The translations under genes and the position numbers were made by a program. DNA of 64,000 nucleotides, taken from a virus. Position 1 is the stretch's first letter. Each line of letters starts with the position of its first letter. The notes beneath the pieces were generated by a model. The model made no database searches and was not told where the DNA came from. It was given only the letters and a program-made list of their open reading frames with translations. Below are positions 1 through 64,000 of this stretch, one piece after another. The stretch lies in IMG/VR virus record IMGVR_UViG_3300023174_005548, positions 1 through 64,000 of that record; one strand, given 5' to 3'.

Positions 1-2
1 TT

Positions 3-632
3 TCTGGTACAGCTGGAACAACTATTGTAAACGCTGGAACTGCTACAGTAAATTTAGGTGGTACTATTGGAAGTACTACAATTAATGGAAGTTTACTTTC
101 AATAAATGGAACTGCAGGAGATGTTATAGTAAATACAGGAGGTACATTAGGTGGCTCTGGTAGCGTACAAGGCTTGACTTTAAATGGTGGTATTGTGGCT
201 CCGGGCAATAGTCCGGGTCTGCTTACCGCTTATGATTTAAATGGAAGTAATGGAACATTTGCATTTCAAATAGGCGCGCCCACTACAAGAGGAGTTACCT
301 ATGATGCCATCAATGTTACTAATTTATTAACTCTTGGAGCAAGTACAAACTTTACATTTGAAGTATTAGATACTTATAATTTCTCTAGTGGAGATTCATA
401 TGATCTATTTAACTTTGGAAGTATTGATGCTACAAATTTTGATATAACAAAACTAGATGTTGCATTACCAACTTTAAATTCAAGTGATCTAAGTTGGAAT
501 ACTAGTTCATTTACAACAGATGGAATAGTTAGCGTTGTTGCTAATGTTCCAGAACCATCTGCGATACAATTATTTGGAATTGGTTTGATTTCTTTACTTG
601 CTTGTCGTAGAATATCTAAAAGAAATGGATAA
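3..632 (+). CDS. PEP-CTERM sorting-domain surface protein with autotransporter-associated beta-strand-like repeats (5' partial)
   Basis: Frame is open from nt 3 (SGTAGTTIVNAGTATVNLGG...GGTLGGSGSV...GGIVAPGNSPG). C-terminus is VPEPS, then a hydrophobic helix, then RRISKR, a canonical PEP-CTERM signal. Confidence 0.88.
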   Translation, partial: SGTAGTTIVNAGTATVNLGGTIGSTTINGSLLSINGTAGDVIVNTGGTLGGSGSVQGLTLNGGIVAPGNSPGLLTAYDLNGSNGTFAFQIGAPTTRGVTYDAINVTNLLTLGASTNFTFEVLDTYNFSSGDSYDLFNFGSIDATNFDITKLDVALPTLNSSDLSWNTSSFTTDGIVSVVANVPEPSAIQLFGIGLISLLACRRISKRNG

Positions 633-870
633 TCAATTGAAAAATTTATTGTTGCATAGTTATGAAAAAAGTCTTCCATCTAAAAAAGATACCGAAGATT
701 TTATAAATAATTTTCAACAATATAGAATACAAAAGGCAACTCAAAGGAAAACTCATTATTCTATAGCTCTTATAGTTTTATTAATTATAACAGCTTTAGG
801 TTCAATAGCCTTAAAAGAAACAACAAATAAATTAGATATACAAACTGCATCTGGTCAAATTGAAAAATGA
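625..870 (+). CDS. Small single-pass membrane protein (anti-sigma-like topology)
   Basis: ATG at 625 overlaps the upstream stop. Soluble N-terminus followed by TM segment IALIVLLIITALGSIAL. Confidence 0.6.
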   Translation: MDNQLKNLLLHSYEKSLPSKKDTEDFINNFQQYRIQKATQRKTHYSIALIVLLIITALGSIALKETTNKLDIQTASGQIEK

Positions 871-1181
871 AATCATTTATAAGATCAGAGTTATTGTTTT
901 ATTTTATGTTATTTCCAATCGGTGCCGTTTGTGCGTTTTTCTATACAAAAAATGTTGGACCTATAAAACAACATAATCTTGGTCTTGATTTTGAATATGT
1001 TCCAGTTGATGAAGGATCATCTTTTGTATGTAGAGCAGAACCAATAGGTGAGAATAGTCAACCTTGGATATTGAGTTTACAAGAAAAACCAAAACCAGTT
1101 ATAGATACAAATCAATACTATGTTATGGTTGGATACATGATGAAACAAATAAGATTAAGGACAAATTTATGCAAAAATTAA
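867..1181 (+). CDS. Hypothetical membrane protein
   Basis: ATGA overlap with upstream gene; N-terminal TM segment LLFYFMLFPIGAVCAFFY. Confidence 0.6.
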   Translation: MKSFIRSELLFYFMLFPIGAVCAFFYTKNVGPIKQHNLGLDFEYVPVDEGSSFVCRAEPIGENSQPWILSLQEKPKPVIDTNQYYVMVGYMMKQIRLRTNLCKN

Positions 1182-1618
1182 TATATATACTATTAGCCAT
1201 AATTTTAATTCAAACTTCTTATGCCGAGGATAAAATCAAAATATCAATCAACAAAGATAAAAATGGCAAGATAACCTTAACTAGCTCTGGACATTCAGTT
1301 CCAATATCTTTTGATATCATGGGCAAAAGTTATGATGTTCCAGCTGGTGGTGGATCAGTAGAAGTTGAATCAAAAGAATTAGATAATAAAAAAGAAGAAG
1401 CGCCAAAAGAAGAAAAGAAAGATGAAGTATCAGATTTAGCGAAAGAAGAAACTGCCGCTAATAACGATCAAGCTCAAAAGATGAAAGACTTTAATCAAAA
1501 CCAAGAACAACAACAGCAAAGTCAAAAAGTTCAACAAGCTATACAGCAACAGCAAAATGAAAAGAATGTTCCGCCAGTAAATTCAAATCCAAACCCTAAA
1601 GAAGCAACTCCTATTTAA
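1169..1618 (+). CDS. Secreted protein with signal peptide and Glu/Lys/Gln-rich tail
   Basis: ATG 1169 is preceded by AAGGA. MQKLIYILLAIILIQTSYA-ED is signal-peptide-like. Confidence 0.65.
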   Translation: MQKLIYILLAIILIQTSYAEDKIKISINKDKNGKITLTSSGHSVPISFDIMGKSYDVPAGGGSVEVESKELDNKKEEAPKEEKKDEVSDLAKEETAANNDQAQKMKDFNQNQEQQQQSQKVQQAIQQQQNEKNVPPVNSNPNPKEATPI

Positions 1619-1622
1619 TATG

Positions 1623-1628
1623 GTGTAA
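1623..1628 (+). promoter_or_regulatory. GTGTAA motif (putative phage-specific promoter), 8 nt before ATG 1637
   Basis: Intergenic GTGTAA-N8-ATG, the same spacing as at 1903, 3516 and 3502(-). Confidence 0.6.
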
Positions 1629-1636
1629 GCCCATAT

Positions 1637-1903
1637 ATGGCAATTAAAATTAAGAACTGGTGGAAAGATTTAAAATCTTATGATAGGTTGTTTTTTATAT
1701 CATTTGTGCCAGCGATGCTTTTTACGGTTTGGGGGCTAAGTGACCTTTATATTAATTACTTTGATTTATTAAGTAAAGAAGATCACCTTCAGTTTTTTCT
1801 TAGGATATTTTTTCCAATATCATTAGCTACTTTCATTACAGTACTAGAACGCAATAAGAGGCAAAAGTTAATTAAAGATATCAAAAATTATTTAAAAGAG
1901 TAG
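1637..1903 (+). CDS. Small two-TM membrane protein
   Basis: Two hydrophobic segments and a basic C-terminus. Confidence 0.65.
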   Translation: MAIKIKNWWKDLKSYDRLFFISFVPAMLFTVWGLSDLYINYFDLLSKEDHLQFFLRIFFPISLATFITVLERNKRQKLIKDIKNYLKE

Positions 1904-1908
1904 TGTAA
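1903..1908 (+). promoter_or_regulatory. GTGTAA motif, 8 nt before ATG 1917
   Basis: tagtgtaatataatttATG; the motif overlaps the TAG stop of the upstream gene. Confidence 0.6.
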
Positions 1909-1916
1909 TATAATTT

Positions 1917-3410
1917 ATGGCTTTTAGTATTAAAAAACAAGCAAACTTAAATCTTAAAAAAAATACAACCTTCAAAATTCCAAGAACACCTTTTCTTCCA
2001 TCAAGTTTAGGTGGATTATTTCTTTGGTTAAAAGCAGATGGTGGAGTAAATATAACAGAACAATCGACTCTAATGTCTAATCTTCTTGCATATTGGAAAT
2101 GTGATAATGATGGTGGATTATCTGATATACCAGCAGATCTTGGAAATTATACATTTAATGCTAGTGAGTATGGATATGCAAGCTCATCTGGAATAATTAA
2201 TAATAGTTTTTATTTTGAAGAGGGCTCAAAAGGATTATTTACAAATGAGCAAATATTAAATCAAACAACAAATCCTCAAAATTTTAGCTGTTCTTTTTGG
2301 ATTAAAATTCCAGATGGTAATACTCCATTTGTAATACTAGGTAGTGCTTTTGGTAGTCTTGGATTTTATTTTGAAAATATTGCTCCAGATGATCCATATG
2401 AAAGATTGGCGGGAATTATGTTTGCTATTGCAACAGGAAATGAAAATGATGGTAATAGTTTTCAAACTATACAACAGAACTCTACTTTAAATTCTGACAC
2501 TTGGTATCATGTAGCTGGAACTTATGATTTAGGTAATCAAACAATGAAACTTTATATTAATGGTTCTTTAGTTGGAACTTTAACTGGAGTAATTAGCTCT
2601 GGTAATGAACACCCAGATTGGCACGGATTCGCTTTAAATGGATCTGTTCTTTCTTATGGCAAAGAATATGGTGGAACTCAATCTCTGGATGAAGTTGGTA
2701 TTTGGAATAAAACTTTAACCGCAACGGAAGTAGGATTATTATATAATGCTGGAGCTGGAAGAACTTATCCATTCGGTGATAAAGTAACATCTTGGGCAGA
2801 TCAGAGTGGAAATAATAACAATATGATTGCAGATTCTGGATCTGAACCCACATTTATTAGCAGTGAATTAAATGGCAAACCAGTAATAGATTTTGCAGGA
2901 AGCAGATATTTAACGGCATCATTTTCCTCAACCAATTTTACACAGCAAACTGTATTTATTGTTTTTAAGTTTGTATCAGCAAATTTGACTACTTATGCAA
3001 GACCATTTTCACAAAGTAATATAGACTACAATGATTACCAAACTCCAAGAAACCTTTTGCCACTTCTGCGGAAAGATGGGACAGATGATATGTGGTGTTA
3101 TAGTCCCCAAGATGATACATTTCTAGCTAGTCTTCCAACATCTAACAATACTTGGTATATTTCAACAACAAAAACAAATGGAAGTAATGGTTCTTTTTTG
3201 CTTAACGGAAGTAATGAGCAATCGTTTTCAGCAGAATTCAATGCAGATATTACAAATATGAGAGTTGGTGGAGCTATATTTGAAGGTGGATCTTTCAACG
3301 ACCCATTCAATTCTAAAATAGCCGAAGTAATTGTTTACAATAGAGATTTAACAACTCAAGAACGCCAGCAAGTTGAAACTTATTTAAACCAAAAATATCA
3401 AATTTATTAA
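1917..3410 (+). CDS. LamG/concanavalin A-like domain protein (two LamG-like domains, one nested in the other); probable virion or adhesin protein
   Basis: Motifs LFLWLKAD...VTSWADQSGN...IAEVIVYNRDLT..ERQQVETYL..KY and LLAYWKCD...WYHVAGTYD...KLYINGSL...DEVGIWNKTLTATEV..LYN. Confidence 0.8.
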   Translation: MAFSIKKQANLNLKKNTTFKIPRTPFLPSSLGGLFLWLKADGGVNITEQSTLMSNLLAYWKCDNDGGLSDIPADLGNYTFNASEYGYASSSGIINNSFYFEEGSKGLFTNEQILNQTTNPQNFSCSFWIKIPDGNTPFVILGSAFGSLGFYFENIAPDDPYERLAGIMFAIATGNENDGNSFQTIQQNSTLNSDTWYHVAGTYDLGNQTMKLYINGSLVGTLTGVISSGNEHPDWHGFALNGSVLSYGKEYGGTQSLDEVGIWNKTLTATEVGLLYNAGAGRTYPFGDKVTSWADQSGNNNNMIADSGSEPTFISSELNGKPVIDFAGSRYLTASFSSTNFTQQTVFIVFKFVSANLTTYARPFSQSNIDYNDYQTPRNLLPLLRKDGTDDMWCYSPQDDTFLASLPTSNNTWYISTTKTNGSNGSFLLNGSNEQSFSAEFNADITNMRVGGAIFEGGSFNDPFNSKIAEVIVYNRDLTTQERQQVETYLNQKYQIY

Positions 3411-3413
3411 TTT

Positions 3414-3488
3414 TTACTTAACTCTCTCTACTAAATAATATATATATACCAATACAGCAAAACAAACTAAAGTAGTAGATAAGGTCAT
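3414..3488 (-). CDS. 24-aa hydrophobic microprotein (MTLSTTLVCFAVLVYIYYLVERVK), not in the ORF track
   Basis: Fills the 3411-3496 intergenic gap and is preceded by GTGTAA-N8-ATG on the minus strand. One TM helix with a basic end. Confidence 0.55.
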   Translation of the reverse strand: MTLSTTLVCFAVLVYIYYLVERVK

Positions 3489-3496
3489 ATTCTTTC

Positions 3497-3502
3497 TTAC
3501 AC
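3497..3502 (-). promoter_or_regulatory. GTGTAA motif, 8 nt before the microprotein ATG (3488)
   Basis: ttacac on +; reverse complement gtgtaa-gaaagaat-ATG. Confidence 0.55.
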
Positions 3503-3515
3503 TAGATTAAAATAT

Positions 3516-3521
3516 GTGTAA
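3516..3521 (+). promoter_or_regulatory. GTGTAA motif, 8 nt before ATG 3530
   Basis: aaatatgtgtaa-tggtatat-ATG; back-to-back with the minus-strand copy at 3497-3502. Confidence 0.6.
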
Positions 3522-3529
3522 TGGTATAT

Positions 3530-4282
3530 ATGCCTATACCTTCAAAAAAAGACAACGAAAAACAAGCAGATTATATGGGTCGTTGCATGCATTTTTTAAA
3601 TAAAGAAGGTGAACCTAAAAGACCTCAAGATCAAAAAGTAGCAATCTGCTTGAATACCTTTCAGAATCCTAAAAAGAAAAGCAAAGCAAACGAAATAGAA
3701 ATAGATTTTACAGAAGATATTAAAAATATGAACAAACCGCAAGAAACTCCAAAGGTTGAGACTAAAGTTGAAGCACCAACAAATACAGCAGTAACTGCTC
3801 CAGCACCAGAAGTAAAAGTAGAAGAAAATTCAGCTTCTTGTGGTAAGCCAAATTGTGGTTCAGTACAACAAGTAGAAGAAGTTAAAACTGAAACTAAAGC
3901 AGAAACAGATGGCAAAGGCGAACTTATTCAAACAACAATGCTACAAATGCAAAAGCAATATCAAATATTTCATTGGCAAACAACTTCATTTTCACAACAT
4001 AAAAGTTTTGGAAAGATTTATGAACTTTTAGATCAAAGCATAGATACTTTTATTGAAACATACATGGGTAAATATGGCAGAGTAATCGCCGCTTCTAAAT
4101 TTAATCTTGAAATGTCAAATTATTCTGATTTGAATTTTAGTACCGCAACAGATTCATATATTGAATTTTTGATTGGATTAAATGATATGCTTGATGAAAC
4201 TCGAGATTCAGATTTATTAAATACACGAGATGAGATACTTGGCAGTTTAAATAGATTAAAATATCTTTTGACATTGGTTTAA
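3530..4282 (+). CDS. Fusion protein: N-terminal MPIP...RCM...AIC phage domain, low-complexity linker and C-terminal ferritin/Dps-like (DUF5856-like) domain
   Basis: C-terminus FHWQTTSFSQHKSFGKIYELLDQSIDTFIETYMGKYG...DLLNTRDEILGSLNRLKYLLTL has a Dps-like HW...H...D..E pattern. Start moved to ATG 3530 on motif spacing. Confidence 0.7.
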   Translation: MPIPSKKDNEKQADYMGRCMHFLNKEGEPKRPQDQKVAICLNTFQNPKKKSKANEIEIDFTEDIKNMNKPQETPKVETKVEAPTNTAVTAPAPEVKVEENSASCGKPNCGSVQQVEEVKTETKAETDGKGELIQTTMLQMQKQYQIFHWQTTSFSQHKSFGKIYELLDQSIDTFIETYMGKYGRVIAASKFNLEMSNYSDLNFSTATDSYIEFLIGLNDMLDETRDSDLLNTRDEILGSLNRLKYLLTLV

Positions 4283-4293
4283 ATACTTCCTGA

Positions 4294-4322
4294 TTGACTT
4301 TTTTATAAAATTCCCCTATAAT
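4294..4322 (+). promoter_or_regulatory. sigma70-type promoter (leaderless)
   Basis: TTGACT-N17-TATAAT, 6 nt before GTG 4329. Confidence 0.8.
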
Positions 4323-4328
4323 ACTTAG

Positions 4329-5240
4329 GTGGATTCTAACTTAATAAATATAGGTGGACATGGTCTAGGAGACTGTATCCTATCATTGCAAATATCTTAT
4401 CTATTAAAGCAAAAGTGCATACCTCATATTAATCTTGTCTCTACGAGGCAAAGCGTTTTTGAGCCATTATATAGTATTTTTCATAGTGAATTTGATCTTT
4501 ATAAAATAGATGAAAGATATTCTCATGAAAACGCCATAATTTCTGACGAATCGTTAATAAAAGAAATACAAGATTATTATGAGTCAAATAATATTACATA
4601 TAATGTTCCAGATCTGCTTTATAGGAATCCATTAGCACTAGACTATAAGAAGTATGATTTAAACATCTCTTTAATTAAAAAAACAAGATCTCTAGTAAAA
4701 CATTTTCCCAATAAACAAAAGATGATCTATTGCGGGTTATGCAGTACCACAGAAGGTTATGTTTATTATAATATACCTATCCTATTAAAACAATTAGCCG
4801 AATTTTTGCCAGACTATACGATATATTTTCCTTTAATTAAAGCTTGGGATAAACCTATTGATAATCTTGGTAATTTCAATGTTAATTTTCCATCAAATGT
4901 ATTAATTGATAATAACCCTAGTTTTTGTGATTCTTTGGAATATCTAAAGAAAAGTTGTTATGGTATATTTACTTGTAATGGACCAAGTCATATTGCCTAT
5001 CAAATGGGTATTCCAAGATTAGTTCTTGATCCTCAATTCAATAGAATTCCTTGGATGAGCAGATGGAAAGAAGACTATGAAGAGTGCATTGATATCAATA
5101 CTCAATATATAGATATAGTTAATCTTGTTACAGCAAATATAAAGAATCCAGAAACAACATTAATTGACAGAAAAAAGCTTTTAGAATTAATAAAAAATGG
5201 TTATAATACTTGGAAAGATATATTTTTATTTAAATATTGA
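4329..5240 (+). CDS. GT9-like (heptosyltransferase-like) glycosyltransferase
   Basis: N-terminal GHGLGDCILS and C-terminal CNGPSHIAYQMGIP, the GT9 DSG..H.A...G.P-type motif. Confidence 0.65.
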   Translation: MDSNLINIGGHGLGDCILSLQISYLLKQKCIPHINLVSTRQSVFEPLYSIFHSEFDLYKIDERYSHENAIISDESLIKEIQDYYESNNITYNVPDLLYRNPLALDYKKYDLNISLIKKTRSLVKHFPNKQKMIYCGLCSTTEGYVYYNIPILLKQLAEFLPDYTIYFPLIKAWDKPIDNLGNFNVNFPSNVLIDNNPSFCDSLEYLKKSCYGIFTCNGPSHIAYQMGIPRLVLDPQFNRIPWMSRWKEDYEECIDINTQYIDIVNLVTANIKNPETTLIDRKKLLELIKNGYNTWKDIFLFKY

Positions 5241-5241
5241 C

Positions 5242-5868
5242 ATGATAAAAGAATACTTAATAGATTTTGAGCAAGAAATAGCTGATTTATTTAATTCTGC
5301 AAAAATTAAATCTCCAGTTCATCTTTATCATGGAAATGAAGATTTTATGATGGAAATCTTTAAAAAAATTGATATTGAAAATGATTGGGTATGTTGCGCT
5401 TGGAGAAATCATTATCAAGGTCTTCTTAAGGGAATACCTAGAGAAATTTTAAAACAAAATATTATGGAAGGTAAATCTATGGTCGCTAATTTACCAGAAT
5501 ATAAATTTATTTGTAGTTCAATAGTAGGAGGAATTCCGCCTATCGCAGCTGGAATCGCAATGTCAATTAAGCTGAAAAATAAAACAAATAAAGTTTGGTG
5601 TTGGGTTGGAGATATGTCTGCTGAAACTGGCTCTTTCCATGAAGCTTATAAATATAGTTTAAATCACGATCTTCCTATTACATTTATAATTGAAGATAAT
5701 AAAAAATCCGTATGTTCCCCAACTGAAAAAATTTGGGGCAGAGAAAAACCATATTATCTTAAAAGTGATTATAATGGGACATTGTTATTCCAAAAAAAAT
5801 TAATATACTATCAATACGATAATAAAAAATATCCACATGCTGGAGCAGGAAAAAGAGTACAATTTTAA
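5242..5868 (+). CDS. TPP-dependent dehydrogenase E1 alpha-like subunit
   Basis: HLYHGNE, WRNHY, SIVGG and TPP motif GDMSAETGSFHEA...IEDN. ATG 5242 is preferred as start. Confidence 0.85.
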   Translation: MIKEYLIDFEQEIADLFNSAKIKSPVHLYHGNEDFMMEIFKKIDIENDWVCCAWRNHYQGLLKGIPREILKQNIMEGKSMVANLPEYKFICSSIVGGIPPIAAGIAMSIKLKNKTNKVWCWVGDMSAETGSFHEAYKYSLNHDLPITFIIEDNKKSVCSPTEKIWGREKPYYLKSDYNGTLLFQKKLIYYQYDNKKYPHAGAGKRVQF

Positions 5869-5872
5869 TTTT

Positions 5873-6409
5873 ATGAAATATTTTGATGAGCTTAAAAAAG
5901 CTATGAGCATGCTTGCCGAACATCCAGATACTCTTTTTTTAGGACAATCTATAGAATATGAGGGAACAGGATTATACGACTCATTATCTCATATACCATC
6001 TAATAAAAAAATAGAATTACCAGTAGCAGAATATCTTCAAGCAGGTTTAGCAAATGGAATGGCAATAGAAGGAATTATTCCTATATCAACTTATCCAAGA
6101 TGGAATTTTTTATTGATGGCAACCGATCAAATAGTTAATCATTCAGATAAAATTAAAGAAATGTCAAATAGCAAATCTCTTCCAAAATTAATAATTCGCG
6201 TTGCAGTTGGAGGAGAAAGACCAATAGATCCACAATGCCAACATAAAGGAAATTTCTCAGAAGCATTTAGATTAATGACAAATAATACAGAAATTATAGA
6301 ATTAAATGAGCCAGAAGATATTCTTCCAGCATATCAAAAAGCTTTAAATAGAAATGATGGAATTATCACAATTCTTGTAGAATTTTCTGATTTTTCAAGA
6401 GAAAAATAA
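5873..6409 (+). CDS. TPP-dependent E1 beta-like subunit (pyrimidine-binding domain only)
   Basis: LFLGQ, ELPVAEYLQAGLANGMA, FLLMATDQIVNH, QH. Lacks the C-terminal transketolase domain. Confidence 0.8.
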   Translation: MKYFDELKKAMSMLAEHPDTLFLGQSIEYEGTGLYDSLSHIPSNKKIELPVAEYLQAGLANGMAIEGIIPISTYPRWNFLLMATDQIVNHSDKIKEMSNSKSLPKLIIRVAVGGERPIDPQCQHKGNFSEAFRLMTNNTEIIELNEPEDILPAYQKALNRNDGIITILVEFSDFSREK

Positions 6410-6459
6410 TATTTTAAAATAAGTTAAAAATATTAATTTTTAAAAAATTAATTAAATTA

Positions 6460-7236
6460 ATGAAAATTTTAATTACTGGTGGTGATGGATATATAGCTAA
6501 ATCAATATATAGTGCATTCTATAAACTTTATAATATAACAAATATAACAGCAAAAGATTTTAATTTAGAAGATACCAAAACTGTAAATAAATGGTTTAGG
6601 GACAAGGCTTTTGATATAGTTATACATACGGCTATAAAAGGTGGATCTAGATTAAAAATTGAAGATCAATCAATTGCAGACTCTAATTTAAAAATGTTTA
6701 ATAATCTTCTAATTAATAAAGATAAATTTAAAAAATTTATATCTTTTGGTTCTGGAGCAGAAATTTACGCAGCACAAACATTTTATGGTAAAAGTAAAAA
6801 CATAATAAACAATATAATTCAAAAAGAATCTAATTTTTATAATATAAGAATTTTTGCAGTTTTTGATGAAAATGAATTAAATACAAGGTTTATAAAACAT
6901 AACATTTTACAATACATTAAAAAACAACCAATAAAAATTTATAACAATAAAATTATGGATTTTTTTTATATGAAAGATTTGTTATCATTAGTGGATTATT
7001 ATATAAATAATGATATCTTAGATAAAGAAGTTAATTGTTCTTATATAGAAAAATATACTCTTAAAGATATTGCAGATATGATAAACGTATTAGACTCGTA
7101 TAAAGTACCAATTATAATTGAATCAAATAACGAATTAAAAATTTATGCTGGACAAAGTAATCTAAAGATTAAAACAATTGGTTTAAAACAAGGATTAAAA
7201 AATACATATGATATATTAAATACGCAATTTAATTGA
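6460..7236 (+). CDS. NAD-dependent epimerase/reductase (extended SDR)
   Basis: ILITGGDGYIA, GSGAE and YGKSK motifs. Confidence 0.85.
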   Translation: MKILITGGDGYIAKSIYSAFYKLYNITNITAKDFNLEDTKTVNKWFRDKAFDIVIHTAIKGGSRLKIEDQSIADSNLKMFNNLLINKDKFKKFISFGSGAEIYAAQTFYGKSKNIINNIIQKESNFYNIRIFAVFDENELNTRFIKHNILQYIKKQPIKIYNNKIMDFFYMKDLLSLVDYYINNDILDKEVNCSYIEKYTLKDIADMINVLDSYKVPIIIESNNELKIYAGQSNLKIKTIGLKQGLKNTYDILNTQFN

Positions 7237-7261
7237 CGATATTTATTATTTAATATATAAT
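7233..7261 (+). promoter_or_regulatory. sigma70-type promoter (near-leaderless)
   Basis: TTGACG-N17-TATAAT, 8 nt before ATG 7270. The -35 box contains the upstream TGA stop. Confidence 0.78.
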
Positions 7262-7269
7262 TTATAAAT

Positions 7270-7941
7270 ATGAAAATTTTAGTAGTATCGACTTATGATA
7301 ATAGATGCCATAATGGTAATTCTTTTAAAGAACTACAAGATGTAGTAGGCCCAGTAATTAAAGAATATTGTGAAACACATGGATATGATTGTATTATCCA
7401 AGAGTGGCAGGATCCTTCTAAAGGCGCACCTTGGGGCAAAATAAAATATACAATTGATAATATTGCTAAATACGATTGGGTTTGGACAATGGATATAGAT
7501 ACAATGATAATGAATCATTCAATTAAAATAGAAGATATTATAAATAATGATTATTGCGTAATGCTAACAAGTAATGATGGCTCTATAGATAGAATTAATA
7601 CTGGTTCAATGTTTTATAAAAATGATCAAAAAACTATAAAATTTTTAAATGAGATTTATGATCAAAAAGAGTTTTATTGGAACGGATATTGGGAGCAAGA
7701 TGCAATTATTAAACTTTTAAAAGTTAATCCTGAATATCAACAAATCACTCAAATTTGCAACACAAGAAAATTTAATTCTCATTTTCATTTTTGGTTTGAA
7801 AAAGATAATTATAGATCTGGAGATTTATTAGTACATTTATGTGGTTCAGATAACGATTTCAGATATCAAGCTTTATCACAATTAAAAAACTATATCATTC
7901 GCCCTCATAAAGAAATTCCAGTCAAAATTTGGGGGCAATAA
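7270..7941 (+). CDS. GT34-like (GMA12/MNN10 family) glycosyltransferase
   Basis: WGKIK...YDWVWTMDIDTMIMN...INTGSMF...WEQDAI...LVHLCG. Confidence 0.75.
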   Translation: MKILVVSTYDNRCHNGNSFKELQDVVGPVIKEYCETHGYDCIIQEWQDPSKGAPWGKIKYTIDNIAKYDWVWTMDIDTMIMNHSIKIEDIINNDYCVMLTSNDGSIDRINTGSMFYKNDQKTIKFLNEIYDQKEFYWNGYWEQDAIIKLLKVNPEYQQITQICNTRKFNSHFHFWFEKDNYRSGDLLVHLCGSDNDFRYQALSQLKNYIIRPHKEIPVKIWGQ

Positions 7942-7943
7942 AT

Positions 7944-8468
7944 ATGAGTATACCTACAATGCGACCAGAACATTCAATTAAAGAAGTTCGTGATTTATAT
8001 CAATGGGCCAAAGGAAAAATAGATATGGATTTAGGCGTAGAAATTGGAACTTTTGCTGGAGAAAATGCAGTTATAATGAGCGAATTTTTTAAAAAAGTTT
8101 ACACAATTGACCCTTGGAAGAATGGTTATGATCAAAATGACTTAGCTTCTAGTATTGACTTTAATGAAGTCGAGAAAGTTTTCAAAAATAGAACTATCAA
8201 TATTAATAATATAACCCATATTAAGAAAACTGGGCAAGAAGCATTAAATAATTTTGAAAATGAGTCATTAGATTTTGTTTATATAGATGGCAATCATCAA
8301 GAAGATGCCGTAATAAAAGATATAAATTCATGGAAATTAAAAGTTAAGAAAAATGGAATTATCGCTGGACATGATTTGAGCTGGAGTTCAGTTCAAAATG
8401 CAATAGCATCTTGCTCGTTAGAGATAGTTTTTCAATCACATGAAAGCTGGGCGACTATAAATAGATAA
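7944..8468 (+). CDS. Class I SAM-dependent methyltransferase (Methyltransf_24-like)
   Basis: VEIGTFAG, IDPW, DFVYIDGNH, GIIAGHD. Confidence 0.85.
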   Translation: MSIPTMRPEHSIKEVRDLYQWAKGKIDMDLGVEIGTFAGENAVIMSEFFKKVYTIDPWKNGYDQNDLASSIDFNEVEKVFKNRTININNITHIKKTGQEALNNFENESLDFVYIDGNHQEDAVIKDINSWKLKVKKNGIIAGHDLSWSSVQNAIASCSLEIVFQSHESWATINR

Positions 8469-8479
8469 TAAGGAGAACT

Positions 8480-9106
8480 ATGAGCGCATTAAGAGATATT
8501 CAAACAATTGATTGGATTTTCAAATATAACACCAGAATCTTTTTTGAAACTGGCACAGGATTAGGATCAGGTTTAATGAGAATGATACAGCCTGAGTATG
8601 GACAAAAATTACTCATTTCATGCGACATTGATAAGGAACTAGCGGATCATTCTAAAAGAACATTTTCTTTTGATGGTCGAGTAAATATTTTTCATGCTGA
8701 AGGGCCAGATTTATTAAAATCAATACTTCCAAGATTATCATTAAATGATCCAATTTTCTTTTGGCTAGATAGTCACTTTGCAAATAGCGATTACAATCTT
8801 GGGCATAAACCACTTACCAAGCATTCTGATGGTGATCCAGAAACTAGACTACCAGCTTTAAATGAATTAAAAATTATCAAGGAACTTAGAATAGATAAAG
8901 GAGCAAAGGATTTTATTCTTCTAGATGATGCGATGTTATATGATCAACAAGATCGTTATGAAGATTCTGTAGCTAGACTTGGACCAAATGCTGTTCCAGC
9001 AGAATATAGAACTATTTTAAATAAAGCAATTGAATTATTTAAAAACACTCATACTTCACAAGTAATAACAATTGCCCAAGGATTTTTAGCTCTTCATCCA
9101 AAATGA
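8480..9106 (+). CDS. Putative SAM-dependent methyltransferase
   Basis: FFETGTGLGSG, FFWLDSH and ILLDDA; AGGAG RBS upstream. Confidence 0.65.
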   Translation: MSALRDIQTIDWIFKYNTRIFFETGTGLGSGLMRMIQPEYGQKLLISCDIDKELADHSKRTFSFDGRVNIFHAEGPDLLKSILPRLSLNDPIFFWLDSHFANSDYNLGHKPLTKHSDGDPETRLPALNELKIIKELRIDKGAKDFILLDDAMLYDQQDRYEDSVARLGPNAVPAEYRTILNKAIELFKNTHTSQVITIAQGFLALHPK

Positions 9107-9792
9107 ATAAAAAAATAGAATTAATTATTGTTTGTAAAAATTATTCAGATTTTTTAGAAATAACATTACCTTTAAATAAGAAGCATTTTGATAATACCAT
9201 TATTGTTACATCTTTAGACGACAGCGGAACACAAAATTTATGTAAAAAAGAAGATGTTAATTGTTTAATATATCCAGATTTTTATAAAAATAATTCTAAA
9301 TTTAATAAAGGTGGAGCAATAAATTTCGCTATACATAATTTAAAATTTAAAGATTGGGTTGTATTTTTAGATTCAGATATCATCATGCCAAACAACTTTA
9401 GGGAATTATTAGATATTAATACGATAGATATAAACAAATTTTATGGTTCTTATAGAATATTTATACCAACACATAAAAATTATAATGATTTTATCAATGG
9501 AATCAAAACTAAAGAATGCTTTGAATCAATAGATGGAACTGGATGTGGATTTTTTCAATGTGTAAATTTAAATAGTGATATAGCAAGATATCATGGAATA
9601 AATAATTTATATAAAGATAGTTATTCTGCGGATCAAGTAGATATAGATTTTCTTAAATTATGGTGTCCTAGACCAGATCCAGAAAATCACCCAAGATTAG
9701 TAAAAACGAATATAGAATTTATTCATCTTGGAATTTCAGATGGAAAACATCATCAAGGTAGAAATGGCAAGGATCCATTTTTTGAAGAATAA
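9103..9792 (+). CDS. GT-A (GT2-like) glycosyltransferase
   Basis: FNKGGAIN, WVVFLDSDI (DxD), GFFQ. Confidence 0.75.
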   Translation: MNKKIELIIVCKNYSDFLEITLPLNKKHFDNTIIVTSLDDSGTQNLCKKEDVNCLIYPDFYKNNSKFNKGGAINFAIHNLKFKDWVVFLDSDIIMPNNFRELLDINTIDINKFYGSYRIFIPTHKNYNDFINGIKTKECFESIDGTGCGFFQCVNLNSDIARYHGINNLYKDSYSADQVDIDFLKLWCPRPDPENHPRLVKTNIEFIHLGISDGKHHQGRNGKDPFFEE

Positions 9793-9793
9793 A

Positions 9794-10144
9794 ATGTTAA
9801 AAATTTCTTTAGATTACGGTTATGCTTTTGATATGCTTGCAATTTTAGAAGTTAAAAATTTATTTTTAAATAAAAAAAATGATAATTATCTCAGGTTATA
9901 TAACGAGATAGAATCACAAATTGGACAAGAGAAAATGGAAACTATATTAAAAAGTAAAGAGTATAAACATTTAGTTGTAACAAATAAAAAAGTTTTTGAT
10001 TTAGTAGATAAAGCTCAAAAAGCAGATGGTCTAGCTAAACAAGTAGATTCTGCGAATTATGAAAGATACACAAGCAAAATAAATTTACAGAAAACCTTTT
10101 TTGATACAGAAGTAACAGAAATAAAAATAGGCTATAATAAATAA
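9794..10144 (+). CDS. Hypothetical helical protein of glycan clusters (DUF6165-like)
   Basis: ISLDYGYAFDMLAILEVK...N...ERY..K pattern. Start ATG 9794 follows directly after the upstream stop. Confidence 0.45.
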   Translation: MLKISLDYGYAFDMLAILEVKNLFLNKKNDNYLRLYNEIESQIGQEKMETILKSKEYKHLVVTNKKVFDLVDKAQKADGLAKQVDSANYERYTSKINLQKTFFDTEVTEIKIGYNK

Positions 10145-11023
10145 ATGTCTTTAAAAATTAAAACATTTGGATGGAGAAATCAGAACCTTGACCAAATCTC
10201 AAGAATAGAAGACGCTTTAATTTCTTTAGGACATCAAATTGTTGAAGAGAATCCAGATTTTATATATTCTCATGATTTCACAGAAATAGATAAAGCTTAC
10301 GAATTTAAACAAAAAAACCCTAACGCTAAATATTTTCAAAAAGTTTTAGATTTACCAATTCATTTATTTAACACTGAGTTTTTTGATTTAAATAAAACTA
10401 AAGAAAAGCTTGTTAGGGCAGATTTTATTCTAAGCAATAGTCAAACAGTTAAAAATAACATTAAAAATTATTTAGGTTTAGATAGTTATATAATTTATGA
10501 TGCTATTAAACAAGTAAGTAATCTTAACTCTAAAAAAGATATACCATTTTTATATGTTGGTCGCGCTAATGATCCTAATAAAAGATTTTCCTTAATAAAA
10601 GATTTTTTTAATCTTACAAAATTTGATATAAATAAATTGACTATTGTTGGACCAGACAACCCATCTTTCGGAATATACGAGGGTATTGTAGATGATTCTA
10701 CTTTAAATGAACTATACAATAGATCAAAATATATTATATTTCCAAGTTTTATTGAAGGAATAGGTTTACCACCAATAGAAGCTTCTATATGTAATTGTAT
10801 ACCAATACTATGTAATGACAACGAAACAGCATTAGAATTTTGGGATTTTAAATTAACATGTGATCCAAATGCTTATTCAATCGCGGGTAAAGTGTTGGAT
10901 ATTGAAAACAATTATAGTTATTATTTAAATATAACAAAAAACCATGCACAAAATTATATCAATTTTTTTGATAAATCAACAATCGCTCAAAACATTATAA
11001 ATGCATTTAACGCTTTAAAATAA
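10145..11023 (+). CDS. GT4 (GT-B) glycosyltransferase
   Basis: FLYVGR...K and FPSFIEGIGLPPIEA (EX7E motif). Confidence 0.85.
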   Translation: MSLKIKTFGWRNQNLDQISRIEDALISLGHQIVEENPDFIYSHDFTEIDKAYEFKQKNPNAKYFQKVLDLPIHLFNTEFFDLNKTKEKLVRADFILSNSQTVKNNIKNYLGLDSYIIYDAIKQVSNLNSKKDIPFLYVGRANDPNKRFSLIKDFFNLTKFDINKLTIVGPDNPSFGIYEGIVDDSTLNELYNRSKYIIFPSFIEGIGLPPIEASICNCIPILCNDNETALEFWDFKLTCDPNAYSIAGKVLDIENNYSYYLNITKNHAQNYINFFDKSTIAQNIINAFNALK

Positions 11024-11026
11024 ATA

Positions 11027-11055
11027 TTGCATAGCTTATAAATAAAACATATAAT
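11027..11055 (+). promoter_or_regulatory. sigma70-type promoter (leaderless)
   Basis: TTGCAT-N17-TATAAT, 7 nt before ATG 11063. Confidence 0.72.
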
Positions 11056-11062
11056 ATAAAAT

Positions 11063-12019
11063 ATGCTAAAACCTCTTTTGCTAACAATGACTCAAGAGCG
11101 TAAGGAACATATCTCTTTAATGATAAAGAATATTTATCCTACTTTTGATGGAATTGTATCTCTTGTTAATTTGCCAAGTAATGATGGAACAATAGAATTA
11201 TTAGAAGCCAATAAAGGCAACGGCAAAGTAATAACTCAAAATTGGACTCCTAATCATGGATTTTTAATGAATCATCTTCTTTTTTATGGTGGAATTAAAA
11301 ATGGACAATACTGTGTTTATTTGGATTCACCAGAATCAATGACGGATCAATTTATTTCAGAATTACCAACAATATTAAATGATTTTGAAAAAAATGATAT
11401 AGGCGCACTTTATTGGGACCAAAGACCATATATTTTTAAATATAATCCATATATGGAATTTCATGGAGCAGTTCATTGGGGATTAACTAATATAGGTGGT
11501 CGAATCATTACAATGGATGATAAAGACAAATATATCATCAACAAGAGGAAAGATACGCCAAAGTATTTTGGATCAATAAATGGATCAAAATATTATCTTT
11601 GTTATTATTTAGGTAATGATATTCAATTAGTTTATGGTAAATATGGACAAGAAATTGTAAATCATCATGAAACACTAAGAAGAAAATTCCAAATGTATTG
11701 TAAATATAAGCTTAACTTAGATATATCTACCTTAGATGATATGGTTAAGTATATGACTAAAATTAAAAATAAAGAAGTAATTCCAGAAGAATATTTTATA
11801 GATATGGTAGAACTAGAATTTAGGTTAAGCGAATTATTTCAAATAGAAGTTTTAGGGCAAGATTTCATGAATGACGTTGTTCGTTTCCAACCAGACGGAA
11901 GCCAGCTAAGATATACATTTTCTTTTAAAGACTATCTCGCTGGTGGATCTGGTTTTCCTGAAAATTATCTAGGGACTATACTAAAATATAACAGACAATT
12001 CAAAATCAAAGACGATTAA
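11063..12019 (+). CDS. GT2-like glycosyltransferase
   Basis: SNDGTIELL, VYLDSPE and FHGAVHW resemble GT2 DGT / LDADE / F.G.VHE motifs. Confidence 0.55.
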   Translation: MLKPLLLTMTQERKEHISLMIKNIYPTFDGIVSLVNLPSNDGTIELLEANKGNGKVITQNWTPNHGFLMNHLLFYGGIKNGQYCVYLDSPESMTDQFISELPTILNDFEKNDIGALYWDQRPYIFKYNPYMEFHGAVHWGLTNIGGRIITMDDKDKYIINKRKDTPKYFGSINGSKYYLCYYLGNDIQLVYGKYGQEIVNHHETLRRKFQMYCKYKLNLDISTLDDMVKYMTKIKNKEVIPEEYFIDMVELEFRLSELFQIEVLGQDFMNDVVRFQPDGSQLRYTFSFKDYLAGGSGFPENYLGTILKYNRQFKIKDD

Positions 12020-12022
12020 TTT

Positions 12023-12787
12023 ATGAAAATAGGAATTATTTATTGCGCTTATAATTGTTTAAAATATTTAAATGATAGCTTGAATTCTTTTACTCAAGCC
12101 AAAGAACAAGGACTCATCAGTGAAATTTCCGCTGTTTCACTACCATTTTTTGAATACTTTGAAATTAATAAAGAAAATGATGGAACAACAGAAGCTCTAA
12201 TAGAACTTTATAAAAATAAAAAAATAGACCATGTTTTCACAAATCCATTATATATAAAAGAACATACCGCAAGAGATCTTTGCTTGCAATATCTTAAAGT
12301 TAAAGAATGCGATTTAATTTGGCTTGTTGATGGGGATGAATTTTATACCATACAAGATATACAAAATATAATAAATTTTATAAAATTAAACGATAACTAT
12401 TTTTGGTATACAATTAATTTTAAAAATTATATATTCGATGGAAAACAATGGATAGACGGCTTTTGCCCGTCCAGAATATTTAAAACAAAATTTAATGACT
12501 TAAGTATTGATTCTTTTTATTGGGATAATGATATTTTATATAAAGATCTTAAAAATAATAAATTTAATTATAAAGATTTGACTAAATTAGAAGTGCCTAA
12601 AGATGTTGCACATATAAAACACATGACTTGGTTACATGAAAATGGCAAAGATAAATATGAATATCAAATAAAACATTTTGGATATTGTGGTTATAAATGG
12701 AATTATGATGAAAGCAAACTAGAATTTGATAAGGACTTTTATTTGAAAATAAAGCAAGAATTGCCTAGTATATATTACGAAAATTAA
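12023..12787 (+). CDS. GT2-like glycosyltransferase
   Basis: NDGT, ARD..L, IWLVDGDEFY, IKHMTW. Confidence 0.7.
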   Translation: MKIGIIYCAYNCLKYLNDSLNSFTQAKEQGLISEISAVSLPFFEYFEINKENDGTTEALIELYKNKKIDHVFTNPLYIKEHTARDLCLQYLKVKECDLIWLVDGDEFYTIQDIQNIINFIKLNDNYFWYTINFKNYIFDGKQWIDGFCPSRIFKTKFNDLSIDSFYWDNDILYKDLKNNKFNYKDLTKLEVPKDVAHIKHMTWLHENGKDKYEYQIKHFGYCGYKWNYDESKLEFDKDFYLKIKQELPSIYYEN

Positions 12788-13600
12788 ATGAAAGCTATAG
12801 GATTTAATCAAGGGCAAATTGGGGATCTAGGAATGAATATGATAGCTTGTAGAGCCTTCAAAGAAGCCCATCCAGAATCTCATTTGACATTTGGAATTAA
12901 TAAAAAATATCAGTCAATTGCGCCAATTTTTGAAAAAAATGAATTAATTGATGAGATTAAGATTTGGGAAAATTATGATAATTGGCCTAGCCAAAACGAT
13001 AAACAATATATTCTAGATAAAAAGTTTGACAAAGTATTTAACCCAATGCCTCAACATAAATACGATAACTGGTACATTAAATATCATCACACTGAGGCAG
13101 TTTGCATGATGCATGATCTTATTCCGCCTAAAAATTTACAAATATCTTTTAATAGATGGTTTGAGTTAGATGAAAAATATAAAGATTGCGTAGCTTTAAC
13201 ATGTTTTTCTAGCGTTGGAGAGATTAGAGACATTCCAAAAGATTTTGCAAATAAAATAATTGATTATATACATTCTTTAGGGTTAAAAACTATTCAATTA
13301 GGATTAAAAGATCATCCAAGATTAAATACTACATATGAACCAATTGGTGGAAGTATATTTGATGATATAAAAATTGCATTATCTTGTAAGTTTTTATTAA
13401 CAACAGATACAGGCATGAATTGGATAACTTCTGGTTATAAAGCTAAAGTTTTAGCGCTTTATTCCTGCTTATCTTATCCAGTCTATGCTCCTATAATAAA
13501 TAGGGCACCAAGAAATCCAAATGCAATATATTTAGAAAATTATAATATTCAAGACATTGATTTTGAATTAATAAAGGATTCTATAAATAAACTTATATAA
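12788..13600 (+). CDS. GT9-like glycosyltransferase
   Basis: GQIGDLGM and LTTDTGMNWITSGY...VLALY. Confidence 0.7.
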   Translation: MKAIGFNQGQIGDLGMNMIACRAFKEAHPESHLTFGINKKYQSIAPIFEKNELIDEIKIWENYDNWPSQNDKQYILDKKFDKVFNPMPQHKYDNWYIKYHHTEAVCMMHDLIPPKNLQISFNRWFELDEKYKDCVALTCFSSVGEIRDIPKDFANKIIDYIHSLGLKTIQLGLKDHPRLNTTYEPIGGSIFDDIKIALSCKFLLTTDTGMNWITSGYKAKVLALYSCLSYPVYAPIINRAPRNPNAIYLENYNIQDIDFELIKDSINKLI

Positions 13601-13604
13601 AATT

Positions 13605-14411
13605 ATGAATAAATACAATACAAAAATAACAAAAATCGAGAATGTACAAGAAGTAAATTATGTTGAAGAATTTAATTTTCAATTTAGAGATTTCAATCAT
13701 AATATAAAATATCTACATTATGCTCCTCATCGTTCTTTAGAAAATATGGAAAATGATCCATATATGAAAGGTTTTTTTGAATTTGTAACAAAAGTAGCAG
13801 AGTTTATTCCAGATGGATCAGAAGTAATAGATATTGGAGCATATGATGGAGATACTTCGTTGCCATTAGCTTTATTGGCTGGGAAAAATGGAAGATGTAT
13901 TAATTTTGAATGCGGTCCAGCATGGCAAAGACTTCAAATTAATACTGCTTTAAATAAATCTTTAAATACAGAAAATTATAATTATGCAGCCTCAAATCAC
14001 GATGGAATTGATCAATTTAACTATCAAGGTGATGTTGGTGGATCAAGATATAAAACAGATCACGTTGGCACATATCCTCTTAAAAGATTTGTAAGAACGA
14101 TTGATCTAGAAAAGTTTTTAGACACCTTAAATTTAAAAAATTTAAATTTTGTTAAATTAGATACAGAAGGATTTGATGTCCCTATATTATTTTTCATGCA
14201 AAAATATATTGATCAATTTAGACCTATTGTACACATCGAATGGTTTCCAACCACAGAGCAAGATTTATTGCAATTTTTAGTAAGTAAAAATTATTTTGGT
14301 GTCGATTATTATACATTAAAAACTTTTGATAAATTACCAAACTATTGGATCCAAGATTTACTTCTAATTCCTAAAGAAAAAGAAAATAATTTTCCATCAT
14401 TAGTTAAATGA
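13605..14411 (+). CDS. FkbM-family methyltransferase
   Basis: VIDIGAYDGD, FE and FVKLDTEGFD...RPIVHIEW. Confidence 0.85.
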   Translation: MNKYNTKITKIENVQEVNYVEEFNFQFRDFNHNIKYLHYAPHRSLENMENDPYMKGFFEFVTKVAEFIPDGSEVIDIGAYDGDTSLPLALLAGKNGRCINFECGPAWQRLQINTALNKSLNTENYNYAASNHDGIDQFNYQGDVGGSRYKTDHVGTYPLKRFVRTIDLEKFLDTLNLKNLNFVKLDTEGFDVPILFFMQKYIDQFRPIVHIEWFPTTEQDLLQFLVSKNYFGVDYYTLKTFDKLPNYWIQDLLLIPKEKENNFPSLVK

Positions 14412-15247
14412 TTTTTATATCAAAAAATCGTAGCCAAGAAGATTTTGAGCTACTTGGTAAAATATGCTATGATACTTTAACTCAAAATATTGACTTAAAA
14501 CAACCATCTAATCATTTTTGTGGTATATATTTTGAGGGTAGAGACAGAGATATAAATACTCTAGAAGATTTTGCTGTAATTCATAGTTTCAAAATATTTT
14601 CTGAATATAATTATCCTATTTTTGTTTTTAGTCCAAACTCTAATAACTTATTGAATAATCATCCTAGATATAAAAACGCTAGAATAGAACATATTCAAAT
14701 ACCAATACAAGATAGTCATGATAAATATTCTAAATTTATGCTTCAAGATATTTGGAAATATCTTCCAAAAGGATTTGAAAATTTATTATTTTTTCATCCA
14801 GATGGATTTTTAATTAAAAAAGGATGGGAAGAATTTATCTTAAATAATAAATTGAAATACGTTGGTTCTGCTTGGTGTCACACGCCAAGTATTGAAATAT
14901 ATGAAAACAATAATTGGAAAGATTTAGGGTATCCAAAAATTCATTGTGGAAATGGTGGATTTAGCTTTAGGTCTAGAAGTGCTTGCGAAAAGGTAAGTCA
15001 AATTTATAGTCAATCTATTTTAAGAGAAGCTGGCACTCAAGGAAATAGAGTTCCAGAAGATTTATTTTATAGCCATTTAATTAATGGACTTGAAGGTGGA
15101 GTAGCCAATATACTACAATCCATGAAATTTTCACTTGACCCAATTACATTAAATGAGTATAATAATAAATTAAGCTTTGGATTTCATTATCCAAAGAAAA
15201 TAAATGAATATCAACAATATAGGAATTATTATTTAAATGGACTTTAA
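14408..15247 (+). CDS. DUF5672-like putative glycosyltransferase
   Basis: FHPDGFL, YVGSAW, GNGGFSFRS, PEDLFY, FGFH. Confidence 0.75.
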   Translation: MIFISKNRSQEDFELLGKICYDTLTQNIDLKQPSNHFCGIYFEGRDRDINTLEDFAVIHSFKIFSEYNYPIFVFSPNSNNLLNNHPRYKNARIEHIQIPIQDSHDKYSKFMLQDIWKYLPKGFENLLFFHPDGFLIKKGWEEFILNNKLKYVGSAWCHTPSIEIYENNNWKDLGYPKIHCGNGGFSFRSRSACEKVSQIYSQSILREAGTQGNRVPEDLFYSHLINGLEGGVANILQSMKFSLDPITLNEYNNKLSFGFHYPKKINEYQQYRNYYLNGL

Positions 15248-15926
15248 TTTATTTCACATCAACAATGAGAGTATTTTACCCATAGTTCTATTTGGGAAAA
15301 ATAGAAGCGAAGAAGTAACGCTTTACCATAAAAAAGTTATGGTAGACCATTTTGGTATACCTTTTAATTATTTAACTGGGCCATTCCCATATGTATCTCA
15401 TGGATTATGCATGGATCAAATTATATTATCAACAATTGATTCAATAAAACCAGATTATTACTGGTTTTGTGACCATGACGCAATTATTCTTAAAGAAGAA
15501 TGCGTAGATATTATGTATAATTTTGTAAAAAATAAAATGACTATTGCTGGTCAAATTTGGCAAAGTAATCATAAAAAGGGACCAAATGGAATGATTCCAC
15601 ATCCTTATGTCAGTCAAGCATTTATATGGTTTCCTACAAAACTTTATAATGAATTAGGCAGACCAACATGTGATGATAAAATCGAAAGATCAGATACTGC
15701 AGAAGAAATTACATATTTAGCTAAAGAAAAAGGATATTTTATTGCTGGATGTTATCCTTCTAATTCTGTAGTGGAAAATACTGATCTTGATAATGGATGT
15801 AGATATGGGTTAGGTAATACATATGGTCCAGACTTAATGTATCATGTAAGCCAACAAGATAATCCAAGAAGCACAGAATTATTTGTAGAAAAATGTAAAG
15901 AGGTATTAAATGGAAAATTTATATAA
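15237..15926 (+). CDS. GT-A-like glycosyltransferase
   Basis: SHG..MD, YWFCDHDAIIL (DxD), DTAEE; lies in the glycan island. Confidence 0.6.
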   Translation: MDFNLFHINNESILPIVLFGKNRSEEVTLYHKKVMVDHFGIPFNYLTGPFPYVSHGLCMDQIILSTIDSIKPDYYWFCDHDAIILKEECVDIMYNFVKNKMTIAGQIWQSNHKKGPNGMIPHPYVSQAFIWFPTKLYNELGRPTCDDKIERSDTAEEITYLAKEKGYFIAGCYPSNSVVENTDLDNGCRYGLGNTYGPDLMYHVSQQDNPRSTELFVEKCKEVLNGKFI

Positions 15927-17217
15927 AGAAGATATTAAAAATTTTATAAGTCAAATGGTAGAAAAATATGGTTTTTTACCTAAATTTGCTCATAATTTAA
16001 ATCCAGAATTAAAAAACAAAGTATATTATTCTGGAGCATATTTTGATAATAATGAAATTTGTGCTGCCATAGAAACATTACTTTTTGGCAAATGGAGTTC
16101 AAGTGGCGAAGTATGCGCTAAATTTGAAAAAGAATTCAGTAAAAAAATAAATCAAAAGTATTCATTTTTTACTAATTCTGGATCTTCGGCAAATCTACTA
16201 CTAGTTGCAGCTTGCAAAGAATACTACAAATGGAAAGATGGAGATGAGATTATTGTATCTTCCGTAGGATTTCCAACTACTGTTTCAGCGATTATCCAAA
16301 ATGGGCTAAAACCAGTATTTGTTGATATTGAATGGAATACATTAAATTATGATATCAATAAAATACAAGAAAAAATAACAAATAAAACAGTAGCAACCTT
16401 CTTGTCTCCAGTATTAGGTAATCCACCAGATATGGATCAATTGTTAAATATAACAAATTCTAATAATATTAAATTACTCTTAGATAATTGTGATTCTTTA
16501 GGATCAAAATGGAATGGCAAGTACTTAAACGAATATGCAGAAGCTTCATCTTGTTCATTTTATCCTGCGCATGAAATTACCACTCTAGAAGGAGGAATGG
16601 TTTCATCTAATCATGAAGGAATTGTTCAATTAGCTCGAAGTTATGGAACTTGGGGTCGTGATTGCTACTGTGTTGGTACTTGCAATTTGTTAGCGAATGG
16701 TTCTTGTGGAAAGAGATTCTCTAATTGGCTTACAGATTTTCCAGAAATTATCATAGATCATAAGTATGTATTCAATAGAATTGGTTATAATCTAAAACCT
16801 TTAGATCTACAAGGAGCAATTGGTTTAGAACAACTTAAAAAGTTAGATTTTATTTGCGAAACTAGAAGTAAAAATTGTCAAAAGATTTCAAATTTATTCA
16901 TACAGAATATTAAAAATATTAGATCAGTCAATGTTTTAGATCAAACTGATTGGACTCCTTTTGGAGTCCCATTGATTTGCCAGAATAAAGAGCAAAAACA
17001 AAAACTAGTTTCTTATCTTGAATCAAATGGTATACAAACTAGAAATTATTTTGCTGGAAATTTATTAATGCATAATGGTTATAAACATTTAGATAGTTAC
17101 AAACTATATACAGAGTCTAATAAAGTTCTTGATTTAGTATTCTTTGTTGGATGCGCGCCAACTATTTCTGAGCAAAACATATCTTATATTGAGAGCGTTT
17201 TAATTAAATATGAATAA
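15910..17217 (+). CDS. rfbH: NDP-4-keto-6-deoxyhexose 3-dehydrase (RfbH/DdhC E1, PMP- and [2Fe-2S]-dependent)
   Basis: TNSGSSANLL, DNCDSLGS, SFYPAHEITT (His in place of the PLP Lys), WGRDCYC...C...CGKRF Fe-S motif, DHKYVF..IGYNLKP, TRNYFAGNL. Confidence 0.9.
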   Translation: MENLYKEDIKNFISQMVEKYGFLPKFAHNLNPELKNKVYYSGAYFDNNEICAAIETLLFGKWSSSGEVCAKFEKEFSKKINQKYSFFTNSGSSANLLLVAACKEYYKWKDGDEIIVSSVGFPTTVSAIIQNGLKPVFVDIEWNTLNYDINKIQEKITNKTVATFLSPVLGNPPDMDQLLNITNSNNIKLLLDNCDSLGSKWNGKYLNEYAEASSCSFYPAHEITTLEGGMVSSNHEGIVQLARSYGTWGRDCYCVGTCNLLANGSCGKRFSNWLTDFPEIIIDHKYVFNRIGYNLKPLDLQGAIGLEQLKKLDFICETRSKNCQKISNLFIQNIKNIRSVNVLDQTDWTPFGVPLICQNKEQKQKLVSYLESNGIQTRNYFAGNLLMHNGYKHLDSYKLYTESNKVLDLVFFVGCAPTISEQNISYIESVLIKYE

Positions 17218-18022
17218 AATAAGTGTTTTTGGTTCTACTGGCTTCATAGGAAGCAAATGGATGGATTTATATTCGGACTCATCCTTTGCAGAAGAAAGAT
17301 CTTCAATTTTATCGAAATATAAAGATATACTTTATTTTCGTGGCACGAATTCTAATTATTCAGTCTTTAAAGATCCAACGATAGAAGTTAAAACAAACCT
17401 TTTATTGTTAACTGAAATGTTTAAAAATTTAACTCCAGAACATTCTTTTAATTTAATATCCAGTTGGTTTGTTTATGGCAAAAATAATTGTGAAATCAAT
17501 AGAGAATCTGATCGCTGTAATCCCAAAGGATTTTATTCAATAGCAAAGCTTTCGCAAGAGCAACTATTAGGATCTTATTGTGAAACTTTTAATATTAAAT
17601 ATAAAATTTTAAGGTTATGCAATATAATTGGCAAAGATAAAAATGCTAGCCCTAAAAAGAATGCTACGGAATATATGATTTCAAAATTAAGAAATAACGA
17701 AGAAGTTAATGTTTACGAAGGGGATAATTATAGAAATTTTTTAAATGTCGAAGACGCATGCCGCGCAATTAAACTAATTACAGATAATGGCAAAGAAACA
17801 ATATATAATATAGGAAGTAAAGAAAGTACAAAAATGATAGATGTTATTGATTATTGTAAAAATAAATTAAATTCAAAAAGTAAAATTAATATTATCGAAA
17901 GTCCAAAATTTCATCGGCAAGTACAAGCTAAAAATTTCCATATGAATATAGATAAATTAGAATCTTTAGGATTTAAACCAAAATATTCTTTAGAGGAAAC
18001 TTTAAATATATTATGCAAATGA
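17210..18022 (+). CDS. NAD-dependent epimerase/4-reductase (extended SDR)
   Basis: VFGSTGFIG, ISSWFVYG, YSIAK, LRLCNIIG. Confidence 0.85.
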   Translation: MNKISVFGSTGFIGSKWMDLYSDSSFAEERSSILSKYKDILYFRGTNSNYSVFKDPTIEVKTNLLLLTEMFKNLTPEHSFNLISSWFVYGKNNCEINRESDRCNPKGFYSIAKLSQEQLLGSYCETFNIKYKILRLCNIIGKDKNASPKKNATEYMISKLRNNEEVNVYEGDNYRNFLNVEDACRAIKLITDNGKETIYNIGSKESTKMIDVIDYCKNKLNSKSKINIIESPKFHRQVQAKNFHMNIDKLESLGFKPKYSLEETLNILCK

Positions 18023-18786
18023 AATATAATAAAATAAATATTTATCTTAGGCAAACAAAATTAAATAAACCAAATAGCGGTAGACCAAAATGGTTTGATT
18101 ATGAAAAAGTTTTTAAAAACTTATTATCAACAACTAATTTTAATTTTTGTGAATTAACTATTTGTTTTGATGGAACTCAAGAAGACTATAACGAACATTA
18201 TACAGCAAAATATCAAAATCAATTTCCATTTAAAGTTAAACTGATAAGCACAAAAGATTTTAAAGGAGAAAGCTATGAAAAAGATGGCTCTTCTAAATCA
18301 TTATCTTTAGTATCTCAAATTATTAAAAATGATAATTTACCAGATAATTGTTTAATTTATATTTTAGAAAATGATTATCTTCATCAAAACCATTGGGCAG
18401 AAATGACTTTAGATTTGTTTAATTTATACATCACAAATAATTATTATATTTCTTTATATGATCATTTAGACAAATATATCTTTAATCAAAAAAATAAAAC
18501 AGATCATTGGGGAATGTATAAAAATTTAAAATCTAAAATAATTTTAAGTTCTTATTTACATTGGAGAGAAGTTCCACTTATTTGTTCATCTTGGATTATG
18601 CCGAAAGAATTATTCGATAGAGATTATGATCTATTATCTTTTGGAACATCAGATAATACATTTTGTGGAAAAACTTCGGAAAAATATCAAACAAAATTTT
18701 TAACTCCAATTCCATCTCTTTCAACGCATTGTCAAATGCCATTTGTTTCTCCATTTATAGATTGGGAAAAGATTATTAATTTATGA
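18013..18786 (+). CDS. GT-A-like glycosyltransferase
   Basis: IYILENDYLH, ISLYDHLDKY, PIPSLSTH. Confidence 0.6.
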   Translation: MQMKYNKINIYLRQTKLNKPNSGRPKWFDYEKVFKNLLSTTNFNFCELTICFDGTQEDYNEHYTAKYQNQFPFKVKLISTKDFKGESYEKDGSSKSLSLVSQIIKNDNLPDNCLIYILENDYLHQNHWAEMTLDLFNLYITNNYYISLYDHLDKYIFNQKNKTDHWGMYKNLKSKIILSSYLHWREVPLICSSWIMPKELFDRDYDLLSFGTSDNTFCGKTSEKYQTKFLTPIPSLSTHCQMPFVSPFIDWEKIINL

Positions 18787-19757
18787 ATATACTTGTAACT
18801 GGTGGTCTTGGTTTTATTGGCTCTAATTTTATTAAGTATATAATTAATAAAAAAGAAGTAAACATCGTAATCAATATAGACACATTAACAAAACCAAATT
18901 CTGCGGCTAACAAGAAAAATATAGAATTTTTTGAAAATCATCCAAAGTATAAATTTTATGATTTCTGGTTAGATATATTAGGTTATGTTCCTTCGAAAAA
19001 AGAATTTGAAAAAATAATAAAAGAAAATAATATAACTCACATTGTTCATTTTGCGGCCGAATCTCATGTTGATAATTCAATATCTGATCCAAAACGATTT
19101 ATTGAATCTAATATAATTGGCACATTTAATCTATTACAAATTATTAGAGATTTTCCAGAAATTAGATTTCATCATATTTCTACTGATGAAGTTTATGGTA
19201 GTTTAGGTGAAGAGGGTAAGTTTACAGAAACAACAGCCTATGCTCCAAATTCACCATACTCAGCATCAAAAGCTGCGAGCGATATGTTAGTTAGAGCTTA
19301 TAATCATACTTTTAAACTTTTAGTTACAATTTCAAACTGCTCAAATAATTATGGCCCAAATCAACATAATGAAAAGTTTATACCAGTTGTTATCAACTCT
19401 ATATTAAATAATAAAAAAATACCAGTTTATGGCAACGGAAAAAATGTAAGAGATTGGATTTTTGTCGAGGATCATTGTGAAGCAGTATGGTTTGTATTAA
19501 ATAATGGTAAAATTGGAGAAACCTATAATATAGGTGGAAATTGTGAGAAAACAAATCTAGAGATTATTAATGATATTTGCCAAGTATTAAATGTTAATCC
19601 TCAAGACTATATATCTTTTGTAGAAGATCGTAAAGGACATGACTTTAGATATGCCATAGACAATACCAAAATAAACAAGGAATTGAATTGGCATCCTAAA
19701 ACTTCTTTTAACGAAGGTTTAAAACAAACTGTTGAATTTTATAAAAATATACAATAA
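18783..19757 (+). CDS. rmlB: dTDP-glucose 4,6-dehydratase
   Basis: GGLGFIGSNF, HFAAESHVDNSI, HISTDEVYG, PYSASKAASD, NCSNNYGP, RDWIFVEDH, DRKGHDFRYAID. Confidence 0.95.
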   Translation: MNILVTGGLGFIGSNFIKYIINKKEVNIVINIDTLTKPNSAANKKNIEFFENHPKYKFYDFWLDILGYVPSKKEFEKIIKENNITHIVHFAAESHVDNSISDPKRFIESNIIGTFNLLQIIRDFPEIRFHHISTDEVYGSLGEEGKFTETTAYAPNSPYSASKAASDMLVRAYNHTFKLLVTISNCSNNYGPNQHNEKFIPVVINSILNNKKIPVYGNGKNVRDWIFVEDHCEAVWFVLNNGKIGETYNIGGNCEKTNLEIINDICQVLNVNPQDYISFVEDRKGHDFRYAIDNTKINKELNWHPKTSFNEGLKQTVEFYKNIQ

Positions 19758-19760
19758 TAT
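19732..19760 (+). promoter_or_regulatory. sigma70-type promoter (leaderless)
   Basis: TTGAAT-N17-TAATAT, 5 nt before ATG 19766. The -10 box includes the rmlB TAA stop. Confidence 0.5.
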
Positions 19761-19765
19761 ATAAT

Positions 19766-20911
19766 ATGAGCAAAAACTTTCAAGAAACATATCATGGCAA
19801 AAAGATAGATACAGCAAATATTTTAAATATTGAAGACGCAAGCAAGTTAATTAATGCAAGAAAAACAGTAGTTATTACTGGTGTTACTGGTCAAGATGGT
19901 AGTCATATGGTTGATTTTTTACTCAAGAATACTGATTATCTTATTTTTGGTGGAGTTAGAAGATTAAGTGTTTATAATCATGAAAATATTAGACATATTA
20001 ATTCTGATAGATTTCATTTGATTAATTTTGATTTAACTGATCCTCATGCGATAGCTAGAACAGTAGAAAAAATACAACCAGATTATTTTATTAATTTTGC
20101 TGCTCAAAGCTTTGTAGCAAGCAGCTGGGATTTTGCTAGACAAACTTGGGCAGCTAACTCAACTAGTATTTTAGATATTTTGGAAGCAATTAGACTTTAC
20201 AAACCTTCTTGTCGTTTATATCAAGCTGGTTCAAGTGAAGAATTTGGAAATATTCTATATGCCCCACAAGATGAAAAACATCCCTTAAGACCAAGAAGCC
20301 CATATGGAGCAAGCAAAGCCGCCTCAAGACAACTTATTAAAGTTTATAGAGATTCTTATAATTTATATGCAATTCAAGGATGGCTATTTAATCATGAAGG
20401 CACAAGACGAGGAGAAGAGTTCGTTACAAGAAAAGTAACAAAAAATGTAGCTCGTATTTTTAATTCGATTAAAAACAATCAAGAATTTGTTCCTTTAGAA
20501 TTAGGAAATATTGAAGCAAAAAGAGATTGGAGTGATGCAGAAGATTTTGTAGAAGGCGTATGGATGATGCTAAATCAAGATACTTATAATAAAAATTATA
20601 ATGGCATACCACAAGAATATGTTTTTTCTTCAAATGAAACCCATACAATTAAAGAATTTGTTGAAAAAGCATTTACTATTGCGGGAATCAATGGCAAGTG
20701 GATTGGTGAAAATGAACATGTTATGTATATTTCAGATGATAACAAAGTACTTGTTCAAATAAATCCAAAATTTTATAGACCAGCAGAAGTAGAACTTCTT
20801 CTTGGAGATTCAAATAAAGCAAGAACAGAATTGGCATGGGCACCAAAGATTTCATTTGACAAGCTAGTTGAAAAAATGGTAAGATGGGATATTGAAAACA
20901 GTAAATCATAA
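19766..20911 (+). CDS. gmd: GDP-mannose 4,6-dehydratase
   Basis: ITGVTGQDGS, AAQSFV, YQAGSSEEFG, PRSPYGASK, LFNHE..RRG.EFVTRK, RDWSDAED, FYRPAEVELLLGD. Confidence 0.95.
   Translation: MSKNFQETYHGKKIDTANILNIEDASKLINARKTVVITGVTGQDGSHMVDFLLKNTDYLIFGGVRRLSVYNHENIRHINSDRFHLINFDLTDPHAIARTVEKIQPDYFINFAAQSFVASSWDFARQTWAANSTSILDILEAIRLYKPSCRLYQAGSSEEFGNILYAPQDEKHPLRPRSPYGASKAASRQLIKVYRDSYNLYAIQGWLFNHEGTRRGEEFVTRKVTKNVARIFNSIKNNQEFVPLELGNIEAKRDWSDAEDFVEGVWMMLNQDTYNKNYNGIPQEYVFSSNETHTIKEFVEKAFTIAGINGKWIGENEHVMYISDDNKVLVQINPKFYRPAEVELLLGDSNKARTELAWAPKISFDKLVEKMVRWDIENSKS
20856..20885 (+). promoter_or_regulatory. sigma70-type promoter inside the gmd 3' end, at the head of the replication module
   Basis: TTGACA-N18-TAAGAT with TGn extension, 6 nt before TTG 20892. 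Confidence 0.5.
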
Positions 20912-21236
20912 ACTTTGTCAATTAGTAGTTAAAAAATTTGTTAAAGGAAATATTAATTGGCCAAGAGAGATTAAAATCGCTCAAAGATTGGTTAAAAGAT
21001 TCAATTCTTTTGACTTTTGGGATAATCTCAAAGAACTAGGAAGTCCACCTCCTTCACTAGCTTGGTTTCTTAAACCAGAGGGAAAAGCTTTTATATTAAA
21101 AGAATATGAAAGTTTTAATTTAAATTTAAATAAGGAGAAAGTAGAACTAGAGGAAAATAAAGTAAATGAAGATAAAAACATTTGCAAAAAACCTAAAACT
21201 CTGCTAGAATTTATAAGATATGGCAAGAAAACCTAA
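20892..21236 (+). CDS. Hypothetical protein
   Basis: 114-aa ORF bridging gmd and the recA-like gene, overlapping both. Confidence 0.6.
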   Translation: MKTVNHKLCQLVVKKFVKGNINWPREIKIAQRLVKRFNSFDFWDNLKELGSPPPSLAWFLKPEGKAFILKEYESFNLNLNKEKVELEENKVNEDKNICKKPKTLLEFIRYGKKT

Positions 21237-22362
21237 AGAAGAAATCGAACAATCATCTGGTCCAAGTGCATCAGATAGATTACTATCATTTTTAAAAGAT
21301 AACAAAGAAGATCATTATAATTTTGAAGATGAGATTTATTATAAGGTTTCTACTGGTAGCTTGAATTTAGATATCGCTACTAGCGGTGGTCTTTGCCCCG
21401 GACTTCATAGATTTATTGGAATGAATGAAGGTGGAAAAACATCAGAAGCACTTGAAGTAACGAAGAACTTTCTTAAAACAGTAGAAAATTCCAGAGCTTT
21501 GCTTTTTAAAGCGGAAGGAAGATTGAGTAAAGAAATTAAAGATCGTTCTGGAATTAAGTTCGTAACTGACCCTAAAGAATGGGTTGATGGAACTTGCTTT
21601 GTATTTGAATGTAATATTTTTGAAACAGTTTCTGAATTGATGAAAGATCTGATTCAATCTAATGATGAGAATAAGAGGTATATGTTTATTCTTGATTCAG
21701 TTGACGGATTAATGACTAAAGGTGACTCTCAAAAGAGCATGACAGAAGCTACAAAGGTTGCAGGAGGAGCAGTTATTTCATCAATGTTAATGAAGAAGAT
21801 TTCTCTTGCGCTTTCTAAACGTGGACATATGGCTATTTTTATTAGTCAAGTTCGATCTGATATTAAACTTGATCCTTATGCTGCGAATAAAGATATTCGC
21901 CAAACTACTGCTACTGGTGGAAATGCATTATTGCACTTTGCTAATTGGATTCTTGAATTTGAACCAAAGTTTAACAAAGATCTAATTCTAGAAAAACCAA
22001 ATGACAAATATGACCCAATTAAAAATAAAATTATTGGACATAATGTTAAGATTGTAATTAAAAAGTCTACAAATGAATCTACAAATTCGAAGGTTCAATA
22101 TCCAATCAAATATGGTCGTAAAGATGGATCTTCTGTTTGGAGAGAGTATGAAATTATTGATCAAATTCTTTCTTGGGAATTTGCAACTGCAAAAGGTGCA
22201 TGGGTTACTTTCTCAGATGAGATTATCGAAGAACTTAAAAATGCTAATTTAGAATTAAAGAAGCAACATCAAGGTATTGATAATCTAAGAGCTTATTTAG
22301 AAGAAAATAAACCAATCGTAGATTATTTTTATAATAAATTCATTAAAACTCTTGCGTCATGA
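21220..22362 (+). CDS. recA: RecA-family recombinase (phage UvsX analogue)
   Basis: VSTGSLNLDIATSGGL, Walker A GMNEGGKTS, Walker B FILDSV, IFISQVR, TGGNALLHFA. Confidence 0.85.
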   Translation: MARKPKEEIEQSSGPSASDRLLSFLKDNKEDHYNFEDEIYYKVSTGSLNLDIATSGGLCPGLHRFIGMNEGGKTSEALEVTKNFLKTVENSRALLFKAEGRLSKEIKDRSGIKFVTDPKEWVDGTCFVFECNIFETVSELMKDLIQSNDENKRYMFILDSVDGLMTKGDSQKSMTEATKVAGGAVISSMLMKKISLALSKRGHMAIFISQVRSDIKLDPYAANKDIRQTTATGGNALLHFANWILEFEPKFNKDLILEKPNDKYDPIKNKIIGHNVKIVIKKSTNESTNSKVQYPIKYGRKDGSSVWREYEIIDQILSWEFATAKGAWVTFSDEIIEELKNANLELKKQHQGIDNLRAYLEENKPIVDYFYNKFIKTLAS

Positions 22363-22778
22363 GATTATTAAATATTAACGGCACACTCGTTAATAAGAAC
22401 GTAAGAAATTATCTTGTAGATTGGGATGGAAAATGCAGAAGCAAACTGCAATTTAAGTTTAAACACTTCTTTTATCCTTATTGGAAAAATCATATAGTAT
22501 ATGAAGAGTTTCCAGTTTATGGAACAATGCTTAAAGTTGATATATTAAATGCAACTAAAAAGATAGCAGTTGAGATACAAGGTGATCAACATGAGAGCTT
22601 CAACAAATTCTTTCATGATAATTCTAGATTAAAATACCTTCAAAGTATCAAAAGAGACGTTAAAAAAGAAAAATGGCTTGAAATGAATGAATTTAAATTC
22701 CTAGAACTATATGAGAGTGATTTAAAAAATTTATCACCACAATATATAGAAGAAAAGTGTGGAATTTTGATTATTTAA
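22359..22778 (+). CDS. PD-(D/E)XK / Vsr-DUF559-like endonuclease
   Basis: EEFPV..T.LKVDI......IAVEIQGDQH...RD..K..W. Confidence 0.75.
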   Translation: MRLLNINGTLVNKNVRNYLVDWDGKCRSKLQFKFKHFFYPYWKNHIVYEEFPVYGTMLKVDILNATKKIAVEIQGDQHESFNKFFHDNSRLKYLQSIKRDVKKEKWLEMNEFKFLELYESDLKNLSPQYIEEKCGILII

Positions 22779-22784
22779 GTGTAA
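22779..22784 (+). promoter_or_regulatory. GTGTAA motif, 9 nt before GTG 22794
   Basis: Directly follows the TAA stop: taagtgtaa-aaatagctg-GTG. Confidence 0.5.
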
Positions 22785-22793
22785 AAATAGCTG

Positions 22794-23072
22794 GTGACAA
22801 ACAAGAAAAAATTCAATTTTCCAGAATCCCTTTTAAAACAAATTGACGAATGTAGTTTTGGTGGATATATAATGTTCAATTTTTCAAGTAAGGGCGAACC
22901 TCAAGTATATACAAAATTCGATAATCAAATAAATGCTATGGCACTTTTATATTATGTTAATACTTGGAGTCAAAGTGTAGACCAATTAAATCTAGAAGCA
23001 ACAACAGATCAAATAGCAAAGAAAAATTTAGAAGAAGACGATTTTAATGATTCCGAAGAAGATAGAGATTAA
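22794..23072 (+). CDS. Hypothetical protein with acidic tail
   Basis: 92-aa ORF filling the gap before dnaB. Confidence 0.65.
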   Translation: MTNKKKFNFPESLLKQIDECSFGGYIMFNFSSKGEPQVYTKFDNQINAMALLYYVNTWSQSVDQLNLEATTDQIAKKNLEEDDFNDSEEDRD

Positions 23073-23078
23073 AAACAC

Positions 23079-23107
23079 TTGACTTTTAATTTTTAGTTTG
23101 GTATCAT
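23079..23107 (+). promoter_or_regulatory. sigma70-type promoter for dnaB
   Basis: TTGACT-N17-TATCAT with TGn extension, 10 nt before ATG 23118. Confidence 0.78.
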
Positions 23108-23117
23108 ATAAAGCTGG

Positions 23118-24602
23118 ATGATATACTCTTTACAAGTAGAAAGACATGTACTAAGCGGTTTATTAAGGCATCAAGACCTATTCGCAGATATTGATGTATT
23201 TTTAACTGAAAATGATTTTTATAACGATGTTCATTCATCAATATATACTGTATTTAAAAATATTAAGCATAAGGGCGAAAACGTAGATAAAGTCCTATTA
23301 GCTGAAAAGATCAAGAATCTTGGTATTACATTTAAAGACGAGATCAATATATTTGATTATATTGATAATTTGAGCTTCTCACAGATCACAGAAGAAGCTA
23401 CAATGACAGCTTGTAGAGAATTAATTAAATTAAGAGTTCGTAGAGAAATATCTCAAACAGCAGATAAGCTAAAAGATTATGTAAATAAGAATTCTGAAGA
23501 TTCAATGGATGAAATTATCGGCAAGATTGATCAAATTTATAATAAGAAAATATCAGCCTATTCAGAAAATGATGTACCAATTAATATTTTCGCTGAAGTT
23601 GAAGATCTTGTAGAGGAAATTGGTAATGCTCCAAAAGAAGATACTGGACTGATCACTCCATATTCTGAATTTAATAGAATGTATGGTGGCTTGAAGAATG
23701 GTAATATTTATGCAATCGCAAGTAGGCCGGGTCAAGGTAAATCAACTTGGTTAAATGATATCTGCTTTAAGACTTCAATCAATCCAAAGAATAAAACTAA
23801 AACTCTTATTCTTGATACCGAAATGCAAACTGTAGATATTCAATTACGAATGGTCGCATCATTAACAGATGTTCCAGTATGGTATCTTGAAACTGGTAAT
23901 TGGCGCAAGAATGAAGAGATGACCAGAAAAGTAAGAGCAGCTTGGGCAAAAGTAAAAACTTATGAATACTTTCATTATCATGTAGGAAATAAAAATATTG
24001 ATCAAGTATGTTCTATTATTCGCAGATGGTATCTCTCTAAAGTTGGTCGTGGAAATCAAGCGATGATCGCCTATGATTATATTAAACTAACTGGTGAGAA
24101 AGTTGGTGCAAATTGGGCAGAGCATCAAGCAATCGGTGATAAGATTGATAAACTAAAAAGAATCTCAGAAGAAATTCATTGCCCAATCATTACTGCAATG
24201 CAATTAAATCGAAGTGGAGAAAGTTTTAATAGAAAAGCTAGTGAAGTTGTTGATGATAGTTCTGTAATCTCACTATCAGATAGACTACAATGGTTTGCAT
24301 CATTCGTTGCGATCTTTAGAAGAAAAACTCTTGATGAGGTTACTCTCGATGGTCAAGCATTTGGAACACATAAATTAATTCCAACTAAAACCAGATTCCA
24401 AGGAAAAGATGCTGCTGGTCATCAAGACTTAGTAAGAAGATTAGATTGTACTGGCAAGGAAACTTGGGCGCAAAATTATCTTAATTATCAAGTAACAAAT
24501 TTCAATATTGAAGAAAGAGGATCATTACTCGATGTCGCAGAAAGACAAAGAGAGCAATATGAATTGAATGATCAAAATGCTAATGATGGAGAATTACTAT
24601 GA
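23118..24602 (+). CDS. dnaB: Replicative DNA helicase, DnaB family
   Basis: N-terminal ERHVLSGLL, Walker A ASRPGQGKST, DTEM, YDYIKL, AMQLNR. Confidence 0.92.
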   Translation: MIYSLQVERHVLSGLLRHQDLFADIDVFLTENDFYNDVHSSIYTVFKNIKHKGENVDKVLLAEKIKNLGITFKDEINIFDYIDNLSFSQITEEATMTACRELIKLRVRREISQTADKLKDYVNKNSEDSMDEIIGKIDQIYNKKISAYSENDVPINIFAEVEDLVEEIGNAPKEDTGLITPYSEFNRMYGGLKNGNIYAIASRPGQGKSTWLNDICFKTSINPKNKTKTLILDTEMQTVDIQLRMVASLTDVPVWYLETGNWRKNEEMTRKVRAAWAKVKTYEYFHYHVGNKNIDQVCSIIRRWYLSKVGRGNQAMIAYDYIKLTGEKVGANWAEHQAIGDKIDKLKRISEEIHCPIITAMQLNRSGESFNRKASEVVDDSSVISLSDRLQWFASFVAIFRRKTLDEVTLDGQAFGTHKLIPTKTRFQGKDAAGHQDLVRRLDCTGKETWAQNYLNYQVTNFNIEERGSLLDVAERQREQYELNDQNANDGELL

Positions 24603-25255
24603 ACGTAGATTTAGTATCAGTCACAAAACCAGAAATTAAAGGAATTAAAAATGCAGAAGATTTAGTTGCATTTTGTGCTAGAGTTAGTAATCCATCAAAT
24701 CAAATGAATATTGAAACTGCTCCAAAACTTTTAAAATTTTTAATTAAACATAAGCATTGGAGTCCATTTGAATTAGTTGATATGTGTGTTGAAATTAAAA
24801 CTAGTCGCGGAATCGCTGCGCAAATTCTAAGGCACAGATCATTTAGCTTTCAAGAATTTAGTCAAAGATATAGTCTCGCTAATGAGTTTGAGGATATTGA
24901 ACTTCGTTTGCAGGGAGATAAGAATAGACAAGTAGGTGAAAATCTTATGCCAACGAATACAGATGCATATGATAAAGTGAACGAACTTCTTGTAGAATCT
25001 TTATCGCTTTCCCAGCATTGTTATGATACAATGATTGAAAATGGAGTTGCAAAAGAAGTAGCTAGAATGATATTACCTTTAACAACTCAAACAACAATGT
25101 ATATGAAAGGTTCATTAAGAAGCTGGATTCATTATATCGAATTAAGAACAGAACAAAATACTCAAAAAGAACATAGAGTCATCGCAGAGAAATGCAAGAA
25201 GATATTTATTAAAGAGTTTCCTGTGATAAGCGAGGCGTTAGAATGGATCAAGTAA
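24599..25255 (+). CDS. thyX: Flavin-dependent thymidylate synthase
   Basis: ARVSNP, HWSPFE, QILRHRSFSFQEFSQRY (RHRX7S), KEVARMILP, TQKEH. Confidence 0.96.
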   Translation: MNVDLVSVTKPEIKGIKNAEDLVAFCARVSNPSNQMNIETAPKLLKFLIKHKHWSPFELVDMCVEIKTSRGIAAQILRHRSFSFQEFSQRYSLANEFEDIELRLQGDKNRQVGENLMPTNTDAYDKVNELLVESLSLSQHCYDTMIENGVAKEVARMILPLTTQTTMYMKGSLRSWIHYIELRTEQNTQKEHRVIAEKCKKIFIKEFPVISEALEWIK

Positions 25256-26148
25256 ATGTTTATCAAATCCTAACTGATTTAGGATATAAATTAAAAGATT
25301 GCGGTAAAGAATATAGAGCTAGACCTCTTTACAGAGATAGCGATAATGATACTGTTTTAAAGATTTATAAAGATACGGGTCATTGGTTTGATTTTAAAGA
25401 GAATATTAGTGGAGATTTTAGTTCTTTGGTCGGCATGACTTTAAAACTAGAAGATCCAAGCAAAGCTAAAGAATGGTTAAAAGATAAAAACTTTGCATTC
25501 CATCAACCCAAAGAAGTCTCAAAACCGCTTCTTAAATCAACAAAGAAGTTTGATTTAGATTTATTATCTAATTTAGAAAACAATCATTCTTATTGGAACA
25601 AAAGAGGTGTCAATAATGAAACCTTGTCTCAATTTAAAGGTGGAGTTGGGAAAGCTGGCAAGATGAAAAACAGATACGTTTTCCCTATATTTGATATTAA
25701 GAACAATATTATAGGATTTTCTGGTAGAGATATTACAAATCTTTCCAAAATTAAATGGAAGCATCTTGGTGAAAAGAATGATTTCGTTTATCCATTATTC
25801 TTGAACTCACAAGACATAGAAGCTCAAAAGGAAGTAATCCTCGTTGAGAGTATTGGTGATATGTTAAGTTTATATCAAGCTGGAATTAAAAATGTTCTAG
25901 TTACATTTGGCACAAGTCTTAGTTTAGGTATTTTAAATTATCTATTAAAGATGGATGTTAAAAAGATTTATATTAGTCTTAACAATGATTCAAATAAAAA
26001 TAATGCTGGAAATATTGGTGCAGAGAAAACTCATTCAAGACTCAAAAGATACTTTGACGATAAGCAATTAAAGATTGCACTTCCAACTAAAAAAGATTTT
26101 GGAGAGATGAATAAAGAAGAAATACTACAATGGAAAAACAATCTCTAA
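25243..26148 (+). CDS. dnaG: DnaG-type DNA primase (TOPRIM) with a degenerate zinc-binding domain
   Basis: RYVFPI...IIGFSGR, KWK, LVESIGD, TFG, LNND, KDFGEM. Confidence 0.85.
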   Translation: MDQVNVYQILTDLGYKLKDCGKEYRARPLYRDSDNDTVLKIYKDTGHWFDFKENISGDFSSLVGMTLKLEDPSKAKEWLKDKNFAFHQPKEVSKPLLKSTKKFDLDLLSNLENNHSYWNKRGVNNETLSQFKGGVGKAGKMKNRYVFPIFDIKNNIIGFSGRDITNLSKIKWKHLGEKNDFVYPLFLNSQDIEAQKEVILVESIGDMLSLYQAGIKNVLVTFGTSLSLGILNYLLKMDVKKIYISLNNDSNKNNAGNIGAEKTHSRLKRYFDDKQLKIALPTKKDFGEMNKEEILQWKNNL

Positions 26149-27095
26149 AAACACTCTCTGCATCTAGAATCAAAACTCTTGAAACTTGTTCTTGGGTTTA
26201 CTGGAATAACTATCATACCAAAGTTCCTCAAAGTCAAAATGATGGAGCATTAAGAGGAACCATTTGTCACACAATTTTTGAATTATTATTAAATAAAAGG
26301 CATCTTAAAAATTATAAAAGAATTATAAAGAAAAATTCTATAGATGGAGATGAAGGCGTAGCTCGACTAGTTAAGAAATTATCAGTAAAAGTTAAACTAG
26401 ATGAAAGCAATTATAAACTATTAAATGATATGATCTTGGTTGGTCTTAAGAATGATTTCTTTGGAGAAGGCGGAGAAATAGTCAAGCCAGAGTATGATTT
26501 TGATATTACAAATGAAGAGCCTAAATATCATATCAAAGGGTTTATAGATAAGCCTATTAAAATCAAAAAAGAAATGCATATAATCGACTATAAAAGCTCC
26601 AAATACAAGTTTAGGGGTGATGACCTTGAAGCTAATATTCAAGCTATGATGTATAGTCTAGCAAGCAAAAAATTATGGCCAAAGCTAAAGCCTATTGTTA
26701 AATTCTTATTTTTAAGATTTCCAAAGCAACCAATTCAAGAATTAATATTCACAGATGAACAGATTAAAGGATTCGAGCATTATCTTGAGCATATTAATGA
26801 TTATGTTAATAAATTTAACGAAGAATCTGCAAGAGCAAACTTTGCAGTAGATAGTCAAAAGAATAAATGGATGTGTCAAGTTGGTGGCTGGAAATGCCCA
26901 TATAAAGATCCATATAAATATTATGTTAAAGTAAATGATAAAGGCGAAGTAGTAGAAACTAGTCTAGAAAATAACTTTAAAGATATTAAAGGATTTAAAG
27001 TAGAAACTAGAGATTATGAAGGTTGCCCAAAATTTCAAAGTAGTTCAAAAAAGGATGATTTTCTTGATGATTCAAAAGATGAATTTTTAGATTGA
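26130..27095 (+). CDS. PD-(D/E)XK exonuclease, AddB/RecB/Cas4-like
   Basis: LSASRI...C, GTICH, KGFIDK...IIDYKSSK, QAMMY, and C-terminal cysteines (C..C...C). Confidence 0.85.
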   Translation: MEKQSLKTLSASRIKTLETCSWVYWNNYHTKVPQSQNDGALRGTICHTIFELLLNKRHLKNYKRIIKKNSIDGDEGVARLVKKLSVKVKLDESNYKLLNDMILVGLKNDFFGEGGEIVKPEYDFDITNEEPKYHIKGFIDKPIKIKKEMHIIDYKSSKYKFRGDDLEANIQAMMYSLASKKLWPKLKPIVKFLFLRFPKQPIQELIFTDEQIKGFEHYLEHINDYVNKFNEESARANFAVDSQKNKWMCQVGGWKCPYKDPYKYYVKVNDKGEVVETSLENNFKDIKGFKVETRDYEGCPKFQSSSKKDDFLDDSKDEFLD

Positions 27096-27120
27096 TTAGT
27101 ATTAAAAAGTCTGTTATATT
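27092..27120 (+). promoter_or_regulatory. sigma70-type promoter (leaderless) for the polymerase genes
   Basis: TTGATT-N17-TATATT with TGn extension, 6 nt before ATG 27127. The -35 box contains the upstream TGA stop. Confidence 0.65.
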
Positions 27121-27126
27121 TAGGAA

Positions 27127-27873
27127 ATGATACCATTATTTAAATCGCATTATTCTTTAGGAAGGTCTATATTAACCTTAGAAGACAAGAATGAAGCAGA
27201 TGATTATCCAGATTCAATAATTCAAATTGCCAAAGAAAATAAACTTAAAGAACTATTCCTAGTAGAAGATAATATGTCATCATTTCTGGAGGCATATACA
27301 AATACCAAGAATAATAATATTAAATTAAATTATGGATTAAGAGTTACAGTTACAGAATCTATTAATGATAAGACTGATGAATCTCGTCAAAAGAATTCTA
27401 AAGTAGTTATATTCTTTAGAAATAAACAAGGCCATGAACTTTTAACTAAACTATTTAGCACAGCGGCAAAAGCTGGTTTTTATTATGAACCAAGACTTGA
27501 TTATGAAACTATATCTAAAAATTGGAGTGATGATTTATTGCTCTGTATACCATTCTATGATTCTTTCATATTTAATAATACTTTAAGAAACTCGATTTGT
27601 ATTCCTCAGTTTAACTTTACTAAACCAATTGTATTTATTGAAGATAATGATCTTCCTTTTGATTATATAATTAAAGATAAGATGGAAAAATTCGCGCAAG
27701 AGAATAAACTAGAGCTTTTCAAAACTAAAAGTATCTATTATAATAACAAGAAGGACTTTAAGACTTATTTGACATTTAGATGCATCAATAACAGAAGTAT
27801 TCTAAATAAACCAGAATTAGATCATATGAGTAGCAATGAATTTTCTTTTGAAAGTTATTTGAAGGCAAAATAA
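27127..27873 (+). CDS. Stand-alone PHP domain of DNA polymerase III alpha
   Basis: KSHYSLGRSIL, EDNMSSF, YGLR, FFRNKQG...L.KL.S, FYYEPRLD match the DnaE N-terminal PHP pattern. Confidence 0.8.
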   Translation: MIPLFKSHYSLGRSILTLEDKNEADDYPDSIIQIAKENKLKELFLVEDNMSSFLEAYTNTKNNNIKLNYGLRVTVTESINDKTDESRQKNSKVVIFFRNKQGHELLTKLFSTAAKAGFYYEPRLDYETISKNWSDDLLLCIPFYDSFIFNNTLRNSICIPQFNFTKPIVFIEDNDLPFDYIIKDKMEKFAQENKLELFKTKSIYYNNKKDFKTYLTFRCINNRSILNKPELDHMSSNEFSFESYLKAK

Positions 27874-27874
27874 T

Positions 27875-28513
27875 ATGGACGACCATCTTTTAAGATATAA
27901 TAAGAATAAGACTCTTGTATTTATTGATTGTGAGACATTTAATCTTTGTCTTAATTTCTGTCATAATATTCCTTGGCAAATTGCTATGATTAAAGTCCAA
28001 GGTGATAAGAAAGTTGATGAAAAGAATTATTATCTAAAGTGGCAAACAGATTTAAAGATTAGTCAAGACGCAGCTAGAATTACAAGATACGATCATAAGA
28101 AAGTTCAAAAAGAAGGACATGACCCAAAAGAAGTATTTGCCACAATTAAAGATTGGCTAGATCATGCAGATTATATTGTTGGTCACAATACTTTAGGTTT
28201 TGACATTTATCTTATTAAAGAGTATTATAAATATATGGGATGCAGTTGGCATCATCTTGTGAATAAATTTATTGATACAAACACAATTGCAAGAGGAATT
28301 AAATATGGAATACCATACAATCCAAAAGAGAGTCTTACTGAATATCAATATAAAATCTATCATACAAGAAAAAAAGGAGTCAAAAGTTCTTTAACATTTT
28401 TAGGCAAAGAGAATGGTATTGAACATGATTATGATAAATTGCACGATGCAATAAACGATCTTGACCTAAATTTAAAAGTATGGAATAAATTAAAGTGGCA
28501 GGTTGAAATTTAA
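27875..28513 (+). CDS. DEDDh 3'-5' exonuclease (DnaQ/epsilon-like)
   Basis: FIDCET, VGHNTLGFD, IDT, LHDAINDL. Confidence 0.9.
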   Translation: MDDHLLRYNKNKTLVFIDCETFNLCLNFCHNIPWQIAMIKVQGDKKVDEKNYYLKWQTDLKISQDAARITRYDHKKVQKEGHDPKEVFATIKDWLDHADYIVGHNTLGFDIYLIKEYYKYMGCSWHHLVNKFIDTNTIARGIKYGIPYNPKESLTEYQYKIYHTRKKGVKSSLTFLGKENGIEHDYDKLHDAINDLDLNLKVWNKLKWQVEI

Positions 28514-28514
28514 T

Positions 28515-28745
28515 ATGGCATCATTAGACGACATTTATGATATGCTTCAAAAGCTAGATAATTCTGGCATAGAGTATTTACTTATTACTGTTCAAAAAGG
28601 TAAGAAGAATGGTAAAGCAGATGTATTCTTTTCATTAAAGAATGATGATTCAATGAGAATTCTTTCTACTGGACTTAGAGAATTTAATAAAGAAATAGAT
28701 AAAATAAATAAAGACGAAGATAAAGAGGAAGAAGATGAAGAATAA
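28515..28745 (+). CDS. Hypothetical protein with acidic tail
   Basis: MASLDDIYD... ORF between the exonuclease and dnaE; ATG follows directly after the upstream stop. Confidence 0.6.
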   Translation: MASLDDIYDMLQKLDNSGIEYLLITVQKGKKNGKADVFFSLKNDDSMRILSTGLREFNKEIDKINKDEDKEEEDEE

Positions 28746-31332
28746 TCTATTAGAAGATAAGGTATTTTCATCAAAGTTCCAAGATGTAGATTTGGGACTA
28801 CATGGAGTTAGATTACCAGAGTTTTCAATTGATATTCAGTCTAAAAGACATTTAAATGTCAGCGAAGATGTATCAAATTATGATTTCTTAAGAGCTTTAG
28901 CTTTGAATGGATTTAAAGATTTAAATGTAGATAAAAGTTCTGCTGAATATAAGAAGTATGTTGATCGAGCAAAGTATGAACTTGAAACATTAAAAGAATT
29001 GGGCTTTATTGATTATATTCTATTGGTATGGGATGTTATTAATTTTTGTAAGACACATGATATTCCAGTAGGATTAGGTAGAGGTTCAGCCGCGGGATCA
29101 TTAATTTTATATCTTATTGGAGTAACTAGAATTGACCCAGTTAAATATAACCTTTATTTCGAAAGATTTATATCCAAGATTCGTGCTAAAAAGCAAGTTG
29201 TAGATGGAGTAACATATTTGGATGGTACTTTGATGTGTGACGTTGATTTGGATATTTGTTATTATAATCGTCATAGAGTACTTGAATATCTTGAAACAAA
29301 ATTTAAAGGTAAAACAAGTAAAATCTTAACTCTTAATACTCTTAGCGGAAAATTACTTATTAAAGAATGTGGTAAAATTGTGGGAGAAAAGTCAGAAGAA
29401 GAAATGACAATCATCTCCTCACTTATTCCAAAAGTATTCGGTCAAGTTAAAGATATCACAACTGCTTATGAAGAAATTGAAAAGTTTAAAGAATGGTGTG
29501 ATGAAAATAAAGAAACTTACCAAATTGCATTAAAGCTCAGAGATTTAATTAAGAATAAAGGCGTTCATCCTTCTGGAGTTCTTCTTTCTTATAATGATCT
29601 TGAAAAAGTATGTCCAACAGAGTTTTCTAGCGACAAAGAAGCAGTTTCAAGTTTTGATATGAATTGGGTTAGCTTATTTAACATTAAACTTGATATTCTT
29701 GGATTAAGAAGCGTTTCTGTTGTTGATGACGTTTGTAAAAAAATTGGTATCAAAGTTCAAGATATTGATTTAGGACATGAATCTATTTATAGAAACTTGC
29801 AAGAATTAAGATCTCCTCATGGACTATTCCAAATTGAAGCAGATACAAATTTCAAAGTATGTCAAAAAGTAAAGCCTAAGAATCTAGAAGAACTTAGTGG
29901 TGTTCTTGCTCTAGCTAGACCCGGCGCACTTCAATTCGTAGATAAATATGCTAAGTATACAAACTATGGTGAACATGAAAGTATTCATCCATTCTTTGAT
30001 GATATCTTAAAACAAACTGGTGGAGTTGCACTTTACCAAGAACAGCTTATGCAAATGGCGCATAAGATTGGATTTACTCTCGATGAAGCAGAAATTTTAA
30101 GAAGAATCGTAGGTAAAAAGAAAACCGAAGAAATCAAAGCATGGCAAAAGAAGATTCAAGATAAAGTTAAAGAAAACAAACTACCAAAAGAAGTAGGCGA
30201 AATTCTATGGAAGATCATGGAAGATTCAGCAAACTATTCATTTAATAAATCTCATTCACTTGCATATGCAGCTTTGGCCGCTGTTACAATTTACCTTAAA
30301 TTTAACCATCCTCAACAATTCTTCTTATCTCTCTTGAAGATGAGCAGAAATGAACCAGACCCAATTGGTGAAATTTCCAAAATTCAAAAGGAAATGCATG
30401 AATTTGATATTCAATTACTTCCACCTCATATTATTAAATCTGAAATGGATTTCTCAATTGAACAAAAAGATATTAGATTCGGATTGCTTTCAATCAAGGG
30501 CATTAGTGATAAATCAATTCAAAAGCTAAATAGTTTCAGAAATAAGTATTCTAATAAATTCGAGATCTTTCAAGCAGCCGAAGAAGCAGATTTAAATATT
30601 GGAGTATTATCAGCACTTATTCAAGCTGGCGCATTAAGTGGCTTTAGTCAATCTAGAAGCAAGATCGTATTAGAAGCTCAATTGTGGAATATTTTAACAT
30701 CTAAAGAAAAGAAATATGCAATTTCATTTGCAGAGAAGTTTGATTATGATCTTATCAAAATTATTAAACATTTAAATAAATTTACTGACGAAAAGAATCA
30801 TACAGTAATTAAAGATACAAGATTAAAAACTATTAAAAATAGATATGACCCATATCTACAAATTTATAATCAAAATAGCAAAAGTGAAAGTTTTGCCAAC
30901 TGGTATTATGAAAAGAAACTTTTGGGATATACTTACAATAAGGATTTAAAAGAAATCTTCTCAGAGAAAAGAGAAAATCTAAAATATATTAGCGATATTA
31001 TAGATGAACCAGTAAATAGCAAGGTAGCATTTGTAGGGCAAATTGAAGAAGTATTTACTGGCGTTTCTAAAAATGAAAAGAAAACCAGATATGTAAGATT
31101 AAAGATATCAGATGAAACATCATCAATTAGCGTATTAATATTTAATGATAATATTGAAAATAATAAATTATTGAATAATAAAGCATTTGAAGAAGGCAAT
31201 ATTGTAATAGCTAAGGGTTCAAAGAGAGATGATTGTGTATTTGGTGATCTAGTAGCAATCCAAGATCAACAAATTTATATGAAATTAAATGATTTAAAGA
31301 AAATAGTTGACAAGAAAGAAAATAAGGAATAA
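28735..31332 (+). CDS. dnaE: DNA polymerase III alpha catalytic subunit lacking the PHP domain
   Basis: GLGRGSAAGSL, LYFERF, CDVDLD, HPSGV, KLDILGL, GLFQIE, ARPG, LYQEQLM, YSFNKSH, IRFGLLSIKG and a C-terminal OB fold. Confidence 0.93.
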   Translation: MKNNLLEDKVFSSKFQDVDLGLHGVRLPEFSIDIQSKRHLNVSEDVSNYDFLRALALNGFKDLNVDKSSAEYKKYVDRAKYELETLKELGFIDYILLVWDVINFCKTHDIPVGLGRGSAAGSLILYLIGVTRIDPVKYNLYFERFISKIRAKKQVVDGVTYLDGTLMCDVDLDICYYNRHRVLEYLETKFKGKTSKILTLNTLSGKLLIKECGKIVGEKSEEEMTIISSLIPKVFGQVKDITTAYEEIEKFKEWCDENKETYQIALKLRDLIKNKGVHPSGVLLSYNDLEKVCPTEFSSDKEAVSSFDMNWVSLFNIKLDILGLRSVSVVDDVCKKIGIKVQDIDLGHESIYRNLQELRSPHGLFQIEADTNFKVCQKVKPKNLEELSGVLALARPGALQFVDKYAKYTNYGEHESIHPFFDDILKQTGGVALYQEQLMQMAHKIGFTLDEAEILRRIVGKKKTEEIKAWQKKIQDKVKENKLPKEVGEILWKIMEDSANYSFNKSHSLAYAALAAVTIYLKFNHPQQFFLSLLKMSRNEPDPIGEISKIQKEMHEFDIQLLPPHIIKSEMDFSIEQKDIRFGLLSIKGISDKSIQKLNSFRNKYSNKFEIFQAAEEADLNIGVLSALIQAGALSGFSQSRSKIVLEAQLWNILTSKEKKYAISFAEKFDYDLIKIIKHLNKFTDEKNHTVIKDTRLKTIKNRYDPYLQIYNQNSKSESFANWYYEKKLLGYTYNKDLKEIFSEKRENLKYISDIIDEPVNSKVAFVGQIEEVFTGVSKNEKKTRYVRLKISDETSSISVLIFNDNIENNKLLNNKAFEEGNIVIAKGSKRDDCVFGDLVAIQDQQIYMKLNDLKKIVDKKENKE

Positions 31333-31335
31333 TAT
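31307..31335 (+). promoter_or_regulatory. sigma70-type promoter (leaderless)
   Basis: TTGACA-N17-TAATAT, 6 nt before ATG 31342; overlaps the dnaE 3' end and stop codon. Confidence 0.72.
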
Positions 31336-31341
31336 ACTAAT

Positions 31342-31884
31342 ATGATATCATTTTATAAACCAAATAGTAAGAATACAGGCACAGCTTGTAGCTTTAGCGT
31401 AAATTCAAAAGAAGGCTCCATCTGGAGTTCATTAATCAAACAAAGTTCATGGAACGAAGGAACAAAGACTGGTTCATTTTCAGACAATAAAGATAATCCT
31501 CAAAAGAGTGCAAGAGTAAAGTTTTCTACAACTGAAGTAGCTGGTCTACTTGAAGCTTTAGATAAGAATGTAGAATTTTCAGCTTATCATTCTTCTGATA
31601 AACAAGTCACGAAGATTAAGTTCTCTCCATATATTAGAGATGATAAGCAAGTTGGATTCTCTTATAGCGTTAATAAAGAGAGCAAAGAGAATGTAGAAAA
31701 TAAACAATCATTCCTACTTGGTTTTTACTTTAACGAAGCTAGACTTCTAAGAGAGTTCTTGGTTCATGCTCTACAATCAGTATTCAAAACTCAAGAAGTC
31801 GAAGCTATTAAAAAGTTTAAAAACTCAAAGCCTAATCAAGAATCAAATAAATCTAACGCCGAAGAAGATGGCGAACTTTGGTAA
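31342..31884 (+). CDS. Putative single-stranded DNA-binding protein, Whirly/PC4-like fold
   Basis: Duplicated beta-sheet/helix pattern resembling Whirly. Acidic, aromatic-ended tail (AEEDGELW); lies right after dnaE. Confidence 0.6.
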   Translation: MISFYKPNSKNTGTACSFSVNSKEGSIWSSLIKQSSWNEGTKTGSFSDNKDNPQKSARVKFSTTEVAGLLEALDKNVEFSAYHSSDKQVTKIKFSPYIRDDKQVGFSYSVNKESKENVENKQSFLLGFYFNEARLLREFLVHALQSVFKTQEVEAIKKFKNSKPNQESNKSNAEEDGELW

Positions 31885-31886
31885 TT

Positions 31887-33815
31887 GTGTCTCGCAAAAA
31901 GAAAATAGTTTATCAATCTGATTTCTCTCTAGCCAAAACTGGGTTTGGCAGAGCAGCAAAAGCTCTATTAACTTATCTCTATAAGACAGGTAAGTATGAT
32001 ATCGTGCATTATTGCTGTGGTATGCAATATTCAAATCCAGAATTAAAAAAGACTCCTTGGAAATCAGTTGGTTCACTTCCAGATAATCCTCAAGAAATTG
32101 AGCAACTTAATAAAGACCCAAATGTAGCCAGATTAGCGAGTTATGGCGCACATTATCTTGATAGAATTATTCAAGAAGAAAAGCCAGATGCTTATATTGC
32201 AGTTCAAGATATTTGGGGTATTGATTTTGCTATTGATAAGAAATGGTTTAATAAAATCTCTTGCGCATTATGGACAACTCTTGATTCTTTGCCTATTCTT
32301 CCTACTGCAGTTGAAAAAGCTCCAAAGATTAAAAACTATTGGATTTGGAGTGATTTCGCAACAAGAGCTTTGCATGATCTTGGACATAACCAAGTTGAAA
32401 CAGTTCATGGACCAGTTGAAAATTCAAATTTTTACAGACTAGAAGAATCTCAAAGACGAGATTTAAGAAATAGATTTGGAATTCCATTAGATGCATTTAT
32501 TATTGGTTTCGTATTTAGAAATCAATTAAGAAAAAGTGTTCCTAATCTATTAGAAGGTTATGCTTTGTGGAAACGAAGCAATCCTCAAATTAAAAATACA
32601 TTCTTATTGCTTCATACTCATTGGGGCGAAGGATGGAATATTCACAAGCTTGCAGCAGAATATGGAGTTGATCCAAGAGAAATTCTCACAACATATATTT
32701 GTAAAAACTGCGGAAATTATGAAATCAAACCTTTTCATGGTCAAGATGTAAATTGTAGATTCTGTGGAAGTGAAAAAAGCCAAGTTACAACAAATGTTGG
32801 AATTGGAGTAACAGAACAACAATTAAATGAAGTATATAATCTTATGGATGTTTATTGCCATCCATTTACTAGCGGTGGACAAGAGATTCCAATTCAAGAA
32901 GCCAAACTTACCGAATTAATTACTCTTGTTACTAATTATTCTTGTGGAGAAGAAATGTGTCAAGAAGGCGCGGGTTCATTTGATCTTGAATGGAGTGAGT
33001 ACAGAGAGCATGGCACAGAATTTATTAAAGCCTCTACAAAACCAAATTCAATCGCCAAGCAAATAAATAAAGTCTACAATATGTCCATTCAAAAAAGAAG
33101 AGAAATGGGTAGAAAAGCTCGCGAGTGGACTATTGAAAACTTCTCAGTAGAAACTGTAGGAAAAAGAATACAAGAATTTATTGATAGTGCAGAATTTACA
33201 GATTATGACTTTTCGCTTAAAGAAGAAGAGAAAGATGCATTTCATCAAATTCCAAACATTGAAAAAGATAATGAATGGTTAACTTATATGTATCATAACA
33301 TTTTAAAAATGAAAGATGTTAATGATAATGATGATGGTCATAAATACTGGATGCAAGAAATTTCAAAAGGCGCAAAACGTCAAGATATTGAAAATTATTT
33401 TAGACAAGTAGCCTCTCAAGAAAATCAAAAGAATCAAAAGATTGAGTTTGAAGATCTATTAGGCAAAGACGACAAAGGCAAGAGAGTATTGTATGTTATG
33501 CCAGAAAGTATTGGTGATATTTATATCTCAACTTCTTTATTCAAGAATATTAAGAAACAATATCCAGATCACAACCTTTATGTTGCTACTAAGCCAGAAT
33601 ATTTTCAAATGCTACAAGGAAATCCTCATATCTATAAACTATTAGAATATATTCCTCAAATGGATCAATTACTTTGGCTTGAAGGAGCAGGAGATCATAA
33701 TGGTTATTTTGAAGTAGCTTTCTTGCCTCATGCTGGAACACAAAGATTTTTAGACTATTTACATAATGGTAAAACTAATATACAATTTAATATAAAGGAA
33801 GATGTATGCACCTAA
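31887..33815 (+). CDS. GT4 (GT-B) glycosyltransferase with zinc-ribbon insertion and a C-terminal GT9 N-terminal domain
   Basis: TGFGR, RNQLRK, CKNCG...CRFCG, HPFTSGGQEIPIQEA, then RVLYVMPESIGDIYISTSLFKNIKKQYP. Confidence 0.8.
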   Translation: MSRKKKIVYQSDFSLAKTGFGRAAKALLTYLYKTGKYDIVHYCCGMQYSNPELKKTPWKSVGSLPDNPQEIEQLNKDPNVARLASYGAHYLDRIIQEEKPDAYIAVQDIWGIDFAIDKKWFNKISCALWTTLDSLPILPTAVEKAPKIKNYWIWSDFATRALHDLGHNQVETVHGPVENSNFYRLEESQRRDLRNRFGIPLDAFIIGFVFRNQLRKSVPNLLEGYALWKRSNPQIKNTFLLLHTHWGEGWNIHKLAAEYGVDPREILTTYICKNCGNYEIKPFHGQDVNCRFCGSEKSQVTTNVGIGVTEQQLNEVYNLMDVYCHPFTSGGQEIPIQEAKLTELITLVTNYSCGEEMCQEGAGSFDLEWSEYREHGTEFIKASTKPNSIAKQINKVYNMSIQKRREMGRKAREWTIENFSVETVGKRIQEFIDSAEFTDYDFSLKEEEKDAFHQIPNIEKDNEWLTYMYHNILKMKDVNDNDDGHKYWMQEISKGAKRQDIENYFRQVASQENQKNQKIEFEDLLGKDDKGKRVLYVMPESIGDIYISTSLFKNIKKQYPDHNLYVATKPEYFQMLQGNPHIYKLLEYIPQMDQLLWLEGAGDHNGYFEVAFLPHAGTQRFLDYLHNGKTNIQFNIKEDVCT

Positions 33816-34945
33816 TTGAAAGATATGCCACAGCTTGCGGAGTTAAGATAGATAAACCTTATATTTATGATACTTTCTTTCCAATTAATGTTGAAAAATA
33901 TATATCGTTTCAACCATTTAGCAAGTATCCATCAAAAAATTATGATTATTGGGATGAAGTAGTAGCAATTATTCTACCTTTTCTACAACAAAATAATATC
34001 ACATTAGTTCATATTGGCGCAAAAGATGACAAAGCTATTAATAATACTTTAAACTTATGTGGTCAAACAAATATTTCTCAAGCAGCATATATTATTAAAA
34101 ATAGTATAATGCATGTTGGCGCAGATAGTTTTGCTGCACATATTGCTTCTGGATATGGCAAGAAAATTGTTGCATTATATTCTAATAATAATATTAATAA
34201 TGTTAAACCATACTGGACTAAACCAGAGGATATGGTTCTATTAAGTCCCAAAGTAAATAAGAAGCCTCAATATTCTGTTAATGAAATTCCAAAAAGCATT
34301 AATAATATTAAACCAGAAGCTATTGCAGAAGGTATTCTTAAACTTCTTAATATTCCATATAGTAATCTTCCTAAAACTGTTTATATCGGAAATGAATATA
34401 TCAATAAAACGCTAGAAGTAATTCCAGATAAGCCCATAAATCCAGCGCAAATTGGATTAGATACTCTTGTTATTAGAATGGATTATGTATTTAATGAGCA
34501 AGTATTAGAATTATTCTTACAACAAAAGAAATGTATTATATTTACTAACAAGCCTATTAATGAAGAACTTCTTAAAAGATATAAACAAAATATACCACAA
34601 TTAATTTACCTTGTTGAAAAAGATAACGATACAACTTTCGCAAAAACATTAAAAAGAAACACAATTAATGCAGCATTTATATCTTATCTATCAGAAGAAG
34701 AATTAAATCAATTTAAATTAGATTATATGGATTATGGTCTTATTGTAAAACGAGATCATCCAACTGATAAAATCGAAGCAAGTAATAATACATACTTTAA
34801 ATCTTCAAGAATCTTAATATCTTCTGAAGGACAATTCAATAGTAAATATCAATGGGAAACCAAAGATATGTCCAATAAATACATCAATCATCCAGAATTG
34901 AATAAAGAACTAAGTAATCTATATATTTTTAATCTTGACCAATAA
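33806..34945 (+). CDS. GT9 C-terminal (nucleotide-sugar-binding) domain protein with an extra C-terminal domain
   Basis: HLIERY, SKNYDYW, LCGQTNISQAAYII...VGADSFAAHIASGYGKKIVALY. Confidence 0.75.
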   Translation: MHLIERYATACGVKIDKPYIYDTFFPINVEKYISFQPFSKYPSKNYDYWDEVVAIILPFLQQNNITLVHIGAKDDKAINNTLNLCGQTNISQAAYIIKNSIMHVGADSFAAHIASGYGKKIVALYSNNNINNVKPYWTKPEDMVLLSPKVNKKPQYSVNEIPKSINNIKPEAIAEGILKLLNIPYSNLPKTVYIGNEYINKTLEVIPDKPINPAQIGLDTLVIRMDYVFNEQVLELFLQQKKCIIFTNKPINEELLKRYKQNIPQLIYLVEKDNDTTFAKTLKRNTINAAFISYLSEEELNQFKLDYMDYGLIVKRDHPTDKIEASNNTYFKSSRILISSEGQFNSKYQWETKDMSNKYINHPELNKELSNLYIFNLDQ

Positions 34946-34963
34946 TATAATAACTGGTATACT
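34935..34963 (+). promoter_or_regulatory. sigma70-type promoter (leaderless)
   Basis: TTGACC-N17-TATACT with TGn extension, 6 nt before ATG 34970. Confidence 0.8.
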
Positions 34964-34969
34964 CTTTAA

Positions 34970-35770
34970 ATGAGTCCAAAAATGAAATCAGAAGAAAATA
35001 CAATATCAATTGGTAGTTCAGAATTATTTGAAGCAGTTGTTGTTTCAGAGCAGAAAGCAGAAACTCCTCAAGTAGTTCCTCCTAATCTAATCACGAGAAA
35101 CCAATATGGTCTTATTGAAGATAAGAGCTTAAATTATGTATTTAATGATGATGGAACAATTAATTGGCGCAAAATGGTAAAGACTGAACACCTTGTGCCT
35201 AATAGACAAAAGACTCAAGAAACAGATGTTTCAAAACTCCAAGATAAAGATTTACTTATTCTTTTGGGTGGAATCAAAGAGCTTGCGCAAATTCGTGGAT
35301 ATACAAGCGTTGAATATAAAGTAGTAGCAGCATCTGAAAGTTATTTCGCAACAAGCTGTAAGATTACTTGGTTGCCGAATTATGAAACTGGTGGAAAAGA
35401 AATTGTTTTTGAATCTCTTGCTGATGCTACAGTAAATAATACAAAAAGCTTCGCTAGATTTTTCTTAGCTGCAATTGCTGAAAATCGCGCTTTTGTTAGA
35501 TGCGTTAGAAATTTCTTGAAAATTAATATTGTATCTCAAGAAGAACTTGGAGATGCAAAACTACTGGACGAAGGATCAAGCGTTAATGATAATCCAACTT
35601 CTCCTCAAGCAGTACTAGAAAAAGTCATGAAAGATAAAAGTATTACTTTTGATCAACTCAAGAAAAAATTAATCAAAGAAAAGTTCGACAATGCCGAAAA
35701 TTTAAACTCTACAACTGATATTCCTAAGAGTAAAATATTTGAATTAATTGAAAGAATTAAAAAAGCTTAA
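34970..35770 (+). CDS. Putative single-strand annealing protein (Rad52/Sak-like superfamily)
   Basis: ILLGGIKELA..RG, a beta-meander, ADA...N, AIAENRAFVRCVR...I..VS.EEL; lies in the replication module. Confidence 0.55.
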   Translation: MSPKMKSEENTISIGSSELFEAVVVSEQKAETPQVVPPNLITRNQYGLIEDKSLNYVFNDDGTINWRKMVKTEHLVPNRQKTQETDVSKLQDKDLLILLGGIKELAQIRGYTSVEYKVVAASESYFATSCKITWLPNYETGGKEIVFESLADATVNNTKSFARFFLAAIAENRAFVRCVRNFLKINIVSQEELGDAKLLDEGSSVNDNPTSPQAVLEKVMKDKSITFDQLKKKLIKEKFDNAENLNSTTDIPKSKIFELIERIKKA

Positions 35771-36540
35771 CTTGATGGTAATAAAGGTATCTTATTAGAA
35801 GAACTCCAACTCAAAGCAATATTACCTTGACCAACTTTAGCGGCACAAAGCGCATTCCCATCTGGCACAACTGAATCATAAGTTACTCCAAAAAATGATA
35901 ATGTTCCATTAGCTTTTGAACAACTTTCAGCAAATCCTTTTGGAACTACTGTTATTGCTCTGCCATCAAAAGTCTCATGGATATAAGTTTCCATTGTATC
36001 TGGATCAATATAAATATTTTGAGGATAACAAGATGCACTTTGATCAAACTTAAATGTGTATGTATAAAATTTTGTAATTGCATCTGGATTTTCAGAATCA
36101 CAATGTCTGGTTGTAACAGATGCTCCCGGACGATTATCTTCTGCATTTGTTCTTCTATAGGATGATTTTATAGTTGAGTTAAAACCAAAAATACTTTGAC
36201 ACATAGCATCAAGAGTTGTTGGAGTTCTTTTTTTTGTTCCTATTTTTGACCTTTCTGCTTTTTGAGGATTAAATGTTTGTCCGACAGTTTTAGTTATTAT
36301 ATTTTTACATTGATCTCCACGATTAAAAGGATCACTATCATAATATCCAGTTAAACTTCCTTTTAAATCTGGATCAGCAATATATAATATAAAAAATAAT
36401 TTTTTAATATTAAATTGAGCTTTTTTAACACTAGCCCAAGCTTGCGCTGGATTTGGATAATCAGAAAAATATTTTGGTGGTGAATCAGGCAAAGGAGCCA
36501 ATTTGAAAGCTAATCCATTATTACTAAAAATTTTAGGCAT
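35767..36540 (-). CDS. Hypothetical virion-associated protein (last gene of the tail arm)
   Basis: 257-aa ORF coupled to upstream tail genes. Confidence 0.65.
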   Translation of the reverse strand: MPKIFSNNGLAFKLAPLPDSPPKYFSDYPNPAQAWASVKKAQFNIKKLFFILYIADPDLKGSLTGYYDSDPFNRGDQCKNIITKTVGQTFNPQKAERSKIGTKKRTPTTLDAMCQSIFGFNSTIKSSYRRTNAEDNRPGASVTTRHCDSENPDAITKFYTYTFKFDQSASCYPQNIYIDPDTMETYIHETFDGRAITVVPKGFAESCSKANGTLSFFGVTYDSVVPDGNALCAAKVGQGNIALSWSSSNKIPLLPSS

Positions 36541-36955
36541 AATAATACTCCGATGGAACTTGTGAACAACAATATTTTGTGACAGGACTAGTTATATAAT
36601 GAGTGAAAGTTGGAATATTTTGTGAAACTTGTAAAATACCAATAGCTATCTCGCTTTGAGTTGCATAATCATTTTTATCTAATATTGGATCACTTGGATC
36701 ATTTTTTACTGATATACTTGCGTTAGTTATATTTGTTCCACTATTAGAATATTTTAATGTTAAAATAACAGATTGATTTGCGGTTATTGGTAATTTTTTT
36801 CCAACATTTTGTATTGTTACTTCTTTATCATCATAAAAATTATAAACTAAACTTAAAGTACTTACCATTGCAAAATATTTATTATTTTCTATAATTATTT
36901 TTGTTTTAAATGGAAAATCTTGATCTAAACTATCAAAAGTATTTGGCATTTTCAT
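36533..36955 (-). CDS. Tail-associated protein, paralog 3 of 3
   Basis: ATGA overlap supports start 36955. FPFK...VILTLKY...NASISV...IAIGIL pattern shared with its neighbours. Confidence 0.6.
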   Translation of the reverse strand: MKMPNTFDSLDQDFPFKTKIIIENNKYFAMVSTLSLVYNFYDDKEVTIQNVGKKLPITANQSVILTLKYSNSGTNITNASISVKNDPSDPILDKNDYATQSEIAIGILQVSQNIPTFTHYITSPVTKYCCSQVPSEYYYA

Positions 36956-37422
36956 ATTGAATAACTTACTAAACGGCTCGCGGGAGAACCATTTAATATT
37001 CCTAATCTTGATTGCAATAAAGAGTGAACACATTGACATACTTTTCCATTCTGTCCAATTATCGCAAGAATTGCACGAGAATATGTTTGAGCAAAACCTT
37101 CTGCTCCATCACTTCCATCTATCAATGGTAAAATAGATTTTGATTCTTTTATTGTTGCTGAACCTATTCTAAAAGTTGAACTTATTGAACATTCTAAATA
37201 TATATAACATTTATCTGTTGAATTCTGCAAAGGACTAGTAATTTTTGTATTTTTATTTTTATTTTTAATATCAATTATAAATTTATCAGCTAAACTATCA
37301 TAAATGAAAGAATATCTTGTTACATTATAATAAAATGAATCATTCTGTTCGTACACTTTCACATTAAAAGGATAAATATTTGGTATAGGATCAAAACTGT
37401 TTGCTAAAAAATATGTTGACAT
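36952..37422 (-). CDS. Tail-associated protein, paralog 2 of 3
   Basis: YPFNVK...YIYLEC...SATIK...RAILAII. Confidence 0.65.
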   Translation of the reverse strand: MSTYFLANSFDPIPNIYPFNVKVYEQNDSFYYNVTRYSFIYDSLADKFIIDIKNKNKNTKITSPLQNSTDKCYIYLECSISSTFRIGSATIKESKSILPLIDGSDGAEGFAQTYSRAILAIIGQNGKVCQCVHSLLQSRLGILNGSPASRLVSYSI

Positions 37423-37426
37423 ATGA

Positions 37427-38029
37427 TTAAAAATTACCAGCTTTTACAAATGGTTTATAAAAAAAATTAATGTACCCATTTGGTTCTCCTGCATTTAAAA
37501 AAACTCCATCTGGACGAGAATTAATTATAACTGGTGCTTTTTGATATGGGAATATTGCTATTAATCTTCTACCCATTTTTATTTTATAATATTTATCTCC
37601 ACTTTTATCTGTTGCAATTTCATAACTACCAGAGAAATCTTTATCTGGAAGAGTTTGATTAACAATTAAATTCGCTGAAGCTACAGAGTATTGTGTTTTT
37701 ATTCCATCTTCAGTTCCAAATTTAGAAAAATTAATTTCTATATATAAATAAAGATCTTCTGTATTTTGATATACAAAATCTATCCATTGTCCGGGTTTTT
37801 TTGGTGTGAAATTATTAAATGATTCTGGGTAAACTCCATATACAGCAAAATCTTCATTCAGTTTATATTGATATTGTTTAGATGTTCCATTTGGTTTTTG
37901 TTGGACTGTAACTATATTGAGATTATAGTTAGGTTCATGAAAATTTTCTTCTTTGGGAATAATTATATTTGAATCTGAAGAATAAATGACTGGATAAAAA
38001 TCAAATTGATCATCTATTTTATAAGACAT
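37427..38029 (-). CDS. Tail-associated protein, paralog 1 of 3
   Basis: YNLNIV...YLYIEI...SANLIV...RRLIAIF. Confidence 0.65.
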   Translation of the reverse strand: MSYKIDDQFDFYPVIYSSDSNIIIPKEENFHEPNYNLNIVTVQQKPNGTSKQYQYKLNEDFAVYGVYPESFNNFTPKKPGQWIDFVYQNTEDLYLYIEINFSKFGTEDGIKTQYSVASANLIVNQTLPDKDFSGSYEIATDKSGDKYYKIKMGRRLIAIFPYQKAPVIINSRPDGVFLNAGEPNGYINFFYKPFVKAGNF

Positions 38030-38030
38030 T

Positions 38031-41000
38031 TTATACTCCTGTAATTAAAGTTGAGTATACTGTATTATTAATACCAGAAAGAGTTAGTTTTCCAATTAAT
38101 GGACTGTAATCTGTATAATTAGTATAATCAAATCTGAAATTAAATAAACTTCCTGTATCAAATATTCCAGATCCAGTATATGATAAAGTATTTTCATTAT
38201 AAACTAATCCAGTATAAATTGTATCACCGATTCCAGTATCAAAAATTCCAGTTAAAATATTAAATGAACCAGAAAAACTTTTTGTATATTGAGGTACTCC
38301 AGTTAAGTATCCAGTTGTTATAATATTTCCAGTTGTATAAGTGAATATACCTGTAGCGTATACTAATGGATTATTAATATCATATAAACCAAATGATCCA
38401 CTCACAAGTTGATAATTTCCACTAGTTATAAATTGAATTTGTGGGGTTATTACATCTCCACTATAATTTATCTGTAAAACATCACCAGTTGATAAACCAG
38501 TATAATTTCCAGTAATAATTCTTGATCCTGTAACATTTATTCCAGTTAAATTATAAACTCCTTGAGATGCAAAATATGTTCCACTTACTACTGCTCCAGT
38601 ATAAGTAGATACTGCGTAAGTTCGTGATACTTGTATAGTGCCCGTTAATGGAATATTTGTTAAAAGTGGATCTCCACTTATGTTTGATATACTATAACCA
38701 GAACCAAATAAAGCTCCAGTAGTAATGATGCCATTCTCATAAACAAAGTCGTTAGAACTTGTATTTCCAGACATATATCCAGTAAATTTTCCAGTAGCTA
38801 TCCATAAACCAGTATCTCTAATTAAAGTTTGAATTCCACTTACAATTCCTGACCCAGTTTCAAAATAATTCCTTACTCCAGTAAAAGTTGTAAAATAAGA
38901 CGTTGTTAGTACTTCATTGATAGATCTATTAAGAGTAGAGTTTACAGTTGTTCCTTGATTTGTAACATAACTAAATGAATAATTAGAAGAGTAATTAACT
39001 CCAGAGTAATTTAAATAATAATTATAAATTCCACTACTATTACTTAATGTTAAATTACCTGTGCCAGTTAAGATTGTAGGAATATAAGCAATTCCACTTA
39101 CAAAAGCTCCAGATCCAGAGATATTTAAATATGGATTTAATCTTGCAAAATTTCCACCGACTAAAAATTTATTATTTAAATTAGCTATAGAATTTATATT
39201 TATATAACTTGCGCCAGTTTGAGAATTAATATTTCCCACAAAAGATATAGAAGTAGTTGTTTGATTAGGATTACCGGTACTAAACCCAATAAAATTACTA
39301 AAGTATTGATGAGAATTATTACCAGTTAAATAAGCGAATTTACCTCCAACATATATATTTGATCCAGTATTATATACTGATTGAGTATCACCAGAAAAAT
39401 TTAAACCTAAATTAGTAATTGAATTATCTTGCGTATTTATAACTGCGAAATTTTTATAACTACTACTACTAGTATTTATATTTGAAAAACTACCTACTAC
39501 AGCAATTCCTGTATTATTATAAATTGATGCTTGTTTAATATATTGATTTAAATTTATACTTATTCTTGGATTAAAATCAAGATTTAATCTTCCACTACTA
39601 TTTATTTCACAAATTCCGGGTCTTAAATGTCCGGCGTAAGAGAAGTTGTCTAATATAAAAATTGCATTTGTTAATTTACTCTGATATATGTTAGAAGGAT
39701 ATTTATTTTCTACAGATGGAGTCCAGTTATTTCTTGATAAAATATTGTTTCCACTATCATAATCTAAACTAACAACTCCACCTAAAACATTATAAACATT
39801 AGTATTTGATCCTAAATCGCCAGCAATATAGATTCTATTATTTTTACCTATATTTATGTCATTGACATATTTATATATATCATTATCTGTAAATAAACCA
39901 GTTGGATAATTAGCTATTGTTCCATCATCTTTTGCAGCAATAAAGTTAGTTATTAATGATGGTGAGTTAGGATTATAAGTAAATTCTCCTCCAATTAAAA
40001 GTAGATCGCCAGTTTTTACTATTTTATATACTGCAGCTGGTACAGATTGTATATTTATTAAACTATTAAAAATGGCAGCATTGCTAGAATTAATTTTTGC
40101 AAAAGCTTTTATGAAACTATTTGCAATACTATCAAAATCACCGCCAACATATAAGTATTGATTATCTGGATATAGAGTATATACATTTGTATTTCTAGGA
40201 AGATAAGATAAGAAATTAGTATCTACATCAGAAGTTGATGATCCATCTGTATCAATTCTAACTTTACAAAGCGATGCAATAGATAAATTATTTATTGTAT
40301 AATAATTTCCACCAATATAAATATAATTTCCAGAAACAACTAAAGTTTTTGCTTCAGCATTTCCACCTTGTATATTTGGCGACCAATTCAAAATGTTTCC
40401 ACTATAATCTATTAAACATAATCCGGTTTTTACAGAATCGTTTACATAATTAAAGTTTCCACCTAAATATATTCCAGATGAACCCGTGGCAAAACATTCA
40501 ATCGTAGTATCTATTTCAATTAGATTTTTATTAAAATCAGTATTTGGAATATTAAATCCTGATGTAGAATTATTCAAATTAATAATACCAAATTTTCTAA
40601 TTGAATTAAATGGAGTAATTTTTGCTTGTTGTAATGCGCTTCCTAATAAATAGATATTTCCATCATTTTGTTTTAAATTAGTAATATTAGCATTATCATT
40701 TACAAAATTCAAAGAATGATAAATTTTATTACCACTTATACTATGATATAAAAATTTATTTGCATTTTTATTGCCGCTAAAAGTTGAAAAATTACCAACG
40801 GTAATTAAATCATTATTGTAAAAAGATATATTATTTACTACTTGATTTAAGTTTAATCCAGTATAACTATCTAATTTTAGTACTCCATTTCCTGTAGTTA
40901 AATTTGCTATTTTAGCAGAACCTGTGCCATTTACATTTCCGAAAGCTCCACCAATTATGACAGAATTTCCTGTTACAAATACAGAATAAACATTAGCATT

Positions 41001-44000
41001 AATTGCTGGAGTAAATCCAGTTATTAAACCTCCAGTAATATTTAATTGAATAATTCTATTATCATAATCAGATATGCCGATTGTTGAAGTGTTTTGGTTA
41101 TTTATATCAATACTAGATGACAAATCTCCATATAAAAATAAACCAGTAGTATTATTTGTTATAAATTTTGTGAATCCTTCAAAATTATTGTCAGTGCTTT
41201 GAGAAGTTGTTCTATTAGATATAGGCCTAATACTTTGAAAAACTGAAGGTCTTTTAGTATCTAAAAAGGTTAATCCATTAACATCATTTGATATTCCATC
41301 TGTATAGAATCTATTAATTGTATTATTGGTTGAGTCATATCCTCTTCCAGAATAAAATGTAGCATATGTTCCTACTACTAATATATGATCACCAGTATAA
41401 TGATTAATTTTATTAATACATGAAAAAGAACTTTCTGGATCAAAATCTCCTGTAATTGGTAGTAGTTGTTGAGTATTCAAATCAATTGCTGCAAATTTAT
41501 ATCGAGTTCCACTATTTAAAGATCCTGCACTAGTATAAACTCTATCAAAGTTTCCACCAAAATAACCTGTACTTCCAGTTATAAATATTGTCCTTAATGT
41601 AGTTGGATTATTAAATCCATCAAAATTATAATACTCATTTAAAAGATTTCCGCTAATATCAAATACTGCGCAACCACTTCGAGCAATCCAAGTTGATGTA
41701 TTATTTTGATTTCCTGTTTTGGGTATTACATATTGAAAATTACCAACAACATAATTTTTACCACCAGAGAAATCAATATCATAAGTTGTTGCAGTAGCAT
41801 TATTTCCATAAACTAAAGATGGAGATGCAAAGCTTCTGTCAATTGTAAATGGATTATTTAATTTAATTAAGGCATAAGAGTTGTAATTGTCATTGGCATT
41901 ATCATACTTAACTGAACCAAAACTACTAATATTTCCACCAACAAATAAAGAAGTACCACTCTCAAACATAAAATTAAGAGCTGAAGAGTTTACCTCTGGA
42001 CTATAAGGTAATAAATTTTCTTTTTCATCAAATGCAGCAATATTTACTCTTCTTTTTAATCCCACTTCTTGGAAATTTCCCACTAAATAATTTCTACCAG
42101 TAATAGATAAAGAATCGTAAACAGTTCCACTTAATAAATTAATTTGATTATAACCTGTTACTCCAATATAGTCTTTGAGATGTGCATCATATGGATCAGA
42201 TATAACTGTATCATTTGAGCCATTAAAAATAAACATATTATTATAATATCCATCAATTGTGTCAGCGGTTGAACTTCTTGGATTTGCCCAAAGAGATTGA
42301 GTTGTAAAATTAGATTTTGATAAATTATTAAAATTACCAAATGCATATATTTTTCCATCAATATTTAAAAATTTTGTTATAGAAATATCAGTACCTTGCA
42401 AACCAAAATTTAAATTTAAATTTGTATTGTCAATTTTTATTTTACCTAAAGTATTAAAATTTCCATTCAAATCTATTTCATTAAAATATCCACCAATATA
42501 AACACTATCTCCAGTTAAGAATACGTCATTTAAATAAGCATTTCTAGGAACACCATTGTATGAAACTTTTGGATCCCAACCAGTTAATATAAAATTGTTT
42601 CCTGTTAAAAGAAATCCATTCCATCTTCCAGTTACATCATTAATAGCGTCAAAACTACCAAGCACAAACGTTAAATTAATATCTGGATAAGTTTTAATTC
42701 TATTAATTTGACCAGTTTGAATATCAAAAATAATTGGATTATTTACAAAATTATTTGGATTGCCGCTATCAAATATAACTAATCCTCTTCTTTGTATTGT
42801 TGACTCTTTAAAACCAGTTATAAAACCAATATTTGAACCAGAAACATATATTAAATCTGCATTTGTTAAATTTTCAATGTATCCATAAAGATTATCTCTA
42901 TTATAAACTGCGCCGCTAAATCCTAATTGAATTGGCAAACCACTATTAACTATTTGAAAATCTCCAGTAACAGTTCTAGGTATTCTTGAATAAGAGCCCG
43001 GAGAGAAAGTGACGATACCAGTTCTTTGGCGATTAAATAAATCTCCACTTAAATATCCAGTAGACAAACCACTCATTCTATTGGCTAAATATAAATAATT
43101 TGATCCAGTTACAACTCCAGAAAATATAAATCCTGTACCAGAAACTGTTCCAGTTAACCATGTTGTATTATATCCGCTCATAGCACCAGTTCCGGGAGTA
43201 TTTGGATCTAAATTTGTAACATCTATACCGCCAGTAAAATATTGAACATAATAAGGTAAATTAAATGTTCCTATCGCTAAACCAGTAAAGAAACCTGATG
43301 AGTAATATTGTATATTATTATAATTAAAAATTCCAGTAGCTGCAACATTTGCGATTCCAGTAGCCGGAAATAAACCTGTATAAGTTATATTTTGGTAATT
43401 TTGACCACTTATCGCAGTTAATCCGCTAAAATTAAAGTCTTTAAATCCTAAATCTGTACTTAAAATAGTATCAGTTCCACTTAAATTATAACCATATCCA
43501 GTACCAATTATAGCATCTTTAAACTCTCCAGTTGTTCCACTATAATATTCAAATTTGATATTTAATGGAAGATTACCATAACCAGTCAAAAGCGTTGTAC
43601 CAGAATAAATTCCTTTAGAATAATTTAAATTTGCATATCCATTTTGCAAACTATTTCTAACTCCAGAAAGTAATACACCATCTGGATTAGTAGATAAAAT
43701 AATATTATCTTCTAAAAGGAATAAACCTGTTAGTACTAAATTATTTTGTATTATGCCAAAATTTGTATATAAATTTAATGTTAAGAAATATCCTCCAACA
43801 TCATTTACAGTATTAAGTTTTATATTTCCACTTTTTAAACCACTTATAGTTGTATCAATTGAATTTAAACTAAAATTACCAGTTGGACTTAAGCTCCCAG
43901 AAAATATTTTAAATCCTAAATTAGAACTGTTGTTTACTATTTGACCCGTGAATGTTTTACCTATTTGAAATGTAGATGGAAATAATAATGTAAAATTAAC

Positions 44001-44369
44001 TGAATCGGCGCTATTAATTTTTAAACTAGTATCTAAAATAGCATTTGATGCATTATAAAAAAAGTTTTGAACTTTAAAATTATTCTTTATTCCATTAAAA
44101 CAAACTGGAGTTTTATTTATATAATAAGAATAGTTAGTATTTTCAATATCTCCAGATATATTAAAGTTTGTATTTGTTTGATAAGAGTTTACGTATCTAT
44201 TTTCAAAATCATAAATTTTTCCACTTTGAAAACTAAATTGTATTACATTTCCTTCGCCAGAAAAACCAAAAGCGCCAGAGCCAATTACATTATTAATAGA
44301 ACAATTAAGATCAAAACTTAATCCAGTTTGCTCAAAAATTGATCTATAATTATAACCTGAAACTAACAT
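38031..44369 (-). CDS. Large tail fibre / receptor-binding protein with central beta-propeller (GGxF/VGNF) repeats and [ST]G-rich flanks
   Basis: 2112 aa with repeated YIGGxF/VVGNF blade motifs; located downstream of the tail tip genes. Confidence 0.7.
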   Translation of the reverse strand: MLVSGYNYRSIFEQTGLSFDLNCSINNVIGSGAFGFSGEGNVIQFSFQSGKIYDFENRYVNSYQTNTNFNISGDIENTNYSYYINKTPVCFNGIKNNFKVQNFFYNASNAILDTSLKINSADSVNFTLLFPSTFQIGKTFTGQIVNNSSNLGFKIFSGSLSPTGNFSLNSIDTTISGLKSGNIKLNTVNDVGGYFLTLNLYTNFGIIQNNLVLTGLFLLEDNIILSTNPDGVLLSGVRNSLQNGYANLNYSKGIYSGTTLLTGYGNLPLNIKFEYYSGTTGEFKDAIIGTGYGYNLSGTDTILSTDLGFKDFNFSGLTAISGQNYQNITYTGLFPATGIANVAATGIFNYNNIQYYSSGFFTGLAIGTFNLPYYVQYFTGGIDVTNLDPNTPGTGAMSGYNTTWLTGTVSGTGFIFSGVVTGSNYLYLANRMSGLSTGYLSGDLFNRQRTGIVTFSPGSYSRIPRTVTGDFQIVNSGLPIQLGFSGAVYNRDNLYGYIENLTNADLIYVSGSNIGFITGFKESTIQRRGLVIFDSGNPNNFVNNPIIFDIQTGQINRIKTYPDINLTFVLGSFDAINDVTGRWNGFLLTGNNFILTGWDPKVSYNGVPRNAYLNDVFLTGDSVYIGGYFNEIDLNGNFNTLGKIKIDNTNLNLNFGLQGTDISITKFLNIDGKIYAFGNFNNLSKSNFTTQSLWANPRSSTADTIDGYYNNMFIFNGSNDTVISDPYDAHLKDYIGVTGYNQINLLSGTVYDSLSITGRNYLVGNFQEVGLKRRVNIAAFDEKENLLPYSPEVNSSALNFMFESGTSLFVGGNISSFGSVKYDNANDNYNSYALIKLNNPFTIDRSFASPSLVYGNNATATTYDIDFSGGKNYVVGNFQYVIPKTGNQNNTSTWIARSGCAVFDISGNLLNEYYNFDGFNNPTTLRTIFITGSTGYFGGNFDRVYTSAGSLNSGTRYKFAAIDLNTQQLLPITGDFDPESSFSCINKINHYTGDHILVVGTYATFYSGRGYDSTNNTINRFYTDGISNDVNGLTFLDTKRPSVFQSIRPISNRTTSQSTDNNFEGFTKFITNNTTGLFLYGDLSSSIDINNQNTSTIGISDYDNRIIQLNITGGLITGFTPAINANVYSVFVTGNSVIIGGAFGNVNGTGSAKIANLTTGNGVLKLDSYTGLNLNQVVNNISFYNNDLITVGNFSTFSGNKNANKFLYHSISGNKIYHSLNFVNDNANITNLKQNDGNIYLLGSALQQAKITPFNSIRKFGIINLNNSTSGFNIPNTDFNKNLIEIDTTIECFATGSSGIYLGGNFNYVNDSVKTGLCLIDYSGNILNWSPNIQGGNAEAKTLVVSGNYIYIGGNYYTINNLSIASLCKVRIDTDGSSTSDVDTNFLSYLPRNTNVYTLYPDNQYLYVGGDFDSIANSFIKAFAKINSSNAAIFNSLINIQSVPAAVYKIVKTGDLLLIGGEFTYNPNSPSLITNFIAAKDDGTIANYPTGLFTDNDIYKYVNDINIGKNNRIYIAGDLGSNTNVYNVLGGVVSLDYDSGNNILSRNNWTPSVENKYPSNIYQSKLTNAIFILDNFSYAGHLRPGICEINSSGRLNLDFNPRISINLNQYIKQASIYNNTGIAVVGSFSNINTSSSSYKNFAVINTQDNSITNLGLNFSGDTQSVYNTGSNIYVGGKFAYLTGNNSHQYFSNFIGFSTGNPNQTTTSISFVGNINSQTGASYININSIANLNNKFLVGGNFARLNPYLNISGSGAFVSGIAYIPTILTGTGNLTLSNSSGIYNYYLNYSGVNYSSNYSFSYVTNQGTTVNSTLNRSINEVLTTSYFTTFTGVRNYFETGSGIVSGIQTLIRDTGLWIATGKFTGYMSGNTSSNDFVYENGIITTGALFGSGYSISNISGDPLLTNIPLTGTIQVSRTYAVSTYTGAVVSGTYFASQGVYNLTGINVTGSRIITGNYTGLSTGDVLQINYSGDVITPQIQFITSGNYQLVSGSFGLYDINNPLVYATGIFTYTTGNIITTGYLTGVPQYTKSFSGSFNILTGIFDTGIGDTIYTGLVYNENTLSYTGSGIFDTGSLFNFRFDYTNYTDYSPLIGKLTLSGINNTVYSTLITGV

Positions 44370-44370
44370 A

Positions 44371-46896
44371 TTATTTTGGCCTATATGTATTTAACTTGAT
44401 TGTTGGTTGAATTTTTTGAGAAATAGCTTCTCTTTTTGGAAGAATTTTTGGTCTGTTCGCAAAACTCAATTGAGTTGTTGCGCCATTTTCATTTAAATTT
44501 ATACTTAAACTAGTTAAACCTTTTTCTGGAGTAATATATTGCCCTAAAGTACTTAAATTTAATCCAATAATTGATAAACTTAAACTTTTTCGTGGTACAG
44601 TAATAGAATTAGTTATTTTTTTAGTTAAATCTGCGTGATATTCCGCAGGCGTTACCTTTTTAAATGTATTTGGTGTTACTCCGTCTGGCACAAACATATT
44701 AATAATAGTACTTCCATCAACGGGGCTTAAGTCATTTGATATGTCGGATTCTGCTACTTGTAATGATAAAGTATTTTCGTCAATTCCATCAATTGAACCA
44801 AGAACTATTTTTTGTCCGGGCACAGTAAATTTCAAGCTATTATCTATTGATTCAAATCCTGTATAATCTGCTTCACTTGGCATAAAAATATCTATACTTT
44901 TTCCATCCGTGCTTAATGTAAGTTTTCTACAGGTAGGTGGAGTAGTTAATCCTACATATGGTTCTTGTGCGTCCGCGCATTTACCACATACATCTTGAAC
45001 TAAATCAGTTTCACATTTAGTAGTGCATTCTGCACTTTTTTGTGGATCATCTTCGTTTTTTGCTAATTCAAGCTTATTTGTATCACTTCCTATGGTTGCA
45101 ATAAGTCCTTGATTCATAATAGATGATGGAGGTAAAAATACAAAAACCACTTTTTTCTCTCCAGATTCTCCAGCTGCTTTTAAGCTGTCGATTTTAGCTA
45201 TAATATTTGTTAATTGTTGAGCTAATTGAGTATCATTATTTTTTTGAGCTTCATTTCTTGCTCCAACGAGCCTAGTATAAGCTAAACCTTCTATTGGTAA
45301 AATTTGAGGAATATATTTTTCAAAAGGATCACTTCCATCTCCATTTAACATTTTGGCATTATAATCTTCTATTGATGTACCATAAGTGGCAGATCTTTCA
45401 AATATATAACTCGCAGGAATACTCCATTCTAATCCACCTACTCCTTCTGGTCCAATTATAGCATCAGCAAATGGTAAATCATATTTATTTGCATTTGTAT
45501 AAACTGTAGAAGCTGGAGTTACTGAAATATTTTTTTGATAAAAAAAAGTTTCTCCACATTCTTGTCTTGAACTAGCTGGTTCACTTTGACTTTCATAATA
45601 TTTTCCTATCATATTTGCTACAGAACTCTCCCAATTTGTGTATTTTTCTTTTTGAGATGGATCATAAACTGCAATAAAAATTTGTGCTCCATTGTATTTG
45701 TTAATCATATTTGTTATAGCTGGATTATTGTATCCATAAGTGAAAGCTTGTGTGAAAATATTATTATTTTTTTGCTGAGGGGATATTGTTATAACATTTA
45801 TTAAATTACTATAACCTATATATTTTCCTTTTGTTTGCATGTTTTTTGCACAATAAACTGTTCTAGCGTTATCGTTATATTTTCCTAAAACTGCTCTTGT
45901 AATTGATTCAATATTTACTTTAATTTTTTCTGGTTTAATACAAGTAAATGTTCTTGTATTTTTTGCAGAAGTATTTGAATTTTTAACTTTTGATGGTTTT
46001 AAATATCTTGATATATGTTTTTGAGTTACGGTTCCTTCAAGAGATTGACTTTCATTAAAAGATTCTATAGCTAATGTATTTGAGTTAGTTGTATTAATAT
46101 TTAAACTACTGTTTGCAGATATTATGCTTTTAATTTCAGAAATATAATCTACTTCTAATTTTAAATCTATTCCTCTTATTGTATTCGTTTGAAAATCCCA
46201 ATAAAAAGTATATCCAAAATCTGCACACCAATTAGACAAAACTTCTCTTAATGTTCCAACGTAAGTTTGATAATATAATGGATTAATATCAGCTAATCCA
46301 AGAACATTAATTCCAGCTTGTGATATGGCTTGCAATAATAAAGTAAAATTATAAGCAACATCTGGAATATCGCATGCGCCTTCCATGAATTGCTCTTGTC
46401 CTAAAATTATACTTCCACCACGATTTAAATCGACATTAACTTCTAATCCAGAATATATTGATCTATATATATTATTAGTTCTAGTTTCAGAACTTAACCC
46501 ATCACATTTTACACATGCAGCGCTAAGTTCAAATGGTATGTTTGGGCCATATCCAGCTGAACCATGTCTATTTATAAGACCAATAAAAATTTTATCTAAT
46601 ATAAAAGAATTATCAAAAAAATTCAAAGTAGCTACTTTTTGACCAACACTTCTGCTGATTTCATATGAATAAAGATACATTTTAGAAAGTATTAAATCTC
46701 CAATTTTAATATAATAAGAAGTTGTTAAAGAATTCGGAAAAGAGGAAAAATCACCATTTTCTTTTACTATATTTAATGTTAATTTTGTGGGACTTTCAGA
46801 AAAACCTAGCTCAAGATTTGAACCATATATATAGCTGTCGAATATTTCTCCAGAATTGCCATTAACAATAATCTCTTCGATTTTTTTGTAAGCCAT
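44371..46896 (-). CDS. Tail tip / baseplate hub-like protein
   Basis: 841 aa. GTLREVLSNWCADFGYTFYWD is hub-like, and it ends in TSLSINLNENGATTQLSF; lies downstream of the TMP. Confidence 0.55.
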   Translation of the reverse strand: MAYKKIEEIIVNGNSGEIFDSYIYGSNLELGFSESPTKLTLNIVKENGDFSSFPNSLTTSYYIKIGDLILSKMYLYSYEISRSVGQKVATLNFFDNSFILDKIFIGLINRHGSAGYGPNIPFELSAACVKCDGLSSETRTNNIYRSIYSGLEVNVDLNRGGSIILGQEQFMEGACDIPDVAYNFTLLLQAISQAGINVLGLADINPLYYQTYVGTLREVLSNWCADFGYTFYWDFQTNTIRGIDLKLEVDYISEIKSIISANSSLNINTTNSNTLAIESFNESQSLEGTVTQKHISRYLKPSKVKNSNTSAKNTRTFTCIKPEKIKVNIESITRAVLGKYNDNARTVYCAKNMQTKGKYIGYSNLINVITISPQQKNNNIFTQAFTYGYNNPAITNMINKYNGAQIFIAVYDPSQKEKYTNWESSVANMIGKYYESQSEPASSRQECGETFFYQKNISVTPASTVYTNANKYDLPFADAIIGPEGVGGLEWSIPASYIFERSATYGTSIEDYNAKMLNGDGSDPFEKYIPQILPIEGLAYTRLVGARNEAQKNNDTQLAQQLTNIIAKIDSLKAAGESGEKKVVFVFLPPSSIMNQGLIATIGSDTNKLELAKNEDDPQKSAECTTKCETDLVQDVCGKCADAQEPYVGLTTPPTCRKLTLSTDGKSIDIFMPSEADYTGFESIDNSLKFTVPGQKIVLGSIDGIDENTLSLQVAESDISNDLSPVDGSTIINMFVPDGVTPNTFKKVTPAEYHADLTKKITNSITVPRKSLSLSIIGLNLSTLGQYITPEKGLTSLSINLNENGATTQLSFANRPKILPKREAISQKIQPTIKLNTYRPK

Positions 46897-46924
46897 AAAA
46901 CCTTATTCCTTGTACCGATTAAAA

Positions 46925-46930
46925 TTACAC
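46925..46930 (-). promoter_or_regulatory. GTGTAA motif followed by an AAGG-repeat leader
   Basis: Reverse complement taaatatgtgtaa...tacaaggaataaggttttATG. Confidence 0.55.
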
Positions 46931-46940
46931 ATATTTACTA

Positions 46941-48692
46941 TTATAGTATATTAAATGAAGTGTCTTCATTATTATAATAATTATATGGTTTTTGAGCAGG
47001 ATAGAACAAAGAATTTAACAAGCTTTGGCAGTTAGTTTTGACGTAATTTTGATTTTCTTCTTGAAGAATACCATTTAAATATACTTGTTCTTCAGTTAAT
47101 GGCACAAGATCACCAGTTAAAACAACATAATTACCAGTAAATGTGCTATATATAATGCTTGTGCGAGATGTAGCTAGTACTCTGCCAGTAGAGTCGTTGA
47201 TATTCGCATTAAATGTAATTGTTGGGCCTGAAATTGTATAGTTATATCCAGATATTAATTTTTGGCCATTTAAATACATTGAATTATTTAAATTATTATT
47301 TAAAGTATAAGTATATGAGCTTCCAGTAAAGTTAATTACTTGAGGAGTAGTCTTGGTGTCAAAATAAACTATACTATCTGTAAATTGATCAAAAAATCCA
47401 TTACTATTTACATATCTATTGCCAGAAAGATTGTAATTTCCACTTACTATATTTCCGCTTATATTAAATCCAGATTGTTGGAAAACTCCATTAGAGAAAA
47501 GATTAATGCTTTGACCAGTTGACTCTAATCCTAAAAGGAATTGTTGAAGAGTATTATCATATTGAGTAACTTTTCTATAATTATCTAAAAAGCCTGTATA
47601 AGTATTTATTTCAATAAAGTCTCCAGAATCAATTGGATATAATAATTTTAATCTATTGTTTGAATAATTACTTAATCTATTAGCGTCGTAATTAATAGTT
47701 TCTGGTATGGTTATAGATATTCTTTTTGATCCAGTTGTTACTCCTGTGATGAATTGAATTTGCTCACCATAAAGTAATCCTGTAACACCAGATTGACTAA
47801 ATATTGATATTGAACCACTTCTAGTTGGAATTGTTCCAACACTTATTCTTTGAAATCCAGTTATTCCAGTACCAATGACAGCAGCATTAACATAACGACC
47901 ACTTGATATTTTATTATATCCAGTAACTATTGAAACTGTACTTGCTGGAGTTATACTTGAACAAAATATTCCACCCGCTAAATTATTTCTTTGACCATAT
48001 CCAATATAACCAGAAAAATATAAGAAATCATCTACAAAACCTTTGAATCCAGTATAATTAGTATTAGCTCCACTAAAAGTATTTCCAAGAAAATAAATAT
48101 TTGAATTAACATAATTGGGAAGCTCAAAAGCCTCTAATGTATTAGATGAATTAGCAAAATCATGACTAGATAATTCAAAAAAATTATTATTTTTACTTAA
48201 AGAAATTAAACTATTATTTTTATTCTCGTAGCTTGAAGTATAGGTATTTTTTCCAGAAATATCATTATATTCTAAGAAAAATTTATTAGCGCCGTTGAAT
48301 CCAAATGAGAAACCAGAGGTGCTAGCTGGAGTATTTTGATTGGTAATTAAAACTGTTGATTTATTTCTTTCTATATTGCAATCGAAGTTTTTATAACCTA
48401 AAAACATTGTCCAATTTTGTTCATTTAAATAATTACTCACTCTAAATATTGCTGTGCCAGAAAAGAATCCAGACCCAAGATAATCATTAAATTCACCAGA
48501 ATTTAAACTTACAATAAATCCGGGGTTATTGTCTATATAAACAAATCCGCCACTATATTGACTGTCGGCACTATACAAAGAATTAATTACTACAGAATCA
48601 CCAGATATCCTAGAGAAATCATAATATACCTTCCAACTACCTGTGGCAATTGAGTTTATATTTAGTATTCTGTTATAATCTGATATGTTCAT
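46941..48692 (-). CDS. Tail protein with N-terminal LamG-like domain
   Basis: VYYDF, FKGFVDDFLYF, and repeated LNGQKL/YLNGILQ elements; [ST]G-rich. Confidence 0.65.
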   Translation of the reverse strand: MNISDYNRILNINSIATGSWKVYYDFSRISGDSVVINSLYSADSQYSGGFVYIDNNPGFIVSLNSGEFNDYLGSGFFSGTAIFRVSNYLNEQNWTMFLGYKNFDCNIERNKSTVLITNQNTPASTSGFSFGFNGANKFFLEYNDISGKNTYTSSYENKNNSLISLSKNNNFFELSSHDFANSSNTLEAFELPNYVNSNIYFLGNTFSGANTNYTGFKGFVDDFLYFSGYIGYGQRNNLAGGIFCSSITPASTVSIVTGYNKISSGRYVNAAVIGTGITGFQRISVGTIPTRSGSISIFSQSGVTGLLYGEQIQFITGVTTGSKRISITIPETINYDANRLSNYSNNRLKLLYPIDSGDFIEINTYTGFLDNYRKVTQYDNTLQQFLLGLESTGQSINLFSNGVFQQSGFNISGNIVSGNYNLSGNRYVNSNGFFDQFTDSIVYFDTKTTPQVINFTGSSYTYTLNNNLNNSMYLNGQKLISGYNYTISGPTITFNANINDSTGRVLATSRTSIIYSTFTGNYVVLTGDLVPLTEEQVYLNGILQEENQNYVKTNCQSLLNSLFYPAQKPYNYYNNEDTSFNIL

Positions 48693-48695
48693 ATA

Positions 48696-50393
48696 TTATA
48701 ATAGTATTTTGGCCGGTAAAAATACAGGAGAAGTGTCTCTTGATGAATTTTGTATAGAATAAGCTAAGGCAGAAGTGCTACTTTTTGTATATCCTTCTTT
48801 AACTTGATCAAAATTATAAGATTCATTCATGAGTATATAGCTTTGATTTGCATAAACAGTCTTTAATATATTTAATGTTTCTCTAGTATCTGATTTTGCT
48901 CGATCAGTAACAGTATCACTTAAAAACTCAGACGTTGAATTAATATTAACTGTTGCTAATTTTTTTGCATCTCCAAGTTCATAAACAATATAAAAACCAT
49001 TAATATTATAAGTGGGTCTTGGTTTGAAAAGGTCTATTTTAGGTTCATAAGATATTTCGAAAGAATTTGATTTTGTTACTTTTTCAGTTAAAGAAGGAGT
49101 AATGTTATCTTTATCATCAAAAGTCGCAGAAACTGTTATTTCACCTTTTTCTGGATTTTTAGTTACATTAAAGCTTCTCCAATTAGGATTTAAATTAATA
49201 TTAGAACCAATACCCAAAGTATTTTTTAATGGAATATATGCAGAATTATTTGCTATATAATATAAATAACTTTGAACACTTCCAAAATTAAATACTATAT
49301 CATCAAGATAATTTAAAGCTGACTCATATCTTTCTTTTAAATTTCCTTTTGTTATAATTGGACCAGAGATTGTTACTGAAGTAATTGATGTTACTTCATC
49401 TTTATTAAAATCTGTTGTAAAGTCTAAATATGGCGCAGCGGATGTAGCGTAATCCCCTTGAATAACATCTGTATTATATGAAGCTGAAAAACTAACAGTC
49501 CTAGCTTCGCGATCCTCTTGAAATGACATTGTGATTGGTTTTGTATTTAATGGTCCACCAAAATTTCCCGTGCATATTCCATAAAGATCTAAAGCTTTTG
49601 CATAGTTAACTAAATTATTAAAGTTAGATCTCTTTGCGCCTTGAATTGAGCCTTGGACCGATATATCATCAAAATCTGTATTAATACTTTTATTTATTGT
49701 TGTTGTATATCTTGTAAAATAGCTTGGATTTACATATGGATCATTAGAGATATCTACTTTATAGCTTTCTTGAACACTATACGTTCCATTTAAACGATTT
49801 AAATTTTCACTAAAAGATAATAAAAGTGGGGTATAATTGGTATTACTAATATTAATAGGCAGAACAGTCGGATCATAACCAGTAAGTGAATATACGTAGT
49901 TTCTTGCATTATTTATTGCTGAATTAGTACTTGTATTTATGCCTTTAGCTGAAACAGTATGACTTATTGCTACTGATTTATCCTCGCCTTCAGTAAAGGT
50001 ATATTCATTAGTTGGATCCATTATCCCATAAACGCCAGAAAATAGTCCACTTTCATAACAATCTAATTCAATTGAATAATTTAATAATTTAACATATTTA
50101 GATTGATCAAAGTTAATACCTCTTACTATACAAGCATCGGCGTTAAATAAATTTTTACCATCTTCAATTATATTTAATTTTTTAAAATCTCTAGAAAATC
50201 CACTTATAAGTTTATTTTGACCCGTAATTAATTGACCAAAATCATTTGGACAAGTTCCTGTTATTTGACCTTGTAAAACAATTTTTGTAATTTGACCAAA
50301 ACGATCAGCATAATTTATAATTTCTTGATTCCTAGATACAAAAGGAATAGGGTCATTAAAAGTAAAATTATCATACGTTATTTGAATACTCAT
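48696..50393 (-). CDS. Tail tip structural protein, paralog B
   Basis: Internal repeats; co-linear similarity with 50390-52081. Confidence 0.6.
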   Translation of the reverse strand: MSIQITYDNFTFNDPIPFVSRNQEIINYADRFGQITKIVLQGQITGTCPNDFGQLITGQNKLISGFSRDFKKLNIIEDGKNLFNADACIVRGINFDQSKYVKLLNYSIELDCYESGLFSGVYGIMDPTNEYTFTEGEDKSVAISHTVSAKGINTSTNSAINNARNYVYSLTGYDPTVLPINISNTNYTPLLLSFSENLNRLNGTYSVQESYKVDISNDPYVNPSYFTRYTTTINKSINTDFDDISVQGSIQGAKRSNFNNLVNYAKALDLYGICTGNFGGPLNTKPITMSFQEDREARTVSFSASYNTDVIQGDYATSAAPYLDFTTDFNKDEVTSITSVTISGPIITKGNLKERYESALNYLDDIVFNFGSVQSYLYYIANNSAYIPLKNTLGIGSNINLNPNWRSFNVTKNPEKGEITVSATFDDKDNITPSLTEKVTKSNSFEISYEPKIDLFKPRPTYNINGFYIVYELGDAKKLATVNINSTSEFLSDTVTDRAKSDTRETLNILKTVYANQSYILMNESYNFDQVKEGYTKSSTSALAYSIQNSSRDTSPVFLPAKILL

Positions 50394-52081
50394 ATCATTT
50401 TAATCCCACTATTAAATGCATCAACATATGAAGTATAATTAATTCCAACATTAAAATTCAAATTAAAATCAGAATTAAAAGAATAATCACTTTTTGTTAC
50501 AAAGGCTTCTTGAGCTGGAACATTAGGAAAATCTTTTGCTAGTTCTTGGACTGCTACTATTTTTAAAGAACTCAATATAGCGTCTGATACAGGATTTGTT
50601 GAATATATTGAAGCATTTGGTCTTTCTACAACGCACTCTAAATTCACTGTTCTTTCGCCGAGTTCAGTTTGACCTCCTGCATTTAAAAATACAGCTTTGT
50701 TAGGTATAACGTATTGATTATAAATATGCTTTGGCGATGCATCAGATTTTTTAACAATTAATTTTTTAATACCACTTATGTTTGTGTTGTAAATTCTATC
50801 ATCAGAATATTTTAATGAATAATTTAAAGCGTTACCATAACGAGGAAAGGTCATCGTTTTTTCTAAAGAATTTAATTTTTTATTATAACCTTGAAAACTA
50901 TAAAATTGATCTATTTTGCCGCTTGCACTTGCAAATACTCCATTCATATAATTTTGTAATAAATAATTAGTTACAAAGTTGTTTGATTTATTTCCATATA
51001 TTCTTATACTGCCATTTTCTTGGACTTCTACAACTTCAAGATTATTTTGACTTAGCGTTAATGTTGCTTGGCGAGTATATCCACTTACTGTAAAAATTGG
51101 ATTATTTGTGTATTTGATTGAATATCCTGCATCACCATTAAATGTATTAAAATTTCTATTTACTTCAATTCCAGTATTAACTAAACTATAGTAATTACCC
51201 AAATTGTTTGAACTTCCATATGAAGTTAATAGTGCGTTACATCTATTATAACTTTTAGCTAATTCAGTTTCTACAGCGCCAGATGCAGTTGCAAATCTTG
51301 GTTCTTTTAATCCTCTAATATTACCTTGCTCGCTTACATCTATATTTCCATCTGCTCCTAAACTTAAGCTTTGAGATAAGGTTAATGTATAATCTCCAGA
51401 ATAATTATTATAAAGAGTGAAATTTTTGGTGAATGAACAATCATTAGTTATAAGATTGTAATTTTCTGTGAAATATTTTTTACCAGTTTTAATATAAAAA
51501 CCAGAATATTTAGAATCAATAAATCCTATAGGTGGAGTTGTATTAAATATTCCAGAAGCAAGATTTTTCGCTAATTGAATTGGACTTGTATAGTTATCTG
51601 CTTTTCTATATCTAATGTTTAAATTATGGCTATAATTATAACCATCATCTTCGTTAATATTAAAAGCAAAAGTTTCATCAAAAGCTTCTAGTAAGCTAGT
51701 TGTACCACTTAATACACCACTAATTCCAGTATATAAAGTTCCACTTAAATTATAAAGATCATTAGCGCCACTAGTTAAAACATTAAAACTAATTGTATGA
51801 GTATCGAGTCTAATTGGATTATTTGTATCGAAACTTATTGAAGTAATTGTAGCTGGACCAAGATTTACTCCATTAACAATAATATTTTCTCTTTCATTTA
51901 AACTTCTAATCATTCCGCTTTGAAGTGCAAGATTACCAGAAACGCCTTGAGTATTAGTAGATTGTAAAAAGAAACCTTCTACAGTATAATTTTTAGTTGA
52001 ATTGAGTCGAAAATTATCACCAAGGAAATTGTTTTGATGGCTATATGTTAAAAGTCTTGCTCCGGTAATTGTATAGCTCAT
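50390..52081 (-). CDS. Tail tip structural protein, paralog A (distal-tail position)
   Basis: Lies directly after the TMP; co-linear similarity with 48696-50393. Confidence 0.6.
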   Translation of the reverse strand: MSYTITGARLLTYSHQNNFLGDNFRLNSTKNYTVEGFFLQSTNTQGVSGNLALQSGMIRSLNERENIIVNGVNLGPATITSISFDTNNPIRLDTHTISFNVLTSGANDLYNLSGTLYTGISGVLSGTTSLLEAFDETFAFNINEDDGYNYSHNLNIRYRKADNYTSPIQLAKNLASGIFNTTPPIGFIDSKYSGFYIKTGKKYFTENYNLITNDCSFTKNFTLYNNYSGDYTLTLSQSLSLGADGNIDVSEQGNIRGLKEPRFATASGAVETELAKSYNRCNALLTSYGSSNNLGNYYSLVNTGIEVNRNFNTFNGDAGYSIKYTNNPIFTVSGYTRQATLTLSQNNLEVVEVQENGSIRIYGNKSNNFVTNYLLQNYMNGVFASASGKIDQFYSFQGYNKKLNSLEKTMTFPRYGNALNYSLKYSDDRIYNTNISGIKKLIVKKSDASPKHIYNQYVIPNKAVFLNAGGQTELGERTVNLECVVERPNASIYSTNPVSDAILSSLKIVAVQELAKDFPNVPAQEAFVTKSDYSFNSDFNLNFNVGINYTSYVDAFNSGIKMI

Positions 52082-52095
52082 AAATATATTTTATT

Positions 52096-55000
52096 TTATC
52101 CTGTAACGGTATTACTAGCTCCTGATTCTCTCGTTGGAGGGCCTTTTAATTTTGCCATGATTCCGGGGGCAAGTTGTTCTACGGCTTTTTGAATTGCATC
52201 CATTGTTTTTTGACTTAATTGATCGCTTGCTGTTTCTATTGAACCTTTAACTTCTACTGAAATTGGAGTGAAAGCTACATTTACTTCGCTCTTTGATTCT
52301 GTAGTAGCTTTTGTATTTTTATCTATTGCATCTGCTAATTTTTGACTTTTATCGCCTTGGCCTTGATCATTTTGATTACTTGATAATGGTCTTCCCTTTT
52401 GTTGTCTTTCTATCTCTTGCGCTGGACGCTCTCTCATCCCAGCTTCTTTTCCTGCGGTTCCGGCTGCTTTTTGTTGATCTCTTAATGTATTTAAATTTTT
52501 ATCTAATTGCGTACGTTGTCTATTAGATTCTGGATCATTTTTTCCAGCAAGAGCATCTCTTTTTTTCAAGATTTCTTCTTGTGCTGCATTATTTTGTTTA
52601 ATAGAATTATTAACTTGAGGCGTTGTAAGATTATTTCCGGTATTTGAATTTCCACTAGCAGCGTAAGTTCCTGCGGTTATAGGAGTTGCCGAGGATGGTC
52701 CTGCTCCAATATTTGCAACATTATTTTTCTTTTTCGCTTGTTTTTCTGCATAAGCGTCTGCAACTGGATCAAATCCTCCTTGCGCACTACTTCTATATCT
52801 TTCTAAATCTTTTTCGGTTTTAAAAAATTGATCTCTATAAAGAAATGGAGTAACTTCATCAGTGGCGCCTTCAGCAAATTTTTTGACAAGTTCAGAATTA
52901 GAGAGTGGTTTAGGTTTTGGTTCTTTATATTCATTCGCAATAGTATCTTTGGGGAAAATACCCGTTCTAAATTGTTGTTCTAAATCAGCACTTTCTTTTT
53001 CTTTTCTTTTATTCATCTCAATTTGTTGTTCTTTTGTCATTGTTGGCGCGTGGACCATTTTATATCTTTCTTCTTTTGTTGGAATAGGAGTACCATCTGG
53101 ATAATATTGTCTATTACCCTCTGCAGGTGTTGCGTTAGTTACTGTAGACGTTGGATTAGTTGCTATAGATGTTGCTACTGTTTGCTTATTCATTGTCGTT
53201 GATGCTTGATCTATTCCTTGTTGAATTCCACCTGTTGTTTGACTTTCCACTCCGCCTTTGGCAAGAGCTGCTACGTTAGTATTAATTTCTGCTACATAAT
53301 CTTCTAATTTAAATTGATTGTCAAATTGTTTTTGCGCCATGCTCTCAGCTTCAGCTGCTGCATCTCTAGCAATTTGAGCAAGATCTTTATTTCCAGCCCC
53401 TTCTGCTTGAGACGCAATATCATTAAACATTTGCTTTTTTTGAGCTGCCATTGCTGGAACAACTTTATCTCTTAATGATTTATTTAATTTATCGCTACCT
53501 AATCCTCCAGTAAGTTCTTGCAATGACATTCCGGCTTGAAGACTTCCACGAGCCTCCATCATTCCAAGACCAGTTTTTCTTCCTGCTTGCATTCCTTGCA
53601 AACCTTGAGTAAATTTTTCGAGTGGATCTTTTAATGTTTCTGGATTTAAGAAGCCTTCTATTCCACCTCCACCTTTTAATAGTTTTTGATCTCGTAGTTG
53701 TTGTAGTTGAGCTTTTAATTGATCTTTAGCAATTTGAATTTGTTCTTGTCTATCTACTTCTGCTTTTGCGGCTTCTGCTCTTGCTTCTTGTATAATAACA
53801 CCATTTTGAACTGCAAGTTTTTGAAGATCAGGTAATTCTAAGTTTCCTTCTCCAGCTAATTCTTGGAATTTATTACTAACTTGATCTGCTGTTCCTCCGC
53901 TTTTTATAATATTACTGATTTGACCTCTTGCTCCTTTAAGTTTTTCGATTTCCTTGGTAACTGCTTCTCCACCTCTACCTTCAGATTTTTTTAATTCTTC
54001 AATTTGATTATCTATAGAAGTTGTAAGTTGATTGGTCATCTCTTCTATTGCTTTGTTGTTGGATTCTTGAACTTTTATTCCGTAATCATTATTTGCTTGA
54101 TTAGCTGTTACTTGAGCATTTCCTCTCGCCATAGACTCTTCTGTAATGAATGGTTGTTTTGTTTGAAGTCTTGATTTTTCTGCTTCAGTTGCAATTCTAT
54201 TCATTGAGCTTTGCCTATATGTTGCTAATTTTTTTTCTTCCATTGAAGCTTTTAATGTTGCGGCTGTTCTAATTTCAATTGCTTCTGCAGCTGCTTTTTC
54301 CGCTTCTATTTGTTTTCTGGTATTAATAATTTTTTGTTCCTCGTCAGCTAATCGTTTTTTTTGTTCTGCAGATAACTTATTTAAGTTGTCATTAGCTTTA
54401 GTAGTAGTCTTAGCTACATTTACTAATGCATCAGTTAACATTTTAAAATCTGCTACGCCATCTGCGCTCTCGTTATTAAGAATTGCTTGGGCTGACACTA
54501 ATTGATCTGCACTTGCGCCATAACGTTTAAGAGTCGCGAGCCACTGCTCGCCACTTTGATCAGCTTTTATTACGCCAGACGCTAAATCTTTAGCGAATTG
54601 TGGATCTAAACCTTTGAAAATATCACTAGCTCTTTCAGTTGCTAACTGTTCTCCAAATTGACTTCCAGTAAATATTCCTTTATCTTTCTTTCCCTGCACT
54701 TTATCTTTACCAAAATTTACGCTTAATTCAGCTAAAGCTACTAGAGGTGCAAATGTAGATAATGCACCACCTGCTGCCGTTGCTTTAGCTCCTTTTGTTG
54801 ATTTTCCAGTTAAACCTAATTTATCATTCATATCTCTTACAAAATCACCAATAAAATTTCTAGTCTTTCCTTGTTTTTCTACATCTTTAGCTAAATCTGC
54901 TGCGCTTTGTTTTTGCATTGCTTCTTTTCGTTTTGCAGCTAAAGCTTGACCCATTATATCTTGCATTTCAGTTAAATTTTTTGCTGAAGCGTATTGTTCT

Positions 55001-58000
55001 CTATATTGGTTAGGTAAATCTAAAAGTGCTTCTTGTAATTTTTGTTGAGCTTTAATTATATCTTGTGCGCTTGATGCGCTATTACTAGTTATTTCAGTTA
55101 ATTTTTCAAATGCTTGAGCGTAAGCTTGACTAGCATCACTTAATTTATTTAAACCTTCGGCTGCTAATTCACCATTTTTTATTATATCACTAAGTGCTGC
55201 AGCTTTAAAAGAATCTTTAATTGAATCTATTGCTTGAACTACGCCAACTATAGCTCCAACAACTAATCCTACGTGGCCCGGAATTACGGTTGCAATTGAT
55301 GAAAATGTTGAGGCACCTTGTGAAATTCCTGATATTATATTTCCAAATGCACTTTTACCATCTCTATTAAATGTTTCAACTACTCCTTGTAATGTTGAGA
55401 ATGCAAAAGATGCAGCTAACATTTTAGCTTGCAATCCTCTCATTGCTTTACTAGAACTAGCTGCGGATGCTGCAGCTGCAGCTCCGCCACTTGGGGCAAA
55501 ATTAGGTATAAATCCTCGCGCTAAAGTCTCTTGTGCCATTTTAGAATTTTTAATAGCATTATTTATTCCTTCTGGATGATCTCTTTTAACTGCAGAGAAA
55601 TTAGATTGAGTATTTTTATCTCTAACATATAATCCAATACCTTCTTGAAAATCAAGCGCAGGATTTCCACCCATCTTTTTTTCTGTTTCCATTGCATCTT
55701 TAATAGAAGCGAAATTAGGAATAAAACCTTTCGCTAAGTATTCTACTGGTATATTTTTAATTCCAGCTAATTGAGCTAATTCAAATCTATGATTTCCATC
55801 TTTTACTTCAGAATATAATTCTGGATATTGTTTAATTAAAATTGGTTGCTTTTTTAAAAATTGATAAAGTTTTTTCTTATTTTGTTTAGAAGAAAATAAT
55901 TGAGTTAAATTTTGTTTAGTTATAGGACCAGAATAATTGATTCCCATTAAAGATATTAAGTTTGATAAACCTTGAGCAGTTGATTTATTTGATCTTCCAA
56001 CAAAACCTCCTCGCTGAATATGTTTATTTGCATTAAATACTGCAAAATTAGGAATAAAACCCTTAGCTTTTTTAGCTGCTATTAATTTATCAAGAGGACT
56101 TGTGCCAGATGGATTTCGTGCTGTTATTGTTCTTTGATCTCCAACCAAAAGATTTTGTCTATATTCTTGTAATGTTTTCTTTGCTGAACTTAATGATTTT
56201 CCTTTAATTGCCTCTTTTTCTCCTTGTCGAATAATATCTAAATTTGGAAGTAATGTATCTAAATCTTTTTTAATTTTATCACTCATGCTACCGCGATTTG
56301 TTTTACTTCCACTTACTTTAAAATCTGCTACATTATAATTTCCGGGAAAATATTTTCTAACTTTTGCAATATTAGATGAATTTCTAACATCAAAATCTCC
56401 ACCATCTGAAGCAGCTGCTTTAACTCCTAAAGCTTCTCCTGTACCAACTTCAAATGCTGCTCCAATAAAAGCTTGTAAGGCTCCATATGCACCTTTATAT
56501 TTAGAATTTTTTGAAAATAAACCTACTAATGAATCTGTAGTAATTTTTTGTGCTGGGGGTTTATATCCAATAGAATTTATATAATTTGTTGCACCATCTA
56601 ATACCATTCTTGAAATTTTATCAATTGCCTCTTTACTGTTAAATTGTTGATATATAGATTTTTCAGACTCTACGCCAGCTTTACTCAAAGGAATAATTGG
56701 ATATTGTAAAGTAGCATCTTTATATTTTAAAGTACCAACGCTCTGGTCGCCTTCAGCAATTAACATCGCAGGATTTATTTTTCTATAAGCTGCATAAATA
56801 TTTTTTTGCATTTTTTCTTGGTTACTTTTTGCAAAATTTGGTACAAATCCCAAAAACTTTAATTTATCATAATATTCTTTTTGTCTTTTATCGCCAATTG
56901 AACCATACGTTGGAATAACTGCAGAATCACCATTACGTCCAGCACCCACAACTTCTATTTCTTTATTATTTTTTATGAACTTTTTACCACCAATAGTTCC
57001 TTGAGAAATTTGTGCACGTGGATTAACTGCGCCCATACTTCTTGCATTTTGCTCTTCTTCTCCAAAAAGATTAGGTATAAATCCACCAGATCTAACTTGG
57101 AGTGTTCCTTTACCTGCTCCAGTTTTTCCTATAGAAACTCCAGCTGCTGATAATGAAGCTGCAAGAGATTTTGCAAGAGTAACTTGCTGTTGCATGGCAA
57201 GAGTTTGAGCTTTAATTGTATTTAAAATAGATAATTGAACTGCTTCGACTGTAGTTTGTCCACTAGCAATTTGAGTAATAATTTGTGGATTTTTACTCAA
57301 TAAAGTAGTAATTTGCTCTTGAATTTGTGCTTGTTCTGCTGCTTGCGTATTTAATCCTAAAAGAGTTTTAACTGCATCCGCTGAGAATGTTGTTAATCTT
57401 TCAAAAATAGTGAATAAAGCTCTAGCGCCAACTATTAATCCCGGTCCACTTAAAAAGTTTCCTAATCCTCTAAGTAAACCTTCTCCAATTTTATTTCCAA
57501 CATCTTCACTATCTCCACCAGTAAAACTTTCTAAAGCAGTATTTAATCCACCCATAACTTTTTTCAAAGCAGGAGCAAGACTTAATTCTCCAATTTTTGC
57601 ACCAGCTGCAGTTAGATTAGCTAATGTTTTATTTAAAGTGGCTGCAAGAGTTGTATTTAATTGTTCATTTCGTTTTATAGCTTCATTACTTGCTCCACTA
57701 GAAATAGATAATGCTTGAGAATAAATAGAATATTCTTTACTTAAATCTCCTAAAGCAGCTTTTAAAATATTAATTTGGAAAACGCCACCAACTTGTTCCG
57801 CGATAGAAGATTTTTGTCTGTCGTTTAGAGTATCATATTTATTTGCTAATTCAGTTAAAATATCAATAACTGGTCTAGTATTTCCAGCTAATGTTTGAGT
57901 TTCAATTCCTAATTGTTGCAAAGCATCTAAAACTTTTGGCCTTTCTAATCTTGTAAAAATTGTTTTGAAGCTGTTACCGATAACTGCACCACCTCGCGCA

Positions 58001-58725
58001 GTAATTTGTTGAGCAGAAGTAACAATCGCAAGCAATTGATCGAAACTAACTCCAGCATCTTCTGCGCTACTTCCTACTCGTTTAATGGCTTCAGCAAGAT
58101 CTCCAGAACTAACAGCAAAATTAGCATCAACTGCTGCTAGTTTGTTAATAATATCTGTTGATGATAATGCTGCTTTTTGGAAACCGTTAAGACTCGCTGT
58201 AATTGCATTTACCGATTCTGCTGCCCCTAAACCAGAAAGACGAGTTAATATAAGTGCATCTTGTGTTCTTTTTAAAGTTTCAGTAACTCCAAGACCTTGT
58301 CGAGATAATTCCGTTGCAGCTGCAGCTACAGTTGAAAATGTATTTCCTGTATTTTTAGCAATATTAAAAAGATTTGTTCCAAATTCATTTAAACTTTTGC
58401 TACTTAAATTTAATATAACATTAATATCTACAAGAGCTTTTTCTACTTCAATTGCGGCTTTAACGCTTTCAGAAAGAGCTTTTTCAACTGCGTAAATTGC
58501 ACTAGCAGAGGCACCGAACGCAATAACACGAGCATTAGATGCTTCTAATGATTTTTCAAACTCACCTAATTGACCTTTAATTTTACCTAAAGGAGCAGAA
58601 ATACCTCCTCCTTTTGTAGTTAAATTAAGAGTATATGGCTGACTAACTAGGGCGTTAATCTGCTTTTGAGCAGCCCTAATATTCGCTACTACATCAATAT
58701 CTAGTTGATTTCTACCTTGTGCCAT
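52096..58725 (-). CDS. Tape measure protein (TP901-like core) with internal cargo domains
   Basis: 2209 aa. N-terminal TMP core (ELSRQG, DKLAAVD-like NKLAAVDANFAVSS.DLAEA, G..IGNSFKTIFTRL), TM-like segment, coiled coils; downstream of tail tube and chaperone genes. Confidence 0.92.
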   Translation of the reverse strand: MAQGRNQLDIDVVANIRAAQKQINALVSQPYTLNLTTKGGGISAPLGKIKGQLGEFEKSLEASNARVIAFGASASAIYAVEKALSESVKAAIEVEKALVDINVILNLSSKSLNEFGTNLFNIAKNTGNTFSTVAAAATELSRQGLGVTETLKRTQDALILTRLSGLGAAESVNAITASLNGFQKAALSSTDIINKLAAVDANFAVSSGDLAEAIKRVGSSAEDAGVSFDQLLAIVTSAQQITARGGAVIGNSFKTIFTRLERPKVLDALQQLGIETQTLAGNTRPVIDILTELANKYDTLNDRQKSSIAEQVGGVFQINILKAALGDLSKEYSIYSQALSISSGASNEAIKRNEQLNTTLAATLNKTLANLTAAGAKIGELSLAPALKKVMGGLNTALESFTGGDSEDVGNKIGEGLLRGLGNFLSGPGLIVGARALFTIFERLTTFSADAVKTLLGLNTQAAEQAQIQEQITTLLSKNPQIITQIASGQTTVEAVQLSILNTIKAQTLAMQQQVTLAKSLAASLSAAGVSIGKTGAGKGTLQVRSGGFIPNLFGEEEQNARSMGAVNPRAQISQGTIGGKKFIKNNKEIEVVGAGRNGDSAVIPTYGSIGDKRQKEYYDKLKFLGFVPNFAKSNQEKMQKNIYAAYRKINPAMLIAEGDQSVGTLKYKDATLQYPIIPLSKAGVESEKSIYQQFNSKEAIDKISRMVLDGATNYINSIGYKPPAQKITTDSLVGLFSKNSKYKGAYGALQAFIGAAFEVGTGEALGVKAAASDGGDFDVRNSSNIAKVRKYFPGNYNVADFKVSGSKTNRGSMSDKIKKDLDTLLPNLDIIRQGEKEAIKGKSLSSAKKTLQEYRQNLLVGDQRTITARNPSGTSPLDKLIAAKKAKGFIPNFAVFNANKHIQRGGFVGRSNKSTAQGLSNLISLMGINYSGPITKQNLTQLFSSKQNKKKLYQFLKKQPILIKQYPELYSEVKDGNHRFELAQLAGIKNIPVEYLAKGFIPNFASIKDAMETEKKMGGNPALDFQEGIGLYVRDKNTQSNFSAVKRDHPEGINNAIKNSKMAQETLARGFIPNFAPSGGAAAAASAASSSKAMRGLQAKMLAASFAFSTLQGVVETFNRDGKSAFGNIISGISQGASTFSSIATVIPGHVGLVVGAIVGVVQAIDSIKDSFKAAALSDIIKNGELAAEGLNKLSDASQAYAQAFEKLTEITSNSASSAQDIIKAQQKLQEALLDLPNQYREQYASAKNLTEMQDIMGQALAAKRKEAMQKQSAADLAKDVEKQGKTRNFIGDFVRDMNDKLGLTGKSTKGAKATAAGGALSTFAPLVALAELSVNFGKDKVQGKKDKGIFTGSQFGEQLATERASDIFKGLDPQFAKDLASGVIKADQSGEQWLATLKRYGASADQLVSAQAILNNESADGVADFKMLTDALVNVAKTTTKANDNLNKLSAEQKKRLADEEQKIINTRKQIEAEKAAAEAIEIRTAATLKASMEEKKLATYRQSSMNRIATEAEKSRLQTKQPFITEESMARGNAQVTANQANNDYGIKVQESNNKAIEEMTNQLTTSIDNQIEELKKSEGRGGEAVTKEIEKLKGARGQISNIIKSGGTADQVSNKFQELAGEGNLELPDLQKLAVQNGVIIQEARAEAAKAEVDRQEQIQIAKDQLKAQLQQLRDQKLLKGGGGIEGFLNPETLKDPLEKFTQGLQGMQAGRKTGLGMMEARGSLQAGMSLQELTGGLGSDKLNKSLRDKVVPAMAAQKKQMFNDIASQAEGAGNKDLAQIARDAAAEAESMAQKQFDNQFKLEDYVAEINTNVAALAKGGVESQTTGGIQQGIDQASTTMNKQTVATSIATNPTSTVTNATPAEGNRQYYPDGTPIPTKEERYKMVHAPTMTKEQQIEMNKRKEKESADLEQQFRTGIFPKDTIANEYKEPKPKPLSNSELVKKFAEGATDEVTPFLYRDQFFKTEKDLERYRSSAQGGFDPVADAYAEKQAKKKNNVANIGAGPSSATPITAGTYAASGNSNTGNNLTTPQVNNSIKQNNAAQEEILKKRDALAGKNDPESNRQRTQLDKNLNTLRDQQKAAGTAGKEAGMRERPAQEIERQQKGRPLSSNQNDQGQGDKSQKLADAIDKNTKATTESKSEVNVAFTPISVEVKGSIETASDQLSQKTMDAIQKAVEQLAPGIMAKLKGPPTRESGASNTVTG
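55495..57084 (-). repeat. Five GF[IV]PN[FL] peptide repeats in the TMP (57067-57084, 56830-56850, 56041-56061, 55708-55728, 55495-55515)
   Basis: SGGFIPNLF, LGFVPNFAK, KGFIPNFAV, KGFIPNFAS, RGFIPNFAP. Synonymous codons differ between copies. Confidence 0.9.
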
Positions 58726-58736
58726 ACTAATAAATA

Positions 58737-58742
58737 TTACAC
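58737..58742 (-). promoter_or_regulatory. GTGTAA motif, 11 nt before the TMP ATG
   Basis: Reverse complement aaaatatcgtgtaa-tatttattagt-ATG in a 37-nt intergenic gap. Confidence 0.55.
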
Positions 58743-58762
58743 GATATTTTAATTAATTATAG

Positions 58763-59764
58763 TTATAATCCATGTAATTTTAACATATCCTGCATACTAA
58801 GTTCACCACCCTTTTTCTGAGCTTCTTTACCTAAATCTACTATCTCATCATCTTTAGAGAATTGATTGATATTCTTAATTTCATCCTTAGAAGCTCCAAT
58901 ATATGTCGCTCCATCTTTCTCTTTAGATTTATGCTTAACATCTGAGGCGCTATTTATATTTCTATTTAATTCATACCAATCAAGCAATTGATCAAGATCA
59001 TCATAATACTCTTCACTTGGACTAGCGCCCTTTGATAATACGTTCTTATAGACCCTTGCGTTTGAGAATATTTCAAGCTGAAAAGTAGATAATTGAATGA
59101 TAGGTTTACCATAAAAAATGAATATATCGTCTTCTGTTAAGAACATATTATTTAAGAAAAATGGAAGAGTAGCTATTTTCTTTAAGTTTTTTTGGTTGAA
59201 ATTCTCAATTATTTTATTATACATTGAGATGTATACTGTGAGATCTTTTGTATCAAGTTCTTCAAAATCATTTTCACTAAATAAATTTATTTTTAAATCT
59301 TGGTCTTTAAATATTGATCTATAAATTATCATTTCATTTGATCTTTTATTGGCGTATTTTTCTGCAGTTATCCCTAATAAACCTTCTCGTTCTAGATTTA
59401 TTTCATTTAATTCTTTTTCTAATTGTTTGATTTGGGTATTTAAACTAGTGGTTTGACTTTTAATGAATACTTTTTTAAGAGTATCTTTAAGATGTGCAAT
59501 TTGTTTTTTATTAAATGCTATTTTCTTTTCTTTTTCTTCAGACCATAAATCTGCATTACATAGCTCTTCTATCTTGCCTTTTTCATCTGGAAGACCACGA
59601 ACTTTGGCCTCATTAAAATGTTGAATGTAAAGATCTTCGATTAAGCCTAAATCAATCTCATATGGATGCTTGATGTATATATTTTGAGAAGCTATATAAG
59701 AATATCCTAAAATGATATCTTTATATAATTTTCTTAAAAATCTATACTCATTATCAACTGTCAC
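58763..59764 (-). CDS. Probable tail assembly chaperone
   Basis: Helical, charged 333-aa protein directly upstream of the TMP; call is positional. Confidence 0.5.
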   Translation of the reverse strand: MTVDNEYRFLRKLYKDIILGYSYIASQNIYIKHPYEIDLGLIEDLYIQHFNEAKVRGLPDEKGKIEELCNADLWSEEKEKKIAFNKKQIAHLKDTLKKVFIKSQTTSLNTQIKQLEKELNEINLEREGLLGITAEKYANKRSNEMIIYRSIFKDQDLKINLFSENDFEELDTKDLTVYISMYNKIIENFNQKNLKKIATLPFFLNNMFLTEDDIFIFYGKPIIQLSTFQLEIFSNARVYKNVLSKGASPSEEYYDDLDQLLDWYELNRNINSASDVKHKSKEKDGATYIGASKDEIKNINQFSKDDEIVDLGKEAQKKGGELSMQDMLKLHGL

Positions 59765-60605
59765 TTACTTTAGCTTCTTCTTTTGCTTCTTCTTTTGGCT
59801 TTTCTTCTTGATTTTCTGATTTAGCTTCTGCTTTGGCTTCGTCTACAGTTATTTCAGCTTGAACAGGAATATAATATTTTTCTGCTCTAACGAAATCTTC
59901 TTGAGAGGAGATTTTACCCATGTACCAGAAACTAATAAAATAAGCTAATTTCTTAAATGACTCATTCCAAAATAAATTCTCTGATTCTTCTAGACTATCA
60001 TAATATTCTAGTTTTTCATCAAAAGTTTTTCCTTGGAATACTGGAACAAAATCATTCGCTTTTTCATCAAGCATATAAGATAAGTTTAAAACCCACCACA
60101 TAATACATTGATTTCTAGCTCTATTTTCTGCTGTTTGATCAAATAATGAAATTTGAGAAAACTCTAGATTTTGTAATTCCTGACGAATTTCAGTTAGTTC
60201 TGCTAATACAGAAGCGACTTTTGCAGTCTTGTCTTCTGGTGAAATATTCTCCAAATTAAGAGATACTTTTTGAAATTCTGTTTCTTTAGAGTAAAGATCA
60301 ACATAAAGTTGAGTATACTTTTGTTTTTCTGGTTCGCTCATTGAGCCACCATCATTTTGATATCTTTTAGCAAGAAGAGCTTTTGTTAATAGGCCAGCTT
60401 TAATTCCTTCTGAAAGCTTGATGCCATAAAACAATTCAGCATCATCAAATTGTCTGCGAGTTGGTTTTTGTATTTTAAACTTAGTTGGAACAACTTTTTT
60501 GACTTTCTTAGTTGTTTTAACTTCGTTGCCTTGAGCATCGTTGGTTACTTCAACTTGCTCGATTTCTTTTTCATTATTTACTGCGAATTCATATAGCCAT
60601 TTCAT
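59754..60605 (-). CDS. Probable tail assembly chaperone
   Basis: Helical 283-aa protein between the tail tube gene and the TMP; call is positional. Confidence 0.5.
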   Translation of the reverse strand: MKWLYEFAVNNEKEIEQVEVTNDAQGNEVKTTKKVKKVVPTKFKIQKPTRRQFDDAELFYGIKLSEGIKAGLLTKALLAKRYQNDGGSMSEPEKQKYTQLYVDLYSKETEFQKVSLNLENISPEDKTAKVASVLAELTEIRQELQNLEFSQISLFDQTAENRARNQCIMWWVLNLSYMLDEKANDFVPVFQGKTFDEKLEYYDSLEESENLFWNESFKKLAYFISFWYMGKISSQEDFVRAEKYYIPVQAEITVDEAKAEAKSENQEEKPKEEAKEEAKVSDS

Positions 60606-60620
60606 ATTTTTCCTTGCTCC

Positions 60621-60878
60621 TTATAGTAGATTTTTAGACTTTAAAAAGTCTTTGGTTTTGTTAAAATTTTTAACTCCGCCAATAGTTCTTATAAACTTAT
60701 TTTGCTTTTCTGCATCCCAAGTTTTTATATGCTGTAGAGATTTATTTTTAATAAAAGATTCAAAGTCAAAGTATTTAATCTTAAAATCCTTCTCAAGAGT
60801 TCTTTGAATAGCTTGCATAGATAATACAGCAGACAAAGTTTCCTCAATAGGAAAATTAAATAGTAGTTTGCTTTTCAT
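60621..60878 (-). CDS. Hypothetical protein
   Basis: 85-aa ORF with ATGA overlap. Confidence 0.6.
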   Translation of the reverse strand: MKSKLLFNFPIEETLSAVLSMQAIQRTLEKDFKIKYFDFESFIKNKSLQHIKTWDAEKQNKFIRTIGGVKNFNKTKDFLKSKNLL

Positions 60879-61162
60879 TTTTTAATTTCCATGTTTAATA
60901 GATCTAAGTTTTTAGTTATTTCCCTAACTGTTTCATTTCCTAAATCTAATATCTTTTTCCTTAAGTAATTATACTTATTATCATCAAAATAATCAACATT
61001 TTTCAATGTCCCTTGATCTACTTTACTATTCAATTTATTAAGCATATTTACATGCTCTTCTTGAATATCTTCGATTAGATTAAGATATCTCTTATAAAGA
61101 GAAGTAATGTTTCTATGTATTTGAAATAATAGAAATTCCTTAAGTTTAGGATCTGTCTCCAT
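60875..61162 (-). CDS. Hypothetical protein
   Basis: 95-aa ORF with an AAGG-rich leader. Confidence 0.65.
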   Translation of the reverse strand: METDPKLKEFLLFQIHRNITSLYKRYLNLIEDIQEEHVNMLNKLNSKVDQGTLKNVDYFDDNKYNYLRKKILDLGNETVREITKNLDLLNMEIKK

Positions 61163-61193
61163 AAGCCTTATATTCCTTGTTCCTTACCTATCT

Positions 61194-61199
61194 TTACAC
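61194..61199 (-). promoter_or_regulatory. GTGTAA motif directly after the terminator
   Basis: Reverse complement ...ggggtttttagtgtaaagataggtaaggaacaaggaatataaggcttATG. Confidence 0.55.
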
Positions 61200-61200
61200 T

Positions 61201-61222
61201 AAAAACCCCGCTTTCGCGGGGT
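61201..61222 (-). terminator. Rho-independent terminator after the tail tube gene
   Basis: Reverse complement ACCCCGC-GAAA-GCGGGGT-TTTT: a 7-bp GC-rich stem, GNRA loop and U-tract. Confidence 0.9.
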
Positions 61223-61251
61223 CTTAGTAATTTTAAATTTTATTTAAAATA

Positions 61252-62337
61252 TTAAGGACTTATTACATTATTTTCAATGAATAGACCCTTAGCTGTATCA
61301 TTTGGTCCACCAATTTGAGCACTGAATTCCATTGTGACTGATTTATTGTCACCGATTGCAGAACTAAATGATTGAGAATCTAGTTTTGCACCTTTTAATG
61401 TATATCTTAATGCGTATGGAGTATAACTTGTGTTACAATCATTACTTGGAGCGCCCAAGACAAATGTTAGATCATAATTCTTACTATCATCACAAACTAT
61501 ATCAGATAGTGCATTTCCAAGAGTATCAGATCCAGCGATATCACCCATGACGGCTTCTACGCTAGCTGTAACTGTAACTGGGAATGTGATTTCTCTTGAG
61601 AAAGCGAATTTACTTCCTAATTTTTGAATTGAATCACGACCAATATCAGTTGAAAGTGAGAAATTTTGAATCTTTAAATCACTCGCATTTACACCAAGGC
61701 CAGATATGTTTAGCAAGATATCTCCGGGGCGAAGTGCAGTATATCCAACTCCAGTTGTTAAACCTGAAATAGAGAATTTATCTGTAGTATTTGCAGAGCC
61801 ATCTTGAGAACTAACATGAGGTCCGTATCCAGTTGTGGCTGGATAGAATTTCATATTTAAACCTTCAGCGGCAACTGATACTTTTGGAAAATCACCTACT
61901 GCAGCTTCAATAGAATATGAAGTTAAAGCACCATTTCCAATACCGATAACTCTTCCTTGTGCTCCGTTTGTACCAGTTGCACTTACGTCAATATTTGCAT
62001 CTGTACCTTCTGGAGAAACATAGATGTAGTAATTATTAACATCTTTTGTACCAGAAAGAATATCGGATAAAGCGCTTTTTGATGCTCCGAAAGTAAATCC
62101 TAAAGCTTGTTCGTTTTGACCAGAGCTGGCGAAATAACTAAAATCTAAACTGACTGTTGGTTGCTCTACAATAATACGATCAATCGCGGCTAATTGTCCG
62201 TATTGATTAACATCTGTTCTTGCAATATCAAAACTATAGTTTGCATCTTGAACTCTTATTAGTTCTGTTGGTGAAGAACTTCCGGTAGGTCCTACGAAAA
62301 GGGCTTCACTTTGATAAATTACTCTTTTTCTTGCCAT
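61252..62337 (-). CDS. Major tail tube protein
   Basis: 361 aa, beta-rich, with two internally similar halves (RVQDANYSFDIARTDVNQYG / KIQNFSLSTDIGRDSIQKLG). Strong AAGGAG RBS and its own terminator; upstream of chaperones and TMP. Confidence 0.75.
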   Translation of the reverse strand: MARKRVIYQSEALFVGPTGSSSPTELIRVQDANYSFDIARTDVNQYGQLAAIDRIIVEQPTVSLDFSYFASSGQNEQALGFTFGASKSALSDILSGTKDVNNYYIYVSPEGTDANIDVSATGTNGAQGRVIGIGNGALTSYSIEAAVGDFPKVSVAAEGLNMKFYPATTGYGPHVSSQDGSANTTDKFSISGLTTGVGYTALRPGDILLNISGLGVNASDLKIQNFSLSTDIGRDSIQKLGSKFAFSREITFPVTVTASVEAVMGDIAGSDTLGNALSDIVCDDSKNYDLTFVLGAPSNDCNTSYTPYALRYTLKGAKLDSQSFSSAIGDNKSVTMEFSAQIGGPNDTAKGLFIENNVISP

Positions 62338-62369
62338 ATTTTATTTCTCCTTTGAAATCTTGTCTATTA

Positions 62370-62375
62370 TTACAG
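62370..62375 (-). promoter_or_regulatory. CTGTAA variant of the GTGTAA motif upstream of the tail tube gene
   Basis: Reverse complement attaactgtaataatagacaagatttcaaaggagaaataaaatATG. Confidence 0.4.
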
Positions 62376-62402
62376 TTAATTTTATATCAAGAGAAGTCAT
62401 TT

Positions 62403-63242
62403 TTAACACCTTGGATAGCGTATATTACTTAAGGTAAAGTCTACGAAGGCTGGAAATACTTGAGTATTTTTTGGATTAAAATTAGCAAATATTTTGCTAA
62501 TATTGACTTCTGTGATATAAAAAGCGTCATTGGATAGATTAATGCCAGATGTTAAGGTATTATAGTTAAAATATCCACTACTTAATGATCCGAAATTATT
62601 AAATGGAGGGGGATTAATTAATGGCACATATCTTCTTGCAGTATCTTTTAGTATACTACAAACGGCATCTAAATTAAACATATTATCTGCTAAAACTACA
62701 GCCCTAACTTCTAGCATAGTCTGGTCTTGGCCTCCAAGGGCAAATGGCTCATTAGTACCACCATTATTTTTAAGAAATATACAAGGATAAGTTATGGATT
62801 CAAGGGCTAATCCAGTTGGACTTTGAGTAGTTTTGGGTCTAATTTTATACTCTGTTTCAAATAATAACTCTTCTTCTGGTTGATTTGTTAAATATATATT
62901 GAAATCTTTAACAGCATAAGTTCCACTTATTGTTTTGCCAGCTTGGTTTCCAGTAAAATATACTTGACCTTGATTAGGATTAATACCACTCAAACCACTT
63001 TGACCGACTTTAATAAATGAATTATTAACATAAACTCCAGATAATAAATTAGCGCCGCTAATAGAACTATCACTTACTACTTGCTTAAATGGTAATCCAT
63101 AAGTATAAAAACCATTATAAATATTTGTAATAGGATAAAATTGACTATTATAGTTTTGAAAAGCTTCGCCTTTTTTGAGTAGGATGTTGTCCATCCACAT
63201 AATCATACTTGACATTAAAACGTTATCTAATTGGATTTTCAT
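62403..63242 (-). CDS. Tail terminator / completion protein (putative)
   Basis: Precedes the tail tube gene; YPCIFL...PFALGG...EVRAVVLAD. Confidence 0.55.
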   Translation of the reverse strand: MKIQLDNVLMSSMIMWMDNILLKKGEAFQNYNSQFYPITNIYNGFYTYGLPFKQVVSDSSISGANLLSGVYVNNSFIKVGQSGLSGINPNQGQVYFTGNQAGKTISGTYAVKDFNIYLTNQPEEELLFETEYKIRPKTTQSPTGLALESITYPCIFLKNNGGTNEPFALGGQDQTMLEVRAVVLADNMFNLDAVCSILKDTARRYVPLINPPPFNNFGSLSSGYFNYNTLTSGINLSNDAFYITEVNISKIFANFNPKNTQVFPAFVDFTLSNIRYPRC

Positions 63243-63796
63243 TTTGTTAAATTATTTGTAAAATTTTTAATAATTTCTGACATATATCTTACTCTTTTAA
63301 ATGAAGAACCTCTAACTTTATTTTCACTTTGAACAGCTTCTTCTGAGCGACCTTTTAGGAATTTTTTATAAATATAATATCCAAAACCAGATATACCTTT
63401 TTCAATTCCACTAACCCAACTTCTGCCACCTTCCCAAGGCATAGGAGTATTTTTTTTGATAAATTCCATATCTGGATATGTAATTATAAATCTTGATGCA
63501 GATTTTCTTTTTAAATTGAAATTTTTTTCTAGCGCTTCTCTAAGATCACCAACTGGATTATCTCCAGCGTAAAAACCAATATAGCTGAATAAATTTCCAA
63601 TTCCATTTAAAGTATTTGAACTATTGGTTGCTCTTGGTCCCTCTGAGATTTCTTGAGTTACTGCATGATTATCAAAATCATCTAAAAATTGTTCTTTGCT
63701 CTCTTCATACTTTTCTCTTACGATTTCTTCTGATTTAATTTGAAATGCGGGTGTTTGTTCTATAGCTTTTTTAAGATCAAAGTTAATTTTATTCAT
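63239..63796 (-). CDS. Neck / tail-completion protein (putative)
   Basis: Positional; GNLFSYIGF, PMPWEGGRSWV.GIE.GISG. Confidence 0.5.
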   Translation of the reverse strand: MNKINFDLKKAIEQTPAFQIKSEEIVREKYEESKEQFLDDFDNHAVTQEISEGPRATNSSNTLNGIGNLFSYIGFYAGDNPVGDLREALEKNFNLKRKSASRFIITYPDMEFIKKNTPMPWEGGRSWVSGIEKGISGFGYYIYKKFLKGRSEEAVQSENKVRGSSFKRVRYMSEIIKNFTNNLTK

Positions 63797-63999
63797 TACC
63801 TTGTTTCCTTCAAGAAGTAAACATAGAAAGTATTGTTTTGATAATGTTTAACTATACTTGTGCTATAAAGATTAAATGTTTTACCATCAAATGTTATATT
63901 CTCTGTTCGATCTGTATTAATGTAATTTGCGCAATCTGCTTTAACATAAATTTCAACTTGTTGGTCTGGAAATTTCAATTTAATATCTGGATTTTCTTG
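63796..63999 (-). CDS. Head-closure-like protein (5' partial)
   Basis: Frame is open to the window edge (QENPDIKLKFPDQ...); ends with ITFDGKTF...YVYFLKE. Confidence 0.5.
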   Translation of the reverse strand, partial: QENPDIKLKFPDQQVEIYVKADCANYINTDRTENITFDGKTFNLYSTSIVKHYQNNTFYVYFLKETR

Positions 64000-64000
64000 T

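Follow-up and report, generated by a model that had tools for sequence, protein, structure and literature searches.

Tape measure gene and junction peptide

The window, the whole 64,000-nt stretch of DNA that was analysed, belongs to a 100.6-kb record of an uncultured low-GC phage with a completeness estimate of 66%, from which the full genome would measure about 150 kb. The minus-strand gene P0001 encodes a TP901-1-type tape measure protein (TMP), whose features are collected in Table 1. PhageMin_Tail (PF10145), for which the cut-off is 33.2, scored 110 bits (E=1.8e-31) and was the only Pfam family found in the whole protein, with no peptidase among the matches, while the best of the PHROG TMP families reached E=1.1e-52. 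P0001 also has the general attributes of TMPs, namely great length, a hydrophobic stretch, a coiled-coil C-terminal part (coiled-coil proteins were the sole matches of its C-terminal profile in a PDB profile search) and large co-oriented ORFs, those adjoining the gene on the minus strand measuring 563-2,112 aa. The hydrophobic stretch comes directly after the module array, where the earlier note had placed a TM segment. The tail-module ORFs gave zero matches in Pfam and PHROG, and no protease was found among them. A G/GT-type frameshift was considered for the two ORFs upstream of the TMP gene (59754-60605 and 58763-59764), whose products are candidate chaperones, and rejected, the second frame opening only at its own GTG, directly after TAA. 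Among deposited phage records, neither the cassette region (tblastn) nor 10 kb (megablast) found a match.

Five copies of GF[IV]PN[FL] occur in P0001, compared with a composition-based expectation of 1.3e-4 copies. Translation bears out their starts as previously listed (aa 548, 626, 889, 1000 and 1071), and the spacings between successive copies (78, 263, 111 and 71 aa) are likewise the same as in the earlier note. A six-frame search of the window and of the 100.6-kb record found the motif nowhere outside these five copies. The selection on the peptide that had been proposed from synonymous variation holds up: the five copies use different synonymous codons, and across 32 copies from 8 loci the codon choice tracks gene-wide usage. 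Judged from these codons, it is the peptide of the junction that is conserved and not its DNA. In structure models, junctions have pLDDT values below 50 and module cores 70-93, and the motif packs against the modules in neither of two models; as modelled, the junction is unstructured. These observations support a strongly selected, peptide-level joint between separately folding modules.

Table 1. Features of the tape measure gene in the window, with residue ranges in P0001.
Feature	Position	Strand	Basis or description
TMP gene P0001	52096..58725	(-)	2,209 aa; Pfam PhageMin_Tail and nine PHROG TMP families
PhageMin_Tail (PF10145) core, aa 123-314	57784..58359	(-)	Pfam
Junction motif 1, GFIPNL, aa 548-553	57067..57084	(-)	Translation
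Cassette 1, aa 554-625, family F2	56851..57066	(-)	Small module, conserved GTIGGKKFIKNN...NGDSAVIPTYG
Junction motif 2, GFVPNF, aa 626-631	56833..56850	(-)	Translation
Cassette 2, aa 632-888, family F1	56062..56832	(-)	Family-wide core module; predicted fold mostly helical
Junction motif 3, GFIPNF, aa 889-894	56044..56061	(-)	Translation
Cassette 3, aa 895-999, family F6	55729..56043	(-)	Mobile 105-aa module; partial ParB/Srx-like signature
Junction motif 4, GFIPNF, aa 1000-1005	55711..55728	(-)	Translation
Cassette 4, aa 1006-1070, family F0	55516..55710	(-)	Small module of a helix, a beta-hairpin and two helices, pLDDT 70-86
Junction motif 5, GFIPNF, aa 1071-1076	55498..55515	(-)	Translation
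Hydrophobic TM-like stretch, aa 1138-1170	55216..55314	(-)	Kyte-Doolittle window maximum 2.05

The metagenome search for further motif-bearing TMPs that the earlier note had suggested was positive for every relative examined (121/121): each carries 2-9 copies of [AS]-x-G-[FY]-[IV]-P-N-F-[AS], and the content between the motifs varies. A sequence logo of 498 junction copies confines conservation to positions -2 to +6, with seven consecutive near-invariant residues that include an invariant proline with aromatic and aliphatic residues on its flanks; GYIPNF makes up 21% of the copies, and the residue before the junction G is R, K, L, S or G. In these proteins n modules are bounded by n+1 junctions, in the manner of a polyprotein. 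The junction peptide defines a large TMP family of at least 249 relatives, known so far from metagenomes only, with related contigs in freshwater and further aquatic samples. In distant relatives that have the big module without the canonical motif, the aligned positions read IPRF[NS][KR]G or [KR][FY]A[AS]GG, and hybrid junctions such as FIVPNFAGGG are also present. When 185,579 species genomes were scanned with the motif DNA pattern, at least 120 loci were obtained. Among the matches listed, 118 loci hold a single motif and are most likely chance, only L050 (six motifs, from a Proteobacteria MAG) and L115 (two motifs) resemble TMP pieces, and none gives a clue to the host.

Junction-bounded modules and their exchange

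Although the earlier note had described the modules as enzyme-like cargo, no cassette of P0001 reached any Pfam or PHROG family threshold. Cassette 1 had no match in either collection, weak ParB matches were confined to cassette 3, and in Foldseek and VIA-align searches with the two models Z 4.5 was the highest score.

Cassette 2 had been linked to the PD-(D/E)XK nucleases on the basis of GAAFE (aa 755-759), GDFDV (776-780) and ADFK (800-803), all of which are present as described. Conservation falls on E759, D777, D779, D801, K803, S813 and K817, in the pattern E...D.D...(D/E)xK...S...K, and in an alignment of 43 sequences E759 is kept in 43/43, D777 in 34/43, D779 in 38/43, D or E at 801 in 38/43 and K803 in 39/43. 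The residue order is therefore conserved family-wide, whereas the nuclease fold found no support. The core of the AF2 model (pLDDT 85-93) is mostly helical with only two short strands, which carry the D and DxK motifs with a helix between them, while E759 lies in a long helix; the four-stranded mixed sheet of the PD-(D/E)xK fold (alpha-beta-beta-beta-alpha-beta core) is absent from the model. PDB phmmer and profile searches found no nuclease, Foldseek gave nothing at E<=0.001, the best VIA-align score (Z 4.5) was to unrelated helical proteins, and Protein Atlas returned nothing for this cassette. A Lys-Asn isopeptide cross-link from the motif Asn to the K803/E759 pair was also considered and rejected, the motif being placed on the module in no model. 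An exhaustive phmmer search against 1.84 billion representatives gave 61 matches, of which almost every one lies around aa 520-950 in a protein of TMP length; there was no free-standing family among them, three matches of 118-193 aa being probably fragments. In nearly all members of the family, and also in relatives that lack the canonical motif, a homologue fills this slot, and so this module acts as a core part of the protein.

For cassette 3, the ParB/sulfiredoxin-type signature noted previously is present, comprising PILI (961-964), DGNHR (976-980), FELAQLAG and IKNIPV in a strand-DGxHR/GxxR-helix-strand pattern, and DGNHR aligns to the same motif in SbnI and ParB chains. The family assignment itself falls short: ParB_N (PF02195) reached 15.9 bits (E=0.014; 15.3 bits in a six-frame search) against a cut-off of 26.3 and covered only profile positions 41-75 of 95. 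Protein Atlas gave sulfiredoxin and ParBc_2 as leads (0.89-0.90). The model is helical, with a pLDDT of 48-68 over the signature and a shallow alignment of 5-11 sequences that are 88-95% identical, and neither Foldseek nor VIA-align found a ParB match for this low-confidence model. No free-standing homologues of 57-184 aa were found.

A PD-(D/E)xK nuclease in cassette 2 and an NTPase or nuclease of the ParB type in cassette 3, freed at the junctions, could enter the cell as effectors against the host or its defences, a scenario that we regard as very unlikely. The conserved E759...D777/D779...D801-x-K803 order (34-43 of 43 sequences), the DGNHR and flanking strand-helix pattern behind the weak ParB_N, PHROG ParB, SbnI/ParB and sulfiredoxin signals, and the recurrence of ParB-like DNases in virion-delivered polyvalent proteins (PMC5512222) would agree with it. 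These points are countered by the confidently modelled helical core with two strands instead of a four-stranded sheet, by structure and profile searches that returned no nuclease, by a partial ParB_N match of 15-16 bits, and by a helical cassette 3 model that matched no ParB structure, the model being unreliable in that stretch.

Exchange of modules is visible at the junctions themselves. Compared with its close relatives P0004, P0005 and P0007, P0001 has an exact 111-aa indel consisting of cassette 3 plus one motif, which is missing from all three. P0039 is 53% identical to P0001 in the N-terminal part and 95% identical in cassette 3, which occupies another slot in P0039, while in P0008 cassette 2 is 88% identical and cassettes 1 and 4 are only 14% and 23% identical. 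In the DNA breakpoint comparison, which covered loci L001-L012, cassette 3 was 91-98% identical to L008, L010 and L011, as opposed to 63-66% identity or no alignment over the 150 nt beyond the flanking motifs. Families F1, F4 and F7 show allele-like replacement between close relatives. As read from these alignments, recombination between phages adds, removes, relocates and substitutes whole modules precisely at the junction. The proposal that cassettes are swappable between phages is upheld; cassette 2, with a homologue in its slot in nearly every member, is not optional cargo. Taken as a whole, the earlier interpretation survives in its peptide-level junctions and exchangeable modules; the nuclease and ParB identities and a view of cassette 2 as optional cargo are not supported, and cleavage, release and injection are putative.

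Candidate roles of the junction

The junction may be a recognition site at which a phage or host protease cuts the TMP, a reading that we put forward tentatively and at somewhat less than an even chance. Four independently folding modules, each bounded on both sides by [AS]-x-G-[FY]-[IV]-P-N-F-[AS], follow the conserved TMP core of the N-terminal part and precede the hydrophobic stretch that inserts into the membrane. Cutting during tail maturation or after ejection, as for T5 pb2 and lambda gpH, would turn each module, and likewise the two terminal halves, into separate polypeptides that exit the tail tube before the DNA. The site of action of the modules is most likely the host envelope or the cytoplasm, at the time when the genome enters. 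Cassette 2 is a universal core domain whose polar constellation looks catalytic on an unrecognised fold, and cassette 3 an accessory module that has been spreading recently and bears a partial ParB/Srx signature. Counting against cleavage and release, in some relatives ruler segments of about 1,000 aa, which are not globular cargo, are also bracketed by junctions; the absence of a protease among the tail-module ORFs and of a peptidase match in the TMP, the lack of any cassette above a family threshold and the glucosaminidase of P0098, which lies outside junctions, weigh on the same side.

The near-invariance of seven consecutive residues fits a docking site equally well. The junction could be bound and never cut, with a partner handling the TMP module by module, either a phage partner acting during assembly (tail assembly chaperone or tail-tube lumen) or a chaperone or prolyl isomerase of the host periplasm, similar to SurA or FkpA, by which the modules are refolded once they have left the narrow tube unfolded; we consider this possible, if on the doubtful side. 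The invariant proline with its aromatic and aliphatic neighbours and the disorder of the junctions on their own in the models suit such a site. According to PMC11401910 and PMC7195389, the phage-display peptide WEYIPNV binds the P1 domain of SurA with a Kd of 1-14 uM (PDB 2PV1), and the SurA consensus is given as Ar-X-Ar-X-Pro. Peptide and junction have Ar-[IV]-P-N-hydrophobic in common, with YIPN identical in the GYIPNF variant. WEYIPNV is, however, a synthetic peptide selected for E. coli SurA, and the junction lacks the first aromatic of the consensus, R, K, L, S or G preceding its G. Moreover, with so many known peptides to compare, a likeness of this sort could well arise by chance, and we treat it as a weak lead from sequence comparison. 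As cited in PMC5099701, HK97 genome injection requires the periplasmic chaperone FkpA together with PtsG, and the family 9 heptosyltransferase encoded by our phage, which hints at a Gram-negative host, points the same way. The complex predicted from the P1 domain of E. coli SurA (aa 165-285) and TMP aa 984-1034 scored 0.02; obtained without controls, this value weighs on neither side. Mimicry of the FtsZ C-terminal peptide (IPxF) was also considered as a conceivable role.

A purely structural joint (hinge, turn or trimer-register clasp in the tube) with no dedicated partner is, in our estimation, unlikely. Under it the modules would be integral TMP parts, not released effectors, serving envelope penetration or the choice of an inner-membrane receptor and diversifying to follow host factors or to escape superinfection exclusion. 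The occurrence of the big module in nearly every member, even where the canonical motif is lacking, the position of the array directly before the hydrophobic stretch and the lack of an enzyme family match for any cassette are consistent with it, and the allele-like replacement of F1, F4 and F7 fits diversifying selection on a part that contacts the host. A passive hinge, on the other hand, needs no invariant G, P and N with fixed aromatics over 498 copies, and the motif packs against the modules in neither model.

Relation to known tail and virion proteins

Returning to the protease-site reading, a structural study of 2025 (PMC12617516) names T5 and lambda as the only TMPs known to be cut, by a catalyst that is not known. 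T5 pb2 is cut after R1127 into pb2* and pb2C (PMC10038345), between NSFVPR and AEGG, a site whose Ar-[IVLM]-P-[RKN] occurs nowhere else in the 1,219 aa of the protein. F-[IV]-P is common to this site and the junction, a likeness that rests on three residues and was noticed after the fact. Lambda gpH yields gpH* and gpHC with the loss of a fragment of about 14 kDa at an unmapped site in a Gly-rich region (PMC12617516). That region holds [FY]ATGG motifs, comparable to the [KR][FY]A[AS]GG at aligned sites of relatives without the canonical motif, and a cut at FATGG (aa 733) would give a 12.5-kDa C-terminal piece against the reported ~14 kDa. A hydrophobic stretch, and a functional part set apart from the ruler, are common to all three TMPs. 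T5 and lambda have a single cut near the C terminus, whereas P0001 has five identical candidate sites in mid-protein, and sequence homology between them is limited to short motifs. In its strongest form, which we think improbable, the junction would be a polyprotein-type processing signal, a multiplied and sharpened version of the T5 pb2 and probable lambda gpH cut motif, and the TMP a programmable carrier that releases interchangeable proteins ahead of the DNA.

The junction family offers a nearly invariant candidate TMP cut site that occurs 2-9 times per protein, and if it is a processing signal the family would expose the TMP-cleaving activity. Should the modules be released, exchangeable proteins would reach the host by way of the tail lumen, which bears on phage counter-defence and on phages engineered as protein carriers; should they not be, the family would be a new example of cassette-wise diversification of an envelope-crossing virion part. 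Our literature search found no paper describing the motif as a phage feature or this TMP architecture.

Like the polyvalent proteins of Iyer et al. (2017), P0001 is a giant virion-associated protein that strings together unrelated modules, and for polyvalent proteins processing and delivery together with the DNA have been proposed. Domains of the ParB/Srx-like kind recur in them (PMC5512222), and cassette 3 has a partial signature of this kind. In contrast, they contain recognisable enzyme domains and a zincin-like self-processing peptidase, and the repeated junction peptide has no counterpart in them; P0001, with PF10145 alone in Pfam, lacks the several effector enzyme domains and the processing peptidase that mark a polyvalent protein, and that paper mentions tape measure proteins 0 times (PMC5512222). 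A further parallel in architecture is found in TMPs of the SPbeta YomI type, with a lytic transglycosylase, and in the relative P0098, whose glucosaminidase (aa 2414-2545) is the one bona fide enzyme among the sampled relatives: all of them, P0001 included, combine a PF10145 core (29-30% identity over aa 14-329) with extra domains in the ruler. The SPbeta-type TMP has no junction motif, and no junctions bracket the glucosaminidase of P0098. The extra domains of SPbeta and P0098 are fixed muralytic enzymes, whereas those of P0001 are shuffled cassettes.

Tape measure protein and genomic surroundings

The virus record holding the window comprised 100,571 bases, with an estimated completeness of 66% and a G+C content of 24–36%. 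From its sequence, the product of the ORF at 52096–58725 could be identified as a tape measure protein (TMP), as Pfam PhageMin_Tail matched aa 123–314 (E = 1.8e-31) and nine PHROG TMP families matched the ORF (best E = 1.1e-52). Beyond the hydrophobic stretch, coiled-coil proteins were the sole matches of the C-terminal half in profile searches. A classical G/GT frameshift was not evident in the ORF pair at the tail assembly chaperone position, the second frame of which opens only at its GTG, immediately following a TAA. The five large ORFs downstream of the TMP gave no significant Pfam match, nor did the three compared with PHROGs match there; nothing in the tail-tip or baseplate module could be annotated.

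Elsewhere in the window, sugar-nucleotide and glycan genes form a block that points to remodelling of surface glycans or LPS; through its heptosyltransferase-type member it also hints at a Gram-negative host. For the 497-aa protein, which in addition matched the clostridial neurotoxin receptor-binding N-domain fold family more weakly, the probable role is that of an adhesin or fibre component binding carbohydrate.

Features located in the window
Feature	Position	Strand	Content
497-aa protein	1917–3410	+	Two Laminin_G_3/concanavalin-A-like lectin stretches
Glycan block	15910–20911, 31878–34945	+	DegT/DnrJ aminotransferase, two GDP-mannose 4,6-dehydratase/epimerase-type enzymes, GT1 glycosyltransferase, family 9 (GT9, heptosyltransferase-type) glycosyltransferase
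Replication genes	21220–31332	+	RecA-like recombinase, DnaB helicase, bacterial-type DNA polymerase III alpha subunit (865 aa)
Five large ORFs	38031–52081	-	563, 565, 583, 841 and 2,112 aa
TMP ORF	52096–58725	-	2,209 aa
Hydrophobic stretch of TMP	aa 1138–1170		Directly after the module array
Tail assembly chaperone-position ORF pair	58763–60605	-	283 and 333 aa, overlapping by 11 nt

The junction peptide and module exchange

Five copies of GF[IV]PN[FL], hereafter junctions, were found exactly where the earlier note had placed them, at aa 548, 626, 889, 1000 and 1071, compared with 1.3e-4 copies expected from composition; no other copy was present in the window or the whole record. They fence four cassettes (1–4) between the TMP core and the hydrophobic stretch. 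A query with aa 530–1090 matched 249 proteins, all of TMP length and nearly all carrying PF10145, and every retrieved family sequence (121/121) bore 2–9 copies of G-[FYW]-x-P-N, most commonly four, near aa 545, 625, 890 and 960. The logo of 498 copies reads [AS]-x-G-[FY]-[IV]-P-N-F-[AS], with G, P and N invariant and conservation dropping outside positions -2 to +6. Synonymous codons differed among the five copies of the window, and codon choice tracked gene-wide usage (32 copies, eight loci); therefore selection acts on the peptide, as had been proposed. The junction-fenced module architecture is real and widespread, and no paper on the motif in a phage context was found in the searched literature. 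In both AlphaFold2 models, junction pLDDT was below 50 and that of the module cores 70–93. That the junction is a passive joint of integral TMP parts seems doubtful.

Clustering of the inter-motif segments of family TMPs defined module families, many segments being singletons. The big module (approximately 230–300 aa; cassette 2) comprises three families, F1, F4 and F7, linked as homologues in hhalign comparisons (F1–F7 98%, F1–F4 93%), while the small-module families F0, F2, F3 and F8 measure 60–77 aa and F6, cassette 3 in our TMP, is a 105-aa module. The close relatives P0004, P0005 and P0007 lacked exactly cassette 3 and one junction (111 aa), the flanks being otherwise nearly identical to ours. 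The TMP P0039 was 53% identical over the N-terminal 547 aa and 95% in cassette 3, situated there before the big module, and P0008 was 88% identical in cassette 2 but fell to 14% in cassette 1 and 23% in cassette 4. At the DNA level, where the breakpoints at junctions are based on few loci, cassette 3 was 91–98% identical to loci L008, L010 and L011, compared with 63–66% identity or unalignable sequence in the 150 nt outside its flanking junctions. These comparisons make it well supported that modules are exchanged at the junctions and, as previously suggested, swappable between phages.

Content of the modules

Cassette 2 had been read as a PD-(D/E)XK nuclease. The pattern GAAFE...GDFDV...ADFK is present, and its residues and others were kept across the 43 sequences of F1, F4 and F7 (E759 43/43, D777 34/43, D779 38/43, D/E801 38/43, K803 39/43, S813 39/43, K817 38/43), but the nuclease label was not supported by the fold model and searches. 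The model (43 sequences; core pLDDT 85–93) was mostly helical with two short strands only; the four-stranded sheet found in restriction-endonuclease-like nucleases is therefore missing from it. Foldseek returned no match, VIA-align against 48,161 chains reached a top Z of 4.5 with unrelated helical proteins, no nuclease came up in the PDB with either phmmer or a profile, and the Protein Atlas offered no lead. Exhaustive phmmer found the domain almost only at approximately aa 520–950 of TMP-length proteins, a distribution that makes it a TMP-specific core domain whose predicted fold has no recognised match; it may be catalytic.

For the ParB/sulfiredoxin-type signature claimed for cassette 3, the signals were weak but mutually consistent, and all came from its final 45 residues, around DGNHR. 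The Pfam ParB_N score was 15.9 bits (profile positions 41–75 of 95), below the cut-off of 26.3; two ParB-like PHROG families gave E = 0.024 and 0.058, and SbnI and ParB chains E = 0.3–0.9, while the Atlas scores of sulfiredoxin and ParBc_2 clusters were 0.89–0.90. This was the only ParB_N-like stretch in the record (six frames). The model was helical, with poor support in this stretch and a shallow alignment, and matched no ParB structure. Cassette 3 is a possible member of the ParB/sulfiredoxin superfamily. Altogether, nuclease and ParB effectors in the cassettes, as the earlier note envisaged, appear improbable. The small cassettes 1 and 4 had no known relatives; in its model, cassette 4 forms one helix, then a beta hairpin and a pair of helices. 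Pfam matched none of the cassettes of sampled relatives with 7–8 junctions; the one clear enzyme in sampled relatives, the glucosaminidase of P0098 (aa 2414–2545), is not fenced by junctions. The relative L011 (Ga0214917_10002158) has six junctions and an additional cassette, of 201 aa, that separates its big module from the ParB-like one (L011:2362–2982).

Possible junction function and known systems

The cut site of T5 pb2, after R1127 (PMC10038345), resembles the junction: the T5 gene reads NSFVPR|AEGG, and FVPR is the sole Ar-[IVLM]-P-[RKN] in pb2 (1,219 aa). In 18 of 51 distant matches the big module was kept and the canonical junction missing, with IPRF[NS][KR]G or [KR][FY]A[AS]GG at the junction-aligned sites; hybrids such as FIVPNFAGGG connect the forms. 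A sister clade of ~1,500-aa TMPs (P0123, P0134, P0139, P0157 and similar) has no canonical junction but shows these two motif types at the aligned positions; it retains the big module together with its conserved residues, and is useful for tracing the junction's origin. Lambda gpH (L135, J02459 gene H) bears FATGG at aa 733 and YATGG at aa 778, both in its Gly-rich C-terminal region. If gpH were cut at FATGG, the fragment left would measure 12.5 kDa; the gpHC reported from an unmapped site is similar in size, at ~14 kDa (PMC12617516). On these comparisons, the junction looks to be a sharpened form within a broader class of TMP motifs, one that coincides with the only TMP cuts known. The tail ORFs, none of which could be annotated, yielded no protease. 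We tentatively regard the junction as a candidate processing site.

An uncut docking site for a chaperone is a somewhat less likely alternative. The junction variant GYIPNF and WEYIPNV, a phage-display peptide binding the SurA P1 domain (PMC11401910), have YIPN and a following hydrophobic residue in common, and HK97 injection requires the periplasmic chaperone FkpA, according to work cited in PMC5099701. However, the SurA consensus begins with an aromatic residue that has no counterpart in the junction, so the resemblance to a SurA-binding peptide is a weak lead.

Among known systems, our TMP comes closest to those of T5 and lambda, both of which are cut, to TMPs with embedded muralytic domains and to the polyvalent proteins described by Iyer et al. 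(2017; PMC5512222), who nowhere mention tape measure proteins. The nearest cultured phages are SPbeta-like, whose TMPs have only the PF10145 core in common with ours (29–30% identity) and, unlike ours, lack the junction. We class our protein as a TMP with embedded modules, or virion polyprotein.
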